From Syntrophaceae bacterium (GTDB lineage Bacteria > Desulfobacterota > Syntrophia > Syntrophales > Smithellaceae), in assembly GCA_018436925.1 (NCBI GenBank), contig JAHDKI010000001.1, positions 128,098 to 192,097 of the forward strand: a stretch of 64,000 nt of DNA. Direction: 5' to 3'. The notes under the pieces were generated by a model. The model worked only from the letters and a program-made list of their open reading frames with translations, was not told the DNA's origin and did not search any database. Both the position numbers and the translations under genes were made by a program. Shown piece after piece: positions 1 through 64,000 of this stretch (the first letter of the stretch is position 1; each line of letters opens with the position of its first letter).

Positions 1-132
1 AAGGTAACGGTGATCGCTGAGATCATCCATAAGGGCAGCCGTTTGGTGTATATGTCCGGAACCATCCTGAACGAAAAAAAACAGATTGTCGCAAAAGGAT
101 CCACCCGGCTTTTTATGTTAAATCGAGAATAG
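1..132 (+). CDS. PaaI/hotdog-fold thioesterase, C-terminal fragment (5' truncated by window)
   Basis: Frame 1 reads KVTVIAEIIHKGSRLVYMSGTILNEKKQIVAKGSTRLFMLNRE*, a typical hotdog-fold C-terminus. Confidence 0.7.
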   Translation, partial: KVTVIAEIIHKGSRLVYMSGTILNEKKQIVAKGSTRLFMLNRE

Positions 133-284
133 AAAGCTGGCCGGTTGAAGGTGGCAGCGCTTTGCTTATGGCATTCATTTTGACCGGTTTGCCTTGAAGT
201 CCGATCTGCAACTCACGACGCGCCTTATTGAACACGCCCGGCGCGATTCTTTGCGCAGCAGATCCGTCTGACGAACGAAAAAAA

Positions 285-1724
285 TCATTCCCTCCTGTCC
301 GGGTGCGAATCCTTCCGGCCGCGTCCCGCAAAAAATGAAAAACCGGCCGAAAGGGCGGCAAGCGTCAGGCAAACCAACAAGCCGGCCTGAAACGGGCCTG
401 TTTCCGCCCGCCCGGCCTCTGCCAGCAAATCGGTTGGGATGCCCCGCCGGATGACCGATTCCACCAAAACGACGCCGACGGGTTGCCCGATGTAGAAGAA
501 GAAGCGAATGATTCCCGATGCCGCCCCTTGCTTCTCTTCGGGGGCGAAAAGCAGAATCTGACGGTTGTTGGGGGCAAGGTAGGTTCCGTAGCCGATTCCG
601 ACCAGGGCGAGAAAAACGACAGGAATCCAAAGTCCGGTAAAGCCGGTTGCCGCCGCCGCAAACGCCAGCGCTGCCGCCGCAAGCGTCATGCCCCCGGTGG
701 TCAAAAGGCGGTTGCCGATCCGGTCGGAAAGCCTGCCGGTCAGCGGACTCATCAGGATGTAGGCGCCGCTCACGATAAGCAGAAATCCTCCGGTTGCGGA
801 CTGGCCCAGCCCGCTTACGGCAATAAGATAAAACGGCATCAGAAAAAGAAAACCGCCGATCATCATCGACGTGCAGACGTTTGCCAGATTCGCCAGGCAC
901 AATCGAGTGTCGGACAGAAGGTCAAGATCCAAAAGCGGGTCGGGACAACGGCGTTCATGCACGATGAAGACGGCCAGCAACACGGCCGCAAGGGCAAGGC
1001 CACCCGCAATGAAGGGTGAGAACCATCCAATGGTCGCCCCCCGGTTGAGCGCGATCAGGAAGACGGCCAGCGCGGCGACGCTGAGCCCGATGCCGGGAAG
1101 GTCCGCAATAGCCCGGCGGGGAAGCGATAAGGAGGAAGGATCCGCCGGGAAGTAGCGGCTAACGATCCAAAATGCCGCAACGCCGACAGGGATGTTCACC
1201 AGAAAGATAAAGCGCCAACCGAGAAATTCAGACAGGAATCCGCCCAGCGGGGCGCCCAGCGCCGCGCCGACAGCCGAGGCCGCGCTGACCATTCCGATGC
1301 CCCTGCCCCGGGATTCCGGGGGAAAGTAATAGCCAACGGCCGCAAGCGATGTGGCCGAAAGCATGCCCCCGCCGATTCCCTGAAGAAGACGGCCGAAAAC
1401 AAGCACTGGAAAACTGGGGGCAAGTCCACACACCAGGGAACTGGCCGTAAACAGGGCAAAGCCGGCCATCATCACGCGCCTGATGCCCCAGCGGTCTGCG
1501 GTACGGCCCATCGGCAGAACGGCGCCGGCCAGCATGACGGTGTAAGCCAGAAGCACGGCGACGCCGAAGCCGGTATCCACCGCGAGGTCTTGCGTGATGG
1601 TGGGCAGCGACACCGTTACGATGGTGCTATCAAGAATGTTCATGAATGCGGCGCACCCTGCGCCGATGAGGATCATCGTTCCGGATCGGCCTTTTGCGTC
1701 TGTTTCGGAAAGCATTCGGGCCAT
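285..1724 (-). CDS. MFS transporter, DHA2 (EmrB/QacA-like) family
   Basis: 479 aa, many hydrophobic helices, LDSTIVTVSLPTI, GRTADRWGIRR, GRLLQGIGGG, WRFIFLVNIPVG motifs. Confidence 0.9.
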   Translation of the reverse strand: MARMLSETDAKGRSGTMILIGAGCAAFMNILDSTIVTVSLPTITQDLAVDTGFGVAVLLAYTVMLAGAVLPMGRTADRWGIRRVMMAGFALFTASSLVCGLAPSFPVLVFGRLLQGIGGGMLSATSLAAVGYYFPPESRGRGIGMVSAASAVGAALGAPLGGFLSEFLGWRFIFLVNIPVGVAAFWIVSRYFPADPSSLSLPRRAIADLPGIGLSVAALAVFLIALNRGATIGWFSPFIAGGLALAAVLLAVFIVHERRCPDPLLDLDLLSDTRLCLANLANVCTSMMIGGFLFLMPFYLIAVSGLGQSATGGFLLIVSGAYILMSPLTGRLSDRIGNRLLTTGGMTLAAAALAFAAAATGFTGLWIPVVFLALVGIGYGTYLAPNNRQILLFAPEEKQGAASGIIRFFFYIGQPVGVVLVESVIRRGIPTDLLAEAGRAETGPFQAGLLVCLTLAALSAGFSFFAGRGRKDSHPDRRE

Positions 1725-1726
1725 GA

Positions 1727-3223
1727 TTACGTTCCGGATGCGCTTATTGCGGTTTTAACATCGTTAAGCAGTTCGTTGCTGAAGCCCGGAGCCAGTCGCA
1801 GGTAGTCTAAATCAAACGGAACGCAGATACGCTGAAGCCTGGCGCTGTCTCCGTCTTGCGACTGGCAGGGACGGATGCCGGTGAAGACGAAGCCCGCTTC
1901 TTCGGCCAGTTCGAACAGCAGGGCCGTCGCGGTTTGGGCAAGCGGCAGGTCGAGGTCCACGACCTCCGCGCCGGCGAGGTTCTCCATGTCCCTCGCCGCC
2001 TGCAGGATCTCCGGCCACTGGCGCTCGTCGGCCGTGGTTACGGTGATGATCCCCTTTTGAAGCGTCCGGTCGAACTGAATTCGAAAATTGCCTGGCGATG
2101 CCGCCGGAATGGGTTTGCCGAACGCGCAGGATTGCCCGAGGTTTTCGTAGAGCCTCGCGATCATGGCCTGTTGGCGCACCGGAACATGGATTGTCACCGG
2201 CGGTGGCGGGATCAGGTAATGAAAGCAATGGACATAGGATTCACGCTGGGGCTTGGCCTGAAGGCTGATCAGCGCCTTGAACTGACGCGGCGGACAGGCG
2301 GCAAGGTCAAGCCCGCAGGGGACAAACCCGAACCGGTAGGTTTCCTTTTGGCTGATGGCGTGGCTGGTGACCGGATTTGCCGACAGGCCGCTAAGCCCCA
2401 TGGAGCTGGCTTTTTCCGCCAAAGCGTCCGTGAGGCGTTCCATGATATGGCGGCCTCGGTGCGCCGGAGCGACCACCAGAAGAGCCATTTCGGCCATGGC
2501 AACCGGCTCTGGCCGCAGAAGCCCCGCATGACCGGCCACTTGTCCGTCTTCACCGACTGCCACATAGCTGATCACCTGGCCGCTCCCGATGAGGTGCAAA
2601 AGCCCCTCGGGCCGGTAGAAGTTTTCGTTCTTGTAAGTGTAGCCATACGCCAGCCAGAAAAGGCGGGGGATCTGCGGCGCTTCTTCCGGACGCATCAGGC
2701 GGATCTCGTAGCGCTGTTCGGGGGCCAGCGGAACCTCTGAGATTGCATGATCGGGCAGGATGTCGATCGATTGAGACAGCCGCTTGATCATGCGCAGAAC
2801 TTTTCCCTGCCGTCCGAGATTTTCGAAGCGCACCTCGTCGGCCGCGTGCCGGATAAGCCGCAGCCCGATGCCGCTTTCTGAAACGGCCCCATCCGCAGGG
2901 GCGGGGGCCATTTTGTCGTCGAAGGGAATGCCTTCGTCGCGAAATGATATGTCCAGTTCGGACGCCCCAAGGGCGCCTTCAATGTGGACATCGCCCGCCC
3001 GGCAACCGGGGTAGGCATGCTCAACAATATTGACAAAAGCTTCTTCGCTGGCCACCTCAAGAAGCTGGGCCTCTCCGGACGGAAGGCCAGCCGCTATGGC
3101 CAGCTCGCGGACGAATCCCTGAACGAGCGCAAGGAATAGCTGATCGGCGGGAACTGATAACTTCAAAGACAGGGGCTTTCCGGGTTGGGAGGGTTGAGCG
3201 GTTGCGTGGGTATCTGCAAGCAT
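1727..3223 (-). CDS. RsbW-like ATP-binding (HATPase) domain fused to GNAT-like acyltransferase domain
   Basis: EEAFVNIVEHAY, DEGIPFD and GIGLRLI boxes, then VVAPAHRGRHI GNAT motif; ATG at 3223 preceded by GAGGTG. Confidence 0.75.
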   Translation of the reverse strand: MLADTHATAQPSQPGKPLSLKLSVPADQLFLALVQGFVRELAIAAGLPSGEAQLLEVASEEAFVNIVEHAYPGCRAGDVHIEGALGASELDISFRDEGIPFDDKMAPAPADGAVSESGIGLRLIRHAADEVRFENLGRQGKVLRMIKRLSQSIDILPDHAISEVPLAPEQRYEIRLMRPEEAPQIPRLFWLAYGYTYKNENFYRPEGLLHLIGSGQVISYVAVGEDGQVAGHAGLLRPEPVAMAEMALLVVAPAHRGRHIMERLTDALAEKASSMGLSGLSANPVTSHAISQKETYRFGFVPCGLDLAACPPRQFKALISLQAKPQRESYVHCFHYLIPPPPVTIHVPVRQQAMIARLYENLGQSCAFGKPIPAASPGNFRIQFDRTLQKGIITVTTADERQWPEILQAARDMENLAGAEVVDLDLPLAQTATALLFELAEEAGFVFTGIRPCQSQDGDSARLQRICVPFDLDYLRLAPGFSNELLNDVKTAISASGT

Positions 3224-3487
3224 GGTCACCTCATTCGGCATTGATCTGCAACGAGAGTTTATTCCCGAGTCCGCTTGCCGGACCGGGTAAAAGCGCTTTT
3301 GGGCAATAGCACACGATAAAACTGAAAACAACGGCGGTTTTTGCCTGAAAGGGTCTTTTGCTCAGTCGCTCGTTCCGCAGCCAAAAGCGCCTGAGGCGAT
3401 GTCCTGAGTTGTCAATCTCGGTTTGTTTTCCGTAGCCTGGCCATCGGAGGAGGGAATATCAGGGCGAATACTATTCCAATTAGTTAT

Positions 3488-3516
3488 TTGACGGATGCAT
3501 ATTATTCATATATAGG
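3488..3516 (+). promoter_or_regulatory. putative sigma-70 promoter of mvhD operon
   Basis: TTGACG-17 bp-TATAGG. Confidence 0.5.
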
Positions 3517-3557
3517 CACGGCCGTAAGATGACACTGTCCCGATAGGAGGAATAGAT

Positions 3558-4001
3558 ATGGCCGAAAATTCAGCGAATCAGGAATGGGAGCCGACCATCG
3601 CGGCGATTGTCTGCAACTGGTGCACCTACGCGGGGGCCGATCTGGCCGGAATCAGCCGGATTCAGTATCCGCCGAATATAAGAATCGTTCGAGTGCCCTG
3701 CACGGGCCGAATCAATCCCTTCTACATCGTCAAGGCCCTTCAGTCAGGCGCCGACGGTGTTTTGGTGTCCGGTTGTCATCCGGGGGAATGTCATTACATA
3801 TCGGGGAATCTGGTGGCGCGCCGCAAGTTCGCAACGCTTAAGAGCTTCCTGAATTACGTCGGCATCGAAAGCGATCGGACGATTTTCACTTGGGTGTCCG
3901 CGTCGGAAGGCGACCGTTTCGCGCAAGTGATAAAAGGCGTGACGGAAAAAGTCCGGGCGCTGGGTCCGGCGAATAAACTGATCAAGAAACTAAAAAGATA
4001 G
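3558..4001 (+). CDS. mvhD: hydrogenase iron-sulfur subunit (MvhD/FlpD family)
   Basis: CNWCTYAGADLAG, RVPCTGR, GADGVLVSGCHPGECHYISGN, WVSASEG; AGGAGG RBS. Confidence 0.92.
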   Translation: MAENSANQEWEPTIAAIVCNWCTYAGADLAGISRIQYPPNIRIVRVPCTGRINPFYIVKALQSGADGVLVSGCHPGECHYISGNLVARRKFATLKSFLNYVGIESDRTIFTWVSASEGDRFAQVIKGVTEKVRALGPANKLIKKLKR

Positions 4002-4013
4002 GGGAATAAAAAA

Positions 4014-5177
4014 ATGAAATCAGGTGTCGAGCCACTAGTAAATGATGGATTTGCAGGGGAACCGGCGAAGCGGTGTGTTGGATATGTTCAGTCTCAGCGT
4101 GAAAAAGGGAAAAATGTTGTGGGTATTTACTGCACCTACGGTCCTCTGGAAGTCGTCCGGGCGGCAGGCGCCGTCCCCGCGGTTTTGTGCGCGTTTGCCG
4201 ACAAGACGATCGCGGCGGCGGAAGAAGACCTGCCCGCGAATCTCTGCCCGCTTATCAAATCGAGTTACGGATTTATCAAAACCGACACCTGCCCCTTTTA
4301 CTCGCTAGCCGATGTGGTGATCGGAGAGACGACCTGTGACGGCAAGAAGAAAATGTTTGAACTGATTGCGGGAATCAAGCCCACCCACGTAATGGATCTG
4401 CCGCAATTACCGGATCAAAAAGAGGCGCTCGAGAACTGGACGGAAATGGTAAAGAAACTCAAAGGCTTTCTGGAGACAACCCTCAAGACCCAAATTTCCG
4501 ATGAAGCCGTCGAAGCGGAGATTCAGCATTCCAATGTCAAGAACAAGCTTCTCAATACGATTCTCGATTTTGCCGCCTTAACCCCCACGCCGCTGACCTG
4601 GCAGGAGATGTACGACCTGACCTATCTCGGGCAGGCCGCAAGCACAGCCGACATGATGAAGGTGATGGAAGACGCGCTGGCTAAAGTGCAAAAGCGTGTG
4701 GCCGACGGTGTTTTCCACGGCCAGCCGGATTCACCGCGCGTATTAGTGACCGGCACGCCGGTGGGCGGAGACGCGACCAAAGTGTTCAAGATCATCGAAG
4801 AATCAGGCGGTGTCATCGTCGCGCTCGATTTATGCACGGGATTGAAGCCCTACGCGGGCCATATCGAAGAAGGCGCGGCCGACCCCTATCGGGCGATTTC
4901 AAAACGTTATCTGGAGATTCCCTGCGCCTGCATGACGCCCAACGATCGCCGGCTTTCCGAGTTGGACCGCCTCATTGAAAAATTCAAGCCGGACGCGGTG
5001 ATCGACGTCGTCCTTCATGCCTGTCATGGATACAGCATTGAATCGACTAAAGTGAAGAAGCATATAGAGGGCAAACACAAGTTGCCTTACTTGAAAATCG
5101 AAACGGACTATTCGCAAAGCGATGTGGGGCAGATCCGCACCCGCGTGGCAGCCACTCTGGAGATGGTGCATAAATAA
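4014..5177 (+). CDS. double-cubane-cluster protein (2-hydroxyacyl-CoA dehydratase subunit family)
   Basis: GIYCTY, LPANLCPLIKSSYG, TCPFY, GETTCDGKKKMFE, PCACMTPN, IETDYSQSDVGQIRTR. Confidence 0.85.
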   Translation: MKSGVEPLVNDGFAGEPAKRCVGYVQSQREKGKNVVGIYCTYGPLEVVRAAGAVPAVLCAFADKTIAAAEEDLPANLCPLIKSSYGFIKTDTCPFYSLADVVIGETTCDGKKKMFELIAGIKPTHVMDLPQLPDQKEALENWTEMVKKLKGFLETTLKTQISDEAVEAEIQHSNVKNKLLNTILDFAALTPTPLTWQEMYDLTYLGQAASTADMMKVMEDALAKVQKRVADGVFHGQPDSPRVLVTGTPVGGDATKVFKIIEESGGVIVALDLCTGLKPYAGHIEEGAADPYRAISKRYLEIPCACMTPNDRRLSELDRLIEKFKPDAVIDVVLHACHGYSIESTKVKKHIEGKHKLPYLKIETDYSQSDVGQIRTRVAATLEMVHK

Positions 5178-5255
5178 TAATTGTAGGGAATGGTTAGCTC
5201 GCCCATCGTATGCTTGAGCGACCGTTCCCTACGCGAGAGACCAGGAGTAAAGAAA

Positions 5256-5864
5256 ATGAGCGAAATCAAAATCGTCAACGCCACGGGGCTTGCCTGTCCG
5301 CAGCCGGTGGTCCTGGCCAAGGAGGCCATTGAAAAAAACGATCAGGTTAAGGTGGTCGTCGATAACGAAACGGCGCTGGAAAACGTCAAACGCCTGGGAA
5401 CGAAGCTCGGCTGCGATGTGTCGGTTGAAGCCAAAGCCGACGGAATATTTGAAATCATACTTCAGCGCAAGGCGGGGGCGGCGCTGCCGGATGTTGCTGT
5501 ATCGTGCGACGCCTCCACGCCTGCGGGCGGGCCTTTCGTCGTCGCCTGCGCCGAAGATAAAATGGGCCGGGGGAGTGACGAACTCGGATCGGTTCTGATG
5601 CGTTCCTTTCTCCACACGCTGGTTTTGCAAAAAGAGAAACCCGATGTGATGATCTTCTATAATAGCGGCGTGAAGCTGACTGTATCCGGGTCCGAAACGC
5701 TTGACGATCTTAAAGAACTGGCGGCAGCTGGCGTGGAGATGCTGGTTTGCGGCACCTGTCTGAACTATTTTGAGATCAAGGATCAGCTTGCCGTGGGCGT
5801 TGTGTCGAATATGTACGACATCGCCTCGACCATGAGCCGCGCCGGCAGACTTTTAACCCCATGA
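5256..5864 (+). CDS. yedF: sulfurtransferase-like selenium metabolism protein (TusA/SirA + DsrE-like domains)
   Basis: GLACPQPVV TusA motif, MGRGSDELG, FYNSGVKL, CGTCLNYF; ATG 5256 after AGGAG. Confidence 0.85.
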   Translation: MSEIKIVNATGLACPQPVVLAKEAIEKNDQVKVVVDNETALENVKRLGTKLGCDVSVEAKADGIFEIILQRKAGAALPDVAVSCDASTPAGGPFVVACAEDKMGRGSDELGSVLMRSFLHTLVLQKEKPDVMIFYNSGVKLTVSGSETLDDLKELAAAGVEMLVCGTCLNYFEIKDQLAVGVVSNMYDIASTMSRAGRLLTP

Positions 5865-6094
5865 GCCAATCCGCGCCCTATTTCGTGATGCTTTTCAAGG
5901 CGGTGAGTTACGCCCTGAAGGCGGAAAAGATTCTCAAAGCACAACAGGTGCCGCACAAGCTCATTCCGGTTCCCAAAGAGATCAGTTCGGATTGCGGGAT
6001 CTGCCTGCGTTACGAACTGCAACACCGTTGCTCAGTTGAAACGTCGCTGTTGAATCAAGTGATGTATGAAGAGATACGGATTCTCAGTCATTGA
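5861..6094 (+). CDS. DUF3343 family protein
   Basis: ALKAEKILK...LIPVPKEISSDCGICL signature; ATGA overlap with yedF. Confidence 0.8.
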   Translation: MSQSAPYFVMLFKAVSYALKAEKILKAQQVPHKLIPVPKEISSDCGICLRYELQHRCSVETSLLNQVMYEEIRILSH

Positions 6095-6225
6095 ATGACC
6101 GGGATAGTCGGCTGGCGCCGCCCGCCGGACTTCAAATCCGATAGACGAACGATAAAATATTTGTGCTTTTCAGTTCGATGCCGAACCCGGCCTTGCCAAA
6201 TAACGACAATTGACGGCCGGATGCA

Positions 6226-7050
6226 CTAGATGAGCCAACAGGATAAATCTTTTCCGGTTAGCGACTGGAGAGACTCTATATCCTCCCGATAGCTCTCCAT
6301 GATGAGGCGGCGATACCTCGCTTTCAAAACAGGATAACGCCGCGCCTTCCGCCACGAAATATCGACGGCAACGTAAGGCCGGTTCAAAGCCATCGCTTTC
6401 AGATATCGACCGATGCTCAGCCCGCCGACGTTGATTTTTCCGGGGGGGCCGTCATCGGGCAGGCGATCCGGGTTGACATCAAGAAACTGTAGAATGTTTC
6501 GAATTGTTCCCGGGATGTCGCCGACGAAGTCTTCGAAGAAAAGAATTTTCATGTTTCCGATGGAAAAGAATTTCAGGTAACGCTTGATCTGATCCGCGAA
6601 GAAGCCGCGGCTGATGTAGCTGAAGCGCGCTTTTTCGGTTTGACCGTGTTTCGTCCGAACGGCCTCCATCGACATTGCCTCCATAAACGACAGTCGCTCA
6701 ATCCCTCTTTCATACTGCATGAAATAATGGGACAAGGCCCGATCGACCGGATGGCGCAAAAGAATAATCAGCTTGAGGTCGGGGCCAAGCACTTTGTAGA
6801 GCCGTTCCGGCGTAGCCTCGAAAAACAGATAAGAAGGCGTGATCTCACCGATCCGGCTGAAACTGTTTGCGCCGCGAAAGTAATGATCCTCATACCAGTC
6901 CGTCCCTTTTAAGTATTCATCGTCCCGATCAAAGAAATGCGGCTCTTTCGTTTCGGGAAGATAGATATCCGGATGCCGTTTCAAAAGGTCAAACAGCAGG
7001 GTTGTTCCCGCTTTTTGGGCCCCGATGCATAAAAAATTCGGCAGGCTCAT
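6226..7050 (-). CDS. PAPS-dependent sulfotransferase
   Basis: PNFLCIGAQKAGTT 5'-PSB loop, KEPHFF, GEITPSY, LRHPVDRALSHY 3'-PB motif. Confidence 0.9.
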   Translation of the reverse strand: MSLPNFLCIGAQKAGTTLLFDLLKRHPDIYLPETKEPHFFDRDDEYLKGTDWYEDHYFRGANSFSRIGEITPSYLFFEATPERLYKVLGPDLKLIILLRHPVDRALSHYFMQYERGIERLSFMEAMSMEAVRTKHGQTEKARFSYISRGFFADQIKRYLKFFSIGNMKILFFEDFVGDIPGTIRNILQFLDVNPDRLPDDGPPGKINVGGLSIGRYLKAMALNRPYVAVDISWRKARRYPVLKARYRRLIMESYREDIESLQSLTGKDLSCWLI

Positions 7051-7095
7051 CGTCTATCAGGCCTTGTCTGCATTCGAGCCATCAGTTTTGTCCTT

Positions 7096-8004
7096 TCACA
7101 CGAGGGATTGATCCGTTTCAATCGGGAAGCCCATTTTTCTCACGTCTTCCAGAAAAGCGTCCGGCAGGTCGAACCCGTTGAGGGCTTGCCATCGGCGAGG
7201 ATTCTGCGGCGGTGCGATGTCTTTGGAGAGTCGGCCAATGAGCGAGGCGTCGTGGCCGCGATAATTCAGAAACACCAACAACTGGTCCAGCTCTGCGCGG
7301 GGATTCTTTTGCAAATCGTCAAATCGGACGACATAAAACCGGTCTTTTAAACACTGGCGGCCTTTTGAAAGCGCTGTTTGATTCGCCTTAATCCAGTATT
7401 CCAAAGAAGCGGCCGGAAGATTCCGGTGCGTCTTGGGGGGTGCAATCCCGAACAGAGGGCCCCAATTATAAAGCTGCGCCTGGTTATTGCCCGTGGCAAT
7501 GTCCAGACCGTGCCGGATGACCAGAATAAATCTCAACTCCGGAAAGTGCCGGTTTAAACAGTCCAGATAAATATGAGCATTCGGTTCTTTCCAGCCCCAT
7601 CCGGAATATGGTTGGTTTGGTTTCCGGGGCGCCGCAAGCAGGTTCTTCAGTCGAATGAGCGGCCATATTCCACTTCCTGATCTTAAATGATCGTGACCGT
7701 GCAGCATCAGATCAAGAGCGGCTGCAATCAGAAAAAGCCATTCACCGGACGTGATCCTGCCTTTGTTCTTCATCCTTTTTTCAAAAAGCGTCAGTCCTTT
7801 GATGACTTGCGCCTGAAGATGCTTTTGTCGGCAAAACCAAGCCGGTCGTTTAAACAACAAGGTGAACCAAAGATTATCGAGCGCGTCATTGAGATCCGAA
7901 CCCATGTAGTAGCCGATATCCGTTAAAATCTTTGCGACGACCCGGGTGCCGCTGCCTCCGACTCCGCCGATAACCACGGGCCCATTTTGCCTCCAGTCAT
8001 TCAT
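7096..8004 (-). CDS. sulfotransferase family protein
   Basis: VVIGGVGGSGTR, WGWKEPN, FILVIRHGLDIA, VRFDDL; ATG 8004 overlaps radical SAM stop. Confidence 0.8.
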   Translation of the reverse strand: MNDWRQNGPVVIGGVGGSGTRVVAKILTDIGYYMGSDLNDALDNLWFTLLFKRPAWFCRQKHLQAQVIKGLTLFEKRMKNKGRITSGEWLFLIAAALDLMLHGHDHLRSGSGIWPLIRLKNLLAAPRKPNQPYSGWGWKEPNAHIYLDCLNRHFPELRFILVIRHGLDIATGNNQAQLYNWGPLFGIAPPKTHRNLPAASLEYWIKANQTALSKGRQCLKDRFYVVRFDDLQKNPRAELDQLLVFLNYRGHDASLIGRLSKDIAPPQNPRRWQALNGFDLPDAFLEDVRKMGFPIETDQSLV

Positions 8005-9052
8005 GGCAACCCTTTCCCTCAGGCGGCAGGTGGTCGAAAACCGATGGATTATAGCCTTCATACAGCCGATGGGGAGGGATCTCTTTTTTGGGATAAAAGA
8101 TTCGCAGCGTCCGGGAACGGTCGTAGTATTGATCCACGATTTTGAGGGCCTGATTTTCGTTTCCGCACCAGCAGACGTCTTGCGGGCAAAGGGTATCGGC
8201 CTGCTGAAATTCAATGCGGTCGGAAAGGATATTGCCCATTGTATTTGCTATCTGCTGGCAGGGGTAAACATTGCCCCGGTGATCCATGTAAATGTATTGC
8301 CGCCCGGCCCAACAGGCCATGCCCCGGGTCCGGCAGCCTTCGAGCAACAGCTTATAACTGTGAGGCGTATCCCAAAGCGTCCGAAGCTCGTCGAGTTCGC
8401 TTGGCGTGTAATCCCGTGGATAAATCTTTCCGTCGTCGGCATTGTCCGCGCCCCGCAAAGGTCCCACCAGGCCGTTCATAATCAGCGGGATCCCGAGGGC
8501 TTCGCATCTTTTTTTGTATGCGGCAATCCGGTCGAAGCGGCCTGGAATCGCGACCAGGCCGATATAGATTTCCGCGCCGGTATCCTTCAATTTTTTTGCC
8601 TTGTCAAAGAAATCGTCGATGTCCGCAATGACCGTATCGTGCAGCGTGCATCCGATTCCCAGCTTGGCCGTATCGGTTGTGTCGAGAAAGGGTTTGATGA
8701 CTTTGTTCCAGTCTGCGGCCAGATTGGTCGAGAAGCTGACGTTGAAAATGTTCGATCGGGTGTTGCAAATTGCACGAATGCAGGCCAGAAGTTCGGCGGA
8801 GGTGAATATTTCGCCGCCCACGCCGATTCTCAGGCTGATGCGGCGGGGAATTTTCTGAATTTTTCTGATGATGCGTTCAAAGGTCTCTGCGTCGAACAGA
8901 TTGTCCTGTTCCTTCCAGGAGGCGATACAATAAGGACAGTCCAGGTTGCATCGATGATATTTGATCTGATAACGAATTCCCAAATACGGCAAAGGGGAGG
9001 GTTTTTCTCCGCGGCGAAAAAGGCGGATGCTGGAAAGAAACGATCGTATCAT
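7997..9052 (-). CDS. radical SAM protein with SPASM/twitch-like C-terminal domain
   Basis: CNLDCPYC motif, GGE, C-terminal CWAG...GNVYPC...CPQDVCWC. Confidence 0.85.
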   Translation of the reverse strand: MIRSFLSSIRLFRRGEKPSPLPYLGIRYQIKYHRCNLDCPYCIASWKEQDNLFDAETFERIIRKIQKIPRRISLRIGVGGEIFTSAELLACIRAICNTRSNIFNVSFSTNLAADWNKVIKPFLDTTDTAKLGIGCTLHDTVIADIDDFFDKAKKLKDTGAEIYIGLVAIPGRFDRIAAYKKRCEALGIPLIMNGLVGPLRGADNADDGKIYPRDYTPSELDELRTLWDTPHSYKLLLEGCRTRGMACWAGRQYIYMDHRGNVYPCQQIANTMGNILSDRIEFQQADTLCPQDVCWCGNENQALKIVDQYYDRSRTLRIFYPKKEIPPHRLYEGYNPSVFDHLPPEGKGCHE

Positions 9053-9385
9053 AGGGCCTCTTAATCCGGCGATTGGACAAAAAAAGCGAACATTCTTTTC
9101 AAGAAGCGTTTGGTCATATAAACAGCCATCCCTTATGGGGGCCAGATTATACGCTCAATTTACGCAAATTCCAGTCATAAAAGGGCCGCATTATTCAGGT
9201 CGCAACCGTCATGCAGGCCTGGCTCGATATCCGGAAACGGCATGAAAGCGGTTTACGGGTTTCGGGCTCCGCCACACTCACAGACCGGCGAGACGCCTGA
9301 AATCCGGATCGCTCCGGGCCTGTTCACAGCCGCGAGGCTAGCCTTCGTTCCACAAGACAGCCCGATTTTTGAGGCCAACATGACC

Positions 9386-9414
9386 TTGACAGGAAGTCCG
9401 CCTTTCCTTAATCT
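9386..9414 (+). promoter_or_regulatory. putative sigma-70 promoter
   Basis: TTGACA-17 bp-TAATCT upstream of patB-like gene. Confidence 0.55.
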
Positions 9415-9447
9415 TCCTCTGAATTGAAAGAAGGATCCGTAAACCCT

Positions 9448-10611
9448 ATGACAACAACCTCTGAACCTTTCCGGTTCGACTTCGATGTGCCGGTGGACCG
9501 CAAAAACACCGCTTCGGTCAAGTGGGACCGCTACCGGGGCCGGGACATTGTGCCGATGTGGGTGGCGGATATGGATTTTCAGGCGCCGCCGGCCGTCTTG
9601 GCCGCGCTATCCAATCATGTGCAACACGGCGTCTTCGGTTACACCTATCCCCCGCACGAACTAACGGCAACGGTTGTGGACATGCTGAAGGACCGCCACA
9701 ACTGGGCGGTGAAGCCCGAATGGCTTGTCTGGCTGCCGGGTTTGGTGACGGGGATCAACGTCGCCTGCCGGGCGGTCGGAAAGGCCGGCGAAGCGGTGAT
9801 GACCTGCGTGCCCGTCTATCCGCCGTTTCTGTCGGCGCCGGGTTTGGGCGGACGCGAGCTGATTGCCGTGCCGCACGCCGAACAGCGGATGCGCTATGGA
9901 TTTGACTTCGACGCCCTCGAAAAATCCATAACCCCTCAAACGAAACTCTTTTTGCTGTGCAATCCGCAAAACCCAACGGGTCGGGTTTTTTTAAAAGATG
10001 AACTGGCGAAGCTCGCCGACATCTGTCTTCGTTGTGGCGTCGTCATCTGTTCCGATGAAATTCACTGCGGCCTGGTGCTGGATACGGACAAACAGCACAC
10101 ATCGCTTGCCGCGCTGGATGAAGCTCTCGCCGCGCGGACGATCACGCTTTTGGCGCCGAGCAAAACATACAACATTCCCGGTTTGGGCTGCTCTCTGGCC
10201 GTCATCCCCGACAAAGACCTGCGGTCGGCTTTTCGAAAAACGATGGACGGCATCGTGCCGCATGTGAACGCCCTGGGGCTTGTCGCGGCGCTTGCCGCCT
10301 GGCGGGATTCGGAAGACTGGCGGCTGGCGCTTCTGGATTATCTGCGGGAAAACCGGGATCATGTGGAACATTTCATCTCGCAAACCACCGTGTTGAATAT
10401 GTCGCATGTCGAAGCCACCTATCTGGCCTGGATCGACTGCCGCACCCTTCCCGTTGACCAGCCGGCGCGCTTTTTCGAACAGGCGGGAGTCGGGCTTTCC
10501 GACGGCGCCGATTTCGGCGCGCCGGGATTCGTCCGACTGAATTTCGGCTGCTCCCGGGCGTTGCTTGCGGAAGCGATCGAAAGGATCGATCGGGCTGTCA
10601 GCGGTCTTTGA
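9448..10611 (+). CDS. MalY/PatB family PLP-dependent C-S lyase
   Basis: SVKWD, PMWVADMDF, LCNPQNPTGRVF, SDEIH, APSKTYNIPGL, RLNFGC. Confidence 0.9.
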   Translation: MTTTSEPFRFDFDVPVDRKNTASVKWDRYRGRDIVPMWVADMDFQAPPAVLAALSNHVQHGVFGYTYPPHELTATVVDMLKDRHNWAVKPEWLVWLPGLVTGINVACRAVGKAGEAVMTCVPVYPPFLSAPGLGGRELIAVPHAEQRMRYGFDFDALEKSITPQTKLFLLCNPQNPTGRVFLKDELAKLADICLRCGVVICSDEIHCGLVLDTDKQHTSLAALDEALAARTITLLAPSKTYNIPGLGCSLAVIPDKDLRSAFRKTMDGIVPHVNALGLVAALAAWRDSEDWRLALLDYLRENRDHVEHFISQTTVLNMSHVEATYLAWIDCRTLPVDQPARFFEQAGVGLSDGADFGAPGFVRLNFGCSRALLAEAIERIDRAVSGL

Positions 10612-10790
10612 TTATAAGAAAGTGCGCTGTCACCGGCGAGGCCGGCGGCAAGCGGACCATCAAGAATCGAAACCAGGTTCCGGCCGCCGAGTTCATCGGC
10701 ATCTTTCTGTAAACACACCCGCCGCTGAAAATTGCGTCGGTTGGCCTGCGTTTCATGCGCAGGCTCCGGCGGGGTGCTCTCATTTTCGCG

Positions 10791-12740
10791 TCATGGCTTG
10801 ATTCGAATTCCGCTCCAGCCGGAACGGGCCGCGGCGGCGATCCGCCGCCGGAAGAAAAAAAGGGTCGCCGGCAAAATCAAGAACAGTGCCGCAATCGTAC
10901 AAACGGCAGCCAGGCCGTAATGCGCGGCGCCCCAGCCGAAGGCCACAGCCGGTAAAAGAGCATATCGAACACTTGTTCGGAGCGTCCGGTTGTTTTCAAT
11001 CGTACGGGCCAAAGGCGGTGAATAGAGATAATACAAGGCCACCAGTTTTCGGCCCGGCGCGCTGTTCATCAGGCAAGTATCGCGGAATTGCCTCAAGACG
11101 AGCACGTGTTTTTCCTGCGGCGAGCCGTAGGCCGCCGTCGCGATAAAGCATCCGCCGCCGCCTCCCCCGCCTCCGCCTATCGGGATGACCCCGGAGGTCG
11201 TTGTAAACGACCAGGTGTAAGCAGCGGCAAGAGGTTCTCCCTCGGAATCCTGAATATCCGTTGAAAGCGTCGCAACGTATGTTGTGTTGGGGGCAAGCTC
11301 TTCGTCCGGAACAAAAGTCGCTTTTCGGGTGGCCGCGTTATAGCTGACGGTTCCGGAAACCCCCTGTAAGGTGACGGTGGCGCTGTTGATGGTGGCGGCA
11401 TTCATCGCTTCGCTGAATGTTGCTGTCACGGACGTTGCCGTTCCCACGCCGCGCGCGCCATTAAAGGGGGCGACGGTTGTGACGGAAGGCGGCAATCCTT
11501 TTTGCGTGAGCGTAAAGGTTTTACTCGCCACAGTAACGACGGCTGTTCGGGAAAGGGCCTGTGAATTAGCTTGTGCCGCGTAGCGGATGGTTGCGCCGGC
11601 GCTGCCGCTTGACCCGGAGGTGATCGAAAGCCACGACGCATTGCTTGTAGCGTTCCAGTTGCACGTCCCCGTTGCCGCAAGAGCAAGCTCGCCGGTAATT
11701 GCGGTGGCATCGATAGTACGCGTCGCAGGCGTCAGCGCATAGTCGCAATAGCTCATATCCAGCGTCTGAAAATAAAGCGCCTGATACGGCGGCAACTGAC
11801 AATTGTAATTCATCGTCATCCGGATGCGAAACAGGCCCGCAGGGCGTCCGGCCGTTGCGCCCCAGCTGTTGAGCGCGATCCAGTAGTGGTTGTCGGGATT
11901 CGGGTCTTCGTCGTTGTACCCGACAATCAAAACGGCGTGGCCGCCCCCTTCATCTTCATTATAGTTGATGCCGCAGTAGGGATCGTTGATCCACAAGGCG
12001 GACTCGGGGTCGTCGTCCCAGAAGTCGTAAAAATCATACCAGGAAGCGCTGTCGGGCAGAAAATAGCCCAGAAAGACGGCTTTGCCCTGATTCAGAACGT
12101 TTTTGATGTTGAGGATCGCCTGAGCCTGAGAAACCTCCGTTGTCGAAATGGTTTCGACGGCGTCGATCCGCTCGATCAGATAGCGCGGCGTCTTGGTGAC
12201 GGCTTCACACCGCGACGAACTGTAAACATTTCCGGTATAGGCCGCACCCGAATTCGACCACGGGACGGCATACAGAGTCGTGTTATAGAACGCCCGAAGA
12301 TCCGACAGCCACCCGCCTTCGCAGGCATTGGGTTTGAAGCTGTTGCAGACATCCTGAAATTCCACTGAAAGCCGATCCTTCGTTCCGGTTGAGTTATACA
12401 GAGCGATTTCGATAAGTCCCGTTCCGGCCCAGGCCCAGCAATTTCCGCACTGACCCTGGTTGCGTTCGCCGGGGGTGTACTCCAGACGGTCGATCAGATT
12501 GATTGAGGTCGGGGCGAGCACGGCCCGGGCGTCGGAGAGTTGCCGTGTCAACTGCGGGTTCATCGGCGCTTTTTTAGCCGATGCGTATTCGTCGATCCAT
12601 TGCTGAAGCGTTTCCGGATCCGGCTTCATGATCGGATAAGCGGATGTTCTTTGGGCAAAACTTGCCGTGGCGCACAGAAGGCCGGCCAGAAAAAGCGCGG
12701 TTGCAAAAAAGCTTTTAGAGGAAAAAAAGAATCGGGTCAC
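10791..12740 (-). CDS. secreted papain-like C1A peptidase with BACON and Ig-like domains and CFI-box C-terminal domain
   Basis: Signal peptide; [26 protein letters not shown] catalytic motifs; [12 protein letters not shown] (BACON); ATFSEAMN...WSFTT (Ig-like); poly-Gly then [10 protein letters not shown]...LRQFRD...YYLYSPPLA and TM tail. Confidence 0.85.
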
Positions 12741-12750
12741 AAGGCCTGTC

Positions 12751-13185
12751 CTACTTTTGAGATTTCAGAGTTGGAAAGTCGAATAAAACGGGCGTACAGG
12801 TTCCCTTTTTGATCACAAGGACGCTGCCCGGAAGCACTTTGCCGACGCTAAGTTCATGGGTTTTAAGAAAGGTTTCATCCGGATGCCGGAAAGACTCATC
12901 GTAAAGTGAAAAAGTCCGTCCGTCGAGCTTTACAAAACGCTCTTCAATCGTTTCCGAAGATTCAAAGGAGAATCGCACATCAAACCGTGCGCTTTGATTC
13001 CGGTTGTCCTGCGGCGCCTTCGAGATGGACACGATCGTCGCCCGCCCGGCATAGGTTTTGTAACTGCAAGCTCCGCCGACGGCTCTGCCGTCTCCGGATG
13101 CGGCCCAACCGCAGGCCAGAAGAAGGAAAAGTCCACAAAGGGTGAAGATGGAAAGAAAAACGGTTTTACAGGAGAATCGATTCAT
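12751..13185 (-). CDS. hypothetical exported protein
   Basis: ATG 13185, hydrophobic N-terminus, paired Cys (VGGACSY, GTCTPV). Confidence 0.6.
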
Positions 13186-13467
13186 GTTTTGAACAATGCA
13201 TCCGGAGCAAGTGATTTGACATTTAACCATAGCGTTCATTTCATCGGCAAATACTAAGGCAAACTTGAGGACTTTTTGTTCTTGCCGGCCGGTGTGGACA
13301 GATGATACAAATGCCTGGATTCCGAAATTATTTGCTTGTTCTGTCCTGCGGTCGGCAGGTTTTTTATGAGCCGGGCCGTGGGCCATTTTGCACTGTCGAC
13401 GTTTTATAACGTTCTTTTGCCCAGGACGTGATGATTAAAAAATACAGGGTTTCCGAAAGGAGTATTG

Positions 13468-14223
13468 ATGCCGGACTTTTTATTGCCGTTGATCGTGATC
13501 TTTATTGTCACTCCGATGGTGATCGGCCCTTTTGTGGTTAAATTCACCCACTGGATTTCGGCAAGGGCCGTGATTGAGCCCATCTTGCCCGAGGCGCTTA
13601 CCGACAAGACAAAAACATTCATCGACCAGTCAAAAGCTGAACTGGACGCCTTGGGTTTTCAGTTTGCCGGCTATCTGCGCATGGCGGGCTATATGCCGAA
13701 GATGACCTGTTATTTCGGACTGTTCAGGCACGACGCCGGCAAATCGGCGGCTATGGCGGCTGTGATTGAGCATGCATCCGGCCGTAGGCTTGAATATTGC
13801 GAATTCAGCACCACCTATTCCAACGGACGCATCATCGATGTCAACAATTCGCCCGAAATCGGCGGATATGATATCCCCGACAAAGTCATGTACCGCTATC
13901 CGAACGTGCCATCAATCAGAAAACTTTTTGAAATCAACCAGTGGGTGACCACGCGCGATACTAAAAAATCCGTTCCTGTCGGGCTTGCGGCCGGCCGGGA
14001 AGCGGACATGGTCGCCCAGGCGCTCGAGAAGGAAGCTGCGATTCAGGCCAAACGGGGATTTTACGTTCTGGACGAAAGCCGGACGCGATACAGGCTTACC
14101 TGGAAAGGCGCGTTTATGATGACTGAAAGGCAAGTGTTCCCCTTTAAGCAGATTATTACGTTTAACGATCGGCGGGCTGCAAAAAAAGCGGCAGCCGGCA
14201 TGCCGGCGACCTCTGCCTTGTAA
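13468..14223 (+). CDS. hypothetical protein with N-terminal membrane anchor
   Basis: About 251 aa ORF, AGGAG RBS, N-terminal hydrophobic helix. Confidence 0.7.
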   Translation: MPDFLLPLIVIFIVTPMVIGPFVVKFTHWISARAVIEPILPEALTDKTKTFIDQSKAELDALGFQFAGYLRMAGYMPKMTCYFGLFRHDAGKSAAMAAVIEHASGRRLEYCEFSTTYSNGRIIDVNNSPEIGGYDIPDKVMYRYPNVPSIRKLFEINQWVTTRDTKKSVPVGLAAGREADMVAQALEKEAAIQAKRGFYVLDESRTRYRLTWKGAFMMTERQVFPFKQIITFNDRRAAKKAAAGMPATSAL

Positions 14224-14379
14224 ATCGCTGCCGTTTAGTTTCATTTCTGTTAAGGGATGCGCTTTGCTCGGAAAATGATGTCACCATTTCAGGGAAAAAT
14301 TAAGCATGGAAATCCTGATCAATCTTGTATATTCAATTTCCTCGTAAGAGGATAAATCCAACGGACGAAGGAAATCTCA

Positions 14380-15444
14380 ATGAGCAGGTACTGGACTGAG
14401 AAAGTCAAAAACATCAAGCCCTACGTGCCGGGCGAACAGCCTAAAGACCGCGCGTATGTCAAACTCAACACCAACGAGAATCCGTATCCTCCGTCGCCGA
14501 AAGTGCAAGACGCGATCCGGAGCGCAACCGATGAAACGCTGCGGCTGTATCCCGATCCGGAAAGCGGCGCGCTCTGTGAGTCGATTGCCGCGCATTTCGG
14601 CCTGAAAAAAAAGAATGTTTTTATCGGCAACGGCTCCGACGAGCTTTTGGCTTTTTGCTTTCCGGCTTTTTTTGAACCGGCGGGCAAGCCCATTCTTTTT
14701 GCCGAAATCACCTACAGCTTCTATCCGGTTTATGCCGATTTTTTCGGCGTTGCTTACCGGTTGATTCCCGTCGATGAAAATTTCAATGTGTCGGTCGACG
14801 GCTATTTTTCGGAAAACGGCGGCATCCTGGTTGCCAACCCCAACGCGCCCACCGGAAAAGGTCTGACTTTGGAAATCGTTGAAACGATCGTCGGGCGCAA
14901 TCCCGAGAGCGTGGTGATTCTGGATGAGGCCTATATCGATTTCGGCGGGACGACCGCGGCGGGCCTGATTCCGCGTTATCCGAATCTGCTGGTCGTCCGG
15001 ACGCTTTCCAAATCCTATTCGCTGGCCGGTTTACGGGTGGGGTTTGCACTGGGGCATGAAGATCTGATTGAAGGCCTTGCCCGGGTGCGGGATTCCATCA
15101 ACTCCTATACTGTGGACCGTCTGGCGCAGGCCGGCGCCCGCGCCGCCCTCGAAGACGACGCCTATTTTCAGGAAACACGGTCAAAGATCGTCAAGACGCG
15201 CGACCGCGTGTCGCAGGCGCTGACGTCGCAGGGGTTTCGTGTGATTCCGTCCGATGCCAATTTTGTTTTTATCAGCCACCCATCAATGCCCGCCCGCTCG
15301 CTCTTTGCCGGTCTGCGGGAAAAGGGCGTACTGGTGCGCTATTTCGATAAGCCAAAGATTGATCAGTACCTTCGGGTGACGATCGGAACCGACGACGACA
15401 TGGACCGCTTTCTGAAAGCGGTGGAAGAGATTTGCCGGTCTTGA
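14380..15444 (+). CDS. hisC: histidinol-phosphate aminotransferase
   Basis: PYVPGEQP, KLNTNENPYPPSP, GNGSDE, NPNAPTG, DEAYIDFGG, RTLSKSYSLAGLRVG. Confidence 0.95.
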   Translation: MSRYWTEKVKNIKPYVPGEQPKDRAYVKLNTNENPYPPSPKVQDAIRSATDETLRLYPDPESGALCESIAAHFGLKKKNVFIGNGSDELLAFCFPAFFEPAGKPILFAEITYSFYPVYADFFGVAYRLIPVDENFNVSVDGYFSENGGILVANPNAPTGKGLTLEIVETIVGRNPESVVILDEAYIDFGGTTAAGLIPRYPNLLVVRTLSKSYSLAGLRVGFALGHEDLIEGLARVRDSINSYTVDRLAQAGARAALEDDAYFQETRSKIVKTRDRVSQALTSQGFRVIPSDANFVFISHPSMPARSLFAGLREKGVLVRYFDKPKIDQYLRVTIGTDDDMDRFLKAVEEICRS

Positions 15445-15457
15445 GATGAAAAAATTC

Positions 15458-15482
15458 GGGCGGGCTCCTTGCGGGCCCGCCC
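15458..15482. terminator. hairpin between convergent genes
   Basis: GGGCGGGCTC-CTTGC-GGGCCCGCCC flanked by A- and T-rich tracts. Confidence 0.6.
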
Positions 15483-15491
15483 ACGGTTTTA

Positions 15492-17117
15492 CTACTCGAT
15501 GCCTTCCCGGTCCAGAATCAGCCGCGCCGCCCGCCAGCCGTTGAGCTGGCAGGAGCCGACACCGTGCCACGCCTGCGTCCAGTTGCTGGCGATAAACACG
15601 TTTTCAATCGGCGTGGTATTGGGAATTTTCTGCCACTGATCCGGCGTCAGGTTGAATCCGTAAACCACGCCGCCCTTGTTGAGCGTGTAGCGTTCAATCG
15701 TGCGGGGCGTGAAGCCTTCCTTGACTTCAATGTTCTTCGGGTCCGCCAGTTCGGGGATGACCTTGGCCGCAAGGGATATGAGCTCGTCGACTTTCTGCTG
15801 TTTGAGCTTGAGATACGCCGCCCGGTCCTCCGGCCAGAACCCGATATCGGCGTAGGCGTCTAGTTTGACCACGGATTTGCCGGCGGGCGCGTAGACCGGA
15901 TCGCCCAGGTTCGTATAGAGGGTCATGGCCACCGCGCCGTTTGCATAATCTCCCTTCATCATCGCGTCATAATTCTTCACACTGTCGAGATGCGTATTAT
16001 AGAAGATCTCGGTATCTTTATAGCCCAGGGCCGCGAGATCGATGTTCAGTCCCAGATACACGCCGAAAAGCGAATTGGCCGGTTTCAGCGATTCGAGCTT
16101 TTCAATATAGGCGGCAGGCAGGTTTTCTTTGCCGATCAGCTTGTAGGACAGCTGGTACGGATCCGTATTGGCGACGATATAGCGGGCGGTGTAGGTCTGC
16201 CCTTTTGCCGTCGCCACACCGGTGGCGCGGCCGTCTTGAAGCAGGATTTTCGTCACGAGCGTGCCGGTCTTGACCTCGCCCCCCAGTTCGCGGATGCGCT
16301 GGGCGTACCCGTCGGAAAGCGCCTGCGAGGTGCCTTTGATATGCCAAGTGCCGTCGCTTAAGTAGCTTTCAGTTGCCGCCATGAAAATCAGCGCCGATTC
16401 TTCCGGCACCGGCGCGCCGTAGTACACCCACAATTGAGAGACCACCGCCTTGAGCGCCTCGTCTTTGAAGCAATAATCCATCAGGTCTTTCACGGTGCGG
16501 TCTTTCCAGGTGAAGAAAGTCCGCTGGCGCAGCGGCACCAGAACCTGGGTCAGCGCGGCGCGAACCTTCCCGTAGCGGAAAAGATCGCGGAGTTCGAGCA
16601 TGTCGTTAAACAAATCGGCGCACAGAACGTGAAACTTGTCGATGCCTTCGGCTTCGGCCGGCCATTTCTTTTTGAGTTCCTCCTTGAAGCCCGGCCAGTT
16701 CGGCGGCAAGGTGATGTCCACGCCTGGGAAGACGGCCCGGTAGAAATGCGGCACTTCGTAAATCTCTACTTTTTTATCCACACCGGTGAGTTTCAGCAGG
16801 CGGTACAGACCGCGATCATTCTTGCCCGGTCCGCCGCCGGCCATTTCATGCAAGGCTGTGTCAAAGACAAAGTCCCCGCGGCGGAATTTAGAGGTGCTGC
16901 CCCCGACCACGAAATGCTTTTCCAGGACCAGGACTTTCTGCCCCTTTACGGCCAGGTGAGCGGCGGCGGACAGTCCCGCCATTCCTGCGCCGATGACAAT
17001 CACATCATAGTCGGTCTCCGGTGAGGTTTTGGCCGCATTAGCGGCGGGAGAAATCCAGATCAGGGCGATAAAAACAATCAACGAAACGATTTTCACGACG
17101 GCAGGTTTTGGGTTCAT
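15492..17117 (-). CDS. FAD-dependent oxidoreductase, phytoene desaturase/retinol saturase-like family
   Basis: DVIVIGAGMAGL Rossmann motif, EKHFVVGG, FRRGDFVFD, TPRTIERYT...GVVYG; start after AGGGAGG. Confidence 0.85.
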   Translation of the reverse strand: MNPKPAVVKIVSLIVFIALIWISPAANAAKTSPETDYDVIVIGAGMAGLSAAAHLAVKGQKVLVLEKHFVVGGSTSKFRRGDFVFDTALHEMAGGGPGKNDRGLYRLLKLTGVDKKVEIYEVPHFYRAVFPGVDITLPPNWPGFKEELKKKWPAEAEGIDKFHVLCADLFNDMLELRDLFRYGKVRAALTQVLVPLRQRTFFTWKDRTVKDLMDYCFKDEALKAVVSQLWVYYGAPVPEESALIFMAATESYLSDGTWHIKGTSQALSDGYAQRIRELGGEVKTGTLVTKILLQDGRATGVATAKGQTYTARYIVANTDPYQLSYKLIGKENLPAAYIEKLESLKPANSLFGVYLGLNIDLAALGYKDTEIFYNTHLDSVKNYDAMMKGDYANGAVAMTLYTNLGDPVYAPAGKSVVKLDAYADIGFWPEDRAAYLKLKQQKVDELISLAAKVIPELADPKNIEVKEGFTPRTIERYTLNKGGVVYGFNLTPDQWQKIPNTTPIENVFIASNWTQAWHGVGSCQLNGWRAARLILDREGIE

Positions 17118-17236
17118 CGGACACCTCCCTTGAGAAAGAATTTGAGGGCATCGTCCCACCAACGTAACCGGTTGTCAAGCAGTTGAAAGAAGGGCAGGCA
17201 AGACGAATTGCCGGGTTCAGATCCGGCCGGCGCCAT

Positions 17237-17269
17237 AAAAAAGCCCCCGGAAGCACGGGCTCCGGGGGC
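17237..17269 (-). terminator. intrinsic terminator after lipoprotein gene
   Basis: GCCCCCGGA...TCCGGGGGC stem with T6 tail on minus strand. Confidence 0.7.
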
Positions 17270-17327
17270 GCAGTTTCTTTGTCAGACCGAGTCAACACCG
17301 GTCTGATGCGGCATTTATCAGCAACGC

Positions 17328-17657
17328 TTATTCCGTTACTTTTTTCTCCACCTTGTCGGCGGCGCTCTTTACGGCGTCGGTTGTTTTTTCCACACCTTTG
17401 TCCAGCGTGTCTTTGGCCGCCTCGGCGCCTTCCTCGATCTTCTTGCCGGCTTCGTCAACGGCTTCGCCGACAGCGTCCTTGGTTGCTTCAGCGCCTTCGC
17501 TGACGGCTTCCGTCGTCTGCTCGATGGCTTCATCAGCCGCTTTGCCGGCTTCTTCCAACGCGCCTTCTTTTTCGCAGGCGGTCAGGCCGACGAGAAGAAT
17601 GCAAATAGCCAGAATGGAAACAATGCCCTTCAAAAATGAAAACACAAAACTTTTCAT
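17328..17657 (-). CDS. small lipoprotein with 11-residue amphipathic repeats
   Basis: Lipobox LTAC; EEAGKAADEAI/EQTTEAVSEGA/EATKDAVGEAV/DEAGKKIEEGA/EAAKDTLDKGV/EKTTDAVKSAA. Confidence 0.8.
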   Translation of the reverse strand: MKSFVFSFLKGIVSILAICILLVGLTACEKEGALEEAGKAADEAIEQTTEAVSEGAEATKDAVGEAVDEAGKKIEEGAEAAKDTLDKGVEKTTDAVKSAADKVEKKVTE

Positions 17658-17760
17658 AATCCCCCTCCTGTTTTCTGAATTTGATAGTGCGGCCCTTGGC
17701 CTGAAGTTTGCCTATCAGGTTCGCTTTTAAAAATCAAGCCGCGAAAGACGTTTTCCGGGG

Positions 17761-18750
17761 TTACGGGGTACGCGGATGGATGTCGTCAAAAAAGGCGTTG
17801 ACGGCATCGTGATAGCGATCCATGTGGCGCGCTTTTTTGATCCGTTTGCGAAGCCGATCGCTCATTTCAAGAAATCCTCCCAGATACGTCCAGACCTCTT
17901 TCATCTTATTGAGAAGGTGCGACGGGCCCGAAAGCCTTTTTGCATAGCAGGCAAGCAGGTCGTTATGAAAAGCGAAAAGAACGCGGACTTTTTCTTCATA
18001 AGGACGGCTTAGACCGAATTGAATGGCTTCGGCCAGAAAGGGATCGGAAAGAAGTCCCCGGCCGATCATGAAGCGGGTCACCGACGGAAAACGGCTGCGC
18101 AGTTTTCGAAACGTGTCGGGCGAAGCGATGTCTCCGTTATAGACAACAGGGTGTTTTGAGAGATTCAGGCATTGTTCGAACCGGTCAAGGTCGACATTGC
18201 CTTCATACATCTGCGCGCCGGTTCGGGGATGAATGATGAGTTCCGCCAGCGGGTAACGGTTCAAAATCGGCATCAATTCGAAAATATCGTCCGGGTCTTT
18301 CAAGCCCAGCCGAAGCTTGATCGACAGTCGCGGTTTGACGGCGGACATCGCCCGATCCAGAAAAGCGTCGATCCGTTCGGGATGGCACAGCATGCCCGCG
18401 CCCCTTCCTTTTTTGACGACCATAGGAAAAGGACAGCCGAGATTCCAATTCACCGATTCATATCCCAGATCAAACAAGAAGTTGGCGAGCACGGCGAAAT
18501 CGTCGGGGCGCGAACTCATGATCTGCGGGATGGAGGGGATGCCCGTGTTGTGGTCCGGGTGGAATTCAGCAAAAAGGCTTTTAGCCGATCGCATTTTCGG
18601 GGAGGATGAAATAAACGGCGTGACGGCCAGATCGACCCCCTTGAAATGAAGCGGATACAGATTGCGGAAAATCCGGTCGGTCATGCCCTGCAGGGGGGCG
18701 AGATAAATCGTGACGCCCGCAGAGGGTATTATTTCGCAAGACTTTTCCAT
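17761..18750 (-). CDS. tRNA-dihydrouridine synthase family protein
   Basis: LAPLQGMTD, NWNLGCPFPMV, IIHPRT, VVYNGDI, MIGRG; start position uncertain. Confidence 0.85.
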   Translation of the reverse strand: MEKSCEIIPSAGVTIYLAPLQGMTDRIFRNLYPLHFKGVDLAVTPFISSSPKMRSAKSLFAEFHPDHNTGIPSIPQIMSSRPDDFAVLANFLFDLGYESVNWNLGCPFPMVVKKGRGAGMLCHPERIDAFLDRAMSAVKPRLSIKLRLGLKDPDDIFELMPILNRYPLAELIIHPRTGAQMYEGNVDLDRFEQCLNLSKHPVVYNGDIASPDTFRKLRSRFPSVTRFMIGRGLLSDPFLAEAIQFGLSRPYEEKVRVLFAFHNDLLACYAKRLSGPSHLLNKMKEVWTYLGGFLEMSDRLRKRIKKARHMDRYHDAVNAFFDDIHPRTP

Positions 18751-18947
18751 ACCGCGTTGCTTGTTTACGATGAGGACGGATTTGTCAAGAGGTTCTTCGC
18801 CTGCAGATCGACGATGCTCGGATAAAGAAGACGGGTCAAAAGGTAAGGATGATCGAAATACGTTTTCCCCGGTATAAACATGCACGCACGACCAGAAGTA
18901 AGCGTAATGAAGTCAACATCAACCGGGTGAAGATCTGCGATTGATTT

Positions 18948-19640
18948 TTAAAACTGGACCTTGGTGATGATGGGCGCCAGGAATGTTTTGGCCTTCCAGT
19001 ATTCGCAGTCCGTCGGCGGATCGACGCGGCAGATTTCAAAGGCGATGCTCTCGTCTTGAAATCCTGCCTCGTGAAGCGCTTGTCGATGCGCAGAACTGAA
19101 TGACTCGGCCTCGTCGGAATAGTAAGTGAACACGCCGCCTTCTTTCAGCAATCGGCAGGCCTGTTTAAAAAACCAATAATGCTGGCAGTGAACCTCGTCG
19201 AGCGTCATGGGATAGGTGTCGAACAAAATGCCGTCGAAAGATTCGTCGGCCAGATGAGCGACAACATCCTGCCAGAAGCCCTCATAGACGATGGTTTCAA
19301 GTCTTGCGGTCCGGGCGAAGCGCAGAGCGTTTTGATAAACATCCCGGTTGGCTTCGATAATGACGTGTTTTGTGATGACCCCCTGCTGAATAAACGCCGC
19401 CGAAAGGCCCAGGCCGAAACCCACTTCCAGCACGCTGCCGCCCCGGGAGGTCGCGATGCGCGCAAGCGAGCGCATATAGGGTTCTTCCCAGCGTTCCATG
19501 ACGGGATGTCCGAGAATTTTAAGAAGCCCCGCCGTATTGTCGAACTCTGCGGGGCTTTCGCGCCACAGGTTTCGATCGGCAGGGAAACCGATTTCTCGCC
19601 GCGAGTTGAGCGTTTCCCGGTACCGGCTGTCTGTCATCAT
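18948..19640 (-). CDS. class I SAM methyltransferase, guanidinoacetate N-methyltransferase/RMT2-like
   Basis: LKILGHPVMERWEEPYM, GGSVLEVGFG, HVIIEAN, GFWQDV, FDGILFDTYP, PPTDCEYW. Confidence 0.85.
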   Translation of the reverse strand: MMTDSRYRETLNSRREIGFPADRNLWRESPAEFDNTAGLLKILGHPVMERWEEPYMRSLARIATSRGGSVLEVGFGLGLSAAFIQQGVITKHVIIEANRDVYQNALRFARTARLETIVYEGFWQDVVAHLADESFDGILFDTYPMTLDEVHCQHYWFFKQACRLLKEGGVFTYYSDEAESFSSAHRQALHEAGFQDESIAFEICRVDPPTDCEYWKAKTFLAPIITKVQF

Positions 19641-19664
19641 CAGCGCTCCCAATAGATAATCTTT

Positions 19665-21005
19665 TTATATCGATTCGGACCTTGTCCGCCGCTCAAATTG
19701 ATCCGCCGATTCCCCCCGTTCACGAATCCAGCGGTTGTCGAGTTTCCCCAGCACTTGATGAAACTTTCTGCCCGGAGGCGGGGTCAGGTCGGACACCAGT
19801 TCAATGTTGAGTTTGAGATCGGGATGCAAGGCCGCCAAATGTTTTCGCACTTTCGGCCAGAACACCTCTGAATACTGCGGACCGGGAACGACCTTGACAA
19901 CGATGCGGTCAAGCGTTTCCTGAATGATCTGGAAGGCGCGAATGGAATCAATCAGATTCCAGTCCGGCCGGTCATGCGGGAAAGCGAAGTTGACCGCGTC
20001 GTAGAGATTTCGCGGATTGATTTCCGATCCGTCGGGTAAGACGATGAAATTGACGTCCCGGCCTTCCGTCAGGCGCATGACCGGTCCGTGAAAGCCGCAG
20101 TCGCAGACGCCTTCGCCCAGATCGATGCCGCGGTCGCCTGTGCAATAGCGGATAAAGGGCATGGTGCGGTTGTACAGGTTCGTGATCACGATACGGCCGC
20201 TTTGTCCATAGCCCACGGGCCGGCCGGAGCGATCGACGATCTCAATCCAGGCGTTGGCCAGATTGGGATGCATCCGGTCGGGATGAACCGGGCACTGCCA
20301 GGCAAGATTGCCGACTTCCTCGCAGCTGTAGTAGTCCGCGACGGGACAGCCAAAGACCTCCGTAAGCAGCGCGCGGACATGGCCAAAGAGCATCTCAACG
20401 TTGGAGATGATAATCCGTGGTCTGGGCGGCCGAATTCCCCGGTCTTTCATGGCCAGCGCGACTTCCCAAAGAATGGAGGGCCGGCCGACAATCATGAACG
20501 CTTTCGTTTTGCAGATCAGATGGATTTGTTCATTCATCGGAATATCGCGAAACAGACGGACTCTTTTGTGCGGGCCGACCCGGACGAGAATGGCATCGTC
20601 GAGGCTTTTTCGTTCCGGCCCCACATCAACGACGCTCAGCGGAAATTTCACGCCGGCATGGCGGCTGTAGGCGTCGAGAAAAACGATTTTGCGGAAGGCC
20701 TGTTCACAAAAGCTCATGTAGACCGTGACGGGCGTGCCGGTGGTGCCGGTGGTCTGTTTGACGCTCAGGGTCTCCGGACGGCTTCCGTGCGCGAGATAGG
20801 ACGACGGCCCGCCTGCCATGAGGTCGATGCGGGAAACGGTCGGAAGCGAGGGAAGATCGTCAATTCCCCGGATGTCGGCCGGCCGGATACCCGCCCGGTC
20901 ATAGGTATTCCGGTAAAAAGCCACGTTTCGATAAGCCTGAGAGACGGCATCGCGGATGCAGCGGTTGACGATATTCATGCTTTTGCGCGGCAGAAAGCGA
21001 AGCAT
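19665..21005 (-). CDS. phenylacetate-CoA ligase/CapK/F390 synthetase family adenylating enzyme
   Basis: AYRNVAFYR, TTGTTGTP, DYYSCEEVG, TNLYNRTMPFIRYCTGD, FQIIQE. Confidence 0.85.
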   Translation of the reverse strand: MLRFLPRKSMNIVNRCIRDAVSQAYRNVAFYRNTYDRAGIRPADIRGIDDLPSLPTVSRIDLMAGGPSSYLAHGSRPETLSVKQTTGTTGTPVTVYMSFCEQAFRKIVFLDAYSRHAGVKFPLSVVDVGPERKSLDDAILVRVGPHKRVRLFRDIPMNEQIHLICKTKAFMIVGRPSILWEVALAMKDRGIRPPRPRIIISNVEMLFGHVRALLTEVFGCPVADYYSCEEVGNLAWQCPVHPDRMHPNLANAWIEIVDRSGRPVGYGQSGRIVITNLYNRTMPFIRYCTGDRGIDLGEGVCDCGFHGPVMRLTEGRDVNFIVLPDGSEINPRNLYDAVNFAFPHDRPDWNLIDSIRAFQIIQETLDRIVVKVVPGPQYSEVFWPKVRKHLAALHPDLKLNIELVSDLTPPPGRKFHQVLGKLDNRWIRERGESADQFERRTRSESI

Positions 21006-21038
21006 TTCGGACGTCCGAAGGATAATGAATTGCGCTGG

Positions 21039-21067
21039 TATTTAGGACAAAAAAGTCACTCTGTCAA
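21039..21067 (-). promoter_or_regulatory. putative sigma-70 promoter of ligase-methyltransferase operon
   Basis: TTGACA-17 bp-TAAATA on minus strand. Confidence 0.5.
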
Positions 21068-21172
21068 TAAAGAATGGATTTCATGGCCGGGCAAGAAAAC
21101 GTCATCGATGCAATGGAAAGGCCTCACGCTGGAAAAGTCGTCGATCGTCCTGGATGTTGCCGCATGATGTTC

Positions 21173-21201
21173 TTGACACGAAACCAACTATTCCTTATAG
21201 T
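21173..21201 (+). promoter_or_regulatory. putative sigma-70 promoter of polysaccharide operon
   Basis: TTGACA-17 bp-TATAGT. Confidence 0.65.
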
Positions 21202-21250
21202 CCTTCGCGATTAACTAGAAGGATCTCGCAAAGCGGGTCTTGACGTTCCT

Positions 21251-21835
21251 ATGGCATACCGCATCCGCGATGTTTTTATCGCACTCATTCTGGCCATCTT
21301 TCTTGCGCCTTTGGTCGTTTTGATCAGCATCTTTATTTTTCTTTTTTACGGCCGGCCGATTTTCTATTCGGAAAAGCGGGTGGGGTTGCATGGGGCGGTT
21401 TTCACGATTCACAAATTCCGAACGCTGAAGAAGGCAGTTAAAACAAGACGGACCGCCTTTGATCTCGACGGCAGAGTCGCGAAAAACGGAACGCCTGATC
21501 ACTGCCGCGGTCCTTTCTTCAAGGTCCTTCGTCGCTACAGCATCGATGAACTGCCCCAGATCTGGAATGTTTTGACGGGAGACATGTCCATTGTCGGTCC
21601 CCGGCCGATGCCGCGGCGTGAGCTGGATTACCGCTTCGGGTCCGACGCAGTGAAGATTACATCCGTCCGTCCGGGGTTGACGGGACTGTGGCAGATAAGC
21701 GGCCGCAATGATCTGCCCGACGATCAGCGCCGTGCGCTTGATCTCCACTATGTAGAGGCAAGAAACAGCCGGCTGGACGGTTTGATCCTTCTCAAAACGC
21801 TTTTAGCCGTCGTGTCCGGTCGCGGCGCTTATTAG
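21251..21835 (+). CDS. bacterial sugar transferase (initiating phosphoglycosyl transferase)
   Basis: KFRTL, LRRYSIDELPQIWNVLTGDMSIVGPRP, RPGLTGLWQISGRN. Confidence 0.92.
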   Translation: MAYRIRDVFIALILAIFLAPLVVLISIFIFLFYGRPIFYSEKRVGLHGAVFTIHKFRTLKKAVKTRRTAFDLDGRVAKNGTPDHCRGPFFKVLRRYSIDELPQIWNVLTGDMSIVGPRPMPRRELDYRFGSDAVKITSVRPGLTGLWQISGRNDLPDDQRRALDLHYVEARNSRLDGLILLKTLLAVVSGRGAY

Positions 21836-21879
21836 ACGGGACGGGCGTTTCGACAATCTTTCGATCAACGGTTCAGGCG

Positions 21880-23085
21880 ATGCACATTCTTCAGATCATG
21901 AAATGGATTTCCAGCATGGAGGATACGGGCGGTAAAATCCGCTCGTTCCGGATCGGCCGGGCGCTTTCCACCTTCGCGCAGGTGGATGCCGCCGGATTCG
22001 TCCTTCCGGGGGATCGACCGGATGGCAATTGTGACCATCTGTCGCACTATCAGCGTTTGTTTCCGCTGCCGATCTGCCGGGGCGCGGTTGCAGCCGGTGC
22101 GGCCCTGAAAGCATTTGCAGGCGGACTATCCTTGCGGACAGGCCGTTTTTTCCCAGCGGTCTTTTCTTCTTTTATGAAAGACATTGTGCCACCCGGCCGC
22201 TATGATGCCATTCAGGTTGAGGAGCTTCCCCTGATGAGCGCGGTGCGTGGATGCTTTCCCGATACTCCCGTCATCTACAGTTCGCACAATGTTGAATCCG
22301 CTTTGTCACCGGATCTGTTTGCCCGCCGGAATATTCTGCTAAGACAAATTGCGGGGATAGAGGCCGGCCGCACGCTTGTCGAAGAACAAAAGGCTATGGC
22401 CCGCAGCTGTGCCTGCCTGGCTGTTTCGGAGCACGATCGCGATGCGCTCGTCGGGCTGGCCGGCGGCTGCAAAACGCCGGGTTATGTCTTGCCCAACTGC
22501 GCGCAGGATCGTTTTCAACCGGGTCCACCCGCGGGCTCCGATGCCGCGCTGCTCACAACAGGGTCTTTCGGCTGGTACCCCAATCGCGAAGGTCTTTTGT
22601 GGTTTGTGGATGAGATTATGCCGCTTTTGAAACGGGAGATTCCTTCTTTGCGGATCCATGTTGCCGGAAGCGGGATCGATTTCCGGTTTCGGCGGATCCT
22701 TTCGCGAAAGGGAATCCGGGTTTATCCCGATGTTCCCGATATGCTGCCTTTTTTGCAGGAGGCCCGGCTGCTGTTTGTTCCGTTGAGGATCGGCGCCGGA
22801 ACCCGAATCAAAATTCTGGAGGCCTGGGCGGCCGGTCTGCCGGTGGTTTCCACCTCTTGCGGAGCCGATGGCCTGAATGGCCGACCGGATGGCGACATCC
22901 TCATCGCGGATGATGCGGCAAGCTTTGCCCGTGCGATGCGCGCTGTTTATCAAGATGACCGCCTTTATGCGAGACTTCGGTCTGAGGGATTAAACCGGGC
23001 CCAGTCGCTTCGGTGGTCGTCTTTAGCCGGGCCGCTGAAAAACATTTACGCCGATATTCTGCGGGGCGCAGGGGGAAAGCCTTGA
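21880..23085 (+). CDS. glycosyltransferase family 4
   Basis: DTGGKIRS, HNVES, GSFGWYPN, PLRIGAGTRIKILEAWAAGLPVVST. Confidence 0.88.
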   Translation: MHILQIMKWISSMEDTGGKIRSFRIGRALSTFAQVDAAGFVLPGDRPDGNCDHLSHYQRLFPLPICRGAVAAGAALKAFAGGLSLRTGRFFPAVFSSFMKDIVPPGRYDAIQVEELPLMSAVRGCFPDTPVIYSSHNVESALSPDLFARRNILLRQIAGIEAGRTLVEEQKAMARSCACLAVSEHDRDALVGLAGGCKTPGYVLPNCAQDRFQPGPPAGSDAALLTTGSFGWYPNREGLLWFVDEIMPLLKREIPSLRIHVAGSGIDFRFRRILSRKGIRVYPDVPDMLPFLQEARLLFVPLRIGAGTRIKILEAWAAGLPVVSTSCGADGLNGRPDGDILIADDAASFARAMRAVYQDDRLYARLRSEGLNRAQSLRWSSLAGPLKNIYADILRGAGGKP

Positions 23086-24203
23086 AAATCGCCGTCAATG
23101 CCCGGATGCTTACGCAGAGAAAACCCGGCGGAATCGCAACGTATGCCCGGGAAACCCTTCGTCGCATCACGCGGGCGCATCCGGAGCATGATTTTCTGTT
23201 CATCGTTGATCGGCCGTTTACCCGTCGCGCCGAGTACCCGTCGAATGTGTCCGTGACTAGAACGTTTCCATCCTTTCATCCGCTTTTGTGGTATCCCTGG
23301 TTTGAATGGGCTGTGCCTCTCATTCTAAAAAAATTCGCTCCCGATATTTTCCTGTCGCTGGACGGCTTCGCTTCTCTGGCGGCAAGCGTGCCGACGGTTG
23401 ATGTGATTCACGACCTGAATTTTCACCACTACCCCGCCGACATGCCGGCGATGATCAGCCGATACTACAATGCCTATTTCCCCAAGTACGCAAAAAAAGC
23501 GAAGGGAATTGCCACTATCTCAGAATATTCAAAGCGGGATATTGTGACCCTTTACGGCGAACCGCCCTCTAAAATCACCCTGACGTGGTGCGGCGTGAGC
23601 GACGCATTCCTGCCCCTTGGCGATGAGGACAAAAAAAAGATCCGCGGCAGTCTGGCCGGCGGCGCGCCTTATTTTTTGTCCGTCGGCGCGGTCCATCCCC
23701 GGAAGAATCTGTCTCGTCTGATCAAAGCGTTCGATCAGTTCAAGGACAGGACAAACACGGAACTGAAACTCGTTCTGGCCGGACCGAGCCTTTTTAAAAC
23801 CGGAGAGCTCTTCCAGGTCTGGAATCAAAGTCTTCACAAGAAAGATATTCTTTTCACAGGCACCGTCTCCAACGAGCGCCTAGCCGCGATTTACGGCGGC
23901 GCCGAGGCTCTGCTTTTCGTGTCTTATTTTGAAGGGTTCGGCATCCCGGCGCTCGAGGCGATGGCTTGTGAGATTCCCGTGGTGGCCGCAAACCGAACCT
24001 CACTGCCTGAAGTCTGCGGTCAGGCGGCCCGCTATGTCGATCCGTTTTCCGTCGATGACATTGCCCGCGCCATGGAAGATATTTTCTACGATGAAGATTT
24101 GCGCGCCCACCTTATAGAGACCGGTCGCCGGCAGAAAGAAAACTTCAGCTGGGACAAGACCGCCGATCTCTTGTGGCAGGCAGTAGAGAGGGGCCTTTCA
24201 TGA
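23082..24203 (+). CDS. glycosyltransferase family 4 (mannosyltransferase-like)
   Basis: TTG start overlapping previous stop; IHDLNF, HPRKNL, SYFEGFGIPALEAMAC. Confidence 0.9.
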   Translation: MKIAVNARMLTQRKPGGIATYARETLRRITRAHPEHDFLFIVDRPFTRRAEYPSNVSVTRTFPSFHPLLWYPWFEWAVPLILKKFAPDIFLSLDGFASLAASVPTVDVIHDLNFHHYPADMPAMISRYYNAYFPKYAKKAKGIATISEYSKRDIVTLYGEPPSKITLTWCGVSDAFLPLGDEDKKKIRGSLAGGAPYFLSVGAVHPRKNLSRLIKAFDQFKDRTNTELKLVLAGPSLFKTGELFQVWNQSLHKKDILFTGTVSNERLAAIYGGAEALLFVSYFEGFGIPALEAMACEIPVVAANRTSLPEVCGQAARYVDPFSVDDIARAMEDIFYDEDLRAHLIETGRRQKENFSWDKTADLLWQAVERGLS

Positions 24204-25408
24204 CCGCGCTGGAAATCGTTTTCCTTGTGCTTGCCGGTCTCGTTGTTTACACCTATGCGGGATACGGCGCCTGCATGATTCTTTTCGCGGCGGTCAAAGA
24301 CCGCCTGACGCGGCCGCATCAAACGACTGACGATAAAGGGTTTGAACCGACCGTCACCCTCATCGTTGCGGCTTTTAATGAGGAGGCCTGGCTCGCTACA
24401 AAGATCGAAAACTCGCTCTCACTGGACTATCCGCAGGAGAAATTCACCATTGTGTTTGTGACCGACGGGTCCACCGACGGCTTTTCAGACATCATCGGAA
24501 GATATCCCCGTATTGCGCATCTTCACCAAAACGAACGGCGGGGAAAGACGGCGGCTATGAATCGCGCCATGAAGTCCGTCGATTCGCAGATTGTTGTCTT
24601 TTCTGACGCCAACGCGATGCTCAATCGCGAAGCCATCCGCAAAATCGTTGCGGGTTTTCGCGATGCGCGCGTGGGATGTGTCTGCGGTGAAAAACGCCTG
24701 AGAAAAGACGATCAGGCCGGAGCGGCGGATGCCGGTGAAGGATTCTACTGGCGCTATGAATCGAGAATCAAGGCGGCGGAGGCGCGTTTGGGCTCGTGTA
24801 TCGGCGCGGCCGGCGAACTCTTTGCCGTTCGGGGGGATCTGTTTACGGAAATTCCGGAAGATACGATTCTTGACGATTTCACGATTTCTCTGGGAATGGC
24901 GCTTCGGGGTTATCGGGTGGCCTACGCGGCGGACGCCTACGCGACCGAAACGGCATCGGCGGACATGGGCCAGGAATGGAAAAGAAAAATTCGCATTGCG
25001 GCGGGCCATGTCCAGTCTGTTATACGGATGCCGGAGCTGCTCAATCCTTTCCGGCAGGGACTGCTCGCTTTTCAATACCTGTCGCACAAATTTTTGCGTT
25101 CGTTTGTCGCGCCGGTATGTTTTGTTCTTCTGTTTCCGTTGAATCTTCTCCTGGTCACGCATAAATGGCCTCTTTATGTTTTTATGCTTTCCCTTCAGGG
25201 GCTGTTTTATCTCACCGCCGGGGCCGGGTATTGTCTGCAAAAGCGCCGCGTGCCGGTGCGGGGATTTTTTCTTCCCTTGTATGTGGTGATGATGAATGCC
25301 GCGGCCTGGATCGGCGTTTTCCGTTATCTCCAGGGGCGGCAAACTGTTTTGTGGGATAAGGCCCGAAGGCAGGTCGAGGCGACACCGCAAGAAAGGATTC
25401 CGATGTGA
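24200..25408 (+). CDS. glycosyltransferase family 2
   Basis: AAFNEE, DGSTD, RGKTAAMN, FSDANAM, DDF, RKIRIAAG, C-terminal TM helices. Confidence 0.9.
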   Translation: MTALEIVFLVLAGLVVYTYAGYGACMILFAAVKDRLTRPHQTTDDKGFEPTVTLIVAAFNEEAWLATKIENSLSLDYPQEKFTIVFVTDGSTDGFSDIIGRYPRIAHLHQNERRGKTAAMNRAMKSVDSQIVVFSDANAMLNREAIRKIVAGFRDARVGCVCGEKRLRKDDQAGAADAGEGFYWRYESRIKAAEARLGSCIGAAGELFAVRGDLFTEIPEDTILDDFTISLGMALRGYRVAYAADAYATETASADMGQEWKRKIRIAAGHVQSVIRMPELLNPFRQGLLAFQYLSHKFLRSFVAPVCFVLLFPLNLLLVTHKWPLYVFMLSLQGLFYLTAGAGYCLQKRRVPVRGFFLPLYVVMMNAAAWIGVFRYLQGRQTVLWDKARRQVEATPQERIPM

Positions 25409-26718
25409 CCCGAAGAAGTTTATGGTTGCGGTTCTATATCGTTTTATTGGTTGCGTCCCTGGCCGTGGATGCGCCGATATTCGGGCTGCCCGCCCTGTCT
25501 GTCCAATCGCTGCCCGCATCGCTTTTTATCTTTCTTGCCGGCATGCTATTTCCTTTGTCTTTCAGGAAAGAGGCCCTTCAATTTGTACAACAGCAAAAAT
25601 GGCTCCTGTCTTTTGCCCTGGCGTTTTGCCTCGTCGGCCTGATCTCCATTGCGCTTTCCTCCTATCCCGCGCTGATGGGGCTTAAATGTCTTTTTTCCTA
25701 TGGCCTTTATTTCAGCGTGGCGCTTTTGCTGCTTTTCCTTTTTTCGCTGGAAAAATCGCTCGGCCTGTTTTTTCTAAAAACGATCGCTGCGCTGGGGGTG
25801 ATCCTGGCTTTGATTTCCTTCGGCGAAGTGACGCATGAGCAACTGTACCGATTTCTTGCCGATACGTTCCGCAATGGAGAGTATCAGATCGTTGACGGCA
25901 GGTTCCGGGCGGGCGCCACGCTGGGGCATCCCAATCTATTCGGTTGCTTCATGGCGTTGGCCGTTTTTATCTTTTTCCATCTGAAAGACGAGTTTGCATT
26001 GAAAGCGACACTTTTCTATCCCGCCATTGGCATTCTTTGCGCGGCAACGGCCCTATCCGGTTCGAGAAACGCCGCGCTCGCACTGATTCTGCCTCTGCTT
26101 TTGATCTCACTTCATCGTAAAACGCTCAAACCGGCCGCTATCGGTCTATTTCTGGCCATTGCAGCGATATTATTTCTCAGTCCCGGGGCGTCGAGATATG
26201 CCGATGTCGTGAACCTACCGGCCTGGCAGAATAACACAAGCAGCCACAACGATTCGTCTGCTCCTGCGCAGATCAACACCGCCGCCAGCCGTCTGGATTT
26301 GTGGCGCGCCGCCGCCTCTATGTTTGCCGACCATCCGGCTTTCGGCATCGGTCCGGGCGCCTATAATGGGGCGCTTAAAGACTATGCGTCCAAACGGCTT
26401 CTGGCCTATGATCGGGAAAAAATTGAAAAGGGGCATCTCAACGCCCATAACGGTTTTTTCAACATTCTGGCGGAATTCGGGTTGGTGGGCATTATCGTTG
26501 TTTTCATTTCCTCGCTCTATTGTTTTCTTTTGTTCATCGGCCGCGCGGGCCTTTATCCTCCGGGACCGGCGCATGCCCTTTTAGCGGCGATTTTTCTGTC
26601 TTTCATGCCGGATGCCTTTTTCTACAGCCCGTTTTATATGGTGACGACCCTGACGCTGGTTTTCCTGTTTACGTTCGGGAAAAGTCACAGGCCTTCGATC
26701 GTTTCCGACGCCTCATAA
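25405..26718 (+). CDS. O-antigen ligase / Wzy-like polymerase
   Basis: Multi-TM; RAGATLGHPN, LSGSR, RLDLWRAA...DHPAFGIGPG, AHNGFFNILAEFGLVG. Confidence 0.85.
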   Translation: MTRRSLWLRFYIVLLVASLAVDAPIFGLPALSVQSLPASLFIFLAGMLFPLSFRKEALQFVQQQKWLLSFALAFCLVGLISIALSSYPALMGLKCLFSYGLYFSVALLLLFLFSLEKSLGLFFLKTIAALGVILALISFGEVTHEQLYRFLADTFRNGEYQIVDGRFRAGATLGHPNLFGCFMALAVFIFFHLKDEFALKATLFYPAIGILCAATALSGSRNAALALILPLLLISLHRKTLKPAAIGLFLAIAAILFLSPGASRYADVVNLPAWQNNTSSHNDSSAPAQINTAASRLDLWRAAASMFADHPAFGIGPGAYNGALKDYASKRLLAYDREKIEKGHLNAHNGFFNILAEFGLVGIIVVFISSLYCFLLFIGRAGLYPPGPAHALLAAIFLSFMPDAFFYSPFYMVTTLTLVFLFTFGKSHRPSIVSDAS

Positions 26719-27913
26719 ACCAGGCACCGGCCAGCGCCGTTAAAACCGCTTCTGTCGCAAGGGTGGAAAAGGCTGCCCCCGTGGCGAGGTATCGGGGAAT
26801 CAGGACACCATTCAGCCCGATATTGAAGACGGCACAGATTGTTGCGATGACAGCGTAAGCCTTTTCACCGTTTACCGCAATCATCGCCTGAGTGAGAATG
26901 AAATTGGGCAGAAGGAATATCAGCGACAGCATCAGCAGAGGCAGGATGTCCACCGCCGGCTGATAAGCATGTCCATAAAACAGAAGAATCATCTTCGGCG
27001 CCAGAAGAAAACCGGCCGCGCTTCCCAAAAAGCCGACGGCTAGGGCCGCTCCGAGAAGCGTGGCGAGTCTGCTGTTGAAAGCGCGTTGATCAAGCCACCT
27101 TTGGCGCAGGGATCGAAAGATCAGATGCGCGACGGGCGTCGCGAAAAGGACGACGCCCTCCAGAAGCTGAAGGGCCGCGCCGTAGTATCCCACCAGCGCG
27201 AGATCCGGCTGAAGATGTTTGAGCAAAACGATGCCGCTTTTGAAGTAAATCAGCGTCGCCGCGCTGATGATGACAAAAGCCAGGCAGGATTTCCAGATTT
27301 TCAAAGGCGGAAACTGAAGCTTCGGCGTGCGAAAAATGGCACGCCCTGTTTTTGTGCAAAAAAGCAGGATTTGGCCGGCAATAAATCCGATGAACACCTT
27401 TTCCGGCGACGGGGGCGTGAACACAAGCAAACCGACAACGGGAAGCGCAAGAAGCGTGTTCAGCTCAATGCGCCAGAGGGCTTCCTGCACAAAGGCCCCC
27501 TGCCCTTTTAGAAGAGACGAAATGATGTTTGTCAGGCATCGGAACGCGAAATAGACAAAAGCCAGCAAAAAAGCCGTTTTGTATAGAATCGGCGCGAGGA
27601 TGACGATAATCGATCCGGCCAGGGTGATGGCGGCGATATAGCTGAAATAGGCCGACAGAAGGCTTTCGGCGCTCGCAAGTTCTTTTTCGGTAGGCGTGGT
27701 TTTTTCACGAAACAGGAGCACCTGGAACCCGCCGTCTTGTAAAATAGCAAACAGCGAAGCGATTGTCTGGACGTACAGAAACACGGCCAGAGAAGACGGG
27801 CCGAGTGTGCGGGCCAGAAAAATCATCAGCAGAAACACAATGACCGCCCCGTAACTGACGGACGCCCACTGGCTGCCGATGTTTCGAATGAGGGTGATTC
27901 TGGAATGCGGCAT
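26669..27913 (-). CDS. Wzx-like oligosaccharide flippase
   Basis: Multi-TM, LARTLGP, VGYYGAA, NIGLNGVLIPRY..TGAA. Confidence 0.85.
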   Translation of the reverse strand: MPHSRITLIRNIGSQWASVSYGAVIVFLLMIFLARTLGPSSLAVFLYVQTIASLFAILQDGGFQVLLFREKTTPTEKELASAESLLSAYFSYIAAITLAGSIIVILAPILYKTAFLLAFVYFAFRCLTNIISSLLKGQGAFVQEALWRIELNTLLALPVVGLLVFTPPSPEKVFIGFIAGQILLFCTKTGRAIFRTPKLQFPPLKIWKSCLAFVIISAATLIYFKSGIVLLKHLQPDLALVGYYGAALQLLEGVVLFATPVAHLIFRSLRQRWLDQRAFNSRLATLLGAALAVGFLGSAAGFLLAPKMILLFYGHAYQPAVDILPLLMLSLIFLLPNFILTQAMIAVNGEKAYAVIATICAVFNIGLNGVLIPRYLATGAAFSTLATEAVLTALAGAWFMRRRKRSKACDFSRT

Positions 27914-28123
27914 CAGATGATCCCTTTTCCCCCGAGGATGCGGATACGGGGATAGGCCATATCAGAAAAGCGCGCCGACGTCATGGGGAAAAGAAAACCA
28001 GGCGCCTCAGCGCGCTGCGTTCGGGCCTGAGCCGTATTGACGATTGCCGGGAACTTGTATATAGGGGGAGGGAAAATAAAACAAGCGCCTGCAAGGCATC
28101 GCCACAAGAAAGGACACAATCCA

Positions 28124-28846
28124 ATGGCAAAAATCCAATACGCGCAAAAAGACAGAATCGCCGTCATTACGCTGGATGACGGCAAGGTCAACGCCATGAA
28201 CTACGAATTTTTCAATGAACTCAACGATGCTTTGGATCGGGCCCAGGCCGACGCCGCTGGCGCCGTTATCTTCACGTGCCGCACCGCTATTTTTTCGGCC
28301 GGCCTCGATTTGAAGCTGATCGCTTCGCAGTCGCTCATGGAGCAGATGAAATTCCTCAAAGTATTTGCCGAGACCATGCTGAGAATCTATCAGTTCCCGA
28401 TTCCAACGATTGCAGCCTATCGCGGGCACTCGGTGGCCGGAGGACTGATTCTTTCCTGCGCATGCGACCGGATCATGGTTTCCGACGGACCTTACAAGAT
28501 GCAGCTCAACGAGGTGATTACGGGGATGCTTTTGCCGAGTTGGATTTTACTCATCTGCCGGTCGGCCATTCCGCCTCATGCCTGGACCGAAGCGCTTCTT
28601 CATGCCCGCGCCTATACGCCTCGGGAAGCCTTTGAGCGGGGCATTGTCGATGAGCTGATTGCGGAAGATGCGGACGTCGGGCAGGCGGCCGAGGGCTATG
28701 CCCGCGGACTGCTGAATCTGAAGCTTCACGCCTATGACGCCGCAAAGAAATTGCTTCGTGAACGAGATGCGGCAAACGTTCTGGATGTTTTTGAAAAAGA
28801 ACTGATGACCTGGTACATGCGGTACGGAGCGCCCGGCCAATCCTGA
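28124..28846 (+). CDS. enoyl-CoA hydratase/isomerase (crotonase) family
   Basis: ITLDDGKVNAM, FSAGLDL, PIPTIAA..GHSVAGG, LNEV. Confidence 0.9.
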   Translation: MAKIQYAQKDRIAVITLDDGKVNAMNYEFFNELNDALDRAQADAAGAVIFTCRTAIFSAGLDLKLIASQSLMEQMKFLKVFAETMLRIYQFPIPTIAAYRGHSVAGGLILSCACDRIMVSDGPYKMQLNEVITGMLLPSWILLICRSAIPPHAWTEALLHARAYTPREAFERGIVDELIAEDADVGQAAEGYARGLLNLKLHAYDAAKKLLRERDAANVLDVFEKELMTWYMRYGAPGQS

Positions 28847-28908
28847 TTTCCGGTGAAAGCTGCGGCGGAAAAGCCTTTATCGGCAAGGATCTCAGGTGAA
28901 GACGGTTT

Positions 28909-29788
28909 ATGGACCAGACTGTCTATACAGGCTTGCTTAAAACCCGTAACGGCGTCTCTTTTATTCAAGAGGCGGACGGGCGAAGATCCCTCGAAGGCGA
29001 AATAATCTGGAGCGGCTACCTTGCGCATTTCAGCGGCAAAAACGTATTCGCCCGCAAACTGCCGCACAACGATTACGAAACGGGCCGGCCCATTGTTCTG
29101 ATGTGGCCCTGCGATCCTGAGCCTGCGGAGTCTTTTGTCGAGCTGTATTTCAACGAGCGACTGGTGAAATACCCGATTTCGCTTCTGGGGCATCTGGCCG
29201 TGAATGTCGATGGAGAAATCTTCAACTTTTCGCATCTGATGAATGAAAATGAGGTTCTGCGGCCTGAGGATTACTTTTACCGTCCGGCGCTGGGGGAGTT
29301 TGCCCCGCATCCGGTTTCGGGGAAGGCCGATCTTGATGATCCGGAAAAACCTTATTATGACAAGTTCGGCCGGCGGTTCATGCGGACCGTCCATGTTCTC
29401 AGGATTCTCGGTCTTAATGCCCGCGCTTGCGGAAATCTTTCACGATGAACTCGAAGCCGTCAGGCGCTTTCCCCGAAATCCGGAAAAAGCGCAACACTAT
29501 GCAGGCTTCAATGTCTTTACGCGAAGCTGTGCTTCGATCATTCGGGATGGATTCCGGAAAGCGGGCTTTCAGAAAATCCGCGGCGTCTTCCCCCGGGATC
29601 TCTTCGTACGCACCGCGGATTTCTTCATGAATGAGGCAAACGATCCATCGATTCGGGTCTTTCTTTTAAAGCTTCACCAGCTGTCTGTTATCGAAGCGCC
29701 GCAAAGCGCGATGCCGCCGCTTATGAATCCTTTAAATCGTTTTCGTTTCCTGCGCCTGAAGGAGTTGAGGGGGGATGACCAAAAATAA
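28909..29788 (+). pseudogene. hypothetical gene split by a frameshift near 29420 (or sequencing error)
   Basis: Frame of 28909 reads ...LRILGLNA then stops at 29448; protein-like sequence continues in +1 frame as ALAEIFHDELE...FNVFTRSCAS to stop at 29788. Confidence 0.6.
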
Positions 29789-29848
29789 TGAAGGAGAGAA
29801 TCCGCAAAGCTGAGATCTTGTTAATCTTTTCACAGGAGAGTTGAAGTC

Positions 29849-30853
29849 ATGGTTATCAACAGACATCGACTGCTTAGAGCAGCCGGCCTTTTTAAAAGAA
29901 AAATTTTAACGGACTATAATCCGAAAACGGGCCGAAGCCTTCTGGACGGTCCCCGAGGGGTTCAGATCCAGACGATTGACGCGTGTAACGGATCATGTGC
30001 CTGTTGTCCCAAAACCGGACGATCTCATAAACAGCCGAAGGATTCGATGGACGAGCATCTTTATATCAAAGTGATCGACGAACTCAGCCGCATTCAATCG
30101 TTAAAAACCGTCGCACTCATGCTGCAAAACGAACCCTTGATGGACGAGAGTCTTGCCGAGCGCGTTCGACAGGCCAGAACGAGGCTCAGGAAGTCGGTTC
30201 GCATTTATATCGTGACAAACGGTATGCTTTTGAGTCCGTCTGTGGCGAAAGACCTCTTTGGCGCCGGGCTCAGTCACGTGGAAATCAGTCTCGACGCACT
30301 GACCGAAGCCACATTCAAGCGCGTGCGCGCCGGTCTTGACTATGATCTGATCATGGAGAACACGCGCGCTTTGGTCGCTCGGACCGGGCCGCGAAAAACA
30401 ATTGTACGTTTTCTGATCCAGAAGGATAATGCTCATGAACAAAAAGCGTTTAACACCTACTGGGTTCAAAAAGGCGCGCGGGTAATGTTTCAGGACATGA
30501 CCAATCGTGCCGGAGCGCTCAGTCGATACCCGTCGCTGTGCCCTGATTTGGGCCCGGATTTATTCGCCCGCATCGAGAAGATCGCGCGGCGAGGCCTGCC
30601 TTGCGTTTCCGGACCCTTTGACCGCCTCAATGTTCTGAGCGACGGGCGCGTGCTGGCCTGCTGTCAGGATTGGCGATCTGACTTCATGCTGGGCGATATT
30701 TCCAGACAATCTCTGGCCGAAATCTGGACGGGTGAGCCGGCCGCCGTTTGCCGCGACATGCTTTGGCATGGACAATTTGAAAAAAGCACACTTTGCGCGG
30801 CCTGTTCAATGCGTTTGGAGTATCCCGGGAAAAGGGCGCACAGAAAGCCGTAA
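29849..30853 (+). CDS. radical SAM protein with SPASM/twitch domain
   Basis: CNGSCACCP, NEPL, TNGMLL, DGRVLACCQDW, LAEIW...CAAC. Confidence 0.85.
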   Translation: MVINRHRLLRAAGLFKRKILTDYNPKTGRSLLDGPRGVQIQTIDACNGSCACCPKTGRSHKQPKDSMDEHLYIKVIDELSRIQSLKTVALMLQNEPLMDESLAERVRQARTRLRKSVRIYIVTNGMLLSPSVAKDLFGAGLSHVEISLDALTEATFKRVRAGLDYDLIMENTRALVARTGPRKTIVRFLIQKDNAHEQKAFNTYWVQKGARVMFQDMTNRAGALSRYPSLCPDLGPDLFARIEKIARRGLPCVSGPFDRLNVLSDGRVLACCQDWRSDFMLGDISRQSLAEIWTGEPAAVCRDMLWHGQFEKSTLCAACSMRLEYPGKRAHRKP

Positions 30854-31031
30854 ATAGTCTTTAGCCCGGGTCGGGAAATGCGTTTTCGAGATTTGCCCGG
30901 CAAACCGAAGCACCGTTTTTCTGCAGCCATTTCGGCGCTTGTGATTTTTTCAAAACAGGCGTATGGCTCGACACAGCAGGTCCGGATAAGGAAATCGTTC
31001 GATGACCCCTTAACGCCCAAAGGAGGATGCT

Positions 31032-32105
31032 ATGAAAGTGCTTGCCGTCAATTCCGGTCCCCGTCCGGACAAGGAAAGCTACACCGTGATGTTGCTCAAT
31101 CTGTTGGTCGAAGGCATGCGCGAAGCGGGCGCGGAGGTTGAGGTCGTCAATCTGCGCGAAAAAAAGATCCGCAACTGCATCGGTTGTTTCACCTGCTGGA
31201 CCAAAACGCCCGGCCGGTGCCTTCATAAAGATGACATGACCCTTGAACTTTTCCCGAAATTCCTGGCCAGCGATTTGATTATTTACGCGACGCCGCTTTA
31301 TTTTCACACGATCAACGCCGCGCTGGCCGCCTTCATGGAGCGCACGTTGCCCGCCGCCCTTCCTTTTTTCGAGGAAGGTGAAGATGGGAAAACTTTTCAT
31401 CCGATGCGCTATCAAGTTCCCCCCAGTGTTCTGCTTAGCGTCTGCGGATTTCCCGAGGCGTCGGAATTCGACGCGATGCTCGAGTTTTTTGAGCGCACAC
31501 GGCATGGCGAAGCGCGGCCGGTGGCCGCGATCTGCCGCGCGGGTGCGTCGCTGTTGTCCGTGCCCCAGCTTGGGGCAAAAGCCCGGGAGGTATTCGACGC
31601 GACCAAACAAGCCGGCCGCGAGCTGGTTTACAACATGCAAATTGCGCCGGAAACGCTGGCCCGCATCACACAGCCCCTGGGGGACGCCAAGACCTTCGGG
31701 AAGATGGGCAACATCTACTGGAAAACCTGCATCGCCGAAGGCGTGACGCCGAAAGAGTTTGACGACAAAAAAATGGTTCCCCGTCCGCAGACGCTTGATG
31801 ACTTCATGTTTGTTTTTCCCTATGGCCTCAATACGTCGGCGGCAGGCGACCGGAAAGTGCGGCTTCAATTTCATTTTTCAGGAGACATAAGCGATTCCTG
31901 CTTCTTTGCCATTGAAAAAGGCCGCGCGGACGCTGAGCAGGGAACCTGCGAAAAGCCCGACCTGATTATTGAGACCCCCTTCGGCCTGTGGATGGATGTG
32001 CTCACACGCAAGGCCGACGGCCAGAAGCTGTTTATGGACGGAAAATACAAAGTCCAGGGCGATCTGGCGCTGATGATGAAGCTGTTTCAAAAGGAGTCGG
32101 ATTGA
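31032..32105 (+). CDS. iron-sulfur flavoprotein/flavodoxin-like domain fused to SCP2 lipid-binding domain
   Basis: NSGPR, CIGCFTCWTKTPGRC, ATPLY; C-terminal PDLIIET...FMDGKYKVQGDL SCP2 pattern. Confidence 0.85.
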   Translation: MKVLAVNSGPRPDKESYTVMLLNLLVEGMREAGAEVEVVNLREKKIRNCIGCFTCWTKTPGRCLHKDDMTLELFPKFLASDLIIYATPLYFHTINAALAAFMERTLPAALPFFEEGEDGKTFHPMRYQVPPSVLLSVCGFPEASEFDAMLEFFERTRHGEARPVAAICRAGASLLSVPQLGAKAREVFDATKQAGRELVYNMQIAPETLARITQPLGDAKTFGKMGNIYWKTCIAEGVTPKEFDDKKMVPRPQTLDDFMFVFPYGLNTSAAGDRKVRLQFHFSGDISDSCFFAIEKGRADAEQGTCEKPDLIIETPFGLWMDVLTRKADGQKLFMDGKYKVQGDLALMMKLFQKESD

Positions 32106-32239
32106 TGACATGAGACCCGAAAAGGGCCTGTGACCGGTCATCGTGCCCCGACGGGCTCATGACGATATCGAGAACCCATGCGCACTTGGAAACCGGGAAG
32201 CCTCCTGAGCCGATGAACACCGACTAGCGGATCGATATT

Positions 32240-34069
32240 GTGAAAACCATTTTCTTAAAATACTTACCTCCGAAGCCCGTCATCTGGCTGTTTGTCGTGT
32301 GGATCATGCAGGCGGTGCTTTTTCTGGGTTACATTACACGTCAATACGGCGGCAGTCTTCTGGGCTTTTTGATGCATCTGGCCCTGGTGTTCTCGCTGCT
32401 GGTGGTTTGTCTTACACCCTTTACCTTCACAAAGGCGCAAGCCGTTTCCCTGGTTGTGAGGCGGGGAATCCTGGCTTTGGTTATGGGCAGTCTGCATAGC
32501 CTGATGCTGGGCTTTTACACGCTGGACTTATTGGGTCACCGGAGCTGGAGCGGACCCTTTACACTGGAACTTCTGCGCGTCTATGCGGGTCAGATCAAAG
32601 TGCTTTTGGATCTGTATGGACTTCCTTTTTTCCGGACTGTTACAGTTGTCGTTACCGGGTGGTTCCTGATGGTCAGCACCTATTATATCGTTGGCCGATC
32701 CCTGGTGATATCGCTCGATTCCCACCTCCTGCGCCGGAAACAACCTCATTTTATGTGGCGCAGTATGGCCATCGGTAGCCTGGCCTTGCTGCTTTGCCTG
32801 TATGCGTTGACCCGGCCGGCCTGGGTATTCACAGAGCCGCTTCATGCCGCAGCGATGAACAGTCATGGTTTCCTGCGTCAGGCGCCGCAGGGACTATTTA
32901 TGAGCAAAAACCTGAACGATTCAAAACAAAGGAGCCAATGCCCGTCCGGCTCGCAAAAAATCAACCCTCGTCTTCTGGTTCTGATTGTTGTTGACGCGTT
33001 GCGCAGCGACCTGATGGAGGTGTATGGAGCGCCTGAAGAGAATACGCCTTTCTTGTCCGGATTGCATCGTCAAGGGAAACTCCGTCGTATTGACAACGCC
33101 TACTCCATCTGCACGACATCTTTTTGCGGCATCATTGGAACGCTTTCATCCAAATATTGGCATCAATTGAATGAACCCCCGGCAAATCTTGCCGATGTTC
33201 TGAAATGCTACGGTTATGAAACCCGCTTTCTTCTAAGCGGCGATCATGAAAACTTTTTCGGCATTCGTGATGTGTTCGGGAAGAATATTGATCTTTACCG
33301 CGACGGTTCGTTTGCGTCCTCGGAATATGTCAATGATGATCGCCTGGTTTTGAAATGGATTGGCGAGCAGGATTGGAAATCCGAGCGCGCTGTTTTTCTT
33401 TATGCGCACCTGATGTCCGTGCATTCCATCGGACTTCGGGATCCTCGCTTTAGAAAATGGCTGCCCGACAAAGAGAGAGATTATTTAAAGTTGAGCCGAA
33501 CGCCCCGCTCTTACCGCAACAATTACCATAACGGCATTCTGCAGGCGGATCATACCATTGAGCAAATATTTCAAATTCTGAACGGGCAGGGGGTGCTTGA
33601 CGAGGCGTTGGTTGTGATTACGGCCGATCACGGTGAGCATTTGGGTGAAGGAGGCCGATTCGGCCACGGCGGGAAACCCTGGGAGCAGGTGGTGCGAATT
33701 CCCGTACTGATCTATGACGGACAAGGCGCCGACTATCCCGAACGAGCGCTGGTCAGTCAGGTGGATATCGCCCCCACCTTCCTGCACGCTATCGGCGCCC
33801 CGATTCCCGCCGATTGGTCCGGCATTGCCCTTCAAGTTCCATCATCGCGAGATTCGGTCTATGTTGCTGCCTATGAGAGCTCCGGGGTTGTGGCGGATAG
33901 GGCAGGCAGGCGCTATAAATACCTTCAAAACCGGAAAAACGGCGATGAAGAGCTTTTTGACCTGACGGCCCCGAATGCGGAATCGGTGAACCTGGCGACA
34001 AAGCTGGAAAATGAGGCCGTTATCTGTTTACTGCGGGAAATGAATGTTGCGGCAAACCATTCGAACTGA
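32240..34069 (+). CDS. membrane-anchored sulfatase-like hydrolase/transferase (LtaS/EptA-like fold)
   Basis: About 5 N-terminal TM helices, LIVVDALRSD, HLMSVH, VITADHGE, GHG, SQVDIAPT. Confidence 0.8.
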   Translation: MKTIFLKYLPPKPVIWLFVVWIMQAVLFLGYITRQYGGSLLGFLMHLALVFSLLVVCLTPFTFTKAQAVSLVVRRGILALVMGSLHSLMLGFYTLDLLGHRSWSGPFTLELLRVYAGQIKVLLDLYGLPFFRTVTVVVTGWFLMVSTYYIVGRSLVISLDSHLLRRKQPHFMWRSMAIGSLALLLCLYALTRPAWVFTEPLHAAAMNSHGFLRQAPQGLFMSKNLNDSKQRSQCPSGSQKINPRLLVLIVVDALRSDLMEVYGAPEENTPFLSGLHRQGKLRRIDNAYSICTTSFCGIIGTLSSKYWHQLNEPPANLADVLKCYGYETRFLLSGDHENFFGIRDVFGKNIDLYRDGSFASSEYVNDDRLVLKWIGEQDWKSERAVFLYAHLMSVHSIGLRDPRFRKWLPDKERDYLKLSRTPRSYRNNYHNGILQADHTIEQIFQILNGQGVLDEALVVITADHGEHLGEGGRFGHGGKPWEQVVRIPVLIYDGQGADYPERALVSQVDIAPTFLHAIGAPIPADWSGIALQVPSSRDSVYVAAYESSGVVADRAGRRYKYLQNRKNGDEELFDLTAPNAESVNLATKLENEAVICLLREMNVAANHSN

Positions 34070-34072
34070 ACA

Positions 34073-35371
34073 TTACTTTTCTTCCGGCGCGCAAGAACAG
34101 GCCTTCGATCCTGAGGGCATATTGGACGGAAAGACGTAGCGCACGGCGCGTTCGTAGAGCAGATAATCCCACGCCCAGTTGGTGAGCACCATGATGCGGT
34201 TGCGAAAGCCGATCAGGTTGGCCAGATGAATCACCAGCCACAGCACCCAGGCGAAAAATCCTTTGAAGGTTTTCTTTCCGATGGCGACGCCCGCCGCCTT
34301 GCGGCCGATGGCGATCATAGATCCGCGATCGGCGTATCGGAAAGGTTTGGGCGATTGTCCGGCGAGCTGACGCAGAATATTTTGGGCGGCTCTCACGCCG
34401 GACTGAATGGCGACCTGAGCGACCATGGGCAAGACGCGTGTGTCTTCCTGAATGGAAGCCAGATCGCCGATGACGTAAATGCGCTCGTCGTTCCCGATTT
34501 GCAGCGTATCGCGCACGCTGACGCGTCCGTCGCGTTCGACCGCGATGCCGGAATCGGCTGCCAGCGCCTCTCCGCGGACGCCCGCCGTCCAGACGACGGT
34601 GTTTGTCGCGATCGCCTCCCCGTTTTGCAAAAGCGCGCGTTCGGGCGTCACTTGGGCCACCGCCGTTTTCAGGCGTACGTCCACGCCCATCTTGCGCAAC
34701 TGTGCCGCCGTGTAATCGCGGAGATTATCCGGCATGGGGCCGACCAGCTGCGGGGCCGCTTCAAGAAGCAGGATGCGGACGTCATGGAAGTCAATGCCCG
34801 GGTAGTCGCGGACCAGCGGCCCGGAAATCAGTTCGGCCAAGGCGCCCGAATACTCCACGCCGGTGGCGCCGCCGCCCACGATCACAAACGTCAGAAGTGC
34901 GCGCTTTTTGTCCGGGTCCGGTTCGCGCGAGGCGGCTTCGAAACAGCAGATGATATGATTTTTCAGCGCGACGGCCTCTTCCAGGGTTTTGAGGAAATAG
35001 GCGTTCTCCTCGACGCCCGGCACGCCGAAGGTGGACGTGACGCTTCCGGTGGCGATAATCAGATAGTCATAGGGAATGATTCCGCCGTCGGTTTCGACTG
35101 TCTGATTTTGCGCGTCGATCGAGCGGGCGTGCGCCAGAAGAAAATCCACGTTCGGCATTTTCCAGAAAACACTGCGCACGGGATAGGCGATGTCTTCCGC
35201 GTCGAGTTCCGCCGCCGCCACCTGATACAGAAGCGCTAAAAAGGTGTGGTAGTTGTTGCGGTCGATCACCAGGACATCCACCGGAGCGCGCGCAAGCGTC
35301 CGGGCGGCCCACAGGCCGCCGAAACCCGCGCCGATGATGACGACCCTGGGTTTTGAACTTTGAATATCCAT
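34073..35371 (-). CDS. ndh: type II NADH dehydrogenase-like FAD oxidoreductase
   Basis: VVIIGAGFGG, LLYQVA, VIVGGGATGVE, WTAGV, YVIGDLA, AQVAIQ, GFRNR. Confidence 0.88.
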   Translation of the reverse strand: MDIQSSKPRVVIIGAGFGGLWAARTLARAPVDVLVIDRNNYHTFLALLYQVAAAELDAEDIAYPVRSVFWKMPNVDFLLAHARSIDAQNQTVETDGGIIPYDYLIIATGSVTSTFGVPGVEENAYFLKTLEEAVALKNHIICCFEAASREPDPDKKRALLTFVIVGGGATGVEYSGALAELISGPLVRDYPGIDFHDVRILLLEAAPQLVGPMPDNLRDYTAAQLRKMGVDVRLKTAVAQVTPERALLQNGEAIATNTVVWTAGVRGEALAADSGIAVERDGRVSVRDTLQIGNDERIYVIGDLASIQEDTRVLPMVAQVAIQSGVRAAQNILRQLAGQSPKPFRYADRGSMIAIGRKAAGVAIGKKTFKGFFAWVLWLVIHLANLIGFRNRIMVLTNWAWDYLLYERAVRYVFPSNMPSGSKACSCAPEEK

Positions 35372-35437
35372 CATCCCCTCAATAGGAATTCGCATGATGC
35401 CCCCTGCCGGCGCTGGTCGTTGCACCATGCTTCTTTA

Positions 35438-37912
35438 TTATCTTTTTGAAACTTTACGGTTTTGAAGGTTTCTTGTTTTCTTCACCACGGGCCTTGCGTT
35501 TCCGGTCTTTATTACCTTTTTCTTTGCCGGCTTCCTGATCGCTTTACCGGCCGCCTTTTCTTTGGCCGGCTCCAGCGCGATCTTTAAAACGTCCATCATG
35601 TCGCCCACAAAATGGAAGGTGACGCCTTTCTGGACGTTGGCCGGAATGTCATCAATATCTTTTTTGTTCCAGGCCGGCAAAATAATCGTTTTGATGCCCG
35701 CCCGATAGGCCGCCAGCACTTTGTCCTTGATGCCGCCCACGGGCAGCACCGCTCCGCGCAGCGTGATTTCTCCGGTCATGGCCAGTTTCTTCTTTACTTT
35801 ACGGCCGGTCAGAAGCGAGGTCAACGCGGTCAGCATGGTGACGCCCGCAGAAGGGCCGTCCTTGGGCGTGGCGCCCGCCGGCACATGGATGTGAATGTCG
35901 CGCTCCTCGAAGAAGTCCGGATCGACGCCGAGTTCTCTGGCGTTGGTGCGGATGAAACTCATGGCCGCGGCGACCGATTCTTTCATCACGTCGCCCAGCT
36001 GACCGGTGAGCGTCAGCCCTTTTTTGCCCTTCATGGCGGTGGCTTCGATGAAGAGCATATCGCCGCCTACCGGCGTCCAGGCCAGTCCAATGGCGATGCC
36101 GGGCTTGGTGATCCGCGCGTCGATATCGGTCGGAACGCGCACGGCGCCCAGATATTTTGAAATATCCTTTTCCGTCAACGTTTTGGACGTAATGGACCCT
36201 TCGGCAATTTGCGCCGCCACGCCGCGGCAGGCGTTGGCGATTTCGCGTTCCAGATTGCGCACACCCGCCTCGCGCGTGTAGCCGGTGATGACGGCGGACA
36301 ACGCTCCGGGGGTCAGCTTGAACTGCGATGCGGTCAGACCGTTTTCTTTGAGCTGCCGGGGAATCAAATACTTCTGCGCGATCTTCATCTTTTCTTCCTG
36401 CGTGTAGCCGGTCAGTTCAATGACTTCCAGGCGGTCCAGAAGCGCAGGCGGAATCGTGTCGAGCATGTTGGCCGTGGCGATAAACAGAACCTTCGACAGA
36501 TCGAACGGCACATCGAGGTAGTGGTCCGTAAACGTGTTATTCTGCTGCGGATCGAGCACTTCCAGAAGCGCCGATGAGGGATCGCCGCGGAAATCGCTGC
36601 CGAGTTTATCGATTTCGTCGAGCATGAACACGGGATTGTTGGATTCCGCGCGCCGCAGTCCCTGAATGATCCGGCCCGGCAGTGCGCCGATGTATGTGCG
36701 GCGGTGTCCCCGGATTTCCGCTTCGTCGCGAACGCCGCCCAGCGCGATGCGCCAGAATTTGCGCCCCAGCGACCGGGCGATGGAATGCCCCAGCGAGGTC
36801 TTGCCGGTGCCCGGAGGCCCCACAAAGCACAGAATCGGTCCTTTTGAATCGGGTTTGAGCTTGCGCACGGCCAGATACTCGATGATGCGTTTTTTCGGTT
36901 TGGCCAGGCCGTAATGATCTTCATCCAGGATTTTTCTGGCGAGCGCAATGTCCAGGTTGTCGGTGGTGGCTTCGTGCCACGGAAGCGTGGTGATCCAGTC
37001 GAGGTATGTGGAAGAGACCGTGTATTCCGCCGATGACGGATTCATGCGACTTAACCGGTCGAGTTCGCGCAGGGCTTCCTTTTTTGCTTCTTCAGGCAGA
37101 TCCTTCTCTTCGATCTTTTTGCGGTACTCTTCCGTCTCCACCGCGTTTTCGTCCGATTCGCCCAACTCCTGGCGGATGGCTTTGAGCTGCTGTCGCAGAT
37201 AGTACTCGCGCTGGCTTTTATCAATGTCGTCTTTGACCTTGGTCTGGATCTTGTTGCCCAGCTCCAGCACTTCCATCTGGTGATTGACCATGCGGGTCAA
37301 TTCCTTGAGACGCTTTTTCACGTCGGCGATGTCGAGCACCTTTTGTTTTTCTTCCACCGGCGCGTTGATGATGGACGTAATCAGGTCGGCCAGCGTTCCG
37401 GCTTCAGTGATCGACTTTGCCATCGGTCCGAATTCCGGCGGCAGAAAGGGCGACAGCTTCAAAATGCGGTCGAAAAGGGAAAGCAGGTTGGCCATGAGCG
37501 CTTCGGTTTCAATGTCTTTGACTTCCTTTTCTTCAATCAACTTGATGCGCGCCTGCTGATAAGGCTTGTCGTTGATGATCTCTTCAATGGAAAAGCGGCT
37601 CACCCCCTGAAGAAGGAGCTGCGTGTGGTTTTCCGCGGTCTTGGCCATTTTGAGAATGACGGCGCAGGTGCCGACGGCGTGCAGCTCGTCCTTGGCGAAC
37701 GCGTTGGCCGTTTCCGGGTCTTTTTTCGCCATGATCAGACCCACCAGGCGGTCTTTGGTCATCGCCTCGTCCACCAGTGCCGAAGCGGCGCCGGAGACTT
37801 CCAGCGGAATCATGGTTTTGGGAAACACCAGCACATTATTAAGAGGAAGGATGGGAATCACTTCCGGAATATTGAATGTATTCTTATTTTCAGAGACGTT
37901 TGTATCCGTCAT
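35438..37912 (-). CDS. lon: ATP-dependent protease La
   Basis: [36 protein letters not shown]; GGAGGTG RBS. Confidence 0.97.
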
Positions 37913-37960
37913 GTTCACCTCCAGGTTGAGTTGTCGTATCCAGGTTGAATCGAAGCGCGC

Positions 37961-38398
37961 CTAATCCGTTATCACCGAAACCCGGTGCGTTTTGCCGGCC
38001 GGCAGTTTGTTCATGCGCACCGTCAGCATGCCGTCGGCATAGGAGGCCGCCGCGGACTGCGCATCCACCGGAGCGGGCAGGTTGATCACGCGTTCGAAAT
38101 AACCGTGCGGAATTTCCGCCTGGCAGTAGCGGACATTTTGCACGTAATGAATCGCCTTGCGGATGCCGGCGAGCTTCATTTTGCTGCGGTTGACTTCGAT
38201 GTGCAGCTCGTCTTTGTTTAGCCCCGCCATGTCGGCCAGAACGACGATTTCTTCAGCGGATTCATACACGTCGATGTTGGGGCGCCAGACACATTCGTAA
38301 TTTTTGAAAGCCGGCCGCACCAGGTGAAAGACCTGATCCACTGCTTTGTGAAACTCATCTTCAAAATGTCCGCCGAAATTAATTTTAATGTAGGTCAT
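37961..38398 (-). CDS. Hsp20/alpha-crystallin small heat shock protein
   Basis: WRPNIDVYE, EIPHGYFERVINLP, ASYADGML; upstream of lon. Confidence 0.9.
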   Translation of the reverse strand: MTYIKINFGGHFEDEFHKAVDQVFHLVRPAFKNYECVWRPNIDVYESAEEIVVLADMAGLNKDELHIEVNRSKMKLAGIRKAIHYVQNVRYCQAEIPHGYFERVINLPAPVDAQSAAASYADGMLTVRMNKLPAGKTHRVSVITD

Positions 38399-38672
38399 AG
38401 TCTGCCTTCTTCGGAATTCGGATTTTTTAACCGGAAGGAATTATAGGCATTCAATCCCGCTTTGTAAAGGCCGCCTTTGTCTGCTTGAACACACATGTGT
38501 GCGGCGGGAAAAAGCGAATCGGCAAAAAAAATAACTGGTTAAATGAAATAAAGTCTGCTATGGGAACCCCCCGACAACGAATACAAGCGGTATAGACACC
38601 CCTTCGGTACGATTCGCTTATTTTATTCCTTGATTTTGAAGATCTGTCGAAAACCGGAAAAGAAAGAAGATT

Positions 38673-40490
38673 ATGAAAAAAGATCATTTACGAAACGTCG
38701 CGATCATCGCGCACGTTGACCACGGAAAAACCACGCTGCTTAATGCCATGCTCAAACAAACCGGCGTTTTTCGAGCCAATCAGGCGGTGGAAGACCGTGT
38801 GATGGACTCGATGGCGCTGGAAAAAGAGCGCGGCATCACCATCGCGGCGAAAAACACGGCCATTGAATATCAGGGCGTGAAGATTAACATTGTCGACACC
38901 CCCGGCCATGCCGATTTCGGCGGCGAGGTGGAGCGCAGTCTCAATATGGTGGACGGCGCGATGCTGCTGGTTGACGCGAGCGAAGGGCCTCTGCCCCAGA
39001 CGCGCTTTGTTCTGAAAAAAGCCCTCGCGCTGGGGCTGCCCCTGATCCTGGTCATCAACAAGATCGACCGGGCCGACGCCCGCATTGAAGAGGTCATCAG
39101 TGAAACCTACGATCTGTTTATCGACCTGGGCGCCGACGAGCATCAGATTGAATTTCCGATTCTTTACACCAACGCCAAAACGGGTGTCAGCCACGTCAAA
39201 CTGGAAGATGCGGCCCAGGATCTGCGGCCGCTTCTGGACGCCATCGTGAGCGCCGTGCCGCCCCCCGCGGGCGATGACGAGGCCAACGCGCAGTTTCTGG
39301 TGACCAACCTTGACTATGATCCTTATGTCGGACAGATTGCCGTAGGCCGGCTGCAGGCGGGCCGCCTGCAAATGAACAGCCTCTACAGCCTCTGCGGTCA
39401 GGATACTGTACAAGGCGGGGTGAAGCTCTCGGCTTTGTATACCTTTCACGGCCTGGCCAAAAAATCGGTCGAGTCGGCCGAATCGGGCGATATCATCGCC
39501 TTGGCCGGCATCGACGGCGTCGCGATCGGCGACACGATTTCCTCGCTGGATAAGCCTCAGGCGCTGCCCCGCCTGATCGTCGATGAGCCCACTGTGTCGA
39601 TGGTGTTCTACGTCAACGACAGCCCTTTCGCGGGGAAAGAAGGCAAATATCTGACGTCACGGCATCTGCTGGAACGGCTGGAGAAGGAAGCGCAGCGCAA
39701 TGTGGCCATCCGGATCCGGAAGACCGGCCGAACCGACGCCTTCGAGGTTTGTGGGCGCGGCGAGCTGCAGATGGCGGTTTTGATTGAAACGATGCGTCGC
39801 GAAGGCTTTGAACTCGCGGTTTCCAAACCCCAGGTGATCACCAAAAAATCCGATGGAAAAGTGCTTGAACCGGTGGAACGTCTTTTTCTGGATATTCCGG
39901 AAGAGTTTGTCGGACGAATCACGGAAAAACTCTCGATTCGCAAAGGAAGGCTCGAAAGCCTGGTGAATAAAGGCAGCGGGCGGGTGAGCATGGAATTTCT
40001 CATTCCCTCGCGGGGGCTCATCGGTTTCCGCAGCCAGTTTCTGACCGATACCAAAGGCGGCGGCGTGATGAACTCGCTTCTGGAGGATTACGCGCCCTGG
40101 TTCGGGTCTATTCCGCAGCGCAACTCGGGCGCGCTGGTGGCCGATCGGGCCGGCCGGGTGACGTCGTATGCGAGCTATGCGATGGAAGACCGCGGCGAGA
40201 TGATCGTGGAGGTGGGCACGGACGTATATGCGGGGATGATCGTGGGCGAGCGCAACCGGACGCAGGATCTGACGGTCAACATCGTCAAGGAAAAAAAGCT
40301 GACCAACATGCGCGCATCGGGCTCCGACGCGACGGTGATTCTGCGGCCGCCGAGAATTTTGTCGCTGGACCAGGCCATTGAGTTTATCGCCGAGGATGAA
40401 TTGGTTGAGGTCACGCCCAAAAGCGTGAGGTTGCGCAAAATGGAGCTCGACGCGACACGCCGCCAGATGAAGGCCAAAAAGGACGAATGA
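38673..40490 (+). CDS. typA: translational GTPase TypA/BipA
   Basis: [48 protein letters not shown]. Confidence 0.97.
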
Positions 40491-41464
40491 TCAGCGAAAT
40501 TGAAGAAAATTTCTATCGCCTCACTCTGCCGATGCCGTTTCGGCTGCGCCATGTCCACGCCTACGCGCTGGTCGATGGAAAGGCTGTTGTTTTGTTCGAT
40601 ACCGGGATGATCATGCCGGGCGCTTTCGAGCGACTGGAAACCGATCTGCAAAGCATCGGGCATTCGGTGTCTTCGATCCGAGACATCTATCTGACGCACG
40701 CCCATACCGACCACTGCGGCATGGCGGGGCTGATTCAGGAAAAATCGGGGGCGAGGATTCATCTGACTGAAGCGGCCCGCGACGTTCTGGCGCATTTCCA
40801 GGAAGGCACGCGGCTCATCGCTGAGGCCCGGCGTTTTTACGCCAAGCACGGCATGTCGCATCGTGATGTCGAGGCCATCGTGGAGGAAATCGAGGACATG
40901 CGCACCCGCGTGCCGCATTTTCAAGACACCTCATTTCTCAGCGACGGCGAGGTTTACCGCGCGGGGGGGCGGTCGTTTGAAGTCATCTTCACCCCGGGTC
41001 ACGCCGCGGGGCACGTCTGCTTTTTCTTCCGGCGCGAAGGCCTGCTTCTGGCCGGCGATCATATTCTGCCCTATATCGCGCCCAGCTTAAGCCCCAATAT
41101 CTATGACGACCTTTTTGAGCCTTTGCCCAGCTATCTCGAATCGCTCAATGTCATCGAAAAACTGCCGATTCAAACCGTGTATCCCGGCCACGGCAACGCC
41201 TTAACCGACCTTGCCTGCCGCATCGAAGAGATCCGGATGCATCACGGTCTGAAAAAAGAGGCGCTTTTAAAGATGCTCGGCGCCGGACCCAAAACCACCT
41301 TTTCCGTCTGCGCAGAGCTGATCGGCGAAGCTGCGGCCAACTGGGACGACTGGGAAAAATTCATGGCACTCAATGAGACCTACGTCTATCTGCAGGCGCT
41401 CAAAAGTCAGGGTGCGCTCCGCGAAACGATGCACGAGAATATCTTGTCCTACTCAGCCCTCTGA
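40487..41464 (+). CDS. MBL-fold metallo-hydrolase
   Basis: THAHTDHCG, TPGHAAGH, AGDH, PGHG. Confidence 0.9.
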   Translation: MISEIEENFYRLTLPMPFRLRHVHAYALVDGKAVVLFDTGMIMPGAFERLETDLQSIGHSVSSIRDIYLTHAHTDHCGMAGLIQEKSGARIHLTEAARDVLAHFQEGTRLIAEARRFYAKHGMSHRDVEAIVEEIEDMRTRVPHFQDTSFLSDGEVYRAGGRSFEVIFTPGHAAGHVCFFFRREGLLLAGDHILPYIAPSLSPNIYDDLFEPLPSYLESLNVIEKLPIQTVYPGHGNALTDLACRIEEIRMHHGLKKEALLKMLGAGPKTTFSVCAELIGEAAANWDDWEKFMALNETYVYLQALKSQGALRETMHENILSYSAL

Positions 41465-41630
41465 TGCGGCCTTCTTTTTGTTTCAATCCATAACGCCCTT
41501 CGCGAAAAAGACGCGATCCTGTTTTGGCGACGGCGCCCCGACGCAGAAACAATATTCTTTTACGCAGCCGGAACTTGTGTTACCATCGCCGCCGGCTTTA
41601 CCAATCGGGTCATCCACCGCGGGAACGGCT

Positions 41631-42332
41631 ATGGCAATGCAAAACGACATCATCAACATCGTGCCGGCATCAGACGATTATGAAGTCGGGTTTGCCGACC
41701 TGGGCGACCTGATCAAAGACCGCTATCCCTACCGGTACGCGGTGGTGGTCGGCAAAAGGCTTGACGACGTGGTCGTGGACGCCATTTCCGAGGGGCCTAC
41801 CCCCGACTACTATGCTCTTTATCGATCCACAAATGATGAGCTGAACCTCATTACCGAGAAGGTTGAGCGATTCCTCGGGCAAAACGGCTTTAGCTGCGCA
41901 AGAATTGAATCCACTATGCGGCCGGGCGAGGCAAACGATGCGTTTATGAAAACATTGCGCGCCGGTTTTTCCCATAAGATGGCGGCAACCCGCGCGGGAC
42001 TGGGCTGGATTGGAAAAACCGATCTTCTGGTCTCGAAACGGTTCGGTCCCCGCGTGCGTCTGGCGACCGTCCTGACCGACTATCCGTTTGAAAAACCGGG
42101 CCTTCCTGTTCGAGAAAGCCTCTGCGGTTCGTGCGATCTGTGTGTGGAAGTCTGTCCGGCGAAGGCGGCAAGCGGCAGGCTCTGGAACGACACGCTGGAC
42201 CGCGATGTGTTTTTCGACGCCTTTAAGTGTTTTGAAACCTGCCGGAGGCTTTCCCTGGAGCGTCTGAATCTGAAAGCATCCGTTTGCGGCATCTGCGTGA
42301 GCGTCTGCCCGCGAGGAAAGAGAAAGGGCTAG
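41631..42332 (+). CDS. QueG-like 4Fe-4S dicluster protein (epoxyqueuosine reductase family)
   Basis: SHKMAATRAGLGWIGK, FGPRVRL, CGSCDLCVEVCP, CGICVSVCP. Confidence 0.8.
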   Translation: MAMQNDIINIVPASDDYEVGFADLGDLIKDRYPYRYAVVVGKRLDDVVVDAISEGPTPDYYALYRSTNDELNLITEKVERFLGQNGFSCARIESTMRPGEANDAFMKTLRAGFSHKMAATRAGLGWIGKTDLLVSKRFGPRVRLATVLTDYPFEKPGLPVRESLCGSCDLCVEVCPAKAASGRLWNDTLDRDVFFDAFKCFETCRRLSLERLNLKASVCGICVSVCPRGKRKG

Positions 42333-42334
42333 GC

Positions 42335-42688
42335 ATGGAATCGAATTGGCAAGACGAACTGCCTGTGGGGATCACCGTTTGCGACGAGCAGGGCGTCATC
42401 CTTTCTATGAACGACCGGGCCGCGCTGATCTTCAAAAAATCGGGAGGATCCAAGCTCGTCGGCAAAAGCCTGATGGACTGCCATCCGCTAGACGCGCAGG
42501 AAAAAATTCGCAATCTGCTTGAACAAAAAAAGCCCAACGCCTATACGCTTGAAAAAAACGGGCGGACCGTCCTGTTGTATCAGTCTCCCTGGTATGAACA
42601 AGGGGCCTTCAAGGGGTTTGTCGAATTCATCTTTGAGCTTCCAGAGCAGATGAATCGCCTGGCCGAGATCCGCTGGGTGAATCAGTAG
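42335..42688 (+). CDS. stand-alone PAS domain protein
   Basis: ITVCDEQGVILSMN, VGKSLMDCHP, YQSPWY...GFVE. Confidence 0.8.
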   Translation: MESNWQDELPVGITVCDEQGVILSMNDRAALIFKKSGGSKLVGKSLMDCHPLDAQEKIRNLLEQKKPNAYTLEKNGRTVLLYQSPWYEQGAFKGFVEFIFELPEQMNRLAEIRWVNQ

Positions 42689-42694
42689 GCGCCT

Positions 42695-43873
42695 TCATTT
42701 TCCCGCATATTTTCCGTACAACTCGGCGGCGGCCGCAAGCAGCGCTTCGTTGGCCTTTGCGCCTCCGACATTGGCGGCCAGCACCATTGCCAAGTCGCGC
42801 TGCGGGTCGATCCAGATGTGGGCGAGGTTCATTCCGTTGGATCCGCCGTGATAGATCAGCGGGTAGGGCGCCCAGTCCACGCGAAGTTCGCCCCAGCCCA
42901 GCGCGTAGCGGCCCTGCGAAGGCGTGCCCGGGGCCGCGTCCGGGCGCGGCGGCATGGACGCGACGGGCGTTTGCAGTTTTTTGAGGGTTTTGGGTGTTAC
43001 AAGCCTGGGCCCGCGTTTTCCCTGTCCCGCGTTCCAGGAAGCCCATCGGGCAAAATCCAGAATCGACATGTGCGCAGTACCGGCCGGCCCGATAATCGGC
43101 GGATTGTCGCCGCAGGGGCCGGCGAGCATCGCAACAGGTTTACCGTTGATGATCGCATGCCCCAAGGGGGCGTCGATTTTCCCTAGGGAGGATTGGTGCC
43201 CCAGGCCGGCGGTTTTCAGGCCCAGAGGCGCGAATATCCTTTCGACGATCAACTCCTCCCACGTTCGTCCCTCCAGACGTTCGAGGATCGTTCCCGCGAT
43301 GACATAGTTCATATTGGCGTAAACGAAAGTCTCTCCGGGCTTATGCTCCAGGGGCAGCTTCGACCACTGCTGGGTGAGCCAGTAACGCAGCTCGTTGAGA
43401 TTGCCCGTTTCTTTCATGGAATCGAAAAGCAATCGGCCGAAAGCGTCGTTATCCGCAGGCACGCCGCTGGTGTGGGACAGAAGCTGCAAAACCGTGATGG
43501 CGCGGACTTCCGGCGACATGCCCGGTTCCATCTCGGGAAAAATCTGAGCCAGCGTCGAGTCCCAGTCGATTTCGCCTTTTTCGACCTGCATGGCCAAAAG
43601 CAACGCGGTCATGGCTTTCGTATTGGAACCGAGATGAAAACGGTCGTTGAGCGTCACAGGAATCCGATGACCGATCCGGCGTGTGCCGACGGCGCCGGCG
43701 GCGAGAATTTTTCCGTTGTGGGTCACGGCCGCCGCAAGGGCCGGCAAGCCGTTTTGTTCAAGATGTGTTTTCAGCATCGAATCCAGGACGTCCTGGGCGC
43801 GCGCGGGGGAAATCCAACAACACACGAAAATCGTTGCAAGTGCGCATAACAGCGTTAGGACATGTTTTTTCAT
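42695..43873 (-). CDS. exported serine hydrolase (beta-lactamase/AmpC-like family)
   Basis: Signal peptide, FHLGSNTK (SxxK), LLSHTSG, YAN, HGGSNG. Confidence 0.9.
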   Translation of the reverse strand: MKKHVLTLLCALATIFVCCWISPARAQDVLDSMLKTHLEQNGLPALAAAVTHNGKILAAGAVGTRRIGHRIPVTLNDRFHLGSNTKAMTALLLAMQVEKGEIDWDSTLAQIFPEMEPGMSPEVRAITVLQLLSHTSGVPADNDAFGRLLFDSMKETGNLNELRYWLTQQWSKLPLEHKPGETFVYANMNYVIAGTILERLEGRTWEELIVERIFAPLGLKTAGLGHQSSLGKIDAPLGHAIINGKPVAMLAGPCGDNPPIIGPAGTAHMSILDFARWASWNAGQGKRGPRLVTPKTLKKLQTPVASMPPRPDAAPGTPSQGRYALGWGELRVDWAPYPLIYHGGSNGMNLAHIWIDPQRDLAMVLAANVGGAKANEALLAAAAELYGKYAGK

Positions 43874-44148
43874 CGGAAATGAACAACCTCCTGCGTTATT
43901 TGGATGCTATAAACAATCGCGGCCGGAGAACTCATCCGATGCCCGATGGTTGCTGGAATAAGAAGCCTTGAAAAAGATGCTGTTTATATACAGAGCTTTT
44001 CTGCCTAAATCAATCAAATAACCAGCAACGCAAATAAGCCCGGGGCATCCGATTTGCAATTCCGATTCGATGGACGTGGGCTCGCGACGAAAGGAGGCAA
44101 GATGCTTTGCGGCGGTTGACGTAAAGAGAAAAAACACTGTGTCCGCCG

Positions 44149-45393
44149 CTAGCGGTTGTTTTCCATCCAGTTTACCAGCGTCTGCCTGCGGTTGACGAAA
44201 CCTTTCATATGGGGGTCATCTTTGAGGATTTTTCCGAAGTTGGTCTTGTGCCGTTCCAGAACATCGAGCAATCTGCGCGGATAGAAAAGATAGACCTTCA
44301 TCGAATCGGCCGGAAGGGAATATTTGCGGGCAAGATCCTTTCGAGGCAGAAAAATCCGACGCCAGAGGATTTTAGCCTTGTCCCAAGGACTGGAATTCGT
44401 CACGAACTCGGCAAACGGTTGTGTGACCATTCGCGCGAGCTTTCGGTCCGTGAAGATTTGTCCGAGTGCGGACTCGATGATGTTTTCCGGCAGGTCGGCG
44501 GGACGCATCCTGCTTAAGACGTCTTCGGGCACCGATGCATCGAGCAGATCCTTGGCGAAATACAAAGCCAGATACACGCCGCGTTGCCACGCCCATTGAT
44601 TGGCGCGCTCAATCACCGCCTCCCAGTCCAGCGATGACCCATGCCGCTCGAGAACGGAAGCGATGTCGCAAGAGGGCCGCAGGCCGAAGTAAAACTGGTG
44701 CAGGTAAGAGGCATGCAGGCACAGGTGCAAAAGCAGGTCTTCGTTTGACAGCGACAAAGCCCGTGCGCCGGCCACGCTAAACGGCACGGTGCGCGTCCAC
44801 AGCGCCTCCGGGTGGATGCTGTAAGGTTTGTCCGGATTGGCGAGATTCCAGTGCACCTCGACCTTGGCGCAGCCCGATTTTAAAAAACCGGGCAGATGAT
44901 GTCCTTCGGGGCCGTCTTCCGTTTTCCCGGCGATCGCGGTCGCCGGTTGAAAGCCCATGGATTCCAGCATCGACGCCGCCGGATGAAGATGTTCCGGACG
45001 GACCAGCAGGTCCAAATCGTTCATTTCCCGCAGAGCCGGCATCTCATAAACCGCGCAGGCCAGCACGATTCCTTTGAGAAAAACAACCGGAATGCCGCGG
45101 AAGGCCATTTCGGCGGCAAGCAAGCGGGCCTGGGCCGCAAGGTCCAGATTTCGAAGCGCGTTGCTGCGAAAAGCCTTCTCAAAGGACGAAGCGGCTGCTG
45201 CGGGGATCCCGCCCTCAAGCTGCTTTTGCTTGATGCGGTGCCAGGCCAGCGGCGTCACGCGCTGATCGCGGGCGATATCGAGCATTTCAGTCCAGGCTTC
45301 GGCCGAAAGCGCACGGAGTCGTTCGTGTTGAACCGGCGCGTCCTTTTTCAGAATGTCCAGCAGCAGACGTTCGGTTTGTGAGGGATGTTTCAT
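44149..45393 (-). CDS. nucleotidyltransferase family protein (lasso-cluster type)
   Basis: LKGIVLA..VY..PALREMNDLDLLV, VEVHW, LHLCLHA; ATGA overlap with ABC gene. Confidence 0.85.
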   Translation of the reverse strand: MKHPSQTERLLLDILKKDAPVQHERLRALSAEAWTEMLDIARDQRVTPLAWHRIKQKQLEGGIPAAAASSFEKAFRSNALRNLDLAAQARLLAAEMAFRGIPVVFLKGIVLACAVYEMPALREMNDLDLLVRPEHLHPAASMLESMGFQPATAIAGKTEDGPEGHHLPGFLKSGCAKVEVHWNLANPDKPYSIHPEALWTRTVPFSVAGARALSLSNEDLLLHLCLHASYLHQFYFGLRPSCDIASVLERHGSSLDWEAVIERANQWAWQRGVYLALYFAKDLLDASVPEDVLSRMRPADLPENIIESALGQIFTDRKLARMVTQPFAEFVTNSSPWDKAKILWRRIFLPRKDLARKYSLPADSMKVYLFYPRRLLDVLERHKTNFGKILKDDPHMKGFVNRRQTLVNWMENNR

Positions 45394-47252
45394 GCGTTTG
45401 TCCTTGAGCAAGATCCGTCGGTCTTGCCGCCGCTCATCTGACGCTTCCATGACGCGGCGTATCGACCGCCTGCGGCAAGCAGCGCTTCATGGCTGCCGGA
45501 TTCGATGACCCGGCCCTGGTCCAGAACATGAATAATGTCCGCCTGCATCGCGGTGGTGAAGCGGTGCGTGATAATCAGCGACGTGCGGCCCGCGGTCAGT
45601 CTGCGGAATCGAGAAAGCCAGTCCGCCTCCGCCCAGGAATCCATGAAACTCGTCGGTTCATCCAGGAGGATCAGGTCGGCCTGCCGCAAGAACGCTCGCG
45701 CGAGCGCCAGGCGCTGCCATTCGCCGCCGCTTAACTCCGCGCCGCCGAACCACTTGCCCAGAATCGCCTGGTAACCTTCGGGCAGACGCGAAATCGGCGA
45801 ATCCGCCCCGGCATCTTTGGCGGCCTGTTCAACCCGGTTATCGTCCGGCCTGCTTTCAATGTCGCCCAGGGCGATATTGGCGCGGACCGTGTCGGCATAG
45901 CGCACCGGTTCCTGAAAAAGCACCGTAATCCGGCGGCGAAGATCCTCCGGCGAATAGTTTTTCAGATCGGTTCCATCGGCCAGCACAACGCCCGACGCCG
46001 GGTCATAGAAACGGCATAAGAGTTTGATGAGCGTGGTTTTCCCCGCGCCGTTTTCGCCTACCAGCGCCGTGATTTTTCCCGCCTCCACGGTGAGATTGAA
46101 TCCGTTTAACGCAGGCCGCTCATTTCCGGGATAGCAAAAAACAATGTTCCGAAATTCAATGGCTTTTTGCAGGCCGGTCCATGCGGCGGGTTTTTGCGGA
46201 GCATAAATACGGGGGGCCAGCGCCAGAAACTCGAAAAGATTTTCCAGAAACATCGTGTTGCGGTAGATTTCTCCGAAACTGCCCAGAAGCGATCGCATCA
46301 TGCGCTGCCCCTGAAAAAACGCCTGGGCAAACAGGGCCAGGTCGCCCAGAGTGTAAAGGCCCTGCGCGGCCCGAATGCCCATCCAGGAAAGCGCTCCGGC
46401 AAGGCCCGCCAAACCCAGAAGCGCCGCGCCTGCCGAAGCAAACGCCTCATCGCGCGCCAGGCGCACCCGGTCGCGGCGCAGTTTGCGCCGCAGCCCGGTA
46501 AAAAGCGTTCGGAAATGCGCGCCCAGATGAAACAGTCTCATTTCCGCCGCCGCATCGCGCGAGGTCAGCATCATATCGTAGTAATGGGTTTTGCGAATGG
46601 CCGGCGTGTTTTGCACCCGCCAGTGGTGAAAACGCATCGTATGGCGCAAGACGACCAGCAGGGCCGGGATGGTGCTCAGCGCCAGGACCAGTGGGATGGC
46701 CAGACCGAACGTCAAAAGCACGCCTGCCATCGCGATGAGGGTGATCAAACTTTGCGTGAGCGCGCCGACGTTTTCAAGAAGCGCGGCCGGCCGAGACAGC
46801 GCGTCCACCCGCGCCCGGTGAAGCTGGTCATAGTATCCGGGATCGTCATAATAGGACAAGTCCAGACGCATCGCCTGGGCATGAATCAATTCATGGACAT
46901 GATCCTGCACTTTTTCGGCTTGCTCTGTGCGCAGCCATCGACCGACGCCCGCGAGAACTTCCGTGGCGATCAGCACGCCTCCCATAGCCGCGGCGGAGGG
47001 GGCAAGAGTGATCAGATTGCGCGCGCCTGTGCCGGAGGCGATGACGGTTGCGACGCCATCGACCAGGACTTTGGTCAGATAAACCAGCGCCACCGGCAAA
47101 AGTCCCTGAACCATCAGCAGCAAAAGCCAGACGATCGTCAACGCGCCCGCCGCCCGATAGGCCAGCGCGAGCGCTCGCGGCACGTAGGGAAGCTGAGTTC
47201 GAAACCGGACGGCCGCTTTGGCCAACTGTTTAGGAAATGATTTCGAAATCAC
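45390..47252 (-). CDS. ABC exporter (fused permease + ATPase), lasso peptide D protein
   Basis: TM domain, GENGAGKTT, ELSGGEWQRLALAR, LLDEPTS, ITHR. Confidence 0.92.
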   Translation of the reverse strand: MISKSFPKQLAKAAVRFRTQLPYVPRALALAYRAAGALTIVWLLLLMVQGLLPVALVYLTKVLVDGVATVIASGTGARNLITLAPSAAAMGGVLIATEVLAGVGRWLRTEQAEKVQDHVHELIHAQAMRLDLSYYDDPGYYDQLHRARVDALSRPAALLENVGALTQSLITLIAMAGVLLTFGLAIPLVLALSTIPALLVVLRHTMRFHHWRVQNTPAIRKTHYYDMMLTSRDAAAEMRLFHLGAHFRTLFTGLRRKLRRDRVRLARDEAFASAGAALLGLAGLAGALSWMGIRAAQGLYTLGDLALFAQAFFQGQRMMRSLLGSFGEIYRNTMFLENLFEFLALAPRIYAPQKPAAWTGLQKAIEFRNIVFCYPGNERPALNGFNLTVEAGKITALVGENGAGKTTLIKLLCRFYDPASGVVLADGTDLKNYSPEDLRRRITVLFQEPVRYADTVRANIALGDIESRPDDNRVEQAAKDAGADSPISRLPEGYQAILGKWFGGAELSGGEWQRLALARAFLRQADLILLDEPTSFMDSWAEADWLSRFRRLTAGRTSLIITHRFTTAMQADIIHVLDQGRVIESGSHEALLAAGGRYAASWKRQMSGGKTDGSCSRTNA

Positions 47253-47295
47253 AAAAGAAGCCTTTCACTCGCCGGCGTTTGAATAAGCCGTATCT

Positions 47296-47778
47296 TTATG
47301 AGAACGTCGAGACGACGGTATATCGGCTGCGTCCCTGCGCGCCGGTTAGAATTGACGGTCCGGAGCGGACCCAGGCGTGCGCGGCAAGTTTGGGGTGGGA
47401 GGCGTCGTCTTTGGCCACCCCCAGGTAAAGCGTTGACGCAATATGCCGCCGCCCAAGCATCCATTTGGCTGTAACCGCCTGCGGCAGACAGACGCTGCCC
47501 CAGGGCGTGTAACCGGCTGCCGAGCGGACCGCCCCGCCGATGAGCCGAGCTGTTTTTAAGGCGTTCGGGCTGAGCCTCCGGTCCGTTTCTTTCATGTGTT
47601 CGCCCAGCGAGGCGGCAAGCCAGCGAAACGGCAAAACCAACACGGCCAGACGGGCCAGACCAAGAAGAAGAAAAGCCTCGATCAACAAAAGACGTTCCGT
47701 GCGCGTCCGCCTGCGCCATTTCGCGGACCAATCTTTAAGGGTTTGCCGCAATGAAAGTCTGTTTGCTGAAGATGTCAT
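47296..47778 (-). CDS. lasso peptide B2 leader peptidase (transglutaminase-like)
   Basis: TPWGSVCLPQA (catalytic Cys), LYLGV, AHAWV (catalytic His). Confidence 0.92.
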   Translation of the reverse strand: MTSSANRLSLRQTLKDWSAKWRRRTRTERLLLIEAFLLLGLARLAVLVLPFRWLAASLGEHMKETDRRLSPNALKTARLIGGAVRSAAGYTPWGSVCLPQAVTAKWMLGRRHIASTLYLGVAKDDASHPKLAAHAWVRSGPSILTGAQGRSRYTVVSTFS

Positions 47779-48638
47779 TCGTCAAGAACCTCTCCATGGA
47801 CATTGAGGTAACCGAAGCGCTGCATTACCTCCCGGTGATCTTCCACGATCCGACGAACCTGTGCATCGTTGAGTTCTTCGCGCCATGACCCGATTTTCCC
47901 GCTTCGAAAAAACTTCTTTGCCGAGGGGGGCTTTTCAATGAATCCTTCCACATCTTCCTGGGCTTGGAGACGTTGAAATGAACTGTGTTCCAACGCCAGG
48001 AGGATTCCGTCGTCGGAAGGATCCAGGCCGACAGCTCTGCTTGCCGCTGCGAAGGTTTGAAAAGGGTTTTTGTGCATGTCTTCATAGCGCACGACGTGCA
48101 CATCGAACGGGGTCTGATCCACCCAACTTTTTACATGGCTGCTCCACGACAACAACTTTTGGCGCAATTGGTTGTGTAGCCGATCACTTTTTTCGCAAGA
48201 GGTGAATCCGTTATCAGCCATCCGGGCAATGGTTGTGTCATAATCCCAGCCGCTGTGGTGAGCAAAGGAGACGGCCACATCCAGAGGATTGCGGATGAAA
48301 TACAACGCGCCGGCGGTTGCGTCACGCGGAATCAGGGGGCGGTTGTTGTCTAAATAAAGATAGGCGTCGTGAATCTTCATAAAAACAGGCCCGCTTACTT
48401 TTTGCGCCAGATGGATGTAGAGCTCAGGCCGCAAGCGGTCAATCTCATCGGCTGTCAAGTCCGAAGCCTCGAAGCCGATTTCATCGTCAAAAAGGAGCCT
48501 TGAGCTTGCGATTCGTGTTTTTCCCAGACGATTGATGCTTGCCGGTTCATCGGAATCTCCAAGCAGATTGCCCAGAAAAACACGAAACCAGGTGTTGCCG
48601 GATTTGGGATATGAAGCGAGCCAGATGATGCCGCTCAT
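47775..48638 (-). CDS. PAPS-dependent sulfotransferase (lasso cluster)
   Basis: WLASYPKSGNTW, KIH, IRNPLDVAVS, VRYEDM, FFRSGKIGSW; ATGA-coupled to both neighbours. Confidence 0.92.
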   Translation of the reverse strand: MSGIIWLASYPKSGNTWFRVFLGNLLGDSDEPASINRLGKTRIASSRLLFDDEIGFEASDLTADEIDRLRPELYIHLAQKVSGPVFMKIHDAYLYLDNNRPLIPRDATAGALYFIRNPLDVAVSFAHHSGWDYDTTIARMADNGFTSCEKSDRLHNQLRQKLLSWSSHVKSWVDQTPFDVHVVRYEDMHKNPFQTFAAASRAVGLDPSDDGILLALEHSSFQRLQAQEDVEGFIEKPPSAKKFFRSGKIGSWREELNDAQVRRIVEDHREVMQRFGYLNVHGEVLDE

Positions 48639-49543
48639 GCGTTTACCCGCTCGAGAATTTTATCTGCAAGCTCATTGATTTGAAAACCCCGCTTCGGTCG
48701 CGAGACTTTGACAATCGGAAGATTTGCCGCGACAGCGGCACATTGACGGAAATGATCCGCGGTTTTGCCCAACCCTTTTAGAAATCCCATGCGATAGGTA
48801 TTGGAGATAAGTTGATTAATTTTGTCCATGCCGGTGAGCTCCCACATTTCGATTCGCTCCGTATTGACCGCATCCAACACAAAAAGAGCCTGAAGCGCTA
48901 CCGGAGTGGCAACATTTTCCTGAATCGGTATGAAAAATTTTTCGAGATTTTTGATCCATCGAACGCTTTGCAGGTCGTCTTTGTTTTTTCCCAGTTTATC
49001 GAGTGCATCAGCCCAGAGCTTTAAGCGCGAAAAGCCTGGAATGAGAGAAGATTTTTTACCGGCAGGATCGATTGCGCAGACATCATCGGCGAGAAAAAGG
49101 CAACCCCTGTCGTGAAGCGCCGCGGACAGCGTCGATTTTCCGATGCCGGAGGGCCCGGCAAACGCAATCGCACCCTTGTTGACAGCTACCGCTCCCGCGT
49201 GCAGAACGAGGATGCCGCGCTGATGAAGAAGCGCCCCCATCGCTGAGCCCATCAGAAAAATCAAAATGCGTTCAAGGCTTGACTGAGGGTGAGGAGTAAC
49301 AAGAATTCTGCGCCCCTTCCTAATCCAGTACCGCGCGACGCCGTCCACGCAAAGCAGCAATTCGTCCGTCGAAGCTTGATAGCGCACGCCGGTCACTTGA
49401 GGGTGGTCGAGTTTTTCCGGCGTCTGGCCGTACTCAATGACGATGTCAGGATTTGCCGCTTCGGCGGGATCGCTGAGCATCGGCGCCGGCAGCGGCAGCT
49501 CGGAGAGAATTTTTAAACCGAAAACGTAATATGCCTGATTCAT
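48635..49543 (-). CDS. HPr kinase-like lasso peptide kinase
   Basis: LVLHAGAV, GPSGIGKST (P-loop), LADDV, LKLWAD. Confidence 0.88.
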   Translation of the reverse strand: MNQAYYVFGLKILSELPLPAPMLSDPAEAANPDIVIEYGQTPEKLDHPQVTGVRYQASTDELLLCVDGVARYWIRKGRRILVTPHPQSSLERILIFLMGSAMGALLHQRGILVLHAGAVAVNKGAIAFAGPSGIGKSTLSAALHDRGCLFLADDVCAIDPAGKKSSLIPGFSRLKLWADALDKLGKNKDDLQSVRWIKNLEKFFIPIQENVATPVALQALFVLDAVNTERIEMWELTGMDKINQLISNTYRMGFLKGLGKTADHFRQCAAVAANLPIVKVSRPKRGFQINELADKILERVNA

Positions 49544-49572
49544 GATCGGGTCCGGATAATATATTTGTGCGG

Positions 49573-49601
49573 TTTATATCGGAAAAGGATGCGGCTGTCA
49601 A
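49573..49601 (-). promoter_or_regulatory. putative sigma-70 promoter for kinase-sulfotransferase-B2-ABC-nucleotidyltransferase operon
   Basis: TTGACA-17 bp-TATAAA on minus strand. Confidence 0.65.
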
Positions 49602-49968
49602 AAAGGCAAACACGAATGCTCTTTTTAAGAATTTCCTTTTCCTGGAATCTTTATCAACATGGCTCATCCAGAGCGGTGAACTGCTTCACCAAGGCGTCTT
49701 TAAAGCGCACTCTATAAATATGTTTATGAATACAACGTATTAAAGTAAGAGTGGCTCTTTTTCCAAGCGTGAATATTCCAACAGGTTGTCTTTACGAACG
49801 AAAACAGTTCAAGCAATGGACGGAAATCTCCAGGTTTGACGTGAGATTTAACATGCCGGAGAACATCGCGACAGCTCGTTTGGGAAATCAAATAGTGCCC
49901 GATCCGGATGATGCAAATGGCGAGAAGGGGTGCGCTGTAAGGCATAGATTATATGGATCATTTTCCGG

Positions 49969-49985
49969 TGTCGGAATTATTTACA
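49969..49985. promoter_or_regulatory. candidate enhancer box 1 (PEP-CTERM/PrsR-type)
   Basis: TGTCGGAATTATTTACA, TGT-N11-ACA. Confidence 0.6.
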
Positions 49986-50055
49986 GATTCGCCTTTTGTC
50001 ATACACTCGAATACATTGATTTTTTTCCTGAAAGGCCCTTATTGCCTCTTGCGCC

Positions 50056-50072
50056 TGTCGTATAATTTTACA
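50056..50072. promoter_or_regulatory. candidate enhancer box 2 (PEP-CTERM/PrsR-type)
   Basis: TGTCGTATAATTTTACA, same TGTCG-N6-TTTACA pattern. Confidence 0.65.
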
Positions 50073-50156
50073 ATTGCGGTCAGCAACCCTGCTTCAGGCA
50101 AATCGATTGGTTATTTTAATCAATATATTCAGCAATGTGGAGATATTTATTGCGGG

Positions 50157-50172
50157 TGGCCCGCATATTGCA
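50157..50172 (+). promoter_or_regulatory. sigma-54 (-24/-12) promoter
   Basis: TGGCCCGCATATTGCA matches TGGCACG-N4-TTGC with exact spacing. Confidence 0.8.
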
Positions 50173-50242
50173 AGTTTGTTAAGGCAAAAGGAATAATTTT
50201 AGAGAAAACCTTAAACAGGCTTTAAATAGTGGGGAGGAAAAA

Positions 50243-50854
50243 ATGAAAAAAATATTATTAATCGGCGCTATGATTCTTTCGTTGATCGGTCTTGTCGGAT
50301 ACGCAGGCGCAACGACAATCGATTTTGAGGAATTTGCTGCGGGAACAACCGTTAGCGGCCCCGGCATATTCGATGATGTCGTATTTACCGCCGGATCTGT
50401 AAGTATTATAGCTGTGGGTGCGGTGCCCGGACCTGAGTTGTCAGGTAGCAGAACAGCTGCTTCATTCACCTTTTCTAATCCCGATCCTTTTAAGGCGGAG
50501 TTTCTAATTGCCGGCGTAAATTCAGTGTCCGTGGCCATGGGCGATTATAACCAAGATCAGGACAATTTATTTCTCATAGCCTATGACAGTTTAGGTTTTG
50601 TGCTGGATGAAGTGTATTACCAATTGTTAGGTGAGGTTTATGGCGGACCGACTCTGACGGTCAACGCATCTAATATTGCATATGTTCTATTTGGCAGCAA
50701 CAGTCCTGTCGATGCAAATTATGATTATCCCAACAGTATCTATTTTGACAATTTCACATACAATACAACCCCCGTACCTGAACCAACCGCTTTGATTCTT
50801 TTAGGTTTGGGGCTTCTTGGACTGGTCAGCTTACGAAGACGTTTAATAAAGTAA
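50243..50854 (+). CDS. PEP-CTERM sorting domain surface protein
   Basis: Signal peptide, TTIDFE start of mature region, C-terminal VPEP-TALILLGLGLLGLVSL-RRRLIK. Confidence 0.92.
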   Translation: MKKILLIGAMILSLIGLVGYAGATTIDFEEFAAGTTVSGPGIFDDVVFTAGSVSIIAVGAVPGPELSGSRTAASFTFSNPDPFKAEFLIAGVNSVSVAMGDYNQDQDNLFLIAYDSLGFVLDEVYYQLLGEVYGGPTLTVNASNIAYVLFGSNSPVDANYDYPNSIYFDNFTYNTTPVPEPTALILLGLGLLGLVSLRRRLIK

Positions 50855-50874
50855 GTTTAGAAAATCAATAATAC

Positions 50875-50919
50875 AAAAAAAGGCAGAGCAAACTTAAAAT
50901 AAGGCGCTCTGCCTTTTTT
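50875..50919. terminator. bidirectional intrinsic terminator
   Basis: AAAAAAA-GGCAGAGC...GCTCTGCC-TTTTTT between convergent PEP-CTERM and precursor genes. Confidence 0.8.
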
Positions 50920-50999
50920 GCATGGTGGCGATCTGTATTCTAAAAAACTACCAATAGGTCTTTGGTAAAAAACCTATATTTGAAAGCACTCACAACTCC

Positions 51000-51170
51000 T
51001 TAAGAAGCCCATCCCCCACCGTCCTCTAATGATGGAACCCCCCCGGAGCTTGTCTCGCTGCAAGCTATCTCTTCCAGCTTCGGAGCCTTCCAGTTTCTTT
51101 TAGGTTTCTCGGGAAGTTCATTTTCTAGGGGACTGGCGGATTTAATATTACCCGAAGATTGTTCTGTCAT
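51000..51170 (-). CDS. lasso peptide precursor (56 aa, not in ORF track)
   Basis: Hand translation MTEQSSGNIKSASPLENELPEKPKRNWKAPKLEEIACSETS-SGGVPSLEDGGGWAS*; GGAGG RBS; WxxPxL leader motif, Thr at -2, acidic residues at core positions 8/9. Confidence 0.9.
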   Translation of the reverse strand: MTEQSSGNIKSASPLENELPEKPKRNWKAPKLEEIACSETSSGGVPSLEDGGGWAS

Positions 51171-51205
51171 TTTCCTGCCTCCAAAAATACAATTGATTTA
51201 CTTGA

Positions 51206-51234
51206 TACATAGGCAAAAAGTATAGAGGTGTCAA
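51206..51234 (-). promoter_or_regulatory. putative sigma-70 promoter dedicated to the precursor gene
   Basis: TTGACA-17 bp-TATGTA immediately after the cyclase stop codon. Confidence 0.55.
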
Positions 51235-51235
51235 T

Positions 51236-53200
51236 TTATTTTTTGGGGGAGGCGCGAAGTTGGTCATCGGATAGCGCTTGATCCGAGCAAAAGGAAGCTG
51301 TCATCAGAAAATATCCGGTGTTCATGGCACGTAAAAAAGCACTCGTATCTGCAGGGTGTGCTGATGGGGCTGCTTGAAATGACGCCCAGATATGTCTCAT
51401 ATCCTTGATATTCAAGTATTTTAATATGGAAGAAGCGGTTTCTAATTGCTCCAATGCCTCTTCCGCTTCTTTTTTATGCGCAATAAGTCTTTTAAAAATG
51501 TCTGCCGATTGCTGACCACGACTTGTATTCCAGCATATCTCATCGGGAAGAATACCCTCCATTGCTTTACGAATCAGCATACGCTGGCCGCCTTGAAGCA
51601 TCATTTGATCATGGGGAAGACCGATACAAAATTCCAATAAGCGGATATCTGCCGTTGGATCAAGGATTGCCATATTGAAATGAGATGCCAATGTATTCCA
51701 GAAAGGTCCCACATATGTGCCGTTTCGTATCATAGTGGCGTGCCTTTCCGTTAAGGGATCCATTGGTTTTGATTGGACATTAAACCTTGAGTTTTCCATT
51801 AAGCCCAAACGTTTGATGAAATCTCTTTGAGGATAAGAATAATTAAGCGTTTTTCCTGGGGAGAAATATTGTCGGTATTGCGATAAAAAAGGCAAAAAAA
51901 GAGGTCGTAATATTTGACTTTTTATTGCTCTGAACCACGAAAAATTTCGTTGTTTACGCCAATTAGACAGTGCCCTTAAAGTTTCTAACAAGTGATTTTG
52001 AGTAAGAAGATAGAATATCCGGTCAGATCCGCCGCTCCATGAGATTCCGCCATTACCTAATTGTCCTGTAAGCAGAATACCGATATTGCGGCGTTTAGCA
52101 TTTTCAAGCATGGAGAGAATCCAAAACATATTGGCGGCGGCATGTTGAGGCATGTGGAATATTCTCAGGCTCGCTTTTATGGCTTCGATCGGTGTGATAT
52201 CGTCGCCGGGAATTGCAACATGTTCGACATTTTTATATTTTTCTGCAAGTTCATGAGCAAGAGGCCATTCATTTGCAATTTTTCCTGGAAAGTATTCTTC
52301 TGCTGGATAGACGGGAACTGAGGTAAAAGCGAAAATGCGGTCTCCCTTTTTCTGAAGTGCTTCGGCAGCCAATGCCGTTACAGCGCTTGAATCTAGGCCT
52401 GCGCTGAGTGTCGAACCGACAGGCCGGATGGAATTGAGGCGCACTCGGACAGCTCGACGAAAATGATCAAGGAATCCTTCCAGGTATGCTTCGTCCGACT
52501 TGAAGAATGTTGGTGACACGTTGTCCATCCGCCAGAAGTTATCGATATGCTTGTCGGAGTTCTGAAGAACGACAGCATGAGCTGCTGGAAGTAAACGGAC
52601 ACCTCGCCAAAAAGTTCTCGAATAATCTTTACCCATAAGATCATAGCCAAGATTTTGCGCGAGGTGAAGCTCATCAAGCGCCCGTGGAACGTCGAGCTGC
52701 GCGAGAACCGCTTGAATGCTTGACGCGAAGACGAGAAGCGGCGGTTTGAAGTAATAATAAAGTCCTGTGTTGCCCAGGTGATCACGGGCCAGAATAAGCT
52801 TTCGGTCGAGTTCATGCCAGGCGGCAAAAGACCAGTCGCCGTAAAGCTTTTTACAGGCGTCCCGCCCCCATTTTTTGTATGCCAGATATGCCAGGCGGCC
52901 GTCGGACGTCACCGGCCTTTCGGGATGCGGGATAGAGAAATAATCGCAAAGCTCATCGCGGTTGTCCAGGCGCGCCGCGGCGGTGAACGTGATCTTTTCT
53001 TCTTCATCCCGGAAGGGCATTTTTTCAAAGCGGGATTCGTGCGTGACGATCAATAAGGCATGGCCGAGCGCCGCGCTTCCTGCCGTGATCGTATGAAGTC
53101 CGTCCGGTCCCCATCCGGCCATCTGCTCCGCCATCGGCTGCAGATCATCACGCGAAACCGGTCGTCCGTCTAGATTTGCAAAGCCGAAAATCCCGCTCAA
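51236..53200 (-). CDS. lasso cyclase (asparagine synthetase-like C protein)
   Basis: TTG start after AGGAGG; MSGIFG lacks the N-terminal Cys of AsnB; ARLDNRDEL, ARDHLG, LSAGLDSS, LLTGQLGNG, RDP-like LDPTADIRLLEFC. Confidence 0.9.
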   Translation of the reverse strand: MSGIFGFANLDGRPVSRDDLQPMAEQMAGWGPDGLHTITAGSAALGHALLIVTHESRFEKMPFRDEEEKITFTAAARLDNRDELCDYFSIPHPERPVTSDGRLAYLAYKKWGRDACKKLYGDWSFAAWHELDRKLILARDHLGNTGLYYYFKPPLLVFASSIQAVLAQLDVPRALDELHLAQNLGYDLMGKDYSRTFWRGVRLLPAAHAVVLQNSDKHIDNFWRMDNVSPTFFKSDEAYLEGFLDHFRRAVRVRLNSIRPVGSTLSAGLDSSAVTALAAEALQKKGDRIFAFTSVPVYPAEEYFPGKIANEWPLAHELAEKYKNVEHVAIPGDDITPIEAIKASLRIFHMPQHAAANMFWILSMLENAKRRNIGILLTGQLGNGGISWSGGSDRIFYLLTQNHLLETLRALSNWRKQRNFSWFRAIKSQILRPLFLPFLSQYRQYFSPGKTLNYSYPQRDFIKRLGLMENSRFNVQSKPMDPLTERHATMIRNGTYVGPFWNTLASHFNMAILDPTADIRLLEFCIGLPHDQMMLQGGQRMLIRKAMEGILPDEICWNTSRGQQSADIFKRLIAHKKEAEEALEQLETASSILKYLNIKDMRHIWASFQAAPSAHPADTSAFLRAMNTGYFLMTASFCSDQALSDDQLRASPKK

Positions 53201-53253
53201 GTTCTGCCTCCTGAAAACCCCGTTTGAAAACCAGCCTTGGGGCTGCCTATCCT

Positions 53254-53532
53254 TTATTCCACGAAAATCAGATTGCGTTTTTCCAGATCGTTCAAAAAAG
53301 GCAGGACGTCGGCCGCGCATTGTTCGGCAGACACGTCATATTCGGCGCAAAGCTCCCGGCAGAGCTCCTCCACCGAAATTTTCGCATCGAGCTTTTTCCA
53401 GACTGCCGCCGCGATGGAATTAAAACCGTAATACTTGCCCGCCTCGACATCGAGCATGACCAGTTCGTCATCCACCGGCGCCTCAACCGGCGTTTTTTTG
53501 CGAAGAATAGAATTTTGCATGGATACGGCCAT
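53254..53532 (-). CDS. PqqD-family RiPP recognition element (lasso B1)
   Basis: VDDELVMLDVEAGKYYGFNSIAAAVW...EYDVSAEQCAADV..FLNDL. Confidence 0.92.
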   Translation of the reverse strand: MAVSMQNSILRKKTPVEAPVDDELVMLDVEAGKYYGFNSIAAAVWKKLDAKISVEELCRELCAEYDVSAEQCAADVLPFLNDLEKRNLIFVE

Positions 53533-53717
53533 CGTGATGACTCCATTTGTTTATAAAATTCGCCCCGATAAAGGTGCGTTGGGATATCTTCACCCGCTTG
53601 CGGATGACGTTTCAGACAAAGCATAAAAAGTGGCAAAGATCAAAGAATAGATCCATCTCAACTTGCACCCTATAACCCCGAATTTTGCACCATCCTGGAA
53701 TATGAAACCCTCAGGCT

Positions 53718-54215
53718 TTATCGGGTGTGAAATTCGTGAATCAGGATGGCCTCGCGAAGATACGATTGCGGATACTCTCTGAAGTCTTTCTCGCCAAAGC
53801 CCAGTTTTTCAAACCAGGCTTTGAGGTCAAGGTCTTCGACCATCACGCCGGCGTGGACGCGCTTTGCGCCAAGGCGCTGCGCTTCAGTAAGGCCATGGCG
53901 TACGAGCATTGCGCCAAATCCCTGCCGTCTGAATTCGTCCGATACGGCCAGCTGCGCTAAAGCGCAAACCTCGCTGCTGACATGCTCAAGCGCAACGGCG
54001 CCCGCCGGTGTGTCATTGTGTTCGAGAAGATAATAAACCACGCCGCGATTCAGATCCCGAAAAATCCAGTCGGGCCGGCAGTTGGACGGATGGCGGAGGG
54101 CATTTCGACAGTCAAGCCCGAAACGTTCGGCTTGATCCGCAAACGCTTCTGAAATCAGGCCGGACAGGGTTTCAGCGTCCCGGCTGTCGCATTTCCGAAT
54201 GTCGCCTTCCTTCAC
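53718..54215 (-). CDS. GNAT family N-acetyltransferase
   Basis: LAVSDEFRRQGFGAMLV acetyl-CoA motif, WFEKLGF. Confidence 0.85.
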   Translation of the reverse strand: MKEGDIRKCDSRDAETLSGLISEAFADQAERFGLDCRNALRHPSNCRPDWIFRDLNRGVVYYLLEHNDTPAGAVALEHVSSEVCALAQLAVSDEFRRQGFGAMLVRHGLTEAQRLGAKRVHAGVMVEDLDLKAWFEKLGFGEKDFREYPQSYLREAILIHEFHTR

Positions 54216-54359
54216 GGGGTGCGTCCCTCCTGTTTTTGGTGACGCATTTTAGCACAGGTGTGGAGTTTGTGAAATATCTTGAAGGAAAGCCGATTGTGTG
54301 TCAAATCTCGTGCCGTACCTTCGAATGCTTTCGCCAATGCTTTGCGGGGGATGCCCGAT

Positions 54360-55613
54360 ATGACTTTTTTGGACAGCGCCGCCTTGTCTTCCTATATCGT
54401 CCTTTTTGCGTTTTATGCCTTCCTGGGATGGCTTTTGGAGGTCGCCTACCGATCTTATAAAAATAAACGATTCATCAATGCAGGGTTTCTTTTCGGTCCG
54501 TTTCTTCCCATCTATGCTGCGGGGGCATTTTTTGTTCTTGCACTGGATCATCTTTTGCAGATCTGGCCCTGGTTTCTTCGGTTTCTTGTGTTTGCCGCGG
54601 CTGTGACCGCTCTGGAGTATCTGGTCGGCTTTTTTTCGGAGAAGCTCTTCAAACTGAAGCTTTGGGACTATTCGGAAAACCGCTTCAATATTCAGGGCCG
54701 CGTATGTCTGCGATTTTCTCTGTTATGGGCCGCGCTGGTATTGATTTTCGTCTTGGTTATCCACCCGGCGGTTCTCGGATGGACGGACGGATTGGATGAA
54801 GGCTTTTTGAAAGTCGGCGCTGTTTTGTTTGCCGTTTATATTGCGACCGACGCCACTTTCTCTGTCTTGTCGCTTGCGGCCTTTCGCCGGAAGGTTGCCT
54901 ACCTCTACACCGAGTATGTCAACCTCAGCAATGTTGAAGTAGAACGTCTGCTGGGGTCGATCCGTCGGCTTCGCGAGGCCTTCCCCGATCTGAACAAGTA
55001 CATTCGCAACAGCATTGATAAAAGTATCAAGGACCGCATTCAATCCCTGCTCAAACCGATTCAGAAAAAGATTATTCTGGAAATGCAAGGCAGAAAGCCG
55101 TTTGAGAAAGAATATTACGATCTGATCGGGGACATCTGCGAACATGAAGAATTTCTGAAATTAAAAGAGTATTTTCATCATAATTCGTCGATCTATCACC
55201 ACGTCCATGATGTGGCGTACCTGGCCTATCGGATCAGCAAATATCTGAAGCTTGATTACCGGTCGGCCACGCGCGGTGCGCTGCTGCACGATTTTTTCCT
55301 CTACGACTGGCGCAACCATGATGTGCCGGATCTGCCCAGAGAAAAGTTTCACGGCCTGGAACATCCGAAAATCGCCGTGGCCAATGCGAAAAGGCATTTT
55401 TCTCTAAACGATATTGAAGAGGATATTATCCGCAAGCACATGTGGCCGCTCACGCTTGTGCCGCCGAAATACAAAGAGTCGTTCATCGTCTCTTTTGCCG
55501 ACAAGTATCTGTCGTCAAAAGAATTTCTGAATGAATATAAAAAGAGGATTCATTTGCAGGCCCGCAAAATCACGGGTCGGGATCAAAAGAAACATCCTGA
55601 AAACAGCTGTTGA
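54360..55613 (+). CDS. putative ABC-permease-like membrane domain fused to HD-domain phosphohydrolase
   Basis: YAFLGWLLEV, GFLFGPFLPIY, WDYS..FNIQGRVCL; C-terminal RGALLHDFFLYDW, HPKIA, KHMWPLT, ADK. Confidence 0.8.
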   Translation: MTFLDSAALSSYIVLFAFYAFLGWLLEVAYRSYKNKRFINAGFLFGPFLPIYAAGAFFVLALDHLLQIWPWFLRFLVFAAAVTALEYLVGFFSEKLFKLKLWDYSENRFNIQGRVCLRFSLLWAALVLIFVLVIHPAVLGWTDGLDEGFLKVGAVLFAVYIATDATFSVLSLAAFRRKVAYLYTEYVNLSNVEVERLLGSIRRLREAFPDLNKYIRNSIDKSIKDRIQSLLKPIQKKIILEMQGRKPFEKEYYDLIGDICEHEEFLKLKEYFHHNSSIYHHVHDVAYLAYRISKYLKLDYRSATRGALLHDFFLYDWRNHDVPDLPREKFHGLEHPKIAVANAKRHFSLNDIEEDIIRKHMWPLTLVPPKYKESFIVSFADKYLSSKEFLNEYKKRIHLQARKITGRDQKKHPENSC

Positions 55614-55768
55614 CAGGTTGCTGGGTCTTGCGCTGCGGCGGGAGAAGCGAACAAAAACCATACGATGGGCCGTAAGGCCCGAAAGCGAGAGTTTTCCTTG
55701 TTCCGAAAAGGTCCCCTCCGGGGATGAAAGTAAAAGTTTTCCTGCGCTTTCTGCGACAGAATAAAAAT

Positions 55769-55792
55769 GAGGATGACCGGCCGGTCATCCTC
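55769..55792. terminator. perfect 24-bp palindrome, likely terminator for dodecin gene
   Basis: GAGGATGACCGGCCGGTCATCCTC preceded by AAAAAT (T-tract on minus strand). Confidence 0.65.
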
Positions 55793-55810
55793 TGAGATGA
55801 TGCCAGATCC

Positions 55811-56068
55811 TTATTCGAGCGACCGTTTTCCCTTCAGGACGGTGGCGCGGTCTTCGAGCATGCGCTCTTTGTCGTATTTGAAAGAGACGCTCAGTTTGGC
55901 GCGGTATTCGATCACCTTGCCTTTGTCCACCTTCATGTCGAGTTCTTTGACTTCGGCAATCCGGATATCTTCCAGGGTTTTCGCCGCGGTTTCAACCGCG
56001 CTGGCCGCCGCGTCTTCCCACGACTTCTTGCTTCTGCCGATGATTTCGATGACCTTGTAAACGCTCAT
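55811..56068 (-). CDS. dodecin family protein
   Basis: SVYKVIEIIG.S.KSWEDAA, EYRAKLSVSFKY; AGGAGG RBS. Confidence 0.9.
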   Translation of the reverse strand: MSVYKVIEIIGRSKKSWEDAAASAVETAAKTLEDIRIAEVKELDMKVDKGKVIEYRAKLSVSFKYDKERMLEDRATVLKGKRSLE

Positions 56069-56149
56069 GAATCGCCTCCTCGTTCAAGATAGTGATGTGC
56101 GTTTCTAACACAACTCAAAGCCAAAGTTAAGCAGGGATTCCTTGTTTTT

Positions 56150-56755
56150 TTAAGCCTTGCCGCCGAAAATCCTGCCGATATCCTGCTTTACGAATGCCAG
56201 CCAGCTTTTTCGCTCATCGAGTGCGCTGGTGACCAGGATGTTGAACATCCGGCGGTGAAAAACGTTGATCCCGCATAAACCGAAAATGCAGTTCTTCCAT
56301 ATCGTTTCCAGCGGATCGCCGAAAACGTCGCGCTCGCGCTGGGATGCGGTGTTTGACGTGTTGTAGACGATTGCCGCTTGGGCCTTGAGCAGTCCGCGCG
56401 GGACGCCTTCGCCCAAGTCGCCTTCTTGGAATTCATAAGCCAGGCCCGGTCGGATCACTCGATCCACCCAGCCCTTCAAGATGGCGGGCGGCTGTCCCCA
56501 CCAATTCGGATGCACGATGATGATGCCGTCGGCCTCGGCGATCTCATCGCAATGGTTTTGGAGGTCGGCAGGCAGAGGGGCGCCTTTGGGAATTTCTTCT
56601 TTGATAAGCAGCGGATCGAAGTTTTCCCGGTACAGATCATGAAAAAACACCTGATGCCCATTGGCGCCGGCGGCGTCGACGGCAGCCCCGGCGATGGCGG
56701 CATTGAAGCTTTTCGGATCCGGGTGCGCAAGGATGATCGAGATTCGCATAAGCAT
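56150..56755 (-). CDS. NAD(P)H-dependent oxidoreductase (flavodoxin-like fold)
   Basis: ILAHPDPKSFN, DLYRENFDP, HPNWWGQPPAILKGWVDRV. Confidence 0.9.
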   Translation of the reverse strand: MLMRISIILAHPDPKSFNAAIAGAAVDAAGANGHQVFFHDLYRENFDPLLIKEEIPKGAPLPADLQNHCDEIAEADGIIIVHPNWWGQPPAILKGWVDRVIRPGLAYEFQEGDLGEGVPRGLLKAQAAIVYNTSNTASQRERDVFGDPLETIWKNCIFGLCGINVFHRRMFNILVTSALDERKSWLAFVKQDIGRIFGGKA

Positions 56756-56840
56756 ATTTTCCTTCCGTTATACCGGTGCATGCGCGAATGATCAGAAGGT
56801 CACGTCAGCGCGTGCAATTCGGCATCCAGTCTGTGGGAGT

Positions 56841-57716
56841 CTATCTATCATCAACCCGGCCGACGAGCAATGGAGATTGAAAATGATGCGACAACCGGTT
56901 TGTCCGGATTTGCTGCGGAGCGGCGTTGGCATAGCAATATAGACAACCGTGCGCGCAGGTGTTGTAGGCGCCGATATCGACGCTCGCGACGCAGCCGCAG
57001 GCCTTTCGCTGATGCTTGTCTTTGGGCAGGCGAAGCGGCTTGCCGGAGATGGCCGACATCAGCGCATCGTCGATGCAGCGGCCGTGTTCAATGCCGCATG
57101 CGGATAGGTCGATTTGTTCCGCGCAGGTTTCCAGCGTCATTCCGAACGACGCGGCGATGTGTGAAAGCGTTTTTCCCAAAAGGCGCATTTCGTGTTCTTT
57201 CAGTGCGCGGACGGCAAGCGGTGTCAGTTTTTTTTCAATGTGTCGATACAGGTCAATAAAGCTGATTACGCATTGTCCCGTAAACCCGGCCAATTGCCGG
57301 GCCAGAACGGTGAAGGAATGTTCGTGATAAGACAATCCGATGTCTTGAGAAAATAGAATCGGGTCGTAGCGCCAGATGACGCGGTGCGGGCCGATGTAGT
57401 CGGAAAGTCTGCGAAACGTATCCAGGCGTTCCGAGCGCGGCGGCAGATTCGGTTCCAATTCCCGGCCGTAAGGCGTAAGCGTATATTGGAAATAAAATGG
57501 GTGGTCGGCAAGGAGATCAAGCTTATCCAGCATCGGAGCCGGATTTCTGCTCCAGAAGACGAAACCGTCCACATCCTCCGGCAGAAGCGAAACGGTTCTG
57601 ATCTGCCGGGGATTTCTGGGATTGCGGACTTCAACAAACCCCGCCTGCAGCCGTTTAAAAAACCACTCGCTGTAAAATGCGGGGACGTCCGTTCTGCGGC
57701 TGCAACTGATGATCAT
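56841..57716 (-). CDS. DUF1848 domain protein
   Basis: MIISCSRRTDVPAFYSEW, WRYDPI, CGCVASVDIGAYNTCAHGCLYCYAN. Confidence 0.9.
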   Translation of the reverse strand: MIISCSRRTDVPAFYSEWFFKRLQAGFVEVRNPRNPRQIRTVSLLPEDVDGFVFWSRNPAPMLDKLDLLADHPFYFQYTLTPYGRELEPNLPPRSERLDTFRRLSDYIGPHRVIWRYDPILFSQDIGLSYHEHSFTVLARQLAGFTGQCVISFIDLYRHIEKKLTPLAVRALKEHEMRLLGKTLSHIAASFGMTLETCAEQIDLSACGIEHGRCIDDALMSAISGKPLRLPKDKHQRKACGCVASVDIGAYNTCAHGCLYCYANAAPQQIRTNRLSHHFQSPLLVGRVDDR

Positions 57717-57809
57717 GATGGGAAACGTTCCCCCTGTTGAGGCATTTCTTCATTGAATCCTGAGCCCGACATTGCGGCGAATGGATTTTTGCAGGTCGGC
57801 GCTGCGCGT

Positions 57810-57843
57810 AAAAAAAGCCCCGCCAATAAATGAAGGCCGGGGC
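57810..57843 (-). terminator. probable terminator after CsgG-lipoprotein operon
   Basis: Imperfect GCCCCG..CC / GG..CGGGGC stem with T7 tail on minus strand. Confidence 0.5.
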
Positions 57844-57874
57844 GTTATATAGGCACATCCTTCTTTCCGATAAG

Positions 57875-58546
57875 TCAGTTCTTCTGTGATTCCGCCGTGA
57901 CATAGGGTCCCGGAGGGATTCCGTCACCCGGATAATACAAAAAGGCGCGGCTGTTGGCCTGGCGAGCCAGCGGCATGTAGTTCGGCGCGGCCTTTTCAAC
58001 CGCTGCGACGACCGCTTTCACGACCAGGTGCGCGATCAGTCCGGCTGCGCCGCCTCCGGCGCCGGGGCTTCCGGCATCCGGCGTGTAGACCATTTGCACC
58101 CGATTGTCCCATAGAAGCTCGTCCGTTTTTCCATCTCGGATCTGATAATACACGGCAACGGTGGTTGTGGTTTGCAAAACCGCATATCGCGCATCCCATC
58201 GTTCGACCACCACATAGAGAACGACATCCGCGCCGAAAAGGTTGGCCAGTTTCGATGTCGGCGCGGTATGAACCAGCGAACTGTCCGCCAGTCCGTCGTC
58301 TTCCAGGACCCTTTTGACCGCGTTAATCGGGAAGACGTAATAGCCTCGCTCCGCCAGGGGCACGGTCAAGGTGGAAAGCATATAGTCGGCCGCGGTGACG
58401 TCAATGCTGTTATTCACCACGGGAACGATCAGAATGGATCGAGGCGCAGCCGAAAGAAATTTGTCTTGCTTGTTGAGTTCTTTGTGCGCACAGCCGCCAA
58501 GGGCACACAAAACCGCAATCAGGAATAAAAAAGTGATTTTTTTCAT
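57875..58546 (-). CDS. DUF799/GNA1162 family lipoprotein
   Basis: Lipobox LGGC, PRSILIVPVVN, PLAERGYYVFP, FGADVVLY, GPY. Confidence 0.85.
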   Translation of the reverse strand: MKKITFLFLIAVLCALGGCAHKELNKQDKFLSAAPRSILIVPVVNNSIDVTAADYMLSTLTVPLAERGYYVFPINAVKRVLEDDGLADSSLVHTAPTSKLANLFGADVVLYVVVERWDARYAVLQTTTTVAVYYQIRDGKTDELLWDNRVQMVYTPDAGSPGAGGGAAGLIAHLVVKAVVAAVEKAAPNYMPLARQANSRAFLYYPGDGIPPGPYVTAESQKN

Positions 58547-58986
58547 TTCAATCCCTCCGCGGACGACTTCTGCCTGTCTTTCTCAGCATGCATCAAGGTT
58601 TCGGGAGATGCCTCTGCATTTTCTTTCTGCGCGTGCGCGCGATTGCCGGCAATCGCGATCAATTTGGTCATAAACACTCTGGATTCAGGCCATTTGTCCG
58701 CTTCTTTCTTAAAATAGGCGATGGCTTCCTGATGATTGCCTTCTTCGTAGAGCGCAAAACCATATTCGGCGTAAATGCCGGGCGGGACTTTCCCTTCCGG
58801 TTCGGCTTCTTCGATGATCTCTTTCAATCCCTGCACAAAGGCTTCTCTCTGCGCCGGATTTTTGTAATGACTGTACATTTTGGTGTCGTAGTCGCACCAG
58901 TTGTAGCGGCTGTGAGCGACGCATCCCGTCATTGCGATCAAAAGCAGTAAAATCCCCGATACTTTTATCGATGCTCGCATGCGCAT
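58543..58986 (-). CDS. DUF4810 family lipoprotein
   Basis: Lipobox MTGC, Y.W..Y, VPPGIYAEYG, WPES..FM. Confidence 0.85.
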   Translation of the reverse strand: MRMRASIKVSGILLLLIAMTGCVAHSRYNWCDYDTKMYSHYKNPAQREAFVQGLKEIIEEAEPEGKVPPGIYAEYGFALYEEGNHQEAIAYFKKEADKWPESRVFMTKLIAIAGNRAHAQKENAEASPETLMHAEKDRQKSSAEGLK

Positions 58987-58996
58987 GGAGCCTCCC

Positions 58997-59302
58997 CTAG
59001 CGGATAATGATGGTTTTTAAAGAGCCTTCGACAAACACACGCTGTTCGTAAAGGACCTGGTTATTGAGCGTCACGCGGACCGTATGCGTGCCGGGTTCAA
59101 CAGCAAGCACTCTCGGTTCTCCGTTATACTGCGCGGCCGGGCCCATGTTGATGCCGTCGACGAAGAGGGTCGCTCCGTCCGGAGCGTTTTTGAAAGCCAG
59201 GGTCGGTCGATCGTCGACCGTTTTGACGGTTGTGGTCGGCATGGCGCAGGCGCACACAACAAAAACCAGGAACAGGGAAAGCAGGAAGAGCGTCTTTTTC
59301 AT
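58997..59302 (-). CDS. small lipoprotein, PEGA-like domain
   Basis: VCAC lipobox, APDGATLFVDG, VEPGTHTV. Confidence 0.75.
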   Translation of the reverse strand: MKKTLFLLSLFLVFVVCACAMPTTTVKTVDDRPTLAFKNAPDGATLFVDGINMGPAAQYNGEPRVLAVEPGTHTVRVTLNNQVLYEQRVFVEGSLKTIIIR

Positions 59303-60261
59303 AGTTTCACCTCTTCAACGTAAAGTTTTGCCAGCGCGGAGGAATCAATCGAGCCGGAAACGATTTCGCAAATGGATCCTTCATTGGTTTCATTGTCGCC
59401 GAAAAAAGAAAGGACTTTAATGGTTGCCACTTCTTTGCCCGGGAGCGTGATTTCCATTCCCGTCTGCCGGCTTTTGACCTTTTGGCCTGCCGCCATGACC
59501 CTTAGCGTATCGCCCTGCTTGATCCCCTGACGCGAGCCGCCGCTGATGAAAACCCTTCCTTTCTCCACGTCCAGAATATCCGTGCGCCACGGTTTGTCTT
59601 CAAGAGTGGAAACCAGTTTATCGATCATATCGGTTATCGCTGCCGCGATGGCCTTGTCGTTCAATGTCGCGTCGTAGGAGGCTCTGCTGCCGTAGCCGGC
59701 AATCTCGCCGACTTCCGTGCTTGCTTCACCGGCTCCCGAGGCAGTGTAAAAAGCCTGCCCCGTTTTGATATCGACAAGCCGAACTTCCACTTTGGCTTTT
59801 GCGGTCTGAACTTTGGTGGAGCTCATGAATCCGACTTTGCCGGCGATCGATCGGCCGAATTCCGTGACGGATCCGACAATCACCGTGTCTACGCCGACGA
59901 GGCCGCCGCCGGAGATGCCCTGTTCCTGCTGGATCTTCTTGAGATCGGAGCGTTCAAAAACCAGGAAGTTTCCCGATTTGACCAGGCGGCTGGCCAGCAT
60001 ATCGGAGGCCTGCTTTCCCAATCTGTCAAAATCGGCGTCCGTCATCAAGGCCTTGCCGTAATTGGTTTCGTTGGTAAAGCGAACAATCGCAATTTTGCGT
60101 TTGTACCTTTTTGCCGAAGGCATGGCCGCGTCCTGCTGGGCTTGGATCTGCTGTGTTTGAGTTGCCGGCGCTTCGGCTTTTTCGAGCTTGTAGGATTCGG
60201 GTGTGGCGCAGCCGAAAACAAAGCATAAAAGCAGGCATGACAAGAAAAAAACTCTGCGCAT
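59299..60261 (-). CDS. CsgG/HfaB family lipoprotein
   Basis: FGC lipobox, KRKIAIVRFTNET.YG, F.VFER.DL, GSVTEFGR; ATG 60261 after AAGGAGG. Confidence 0.88.
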   Translation of the reverse strand: MRRVFFLSCLLLCFVFGCATPESYKLEKAEAPATQTQQIQAQQDAAMPSAKRYKRKIAIVRFTNETNYGKALMTDADFDRLGKQASDMLASRLVKSGNFLVFERSDLKKIQQEQGISGGGLVGVDTVIVGSVTEFGRSIAGKVGFMSSTKVQTAKAKVEVRLVDIKTGQAFYTASGAGEASTEVGEIAGYGSRASYDATLNDKAIAAAITDMIDKLVSTLEDKPWRTDILDVEKGRVFISGGSRQGIKQGDTLRVMAAGQKVKSRQTGMEITLPGKEVATIKVLSFFGDNETNEGSICEIVSGSIDSSALAKLYVEEVKL

Positions 60262-60331
60262 AAACTGAACCTCCTTGTTTTTCTGGTTCTCTGAAGTGGA
60301 AATGTGTTTGGCGTATCGCAAGTTGTTGCGA

Positions 60332-60360
60332 ATTCTAATAAACATCGGAATATCTGTCAA
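60332..60360 (-). promoter_or_regulatory. putative sigma-70 promoter of CsgG operon
   Basis: TTGACA-17 bp-TAGAAT. Confidence 0.6.
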
Positions 60361-60477
60361 CGGAAAAACTCTTTTGGGTGGTTGAAAGAGGGGATGCGAG
60401 GCGGTTTCAGGCAGGGTCACATTAATGAAAGAGGGTCTTTTGAATCGAAACTGAGAGGGTTCGAAAATCCGGCTGTG

Positions 60478-61368
60478 TTATGAATTCAGAATCTGTCCGA
60501 TTTTCTCATCCTTCTTTGTCCAAAGATCGTTAAGCCATTGATTGAAGCGGTCTTTGTAGGCCGGATCATCCGGTTCCCGGCCGAGCAGGCTTGAAGGAAT
60601 CGGCACTATCGAAAGCTTCACGACAATCCGGGTTTTCGCGCTGCGGAAGAACTTCCAAAGCGTTTCCACGCCGTCGGGATAGACAATGGCGACATCAATC
60701 ACTTTGCGCATGTTTTGTCCCATCACGGACAGAACATACGAAATGCCGCCTGAGCGGGGTTTCAGGAGGTGGCGATAAGGTGAGTTTTGTTTTGCGTGCT
60801 TCGCGGGTGTAAAGCGCGTTCCCTCAACGAAGTTCATAATGGAAGCCGGCCTGTCTCGAAATTTCGCGCAGGCTTTTTTCGTCGCTTCAATGTCTTTTCC
60901 CTTCAAATGCGGTTTCTTTCTTAAGGTTTCGGAGGAATAGCGCTTCATGAAAGGGTAATCCAGCGCCCACCAGGCCAGGCCCAGGATGGGCATCCAGATG
61001 AGTTCCTGTTTGAGAAAGTATTTCAAAAAAGGGATGCGGCCGTGAAAGATTTTCTGAAGGACGAAAATATCAACCATCGTTTGATGATTCGAGATGACCA
61101 GATACCACTCATGAAGCCGAAGGTCTTCAAGCCCCGAGACGTCATATTCCACTTGCTTCATAAGACCGATGAAGCCGTTGATGCAGTAGATCCAGGCATA
61201 ACAAAGAAAGTTCAGAATCGTATCCAGACATTTCCGCGGTGTGCGAAAGGGCAGAATCAGCTTGAAGAAAGCGGTGATATAAACCGGAACCGCCCAGAAC
61301 AAGGTATTGACCACCAGAAAGGTCACGATGACGACGCCCCGCAGGGCGCCCACCAGAGTTGTCAGCAT
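60478..61368 (-). CDS. acyltransferase (PlsC/YihG-like)
   Basis: NHQTMVDI (HX4D), FLKQELIW, FVEGTRFT, LLKPR.GG. Confidence 0.9.
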   Translation of the reverse strand: MLTTLVGALRGVVIVTFLVVNTLFWAVPVYITAFFKLILPFRTPRKCLDTILNFLCYAWIYCINGFIGLMKQVEYDVSGLEDLRLHEWYLVISNHQTMVDIFVLQKIFHGRIPFLKYFLKQELIWMPILGLAWWALDYPFMKRYSSETLRKKPHLKGKDIEATKKACAKFRDRPASIMNFVEGTRFTPAKHAKQNSPYRHLLKPRSGGISYVLSVMGQNMRKVIDVAIVYPDGVETLWKFFRSAKTRIVVKLSIVPIPSSLLGREPDDPAYKDRFNQWLNDLWTKKDEKIGQILNS

Positions 61369-61520
61369 CGGCTTATGTCCCTATAGTCTTCCCAGAGTTC
61401 CAGATCGGAACAATTGGGTCTTGTGAGCCGGCTATACGATAGCGCCAGGCACATAAACAATTTTGACAGCCATAACTCAACGCAGTTTTCAATAAAATTA
61501 TGTAAAGGCTGGCGAACTTG

Positions 61521-64000
61521 CTACTTTGCCAGCAGCTTTTCGATCTCCTTAAAAATCTTGCTCAGATTCTCCGGCTCGGTGCCGCCGGCCTGGGCCATGT
61601 CTGGCCTGCCGCCGCCTTTGCCGCCGACAATCGGGGCGAGCTCCTTAATGATGTTTCCGGCATGAAACTTATTGGCGAGGTCTTTGGTGACCATGCACAA
61701 AAGCATCGCCTTGTCGTCGGCCTTGCCGCCCAGAAGCATGACGCCGGAGCCGAGCTTATCGCGCAGCTTGTCGCCGAAATCGCGCAGGGTTTTGGCATCC
61801 GATATGGCCACTTCCGCGGCCAGCACTTTGACGCCCGCGATTTCCCTGACCTGTCCCATCAGGTCGCCGGAATCTTTCGCGGCGAGCTTGCCTTTTAAGG
61901 CTTCGATTTCTTTTTCCAGATCGCGCACGGACTTCAGAAGCTTTTCGGCGCGATCATACACTTCCAGGTGTCCGGCCTTAAAGAGCCCCGCCGTGCGCTT
62001 GAGTTCTTCTTCCGCTTTCTGAATGTGGGCCAAAGCTTCCCTGCCGGTGACGGCTTCGAGCCTTCGCACGCCCGCGGCGATGGCCGATTCATGCACGATT
62101 TTCAAAAGGCCGATGTCGCCAGTGCGCTCCACATGCGTGCCGCCGCAAAGCTCCATGCTCATCTCGCCCATCTTGACGATGCGGACGGTCGCCCCGTATT
62201 TTTCGTCGAAGACGGCCGTCGCGCCGGTTTTGAGCGCGTCTTCGAGCGAACAGACTTCCGTCTGCACTGGCAGGTTTTTACGGATCATGTCGTTGGCGAT
62301 CGTTTCCACACGCAGCAATTCTTCATCGGATATTTTGGAAAAATGCGAAAAGTCGAAACGCAGGCGCTCGGGGGTCACCAATGATCCGGACTGTTTGATG
62401 TGATCGCCCAAAACGGCCTTGAGCGCGGCCTGAAGAAGATGCGTGCCGGAGTGATTGGCGGCGATGGCTTTGCGCCTTTCCAGATCGACAACCAGCCTGG
62501 TTTTCGCGCCGACGGCGATCTCGCCTTTCTGAACCATGCCTTTGTGCACGATGAAATTTTCCACCGGCTTTTTGGTGTCTTTCACGACGAAGCTGAAGCC
62601 CTCGCCTTCGAGGTAGCCCGTGTCGCCCGTCTGGCCGCCGGACTCTCCGTAAAACGGCGTGGTGTCCAGGACGATTTCCGCCTTCTGGCCTTCGCGCGCG
62701 GTTTGCGCCGGGTTTCCATCCACAAAAATCGCCGTGATGGAGGCCTCGTCTTTTTGGACCGCTTCATAGCCGCAAAAGGCGCTGACCACGCCGGAGCTCG
62801 ATGCTTTGAGGTAGCAGGCAGCCACGGCTTCTTCGCCGCTGCCTTTCCAGGCGCCGCGGGCGCGCTCGCGCTGGCGTTCCATTTCCGCTTCAAAGCCGTC
62901 CGTATCGAGTGTGAGGCCGTCTTTCTTGACAATGTCCGCCGTGAGATCGGTGGGAAAGCCGAATGTGTCATAGAGCTTGAAAATGACGGAACCCGGCAAA
63001 ACGGTTTTCCCGGATTTTTTCACCGCCTCGGTTTCGTCGTGCAAAATACGCAGGCCTTGATCGAGCGTTTCCATGAACCGCTGCTCTTCGTTTAAAATCA
63101 CCTTGGTAATGTAGGGGGCCTTGTCGGCCAGATCCGGATAGGTGTATTTCATCATGTCGATGACGACTTTCGCGGCTTCATTTAAAAACGGTTTGTCGAT
63201 GCCCAGCATTTTGCCGTGGCGCGCGGCGCGGCGCAGGATGCGGCGAAGCACATAGCCTCGTCCGTCGTTTGCGGGCATAATGCCGTCGCCGATCAAAAAG
63301 GTGACGGCGCGGCTGTGATCCGCAATGACGCGAATAGAGATATCGTTCTCGGCGTTTTTGCCGTAGGTCTTGCCGGAGATTTTTTCCACAAAGCGGATGA
63401 TCGGCGTAAATAAGTCCGTATCGTAATTGCTTTTCACGCCCTGGATGACGGCGGTGAGACGTTCAAGCCCCATGCCCGTGTCGATGCTCGGTTTGGCCAG
63501 CGGCGTGAGCTTGCCGGTTTCGTCACGGTCGAACTGCGTAAAGACGTTGTTCCAGATTTCCAGGTGCCGGTCGCAATCGCAATGCACGTCGCATTCGGGC
63601 CGCCCGCATCCCGTGTCCTTGCCCTGGTCGTAAAGAATTTCCGAGCAGGGCCCGCAGGGCCCGGTTTCGCCCATCATCCAGAAATTGCTTTTTTCGCCCA
63701 TGCGGACGATGCGCTCGGCCGGAACCTTCATTTTTTCATGCCAGATTTTAAAAGCCTCGTCATCGTTTTCAAATATCGTGATCCAGAGCTTGTCCTTGGG
63801 GAGTTTGACGACATCGATCAGGTATTCCCAGGCCCAGGCGATGGCTTCTTCCTTGAAATAGTCGCCGAAAGAGAAGTTTCCCAGCATTTCGAAAAAAGTG
63901 TGGTGACGCGCTGTGACGCCGACGTTTTCCAGATCGTTGTGCTTGCCGCCGGCCCGTGCGCATTTCTGACAGGTGGCCGCTTTCGTGTAGCCGCGGTTTT
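61521..64000 (-). CDS. alaS: alanine-tRNA ligase (5' end outside window)
   Basis: Frame open to window edge: QKCARAGGKHNDLENVG.TARHHTFFEMLGNFSFGDYFK, GPCGPCSEI, ELCGGTHV, GGKGGGRPDMAQAGG. Confidence 0.98.
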   Translation of the reverse strand, partial: NRGYTKAATCQKCARAGGKHNDLENVGVTARHHTFFEMLGNFSFGDYFKEEAIAWAWEYLIDVVKLPKDKLWITIFENDDEAFKIWHEKMKVPAERIVRMGEKSNFWMMGETGPCGPCSEILYDQGKDTGCGRPECDVHCDCDRHLEIWNNVFTQFDRDETGKLTPLAKPSIDTGMGLERLTAVIQGVKSNYDTDLFTPIIRFVEKISGKTYGKNAENDISIRVIADHSRAVTFLIGDGIMPANDGRGYVLRRILRRAARHGKMLGIDKPFLNEAAKVVIDMMKYTYPDLADKAPYITKVILNEEQRFMETLDQGLRILHDETEAVKKSGKTVLPGSVIFKLYDTFGFPTDLTADIVKKDGLTLDTDGFEAEMERQRERARGAWKGSGEEAVAACYLKASSSGVVSAFCGYEAVQKDEASITAIFVDGNPAQTAREGQKAEIVLDTTPFYGESGGQTGDTGYLEGEGFSFVVKDTKKPVENFIVHKGMVQKGEIAVGAKTRLVVDLERRKAIAANHSGTHLLQAALKAVLGDHIKQSGSLVTPERLRFDFSHFSKISDEELLRVETIANDMIRKNLPVQTEVCSLEDALKTGATAVFDEKYGATVRIVKMGEMSMELCGGTHVERTGDIGLLKIVHESAIAAGVRRLEAVTGREALAHIQKAEEELKRTAGLFKAGHLEVYDRAEKLLKSVRDLEKEIEALKGKLAAKDSGDLMGQVREIAGVKVLAAEVAISDAKTLRDFGDKLRDKLGSGVMLLGGKADDKAMLLCMVTKDLANKFHAGNIIKELAPIVGGKGGGRPDMAQAGGTEPENLSKIFKEIEKLLAK

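What the first reader, a model, noticed from the sequence alone, without database searches (positions are those of the whole stretch)
44149..53532. Lasso cluster with three tailoring enzymes: kinase, sulfotransferase, nucleotidyltransferase
Seen: B1, C, A, then kinase-sulfotransferase-B2 (ATGA-coupled) and ABC-nucleotidyltransferase (ATGA-coupled), all on the minus strand. Known: paeninodin-type HPr-like kinases phosphorylate the C-terminal Ser of the precursor, and the pseudomycoidin nucleotidyltransferase is linked to glycosylation of that phospho-Ser. Seen: the core ends in Ser and has no Tyr. Inference: the sulfotransferase cannot make the usual sulfotyrosine, so it may act on Ser6/Ser15, on the phospho/glyco cap, or on another acceptor. 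That would be a multiply capped, possibly sulfated lasso peptide from a probable anaerobe. The bulky C-terminal cap might also help hold a short Gly-rich tail in the ring.
Basis: partly seen in the sequence, partly recalled or inferred. Interest (0 to 1): 0.88.

Follow-up and report, generated by a model that had tools for sequence, protein, structure and literature searches.

The report
Lasso cluster with kinase-sulfotransferase module
This is a real gene cluster for a knotted "lasso" peptide that also encodes a kinase, a sulfotransferase and a nucleotidyltransferase; the gene combination has been noted in print before, but the kinase and sulfotransferase prove to be a tightly coupled pair whose chemistry nobody has yet worked out.

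Summary
On the minus strand of 44149-53532 lie B1 (PqqD), C (cyclase), precursor A, an HPr-kinase-like K, a PF00685 sulfotransferase (ST), B2, an ABC exporter and a PF14907 nucleotidyltransferase. K/ST and ST/B2 overlap by ATGA. A PEP-CTERM gene on the plus strand splits the cluster in two.

The precursor is paeninodin-like: W at -15, T at -2, a 15-residue core ending in Ser, and no Tyr.

- The genome encodes CysD and CysN/CysC, so it can make PAPS.
- In 80 homologous ST loci, K lies directly upstream in 63, and a lasso core gene is present in 72.

- 107 of the 120 listed long ST homologues are K/ST fusions, in both orders.
- A K+ST complex is predicted at 0.86, against 0.01 for the best control.
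- ST is found next to K, while K often occurs without ST.

So ST most likely acts with K on the C-terminal Ser region. The exact acceptor is unresolved.

The gene association was already published (2014, 2016), so this is a new member of a known but chemically uncharacterised cluster type.

The parts
53254..53532 (-). B1, PqqD-like RiPP recognition element (92 aa)
   Evidence: PF05402 E 1.3e-22, 80.3 bits. NF033536 lasso PqqD chaperone 71 bits, below its cut-off of 80.
51236..53200 (-). C, asparagine-synthetase-like lasso macrolactam cyclase. The ORF runs up to 53320; the likely start is TTG 53200.
   Evidence: PF00733, PF13537 and PF13522. NF033535 E 2.2e-102, starting at ORF residue 41. AGGAGG lies 7 nt before TTG 53200.
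51000..51170 (-). A, precursor peptide (56 aa). The leader has WKAPKL with W at -15 and T at -2. The predicted core is SGGVPSLEDGGGWAS, with ring closure from Ser1 to Glu8 or Asp9.
   Evidence: Translation. GGAGG lies 8 nt before the ATG. The motif agrees with the [Y/W]xxPx[L/V/I/F/A] motif and the W-15 of paeninodin-like leaders described in PMC13381572. It is the only plausible candidate found by the regex scan of 42001-56000.
50883..50914 (.). Hairpin flanked by an A-tract and a U-tract, between A (-) and the PEP-CTERM gene (+). It is a likely bidirectional terminator.
   Evidence: RNA fold -25.2 kcal/mol, z -5.2, with 0 of 200 shuffles folding as well.
50243..50854 (+). PEP-CTERM protein gene (203 aa) in a 41% GC stretch. 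It interrupts the cluster and is not part of the lasso system.
   Evidence: PF07589 29 bits. GC 0.414 for 50001-52000. No homologue in the 80 related loci.
48635..49543 (-). K, HPr-kinase-like lasso peptide kinase (302 aa)
   Evidence: Weak PF07475 and TIGR04352 matches. In an alignment of 31 sequences, P-loop residues S132, G133, G135, K136 and S137 are invariant, and H115, D153 and D154 are at least 90% conserved. This matches the His-Lys-Asp-Asp motif quoted in PMC9266682.
47775..48638 (-). ST, PAPS-type sulfotransferase (287 aa), overlapping K and B2 by ATGA
   Evidence: PF00685 83.2 bits. K12, H90, R116 and S124 are invariant across 37 sequences. The nearest solved relatives are Teg14, Teg12 and StaL. 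AF2 model pLDDT 94.5.
47296..47778 (-). B2, transglutaminase-like leader peptidase (160 aa)
   Evidence: NF033537 108 bits, cut-off 33. PF13471 95.9 bits.
45390..47252 (-). D, ABC exporter with fused permease and ATPase (620 aa)
   Evidence: PF00005 plus PF00664, and MsbA-like NCBIfam matches.
44149..45393 (-). N, PF14907 nucleotidyltransferase. The ORF runs up to 45450; the likely start is ATG 45393, overlapping the D stop as ATGA.
   Evidence: PF14907 E 6.1e-64, 216 bits. Sequence read.

Best explanation
This is a class II, split-B, paeninodin-type lasso peptide gene cluster in a DsrAB-bearing, probably anaerobic bacterium. It consists of two units, B1-C-A and K-ST-B2-D-N.

Proposed steps (all inferred, none shown):
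1. B1 binds the WxxPxL leader.
2. K phosphorylates the C-terminal Ser15 of the still-linear precursor.
3. ST, docked on K as a heterodimer, transfers sulfate from PAPS to the same C-terminal region. PAPS comes from the genome's CysD and CysN/CysC. The acceptor is either the new phosphate, giving a phosphosulfate, or a neighbouring hydroxyl.
4. N may add hexose to the phosphate, as PsmN does.
5. B2 cuts after Thr-Ser, C closes the Ser1-Glu8/Asp9 ring, and D exports the capped lasso.

What is shown by computation: the gene content, the intact catalytic motifs, the PAPS genes, the K-ST coupling (adjacency, fusions, predicted complex), and the fact that ST occurs with K but not the reverse.
For: Gene families.

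Precursor features.

PAPS supply:
- An APS-kinase domain lies in a 716-aa open frame.
- CysD scores 441.7 bits for TIGR02039, and a bifunctional CysN/CysC scores 912.4 bits for NF004035.

ST looks catalytically competent:
- K12, H90, R116 and S124 are invariant in 37 sequences.
- The fold matches Teg12 with PAP and teicoplanin aglycone (Foldseek E 1.3e-12, TM 0.65).

K-ST coupling:
- K lies directly upstream of ST on the same strand in 63 of 80 loci, in ST-then-K order in 2, and elsewhere in the locus in 10. It is not found in 5, and in 3 of those the ST lies within 811 nt of a contig end.
- With profile searches, K is present in 42 of the 43 loci that have full 10-kb flanks.
- Of the 120 listed ST homologues of at least 504 aa, 90 are K-ST fusions and 17 are ST-K fusions.
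- The predicted complex scores ipSAE 0.86 (runs 0.85, 0.90, 0.86) against 0.01 for the best of 3 controls. The three runs agree in at least 91% of their contacts, and partner pLDDT is at least 87. That mark was reached by 58 of 80 solved complexes and by 2 of 110 mismatched pairs; these counts hold only roughly here, because my own alignments were used.

Dependency:
- In 401 genomes of the phylum, K-like genes occur in 22 genomes.
- ST matches at E <= 1e-10 occur in 6 genomes. Two of these (G206, G333) are weak, at 29-34% identity. In the other four (G000, G087, G110, G255) the five full-length ST matches each abut a K match.
- G110 also has two partial ST matches with no K match beside them.
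- The most similar cluster (L094: B2 64%, N 43% identity) has K followed directly by B2, with no ST.

Tyr is not the common acceptor: 12 of 36 filtered precursor candidates lack Tyr, while 30 of 36 end in Ser.
Against: - No chemistry was measured, and no sulfated lasso peptide turned up in the searchable literature.
- The K match to HPr-kinase models is weak.
- 24 of 36 related precursor candidates do carry Tyr near the C-terminus. Tyr sulfation therefore remains possible in relatives, and ST may be less tied to Ser than I propose.
- One subgroup of loci (for example L039, L062, L066, L072, L076) has cores that do not end in Ser.
- Conservation of the predicted K interface is only slightly higher in ST-linked kinases (0.57 against 0.51 for the rest of the protein) than in K-only kinases (0.43 against 0.47). 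That comparison is confounded by relatedness.
- The cluster is split by a foreign-looking gene. Contigs from RNA libraries covered only N and D, so expression of the whole set is not shown.
- The complex score is the model's own confidence, not a measurement.
Confidence: 0.55

Rival explanations
1. ST decorates an independent side-chain hydroxyl: Ser6 here, Tyr, Ser or Thr in relatives. It uses K only as a docking or recognition partner. The product would carry phospho-Ser15 plus a separate O-sulfate.
For: - The closest solved relatives (Teg12, Teg14, StaL) sulfate hydroxyls of peptide antibiotics.
- 24 of 36 related precursor candidates have Tyr, often 2-6 residues from the C-terminus.
[quoted passage not shown] K could therefore present the tail to ST.
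Against: - No side-chain position other than the C-terminal Ser is shared by the candidate cores.
- 12 of 36 candidates lack Tyr, the window's among them.
- Ser6 lies inside the future ring and far from the kinase's site.
Confidence: 0.25
2. ST sulfates the hexose that the N enzyme installs on phospho-Ser, giving a sulfated phosphoglycosyl cap.
For: - All three genes are present here.
- PsmN-dependent hexose sits on the phosphate in pseudomycoidin.
- The genome has several other PF00685 genes next to sugar-nucleotide genes, so sugar sulfation occurs in this organism's repertoire.
Against: - N is found in only 26 of 43 full-flank ST loci, against 42 of 43 for K.
- The fusions are with K (107 of 120), never with N.
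- The predicted complex is with K.
Confidence: 0.08
3. ST does not modify the peptide at all. It could be a non-catalytic partner that stabilises or regulates K. It could use sulfation as leaving-group activation, as the SULT-fold retinol dehydratase and LGS1 do. Or it could act on another cellular acceptor.
For: - SULT-fold enzymes that use sulfate as a leaving group appear among the fold matches: retinol dehydratase and LGS1.
- No sulfated lasso peptide was found in the literature searches.
- K alone is reported as poorly soluble in one system (PadeK, passage), so a stabilising partner is conceivable.
Against: - The PAPS-binding and catalytic residues are invariant across phyla, which argues against a purely structural role.
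- ST occurs almost only inside lasso or K contexts.
Confidence: 0.12
4. The cluster is a decaying or silent remnant. The PEP-CTERM insertion separated the precursor and cyclase from the tailoring and export genes, and no product is made.
For: - A low-GC plus-strand gene lies between A and K.
- K-like genes were not found in the 13 same-genus, same-family and same-order genomes of the sample, which fits recent acquisition.
Against: - All eight ORFs are intact, with ribosome-binding sites and translational coupling.
- The catalytic residues are kept.
- A terminator after the precursor gene is usual for RiPP operons (my own knowledge, not tested).
Confidence: 0.05

Closest known systems
Paeninodin-type phosphorylated lasso peptides (padeCAKB1B2D; ThcoK, SyanK)
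   Same: - Split B1/B2, an Asn-synthetase-like C, an ABC exporter and an HPr-kinase-like K with the His-Lys-Asp-Asp residues.
- A precursor with W at -15, T at -2 and a C-terminal Ser.
   Different: - The gene order is B1-C-A ... K-ST-B2-D-N, with a foreign gene in the middle.
- The host is a DsrAB-bearing organism, neither Bacillota nor Sphingomonas.
- An ST gene sits between K and B2.
- The core is short (15 residues) and Gly-rich.
Pseudomycoidin cluster (psmCAKB1B2ND) with PsmN
   Same: - A kinase plus an 'uncharacterised NTP transferase' next to the exporter.
- The idea that a bulky cap on the C-terminal Ser locks the thread.
   Different: - N lies after D, not between B2 and D.
- Homology of this N to PsmN itself was not tested; only membership of PF14907 was.
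- The psm cluster, as described in the passages read, has no sulfotransferase.
Glycopeptide antibiotic sulfotransferases Teg12, Teg14 and StaL
   Same: - They are the best sequence matches (E 8.7e-10 to 1.3e-6) and the best fold match (Teg12 TM 0.65).
- They share the N-terminal 5'-PSB motif almost letter for letter.
- They act on constrained peptide natural products using PAPS.
   Different: - Identity is only about 20-22%.
- Residues 25-102 of this ST do not align with them.
- Part of that stretch, residues 47-76, is the predicted K-docking surface.
- Their acceptors are phenolic hydroxyls, which this core lacks.
Linear polyphosphorylated peptides (LPP; LppK, LppB, LppS, LppD, LppN)
   Same: They use the same accessory set of HprK-like kinase, NTP transferase, MsbA-like exporter and discrete RRE, and often sit beside lasso clusters.
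   Different: LPP clusters have a signal-peptidase-type leader peptidase, no cyclase, and a YxxP leader. The window has B2, C and a WxxP leader. No sulfotransferase is mentioned in that paper's main text (0 occurrences); its supplementary co-occurrence tables were not available to me.
RaxST/RaxX sulfatyrotide
   Same: It is the only RiPP class defined by sulfation that came up in my reading (passage).
   Different: It sulfates Tyr. RaxST was not compared here.

Membership tests
Lasso peptide biosynthetic gene cluster (split-B type) | Asn-synthetase-like macrolactam cyclase (C) | tested here: met
   PF00733 87.5 bits, above its cut-off of 21. NF033535 E 2.2e-102, but 343.8 bits against a curated cut-off of 525.
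Lasso peptide biosynthetic gene cluster (split-B type) | Transglutaminase-like leader peptidase B2 and a PqqD-like RRE B1 | tested here: met
   NF033537 108.2 bits, cut-off 33. PF05402 80.3 bits, cut-off 23.4.
Lasso peptide biosynthetic gene cluster (split-B type) | Precursor with a [Y/W]xxPxL leader motif, Thr at -2, a small first core residue and Asp or Glu at core position 7-9 | tested here: met
   WKAPKL, T-2, Ser1, Glu8 and Asp9, read. The motif definition is quoted in PMC13381572.
Lasso peptide biosynthetic gene cluster (split-B type) | The product is a threaded macrolactam | not testable with these tools
   Needs isolation followed by MS/NMR or protease and heat tests.
Paeninodin-like (kinase-tailored) lasso subfamily | [quoted passage not shown] | tested here: met
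   K136 is invariant; H115, D153 and D154 are at least 90% conserved in 31 sequences. The motif is quoted from PMC9266682. That these columns are the published residues is my own assignment.
Paeninodin-like (kinase-tailored) lasso subfamily | C-terminal Ser in the core and Trp in the leader motif | tested here: met
   The core ends ...GGGWAS and W is at -15. Literature basis.
Paeninodin-like (kinase-tailored) lasso subfamily | [quoted passage not shown] | not testable with these tools
   Needs an enzyme assay or heterologous expression.
PAPS-dependent sulfotransferase (Sulfotransfer_1, PF00685) | 5'-phosphosulfate-binding loop, 3'-phosphate-binding motif and catalytic Lys-x-His | tested here: met
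   YPKSGNTW (K12), RNPLDVAVS (R116, S124) and K88-x-H90 are all invariant in 37 sequences. The assignment of roles to these motifs is recalled from the SULT literature, not computed here.
PAPS-dependent sulfotransferase (Sulfotransfer_1, PF00685) | Sulfotransferase fold | tested here: met
   AF2 model pLDDT 94.5. In Foldseek, 109 PDB chains score E <= 0.001, all of the listed ones being SULT-fold proteins; the top match is Teg12.
PAPS-dependent sulfotransferase (Sulfotransfer_1, PF00685) | The donor PAPS is available in the cell | tested here: met
   CysD and bifunctional CysN/CysC lie on contig C5. A Sat-type ATP sulfurylase (PF01747) was not found.
PAPS-dependent sulfotransferase (Sulfotransfer_1, PF00685) | Sulfate transfer to a defined acceptor | not testable with these tools
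   The acceptor is unknown.
PsmN-like lasso nucleotidyltransferase | Uncharacterised NTP-transferase domain encoded beside B2 or D in a kinase-type lasso cluster | tested here: met
   PF14907 216 bits. It is ATGA-coupled to D.
PsmN-like lasso nucleotidyltransferase | Sequence homology to PsmN itself and its catalytic Asp pair | not tested
   No PsmN sequence was obtained from any tool. That PsmN belongs to PF14907 is my assumption.

The most novel reading that the evidence does not exclude
The kinase and the sulfotransferase act as one two-headed enzyme on the C-terminal serine. K makes phospho-Ser, and ST then transfers sulfate from PAPS onto that phosphate. The result would be a serine O-phosphosulfate (mixed anhydride) cap, chemistry known so far only in APS and PAPS and never on a peptide. 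This module would then be widespread: more than 7600 ST homologues, spread across many phyla.
Probability: 0.2. Interest if true: 0.85.

Novelty: new member of a known kind. Interest (0 to 1): 0.55.

Why it matters
Lasso peptides are stable scaffolds of interest for antibiotics and peptide engineering. Their known tailoring steps include phosphorylation, phosphoglycosylation, methylation, acetylation, citrullination and hydroxylation.

Sulfation has not been described for them in anything I could search. Yet the ST family found here is very large: 7641 of the 8000 scored candidates matched. It is spread over many phyla.

The ST is almost always wedded to the lasso kinase, often fused to it, and is predicted to bind it. 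That turns a ten-year-old annotation remark ("role unclear") into a concrete and cheap experiment. Natural K-ST fusion proteins give a single polypeptide to assay with ATP, PAPS and a short peptide ending in Ser.

If the product is a phosphosulfate or an O-sulfoserine, it would be a new post-translational modification for RiPPs.

Tried and rejected
- Tyr as the common acceptor: rejected. 12 of 36 filtered precursor candidates lack Tyr. Three of the 36 look spurious (L004 at 988, L073 at 4855, L081 at 17294) but were left in the counts.
- Flanking genes as part of the cluster: the GNAT (53718-54215), the beta-lactamase-like gene (42695-43873), the HD-domain gene (54279-55613) and the PEP-CTERM gene have no tblastn match (E <= 1e-4) in any of the 80 related loci. 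I therefore set the borders at B1 and N.
- K-only versus K-ST precursors: both kinds end in Ser, and I saw no feature that separates them.
- Interface conservation, K with ST versus K alone: only a small difference, confounded by relatedness. I give it no weight.
- Promoter and terminator scan: terminator-like sites were no more frequent than in shuffles (16 against a mean of 15.2). The scan missed the long-loop hairpin that I then folded separately.
- Sequencing runs:
  - Contigs from RNA libraries at 95% or better cover N, D and the outer flanks only. These were X18 and X19 of one study and X20 of another.
  - The DNA run X1 covers K to B1 only.
  - Contigs cannot show transcription, and a part without cover proves nothing, so I draw no conclusion about expression or strain structure.
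  - The run labels (bioreactor, digester, sludge, wastewater, sediment, soil) belong to runs with word shares of 0.21-0.46. Only X1 of these was laid, so habitat is not claimed.
- Papers not held: Zhu et al. 2016 JBC, the RODEO paper and Zhu et al. 2016 FEBS Lett. What they say about sulfotransferases I know only through the 2021 review.
The co-occurrence tables of PMC13381572 may list sulfotransferases, and I could not see them.

That no sulfated lasso peptide or K-ST study is in print rests on searches of the held library only. Subscription journals are largely absent from it.

Full report
OBSERVATION

The region 44149-53532 carries eight minus-strand genes:
- B1 (PqqD, 53254-53532)
- C (Asn-synthetase-like cyclase, ORF 51236-53320)
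- the 56-aa precursor A (51000-51170)
- an HPr-kinase-like K (48635-49543)
- a Sulfotransfer_1 protein, ST (47775-48638)
- B2 (47296-47778)
- an ABC exporter D (45390-47252)
- an NTP_transf_5 protein N (44149-45450)

Pfam and NCBIfam support all of them. Three matches are weaker than the rest. K scores below cut-off for PF07475 (22.4 bits) and reaches E 6.5e-10 for TIGR04352. C and B1 fall below the curated NCBIfam "exception" cut-offs, although both are well above the Pfam ones.

The overlaps K/ST and ST/B2 are ATGA. The D stop overlaps an in-frame ATG at 45393 of the N ORF, so N probably starts there. C probably starts at TTG 53200, behind AGGAGG, where the lasso-cyclase profile begins.

The cluster is thus two units: B1-C-A and K-ST-B2-D-N.

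THE PRECURSOR

The precursor has a GGAGG 8 nt before its ATG. It reads ...NWKAPKLEEIACSETS / SGGVPSLEDGGGWAS. W is at -15 and T at -2. Core residue 1 is Ser, Glu8 and Asp9 are the ring-closure candidates, and the C-terminal residue is Ser. There is no Tyr anywhere.

The [Y/W]xxPx[L/V/I/F/A] motif, and the near-invariant Trp (W-15 in PbaA) of paeninodin-like leaders, are described in PMC13381572 (sections 6 and 9 read). So the precursor is of the paeninodin kind.

K keeps the P-loop. It also keeps H115, K136, D153 and D154. I equate these with the His-Lys-Asp-Asp motif quoted in PMC9266682 (passage).

(a) PAPS supply.
- The genome (3.52 Mb, 100% complete by marker count) has an APS-kinase domain in a 716-aa frame.
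- The neighbouring ORFs are CysD (TIGR02039, 441.7 bits) and bifunctional CysN/CysC (NF004035, 912.4 bits).
- They sit beside sugar-nucleotide genes and near five further PF00685 genes.
- A Sat-type sulfurylase was not found.

(b) Co-occurrence.
- The ST has a very large family: 7641 of 8000 scored candidates at E <= 0.001, with the top hits at 59-88% identity and nearly all of 278-290 aa.
- A scan of species-representative genomes gave 575 relatives. The best 80 loci come from Bacteroidota, Chloroflexota, Acidobacteriota, Desulfobacterota, Cyanobacteria, Negativicutes, Proteobacteria and others, judging by record titles.
- In these 80 loci K lies directly upstream on the same strand in 63, directly downstream in 2, and elsewhere in the locus in 10. 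It is unfound in 5, and in 3 of those the ST is within 811 nt of a contig end.
- After two profile rounds, at least one lasso core gene (B1, B2 or C) is present in 72 of 80 loci.
- Among the 43 loci with full 10-kb flanks the counts are K 42, B1 37, C 36, B2 31 and N 26.
- These 80 are the best-scoring loci, not a random sample.

1. Fusions. A search for longer homologues found 158 proteins of at least 504 aa. Of the 120 listed, 90 are K-ST fusions and 17 are ST-K fusions. One is fused to an Asn-synthetase-like C, and 12 are other architectures such as ST-GNAT and DUF6065-ST.

2. Predicted complex. K and ST are predicted to bind, with ipSAE 0.86 (runs 0.85, 0.90, 0.86) against 0.01 for the best of three controls. 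The runs agree in at least 91% of contacts, and partner pLDDT is at least 87. This mark was reached by 58 of 80 solved complexes and by 2 of 110 mismatched pairs, counts that hold only roughly because my own alignments were used. The ST side of the interface is residues 47-76 plus loops 150-156 and 232-238. The stretch 47-76 is highly conserved in the family (R47, G55, R70, P71 and Y74), and it lies within the part that does not align to Teg14 or Teg12. The K side includes 131-133 at the start of the P-loop, and 197-202 with the invariant K202. I know of no solved complex of these two families, so the pass is unlikely to come from memory. It remains a model score.

3. Dependency. In 401 genomes of the phylum, K-like genes occur in 22. 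ST matches at E <= 1e-10 occur in 6. Two of those (G206, G333) are weak, at 29-34% identity. In the other four genomes (G000, G087, G110, G255) the five full-length ST matches each abut a K match, once within a single 687-aa frame. G110 also has two partial ST matches with no K match beside them. The cluster most like the window's (L094: B2 64%, N 43%, B1 41%, K 38%) has K followed directly by B2, with no ST. So full-length ST is found beside K, and K can do without ST.

THE SULFOTRANSFERASE ITSELF

- K12 in YPKSGNTW, K88-x-H90, and R116 and S124 in RNPLDVAVS are invariant in 37 sequences from many phyla. The roles of these motifs are recalled from the SULT literature.
- The AF2 model is confident (pLDDT 94.5).
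- Its best fold match is Teg12 bound to PAP and teicoplanin aglycone (E 1.3e-12, TM 0.65), followed by cytosolic SULTs and StaL.
- The best sequence matches in the PDB are Teg14, Teg12 and StaL. The nearest characterised enzymes are therefore sulfotransferases that decorate constrained peptide antibiotics.
- No NCBIfam model matches it.

THE ACCEPTOR

- A strict filter for precursors in the 80 loci gave 36 candidates in 29 loci, of which 3 look spurious. Thirty end in Ser, 24 contain Tyr and 12 do not.
- A looser scan also shows a subgroup whose cores end in other residues but have Ser or Thr within the last five.
- Tyr is thus common but not shared. The only shared feature is the hydroxyl residue at or near the C-terminus, which is the kinase's site.
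- N is missing from 17 of 43 full-flank loci and is never the fusion partner. A sugar is therefore an unlikely general acceptor.
- Taking the K-ST coupling and the dependency of ST on K together, I favour ST acting on the kinase's substrate region. The acceptor would be either the phosphate (giving a phosphosulfate) or a neighbouring hydroxyl.
- This step is inferred and nothing here shows it. K-only and K-ST precursors show no distinguishing feature.

THE ORGANISM

DsrA is present (569 bits, cut-off 392.85), with a DsrB-like neighbour. Heme-copper oxidase was not found. K-like genes were not found in the 13 same-genus, same-family and same-order genomes of the sample. The cluster is therefore patchily distributed and was probably acquired.

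LITERATURE

- Letzel et al. [quoted passage not shown]
- A 2021 review (PMC8498205, passages read) attributes to Zhu et al. 2016 the observation of a putative sulfotransferase and a nucleotidyltransferase in kinase-type clusters.
- PsmN adds one or two hexoses to phospho-Ser, and a cap-as-lock idea is proposed in the same paper (PMC6993621, passages).
- A 2022 review of unusual lasso modifications has no word beginning with "sulf".
- Eight searches found no sulfated lasso peptide and no study of a K-ST pair in the held library.
- The two Zhu 2016 papers and the RODEO paper are not held, and supplements are closed.

VERDICT

The cluster type is known in print, but its sulfotransferase step is uncharacterised, so this is a new member of a known kind.

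The added value is the evidence that K and ST form a conserved, often fused and probably physically associated module. That makes the open chemistry directly testable.

Confidence:
- Cluster identity: about 0.95.
- K-ST functional coupling: about 0.85.
- ST modifying the C-terminal Ser region: about 0.55.
- Phosphosulfate specifically: about 0.2.

Noticed in passing
window 50243-50854 (+) and 49544-51000: A PEP-CTERM protein gene sits in a 41% GC stretch, inserted between the precursor gene and the kinase gene of the lasso cluster. It has no counterpart in the 80 related loci.
   Followed up: partly
window about 6472-7038 (-) (G000:C17:134569-135135): A second PF00685 sulfotransferase gene lies in the same window, unrelated to the lasso cluster.
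   Followed up: no
G000 contig C5, about 22-84 kb (L002, L089-L093): CysD and bifunctional CysN/CysC lie beside a Pst-like ABC transporter, GDP-mannose and UDP-GlcNAc dehydratases, and PF00685 matches at five places on the same contig. This looks like a locus for sulfated polysaccharide or glycolipid.
   Followed up: partly
G000 contig C15:121992-124158: DsrA and a DsrB-like gene are present, yet no Sat-type ATP sulfurylase (PF01747) and no COX1 were found in a genome scored 100% complete. This is an odd combination for a sulfate reducer.
   Followed up: no
P0130, P0131, P0225 and relatives: The same ST family also occurs fused to an Asn-synthetase-like lasso cyclase (P0130), to a GNAT acetyltransferase (P0131) and to DUF6065 (P0225).
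   Followed up: partly
L031:8962-14703: An Anaerolineales locus has six tandem precursor genes. All the cores start with SG and end in Ser, and several are Cys-rich.
   Followed up: no
L111 (G255:C28) and G110:C1: L111 has two tandem K genes ahead of ST. G110 carries several K loci, two of them with ST, one of these as a single 687-aa frame.
   Followed up: no
L094 (G074:C52:8000-25000): This is the closest relative of the window's cluster (B2 64%, N 43% identity), but it has K followed directly by B2 with no ST. It is a natural ST-minus comparator.
   Followed up: partly
L039, L062, L066, L071, L072, L076: This subgroup of K-ST lasso loci has cores of the type xGxGSGADG... that do not end in Ser. 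They have Ser or Thr within the last five residues.
   Followed up: no
window 43800-54300 in runs X1, X18, X19, X20: Contigs from RNA libraries of two studies cover N, D and the outer flanks, but not ST to C. One DNA run covers K to B1, but not B2 to N. This could reflect mosaic strains, or simply fragmentary assembly.
   Followed up: partly

What the first reader, a model, noticed from the sequence alone, without database searches (positions are those of the whole stretch)
51000..51170. Unannotated lasso peptide precursor with core SGGVPSLEDGGGWAS
Seen: a 56-codon minus-strand ORF, below the ORF-track cutoff, directly downstream of the cyclase, with a GGAGG RBS: MTEQSSGNIKSASPLENELPEKPKRNWKAPKLEEIACSETSSGGVPSLEDGGGWAS. 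Known: lasso leaders carry a W/YxxPxL RRE-binding motif and Thr at -2, and cores cyclise residue 1 to an Asp/Glu at position 7-9. Inference: the 15-residue core starts at Ser1, forms a macrolactam to Glu8 or Asp9, has a GGG loop with Trp13 as the only bulky plug, and ends in Ser15. I do not recognise this core as a described lasso peptide.
Basis: partly seen in the sequence, partly recalled or inferred. Interest (0 to 1): 0.9.

Follow-up and report, generated by a model that had tools for sequence, protein, structure and literature searches.

The report
Lasso peptide precursor in Smithella cluster
The 56-codon reading frame is a genuine precursor gene for a small knotted (lasso) peptide whose last serine is probably phosphorylated and sugar-decorated; it is a new member of a known kind, and exactly where its leader is cut off is still open.

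Summary
The ORF at 51000-51170 (-) exists as described: 56 aa, ATG, GGAGG 7 nt upstream. It lies 65 nt downstream of a lasso cyclase, in a cluster with B1/RRE, B2 protease, HPr-kinase-like kinase, PsmN-type nucleotidyltransferase, sulfotransferase and ABC exporter.

Homologous 49-59 aa frames lie beside homologous lasso genes in 10 more places of related genomes. A profile of the 11 finds 198 proteins in 1.84 billion. Shared features are K-x-x-W-x-x-P-x-L, Thr at W+13 (144/148), an Asp 9-11 residues later, and a C-terminal Ser (127/144).

The core start is unsettled. Paeninodin-like numbering (W-15) puts Thr40 at -2, giving SGGVPSLEDGGGWAS. Across the family, a start one residue later gives Gly1 in 84/144 and a 7-9 ring in 141/144, against 114/144. 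The acceptor is probably Asp50, not Glu49.

No paper in the library holds the core. Verdict: new member of a known kind, moderate interest.

The parts
51000..51170 (-). Precursor gene (A), 56 aa plus stop
   Evidence: Single match in own genome. Homologues in 10 other places. Weak hit to NF033524, the paeninodin family: 13 bits, E 0.063, cutoff 27.
51178..51182 (-). GGAGG ribosome-binding site, 7 nt before the ATG
   Evidence: read directly.
51048..51170 (-). Leader, residues 1-41 if Thr40 is at -2. Holds K24, W27, P30, L32, E34 and T40. The leader would be 1-42 (51045-51170) if the core starts at Gly43.
   Evidence: W27, P30, E34 and T40 are invariant in 11 sequences. W27, P30 and T40 are invariant in 82. 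K at W-3 occurs in 119/144. The spacing equals PbaA K-18/W-15/P-12/L-10.
51003..51047 (-). The alternative core, residues 43-56, is 51003-51044.
   Evidence: D50 is the likely acceptor and S56 the likely kinase site.
51236..53200 (-). Lasso cyclase (C). The longest ORF runs to 53320. The likely start is TTG 53200, with AGGAGG 7 nt upstream.
   Evidence: NF033535 lass_lactam_cya 343.8 bits (cutoff 525), PF00733, PF13537. Start read.
53254..53532 (-). B1, PqqD-like RiPP recognition element
   Evidence: PF05402 1.3e-22; NF033536 6.9e-20. Best solved relative is 9x90_B (PbaB1), 1.5e-12.
48635..49543 (-). HPr-kinase-like lasso precursor kinase (K)
   Evidence: TIGR04352 6.5e-10 and PF07475 9.4e-5, both below curated cutoffs. 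The translation shows LHAG, GPSGIGKST and LADD. Homologues sit in 6 related clusters.
47775..48638 (-). Sulfotransferase; target unknown
   Evidence: PF00685 2.5e-23. YPKSGNTW is in the translation. Among the related loci it was found only in G003.
47296..47778 (-). B2, transglutaminase-like leader peptidase
   Evidence: NF033537 3.8e-31 (above cutoff 33 bits); PF13471 2e-27. Cys97 and His134 are invariant in 5 sequences.
45390..47252 (-). ABC exporter (D)
   Evidence: PF00005, PF00664; MsbA-like hits.
44149..45450 (-). PsmN-type nucleotidyltransferase (N)
   Evidence: PF14907 6.1e-64. NDLDLL is in the translation. The PsmN role comes from PMC6993621.
53718..54215 (-). GNAT acetyltransferase upstream of B1; membership in the cluster doubtful
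   Evidence: PF00583 5.2e-15. Next to the cluster only in G000 and G019 among the loci examined.
50901..50915 (.). Terminator-like hairpin on both strands, between the precursor and the convergent PEP-CTERM gene
   Evidence: Site counts do not exceed the shuffles, and the fold of 50900-51010 has z -0.46. Weak evidence.

Best explanation
The frame at 51000-51170 (-) is the precursor gene (A) of a class II lasso peptide of the kinase-tailored, paeninodin/pseudomycoidin type. The host belongs to the same GTDB genus as a MAG titled 'uncultured Smithella sp.'.

Shown:
- The ORF, its RBS and its place next to C, B1, B2, K, N, a sulfotransferase and an ABC exporter.
- A conserved family of such frames with K-x-x-W-x-x-P-x-L, Thr at W+13, an Asp 9-11 residues after that Thr, and a C-terminal Ser.

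Inferred mechanism:
1. B1 binds the leader through K24, W27, P30 and L32, as PbaB1 binds K-18, W-15, P-12 and L-10.
2. The kinase phosphorylates Ser56 on the linear precursor.
3. B2 cuts after Ser41 (Thr40 at -2), my odds about 0.55, or after Ser42 (Thr40 at -3), about 0.35.
4. The cyclase joins the new N-terminus to Asp50. This gives a 9-residue ring (Ser1-Asp9) or an 8-residue ring (Gly1-Asp8) with the 6-residue tail GGGWAS.
5. The PsmN-type enzyme adds hexose(s) to the phosphate. The sulfotransferase acts on an unknown site. The ABC transporter exports the product.
6. With so short a tail, Trp54 above the ring and the modified Ser56 below it are the likely locks.

The confidence of 0.85 is for 'genuine precursor of a kinase-tailored lasso peptide', not for the exact core.
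For: - ORF and RBS.
- Cluster: cyclase NF033535 343.8 bits; B1 PF05402 1.3e-22; B2 NF033537 3.8e-31; kinase TIGR04352 6.5e-10; N PF14907 6.1e-64; sulfotransferase PF00685 2.5e-23; ABC exporter.
- Conservation: tblastn with the peptide finds a frame in 5 of 10 related loci. Profile A1 finds 9 of 47 genomes of the genus, G000 included, and two more places in G045. All 11 frames end in Ser. W27, P30, E34, T40 and D50 are invariant.
- Position: the frame is directly downstream of the cyclase in 8 of the 11 places.
- Wider family: 198 hits at E <= 0.001. Thr at W+13 in 144/148, C-terminal Ser in 127/144. Asp ends the acidic run in 140/144, followed by Gly in 86/144.
- Kinship with the paeninodin type: NF033524 is the only NCBIfam hit of the window peptide (E 0.063) and is hit by 14 of 82 relatives, best 2.1e-5. 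B1's best solved relative is PbaB1, 9x90, at 1.5e-12. By my own mapping of that alignment onto the paper's numbering, PbaB1 pocket residues Y39, I44, L65, Y69, V71, F83, L87 and L92 correspond to identical or similar residues of the window's B1.
- Roles of K and N: PMC8498205 passages, PMC9266682 passages, PMC6993621 passages.
Against: - No product has been seen.
- The peptide scores below the curated cutoff of NF033524 (13 vs 27 bits). The cyclase (343.8 vs 525) and the kinase (38.6 vs 200) are also below their cutoffs.
- A plus-strand PEP-CTERM gene (50243-50854) separates A from K, the sulfotransferase, B2, D and N. The cluster is therefore at least two transcription units, and co-expression is not shown.
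- No RNA evidence for the precursor. The one RNA contig laid covers only 52968-53211 at 95-99% likeness.
- The kinase site is inferred. BsfK phosphorylates Ser3, not a C-terminal Ser (PMC10368454 abstract), and this core has Ser at other positions.
- The register is not determined.
- The profile search with the family found no solved structure.
Confidence: 0.85

Rival explanations
1. Same precursor, but the leader is cut one residue later. Thr40 is then at -3, the core is GGVPSLEDGGGWAS (14 aa), and the ring is Gly1-Asp8. This whole family would break the Thr(-2) rule.
For: All counts are on 144 family members.
- T+3 is Gly in 84, and Gly/Ser/Ala in 114. T+2 is Ser 39, Ala 33, Asn 24, Leu 10, Glu 9, Val 7, Asp 5, Gly 5.
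- Asp/Glu at core positions 7-9: 141/144 with this register against 114/144 with Thr at -2. 28 sequences fit only this register, 1 fits only the other, and 2 fit neither.
- The conserved Asp sits at T+9 (65), T+10 (44) or T+11 (31). These are three consecutive values, which equal the known ring sizes 7, 8 and 9 only in this register.
- In the T+11 group, T+2 includes Val 5, Met 2, Phe 1, Thr 1 and Glu 1, while T+3 is Gly/Ala/Ser/Asn in 28/31.
Against: - All characterised lasso leaders have Thr at -2 apart from the Ile(-2) case (PMC10368454 abstract and sections 22 and 26).
- The paeninodin-like leader PbaA is numbered W-15, P-12, L-10. That places a Thr at W+13 at -2. I did not see PbaA's own Thr in a call.
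- The RRE helps to form the S2 pocket through a Tyr (PMC10368454 section 25), and the window's B1 keeps Y34 and Y35.
- Asn1 with Thr at -2 is now documented (metanodin, PMC12670498).
- In this register 65/144 rings would have 7 residues. That this size is rare among known lasso peptides is recalled, not from a call.
Confidence: 0.35
2. The mature product is a branched cyclic peptide, or is threaded only while the C-terminal phospho-hexose is present. It is not a lasso held by Trp alone.
For: - The tail after the conserved Asp is only 6 residues here. In the family it is 5 residues in 54 and 6 residues in 44 of 144. 23/144 tails have no aromatic residue.
- Pseudomycoidin made without K and N is not threaded, and its authors speculate that the bulky C-terminal modifications lock the fold (PMC6993621 abstract, section 8 heading and conclusions).
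Against: Nothing here tests topology. The window's tail does hold a Trp. Lasso peptides of about 15 residues with 7-residue tails exist (recalled, not from a call).
Confidence: 0.3
3. The frame is a chance ORF or a non-coding spacer, or it is the precursor of another RiPP class.
For: It is short, and no curated family reaches its cutoff. The word-index protein search found nothing. The Atlas's nearest named clusters score only 0.75-0.76.
Against: Conservation of frame, length, RBS, leader motif, Thr, Asp and terminal Ser across 11 places and 144 further proteins. No other RiPP maturase was seen among the ORFs scanned between 42695 and 56755.
Confidence: 0.03

Closest known systems
Paeninodin (Paenibacillus dendritiformis C454) and the NCBIfam family NF033524
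   Same: Split B1/B2 and an HPr-kinase-like K that phosphorylates the C-terminal Ser of the linear precursor (PMC8498205 and PMC9266682 passages). The W-x-x-P-x-L leader is shared. NF033524 is the only NCBIfam hit of the window peptide, with residues 24-40 matching profile positions 1-17.
   Different: The score is below the cutoff (13 vs 27 bits). The leader is much longer (41-42 aa). The core is much shorter (14-15 aa), Gly/Ser/Asp-rich and unrelated. The gene order differs, and the host is a syntrophic deltaproteobacterium-like MAG lineage rather than Bacillota.
Pseudomycoidin (Bacillus pseudomycoides DSM 12442)
   Same: K plus a PF14907-type nucleotidyltransferase (PsmN). The C-terminal Ser carries phosphate(s) and then one or two hexoses, and the bulky end is proposed as a lock (PMC6993621).
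   Different: That cluster has no sulfotransferase. The core sequence and host phylum differ. Whether this N does the same was not tested.
PbaA/PbaB1 of Paenibacillus alginolyticus (PDB 9x90)
   Same: It is the best solved relative of the window's B1 (1.5e-12). Leader contacts K-18, W-15, P-12 and L-10 have the same spacing as K24, W27, P30 and L32.
   Different: The alignment shows roughly a third of residues identical between the RREs (my reading, not computed). The PbaA sequence itself was not seen in a call.
SyanA/SyanK (Sphingobium yanoikuyae) and ThcoA/ThcoK
   Same: Proteobacterial and firmicute kinases that add several phosphates to the C-terminal Ser.
   Different: I saw no sequences of these. 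The FEBS Lett 2016 paper is not in the library.
BsfA/BsfK (Bradymonas sediminis)
   Same: A deltaproteobacterial lasso cluster with K and N (PMC10368454).
   Different: There -2 is Ile and the kinase acts on Ser3 in the ring. Here an invariant Thr and a terminal Ser are kept.
Metanodin
   Same: It shows that position 1 may be Asn with Thr at -2. This bears on relatives here with Asn at T+2.
   Different: The core is unrelated. I saw no kinase tailoring reported in the abstract and passages I read.

Membership tests
Lasso peptide precursor (split-B type) | Encoded beside an Asn-synthetase-like cyclase, a PqqD-like RRE (B1) and a transglutaminase-like peptidase (B2) | tested here: met
   C lies 65 nt upstream, B1 directly upstream of C, and B2 about 3.2 kb downstream on the same strand.
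Lasso peptide precursor (split-B type) | Leader motif [Y/W]xxPx[L/V/I] | tested here: met
   W27-K-A-P30-K-L32. W and P are invariant in 11 and in 82 sequences.
Lasso peptide precursor (split-B type) | Thr at the penultimate leader position (-2) | tested here: inconclusive
   Thr40 is invariant, and Thr sits at W+13 in 144/148. That equals -2 in the W-15 numbering of PbaA. Family statistics favour a cut one residue later.
Lasso peptide precursor (split-B type) | Asp/Glu at core position 7, 8 or 9 | tested here: met
   Glu49 and Asp50 are positions 8 and 9 in one register and 7 and 8 in the other.
Lasso peptide precursor (split-B type) | Small ORF conserved beside homologous cyclases | tested here: met
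Lasso peptide precursor (split-B type) | Mature product with loss of water and a threaded fold | not testable with these tools
   Needs expression and MS/NMR.
Paeninodin family lasso peptide (NF033524) | Score at or above the curated cutoff of 27 bits | tested here: not met
   13 bits, E 0.063. 14 of 82 relatives match at E <= 1, best 2.1e-5. I therefore do not file it as a member of that curated family, only as working like it.
Kinase-tailored (phosphorylated) lasso peptides | HPr-kinase-like gene in the cluster | tested here: met
   TIGR04352 6.5e-10 and PF07475, both below curated cutoffs. Homologous kinases are in the G019, G034, G003, G032, G030:C3 and G045:C29 loci.
Kinase-tailored (phosphorylated) lasso peptides | Precursor ends in Ser | tested here: met
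   Ser56. 11/11 local relatives and 127/144 of the wider family end in Ser.
Phospho-glycosylated lasso peptides (pseudomycoidin type) | PsmN-type nucleotidyltransferase (PF14907) in the cluster | tested here: met
   PF14907 6.1e-64. Its activity was not tested.

The most novel reading that the evidence does not exclude
This is a large, unstudied family of very small, acidic, Gly/Ser/Asp-rich lasso peptides. Cores are about 12-16 residues, and the tail is only 5-6 residues in 98 of 144.

The family cannot obey both textbook rules at once. Either the invariant leader Thr sits at -3, or about a fifth of the members (33 of 144 with Asp at T+11 or T+12) form rings of 10-11 residues.

The modified C-terminal Ser (phosphate, hexose, perhaps sulfate) would then serve as the lower steric lock that so short a tail otherwise lacks.
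Probability: 0.3. Interest if true: 0.7.

Novelty: new member of a known kind. Interest (0 to 1): 0.45.

Why it matters
- The core is not in print in the library searched, and no paper there pairs Smithella with lasso peptides.
- The cluster joins three tailoring genes: a kinase, a PsmN-type enzyme and a sulfotransferase. In the passages read, the review mentions the sulfotransferase only as putative. I did not search further for sulfated lasso peptides.
- The family gives a sharp, cheap test. Cleaving one precursor with Asp at T+9 and one with Asp at T+11 in vitro would show whether Thr(-2) or the 7-9 ring rule gives way.
- Genome-mining tools that score Thr(-2) and ring size together would mis-call or miss part of this family.
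- The peptide itself is an ordinary addition to a described type. No bioactivity can be inferred.

Tried and rejected
- Word-index protein search with the peptide: no candidate. This is not evidence of absence, because the HMMER scan found a 73%-identical protein, P0051.
- PDB profile search with the family: 0 hits.
- Atlas: the top three clusters are unnamed (0.89-0.90). The nearest named ones are lasso leader families at only 0.75-0.76. This is a lead, not evidence.
- Sequencing runs and laid contigs: one DNA contig of X1 covers the precursor with no difference and may be the source sample. The RNA run X20 covers only 52968-53211. I draw no conclusion on expression or habitat.
- Terminator and promoter scans and a fold of the region after the stop (z -0.46): not above shuffles.
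- Genome-contig scan with the cyclase: 1 locus. It is useful only for its record title.
- Literature search for lasso rings of 10 residues: 25 papers hold two of the six terms. Among the 15 listed, only one holds 'lasso peptide', a peptidomimetics review that I did not open. So 'no 10-residue ring is known' rests on the 7-9 statements in PMC6993621 and PMC5067487 and on recall.
- A register with W at -17 (core from Gly44) is rejected. Only 87/144 sequences then have Asp/Glu at positions 7-9.
- In the class-wide search, the matches in G260 and G264 (E 0.007-0.009, in frames of 227-245 aa) and G030:C356 (E 0.044) were not inspected and are not counted as precursors.
- No precursor was found in L029 (G030:C3), where the cyclase lies at the contig start. 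None was found in L023, L030 or L031, where the cyclase runs into the contig end.
- Supplementary files of PMC10368454 and PMC13381572 hold leader alignments and were not seen. They may bear on the register.

Full report
**Observation.** One search shows the minus-strand frame 51170->51000. It has an ATG start and 56 codons, with GGAGG at 51178-51182, 7 nt upstream. It is the only start-bearing reading of a 65-codon open frame. Nine in-frame codons precede the ATG and none of them is ATG, GTG or TTG.

**Surroundings.** On the same strand, from upstream to downstream:
- a GNAT acetyltransferase (53718-54215);
- B1, a PqqD-type recognition element (53254-53532; PF05402 1.3e-22, NF033536 6.9e-20);
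- the cyclase (51236-53320; NF033535 343.8 bits, below its cutoff of 525; PF00733, PF13537);
- the small ORF;
- a plus-strand PEP-CTERM protein gene (50243-50854);
- back on the minus strand, an HPr-kinase-like gene (48635-49543; TIGR04352 6.5e-10);
- a sulfotransferase (47775-48638; PF00685 2.5e-23);
- B2 (47296-47778; NF033537 3.8e-31);
- an ABC exporter (45390-47252);
- a PF14907 nucleotidyltransferase (44149-45450; 6.1e-64).

The cyclase most likely starts at TTG 53200 behind AGGAGG, which gives M-S-G-I-F-G-F.

This gene set is the one described for phosphorylated and phospho-glycosylated lasso peptides. K phosphorylates the C-terminal Ser of the linear precursor. PsmN, of the same uncharacterised nucleotidyltransferase family, is needed for one or two hexoses on that phosphate (PMC8498205 passages; PMC9266682 passages; PMC6993621 passages). 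The review mentions a putative sulfotransferase gene in some such clusters without a function.

**Is the ORF conserved?** The cyclase has relatives of 43-63% identity in 8 of 60 related genomes. After I fetched their contigs, tblastn with the peptide found a matching frame in 5 of 10 loci. Each frame lies just downstream of the cyclase, has a start codon behind a GGAGG-like sequence, and is 55-59 aa long. Of the other five loci:
- three end inside the cyclase;
- one (G045:C99) holds its precursor next to B1;
- in one (G030:C3) none was found.

A profile of the six frames found matches in 9 of 47 genomes of the genus, the window's own included, and one place only in the window's genome. In 339 genomes of the class it added only G045, plus two uninspected weak matches.

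The 11 peptides share W27, P30, E34, T40 and D50 without exception, and all end in Ser. Eight of the 11 lie directly downstream of the cyclase. G065 is cut by its contig end, and the two G045 copies have other gene orders.

A profile of the 11 against 1.84 billion representative proteins gave 198 hits at E <= 0.001. 148 of the best 150 are at most 130 aa. P0051 is 73% identical to the window's peptide, and its core region reads SSGDLPPTEDGGAWSS.

**Kinship.**
- The window peptide's only NCBIfam hit is NF033524, 'paeninodin family lasso peptide'. It scores 13 bits, E 0.063, against a cutoff of 27, with residues 24-40 on profile positions 1-17. 14 of 82 relatives match at E <= 1, best 2.1e-5.
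- B1's best solved relative is PbaB1 (9x90_B, 1.5e-12).
- In that crystal structure the paeninodin-like leader is held through K-18, W-15, P-12 and L-10 (PMC13381572 section 8). The window has K24, W27, P30 and L32 at the same spacing, and K at W-3 occurs in 119/144 relatives.
- By my mapping of the alignment onto the paper's numbering, the pocket residues Y39, I44, L65, Y69, V71, F83, L87 and L92 correspond to Y35, I40, L61, Y65, V67, F79, L83 and L88 of the window's B1.

**Where does the core start?** Thr40 lies at W+13, as in 144 of 148 family members.

The family's own statistics point one residue further.
- T+3 is Gly in 84/144, and Gly/Ser/Ala in 114. T+2 is Ser 39, Ala 33, Asn 24, Leu 10, Glu 9, Val 7, Asp 5, Gly 5.
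- An Asp/Glu falls at core positions 7-9 in 141/144 sequences if the core starts at T+3, but in 114/144 if it starts at T+2.
- The conserved Asp sits at T+9 (65), T+10 (44) or T+11 (31), with two each at T+8 and T+12.
- Thr at -2 therefore implies rings of 8, 9 and 10 residues. Thr at -3 implies 7, 8 and 9, the sizes stated for lasso peptides.
- In the T+11 group, Thr at -2 would also put Val, Met, Phe, Thr or Glu at position 1 in 10 of 31 sequences.

Against the shift:
- the Thr(-2) rule holds in all characterised cases but one;
- a Tyr of the RRE contributes to the S2 pocket, and the window's B1 keeps it;
- Asn1 has been documented.

For the window's peptide both registers give canonical values. 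I put Ser42 at about 0.55 and Gly43 at about 0.35. A multimer model that might have helped could not be run.

**Acceptor and tail.** The first acidic run in T+8..T+12 ends in Asp in 140/144 sequences. Only 2 of 144 have no Asp there. The next residue is Gly in 86/144. Glu49-Asp50-Gly51 fits this pattern, so Asp50 is the likelier acceptor. The ring is then Ser1-Asp9 or Gly1-Asp8.

The tail is GGGWAS, 6 residues. In the family it is 5 residues (54) or 6 (44) of 144. It holds one aromatic residue in 89, and that residue is most often next to the terminal Ser (Tyr 46, Phe 19). Cores are 25% Gly, 15% Ser and 10% Asp, and almost free of Lys, Arg and His.

So short a tail leaves room for a loop of three or four residues, one residue in the ring, and one below it. 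Trp54 and the modified Ser56 are the candidates for the two locks. This takes up the speculation made for pseudomycoidin. It is inference only.

**Organism.** The contig of G019, a genome of the same genus, bears the title 'uncultured Smithella sp.'. No paper in the library pairs Smithella with 'lasso peptide', and none holds the core strings.

**Verdict.** This is a real lasso precursor and a new member of the kinase-tailored type. It does not reach the curated cutoff of the paeninodin family, so I say it works like that type rather than filing it there. Its core boundary, acceptor and plug are plausible but unproven, and it overlooked the C-terminal Ser tailoring.

Noticed in passing
window 44163-54146 against L024 (G019:C36): The two clusters are a mosaic. 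DNA identity is 80% over N, the ABC exporter and B2 (44163-47744), and 84% over the N-terminal ~430 codons of the cyclase, B1 and the GNAT (52029-54146). The stretch between them is diverged: the cyclase C-terminus, the precursor, the kinase, and a sulfotransferase that G019 lacks. There is only a 67% patch in the kinase. Protein identities are B1 96%, B2 95%, cyclase 62%, kinase 50%, and the cores are unrelated. This looks like exchange of a specificity cassette.
   Followed up: partly
window 50243-50854 (+); L038 651-1232; L024 5429-5509: A PEP-CTERM protein gene lies convergent to the precursor, between A and K. A 54%-identical copy lies next to the G065 precursor, and a 27-aa remnant sits at the same place in G019. 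Whether it belongs to the system is unknown.
   Followed up: partly
P0001-P0150: In 33 of 144 family members the conserved Asp is 11 or 12 residues after the invariant Thr. These cannot have both Thr at -2 and a ring of 7-9 residues.
   Followed up: yes
window 47775-48638 (-): A sulfotransferase with a PAPS-loop-like YPKSGNTW sits inside a lasso cluster. Among the related loci it was found only in G003. The window's core has no Tyr, and no target can be named.
   Followed up: no
window 53718-54215 (-) and 54279-55613 (+): A GNAT acetyltransferase and a divergent CmpB/HD-domain membrane protein flank the cluster in both G000 and G019 (87% and 72% identity). They are not seen in the other loci. 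The window's core has no Lys for an albusnodin-like acetylation.
   Followed up: no
G000:C26:156878-158551 and 176117-176986: Two further Asn-synthetase-like genes in the same genome, 27-28% identical to the cyclase. They are probably ordinary amidotransferases. Not examined.
   Followed up: no
L022 (G030:C350) 133-1736: A second, distant B1 (32%) and cyclase (22%) pair lies about 2.5 kb downstream of the first lasso set on the same contig.
   Followed up: no
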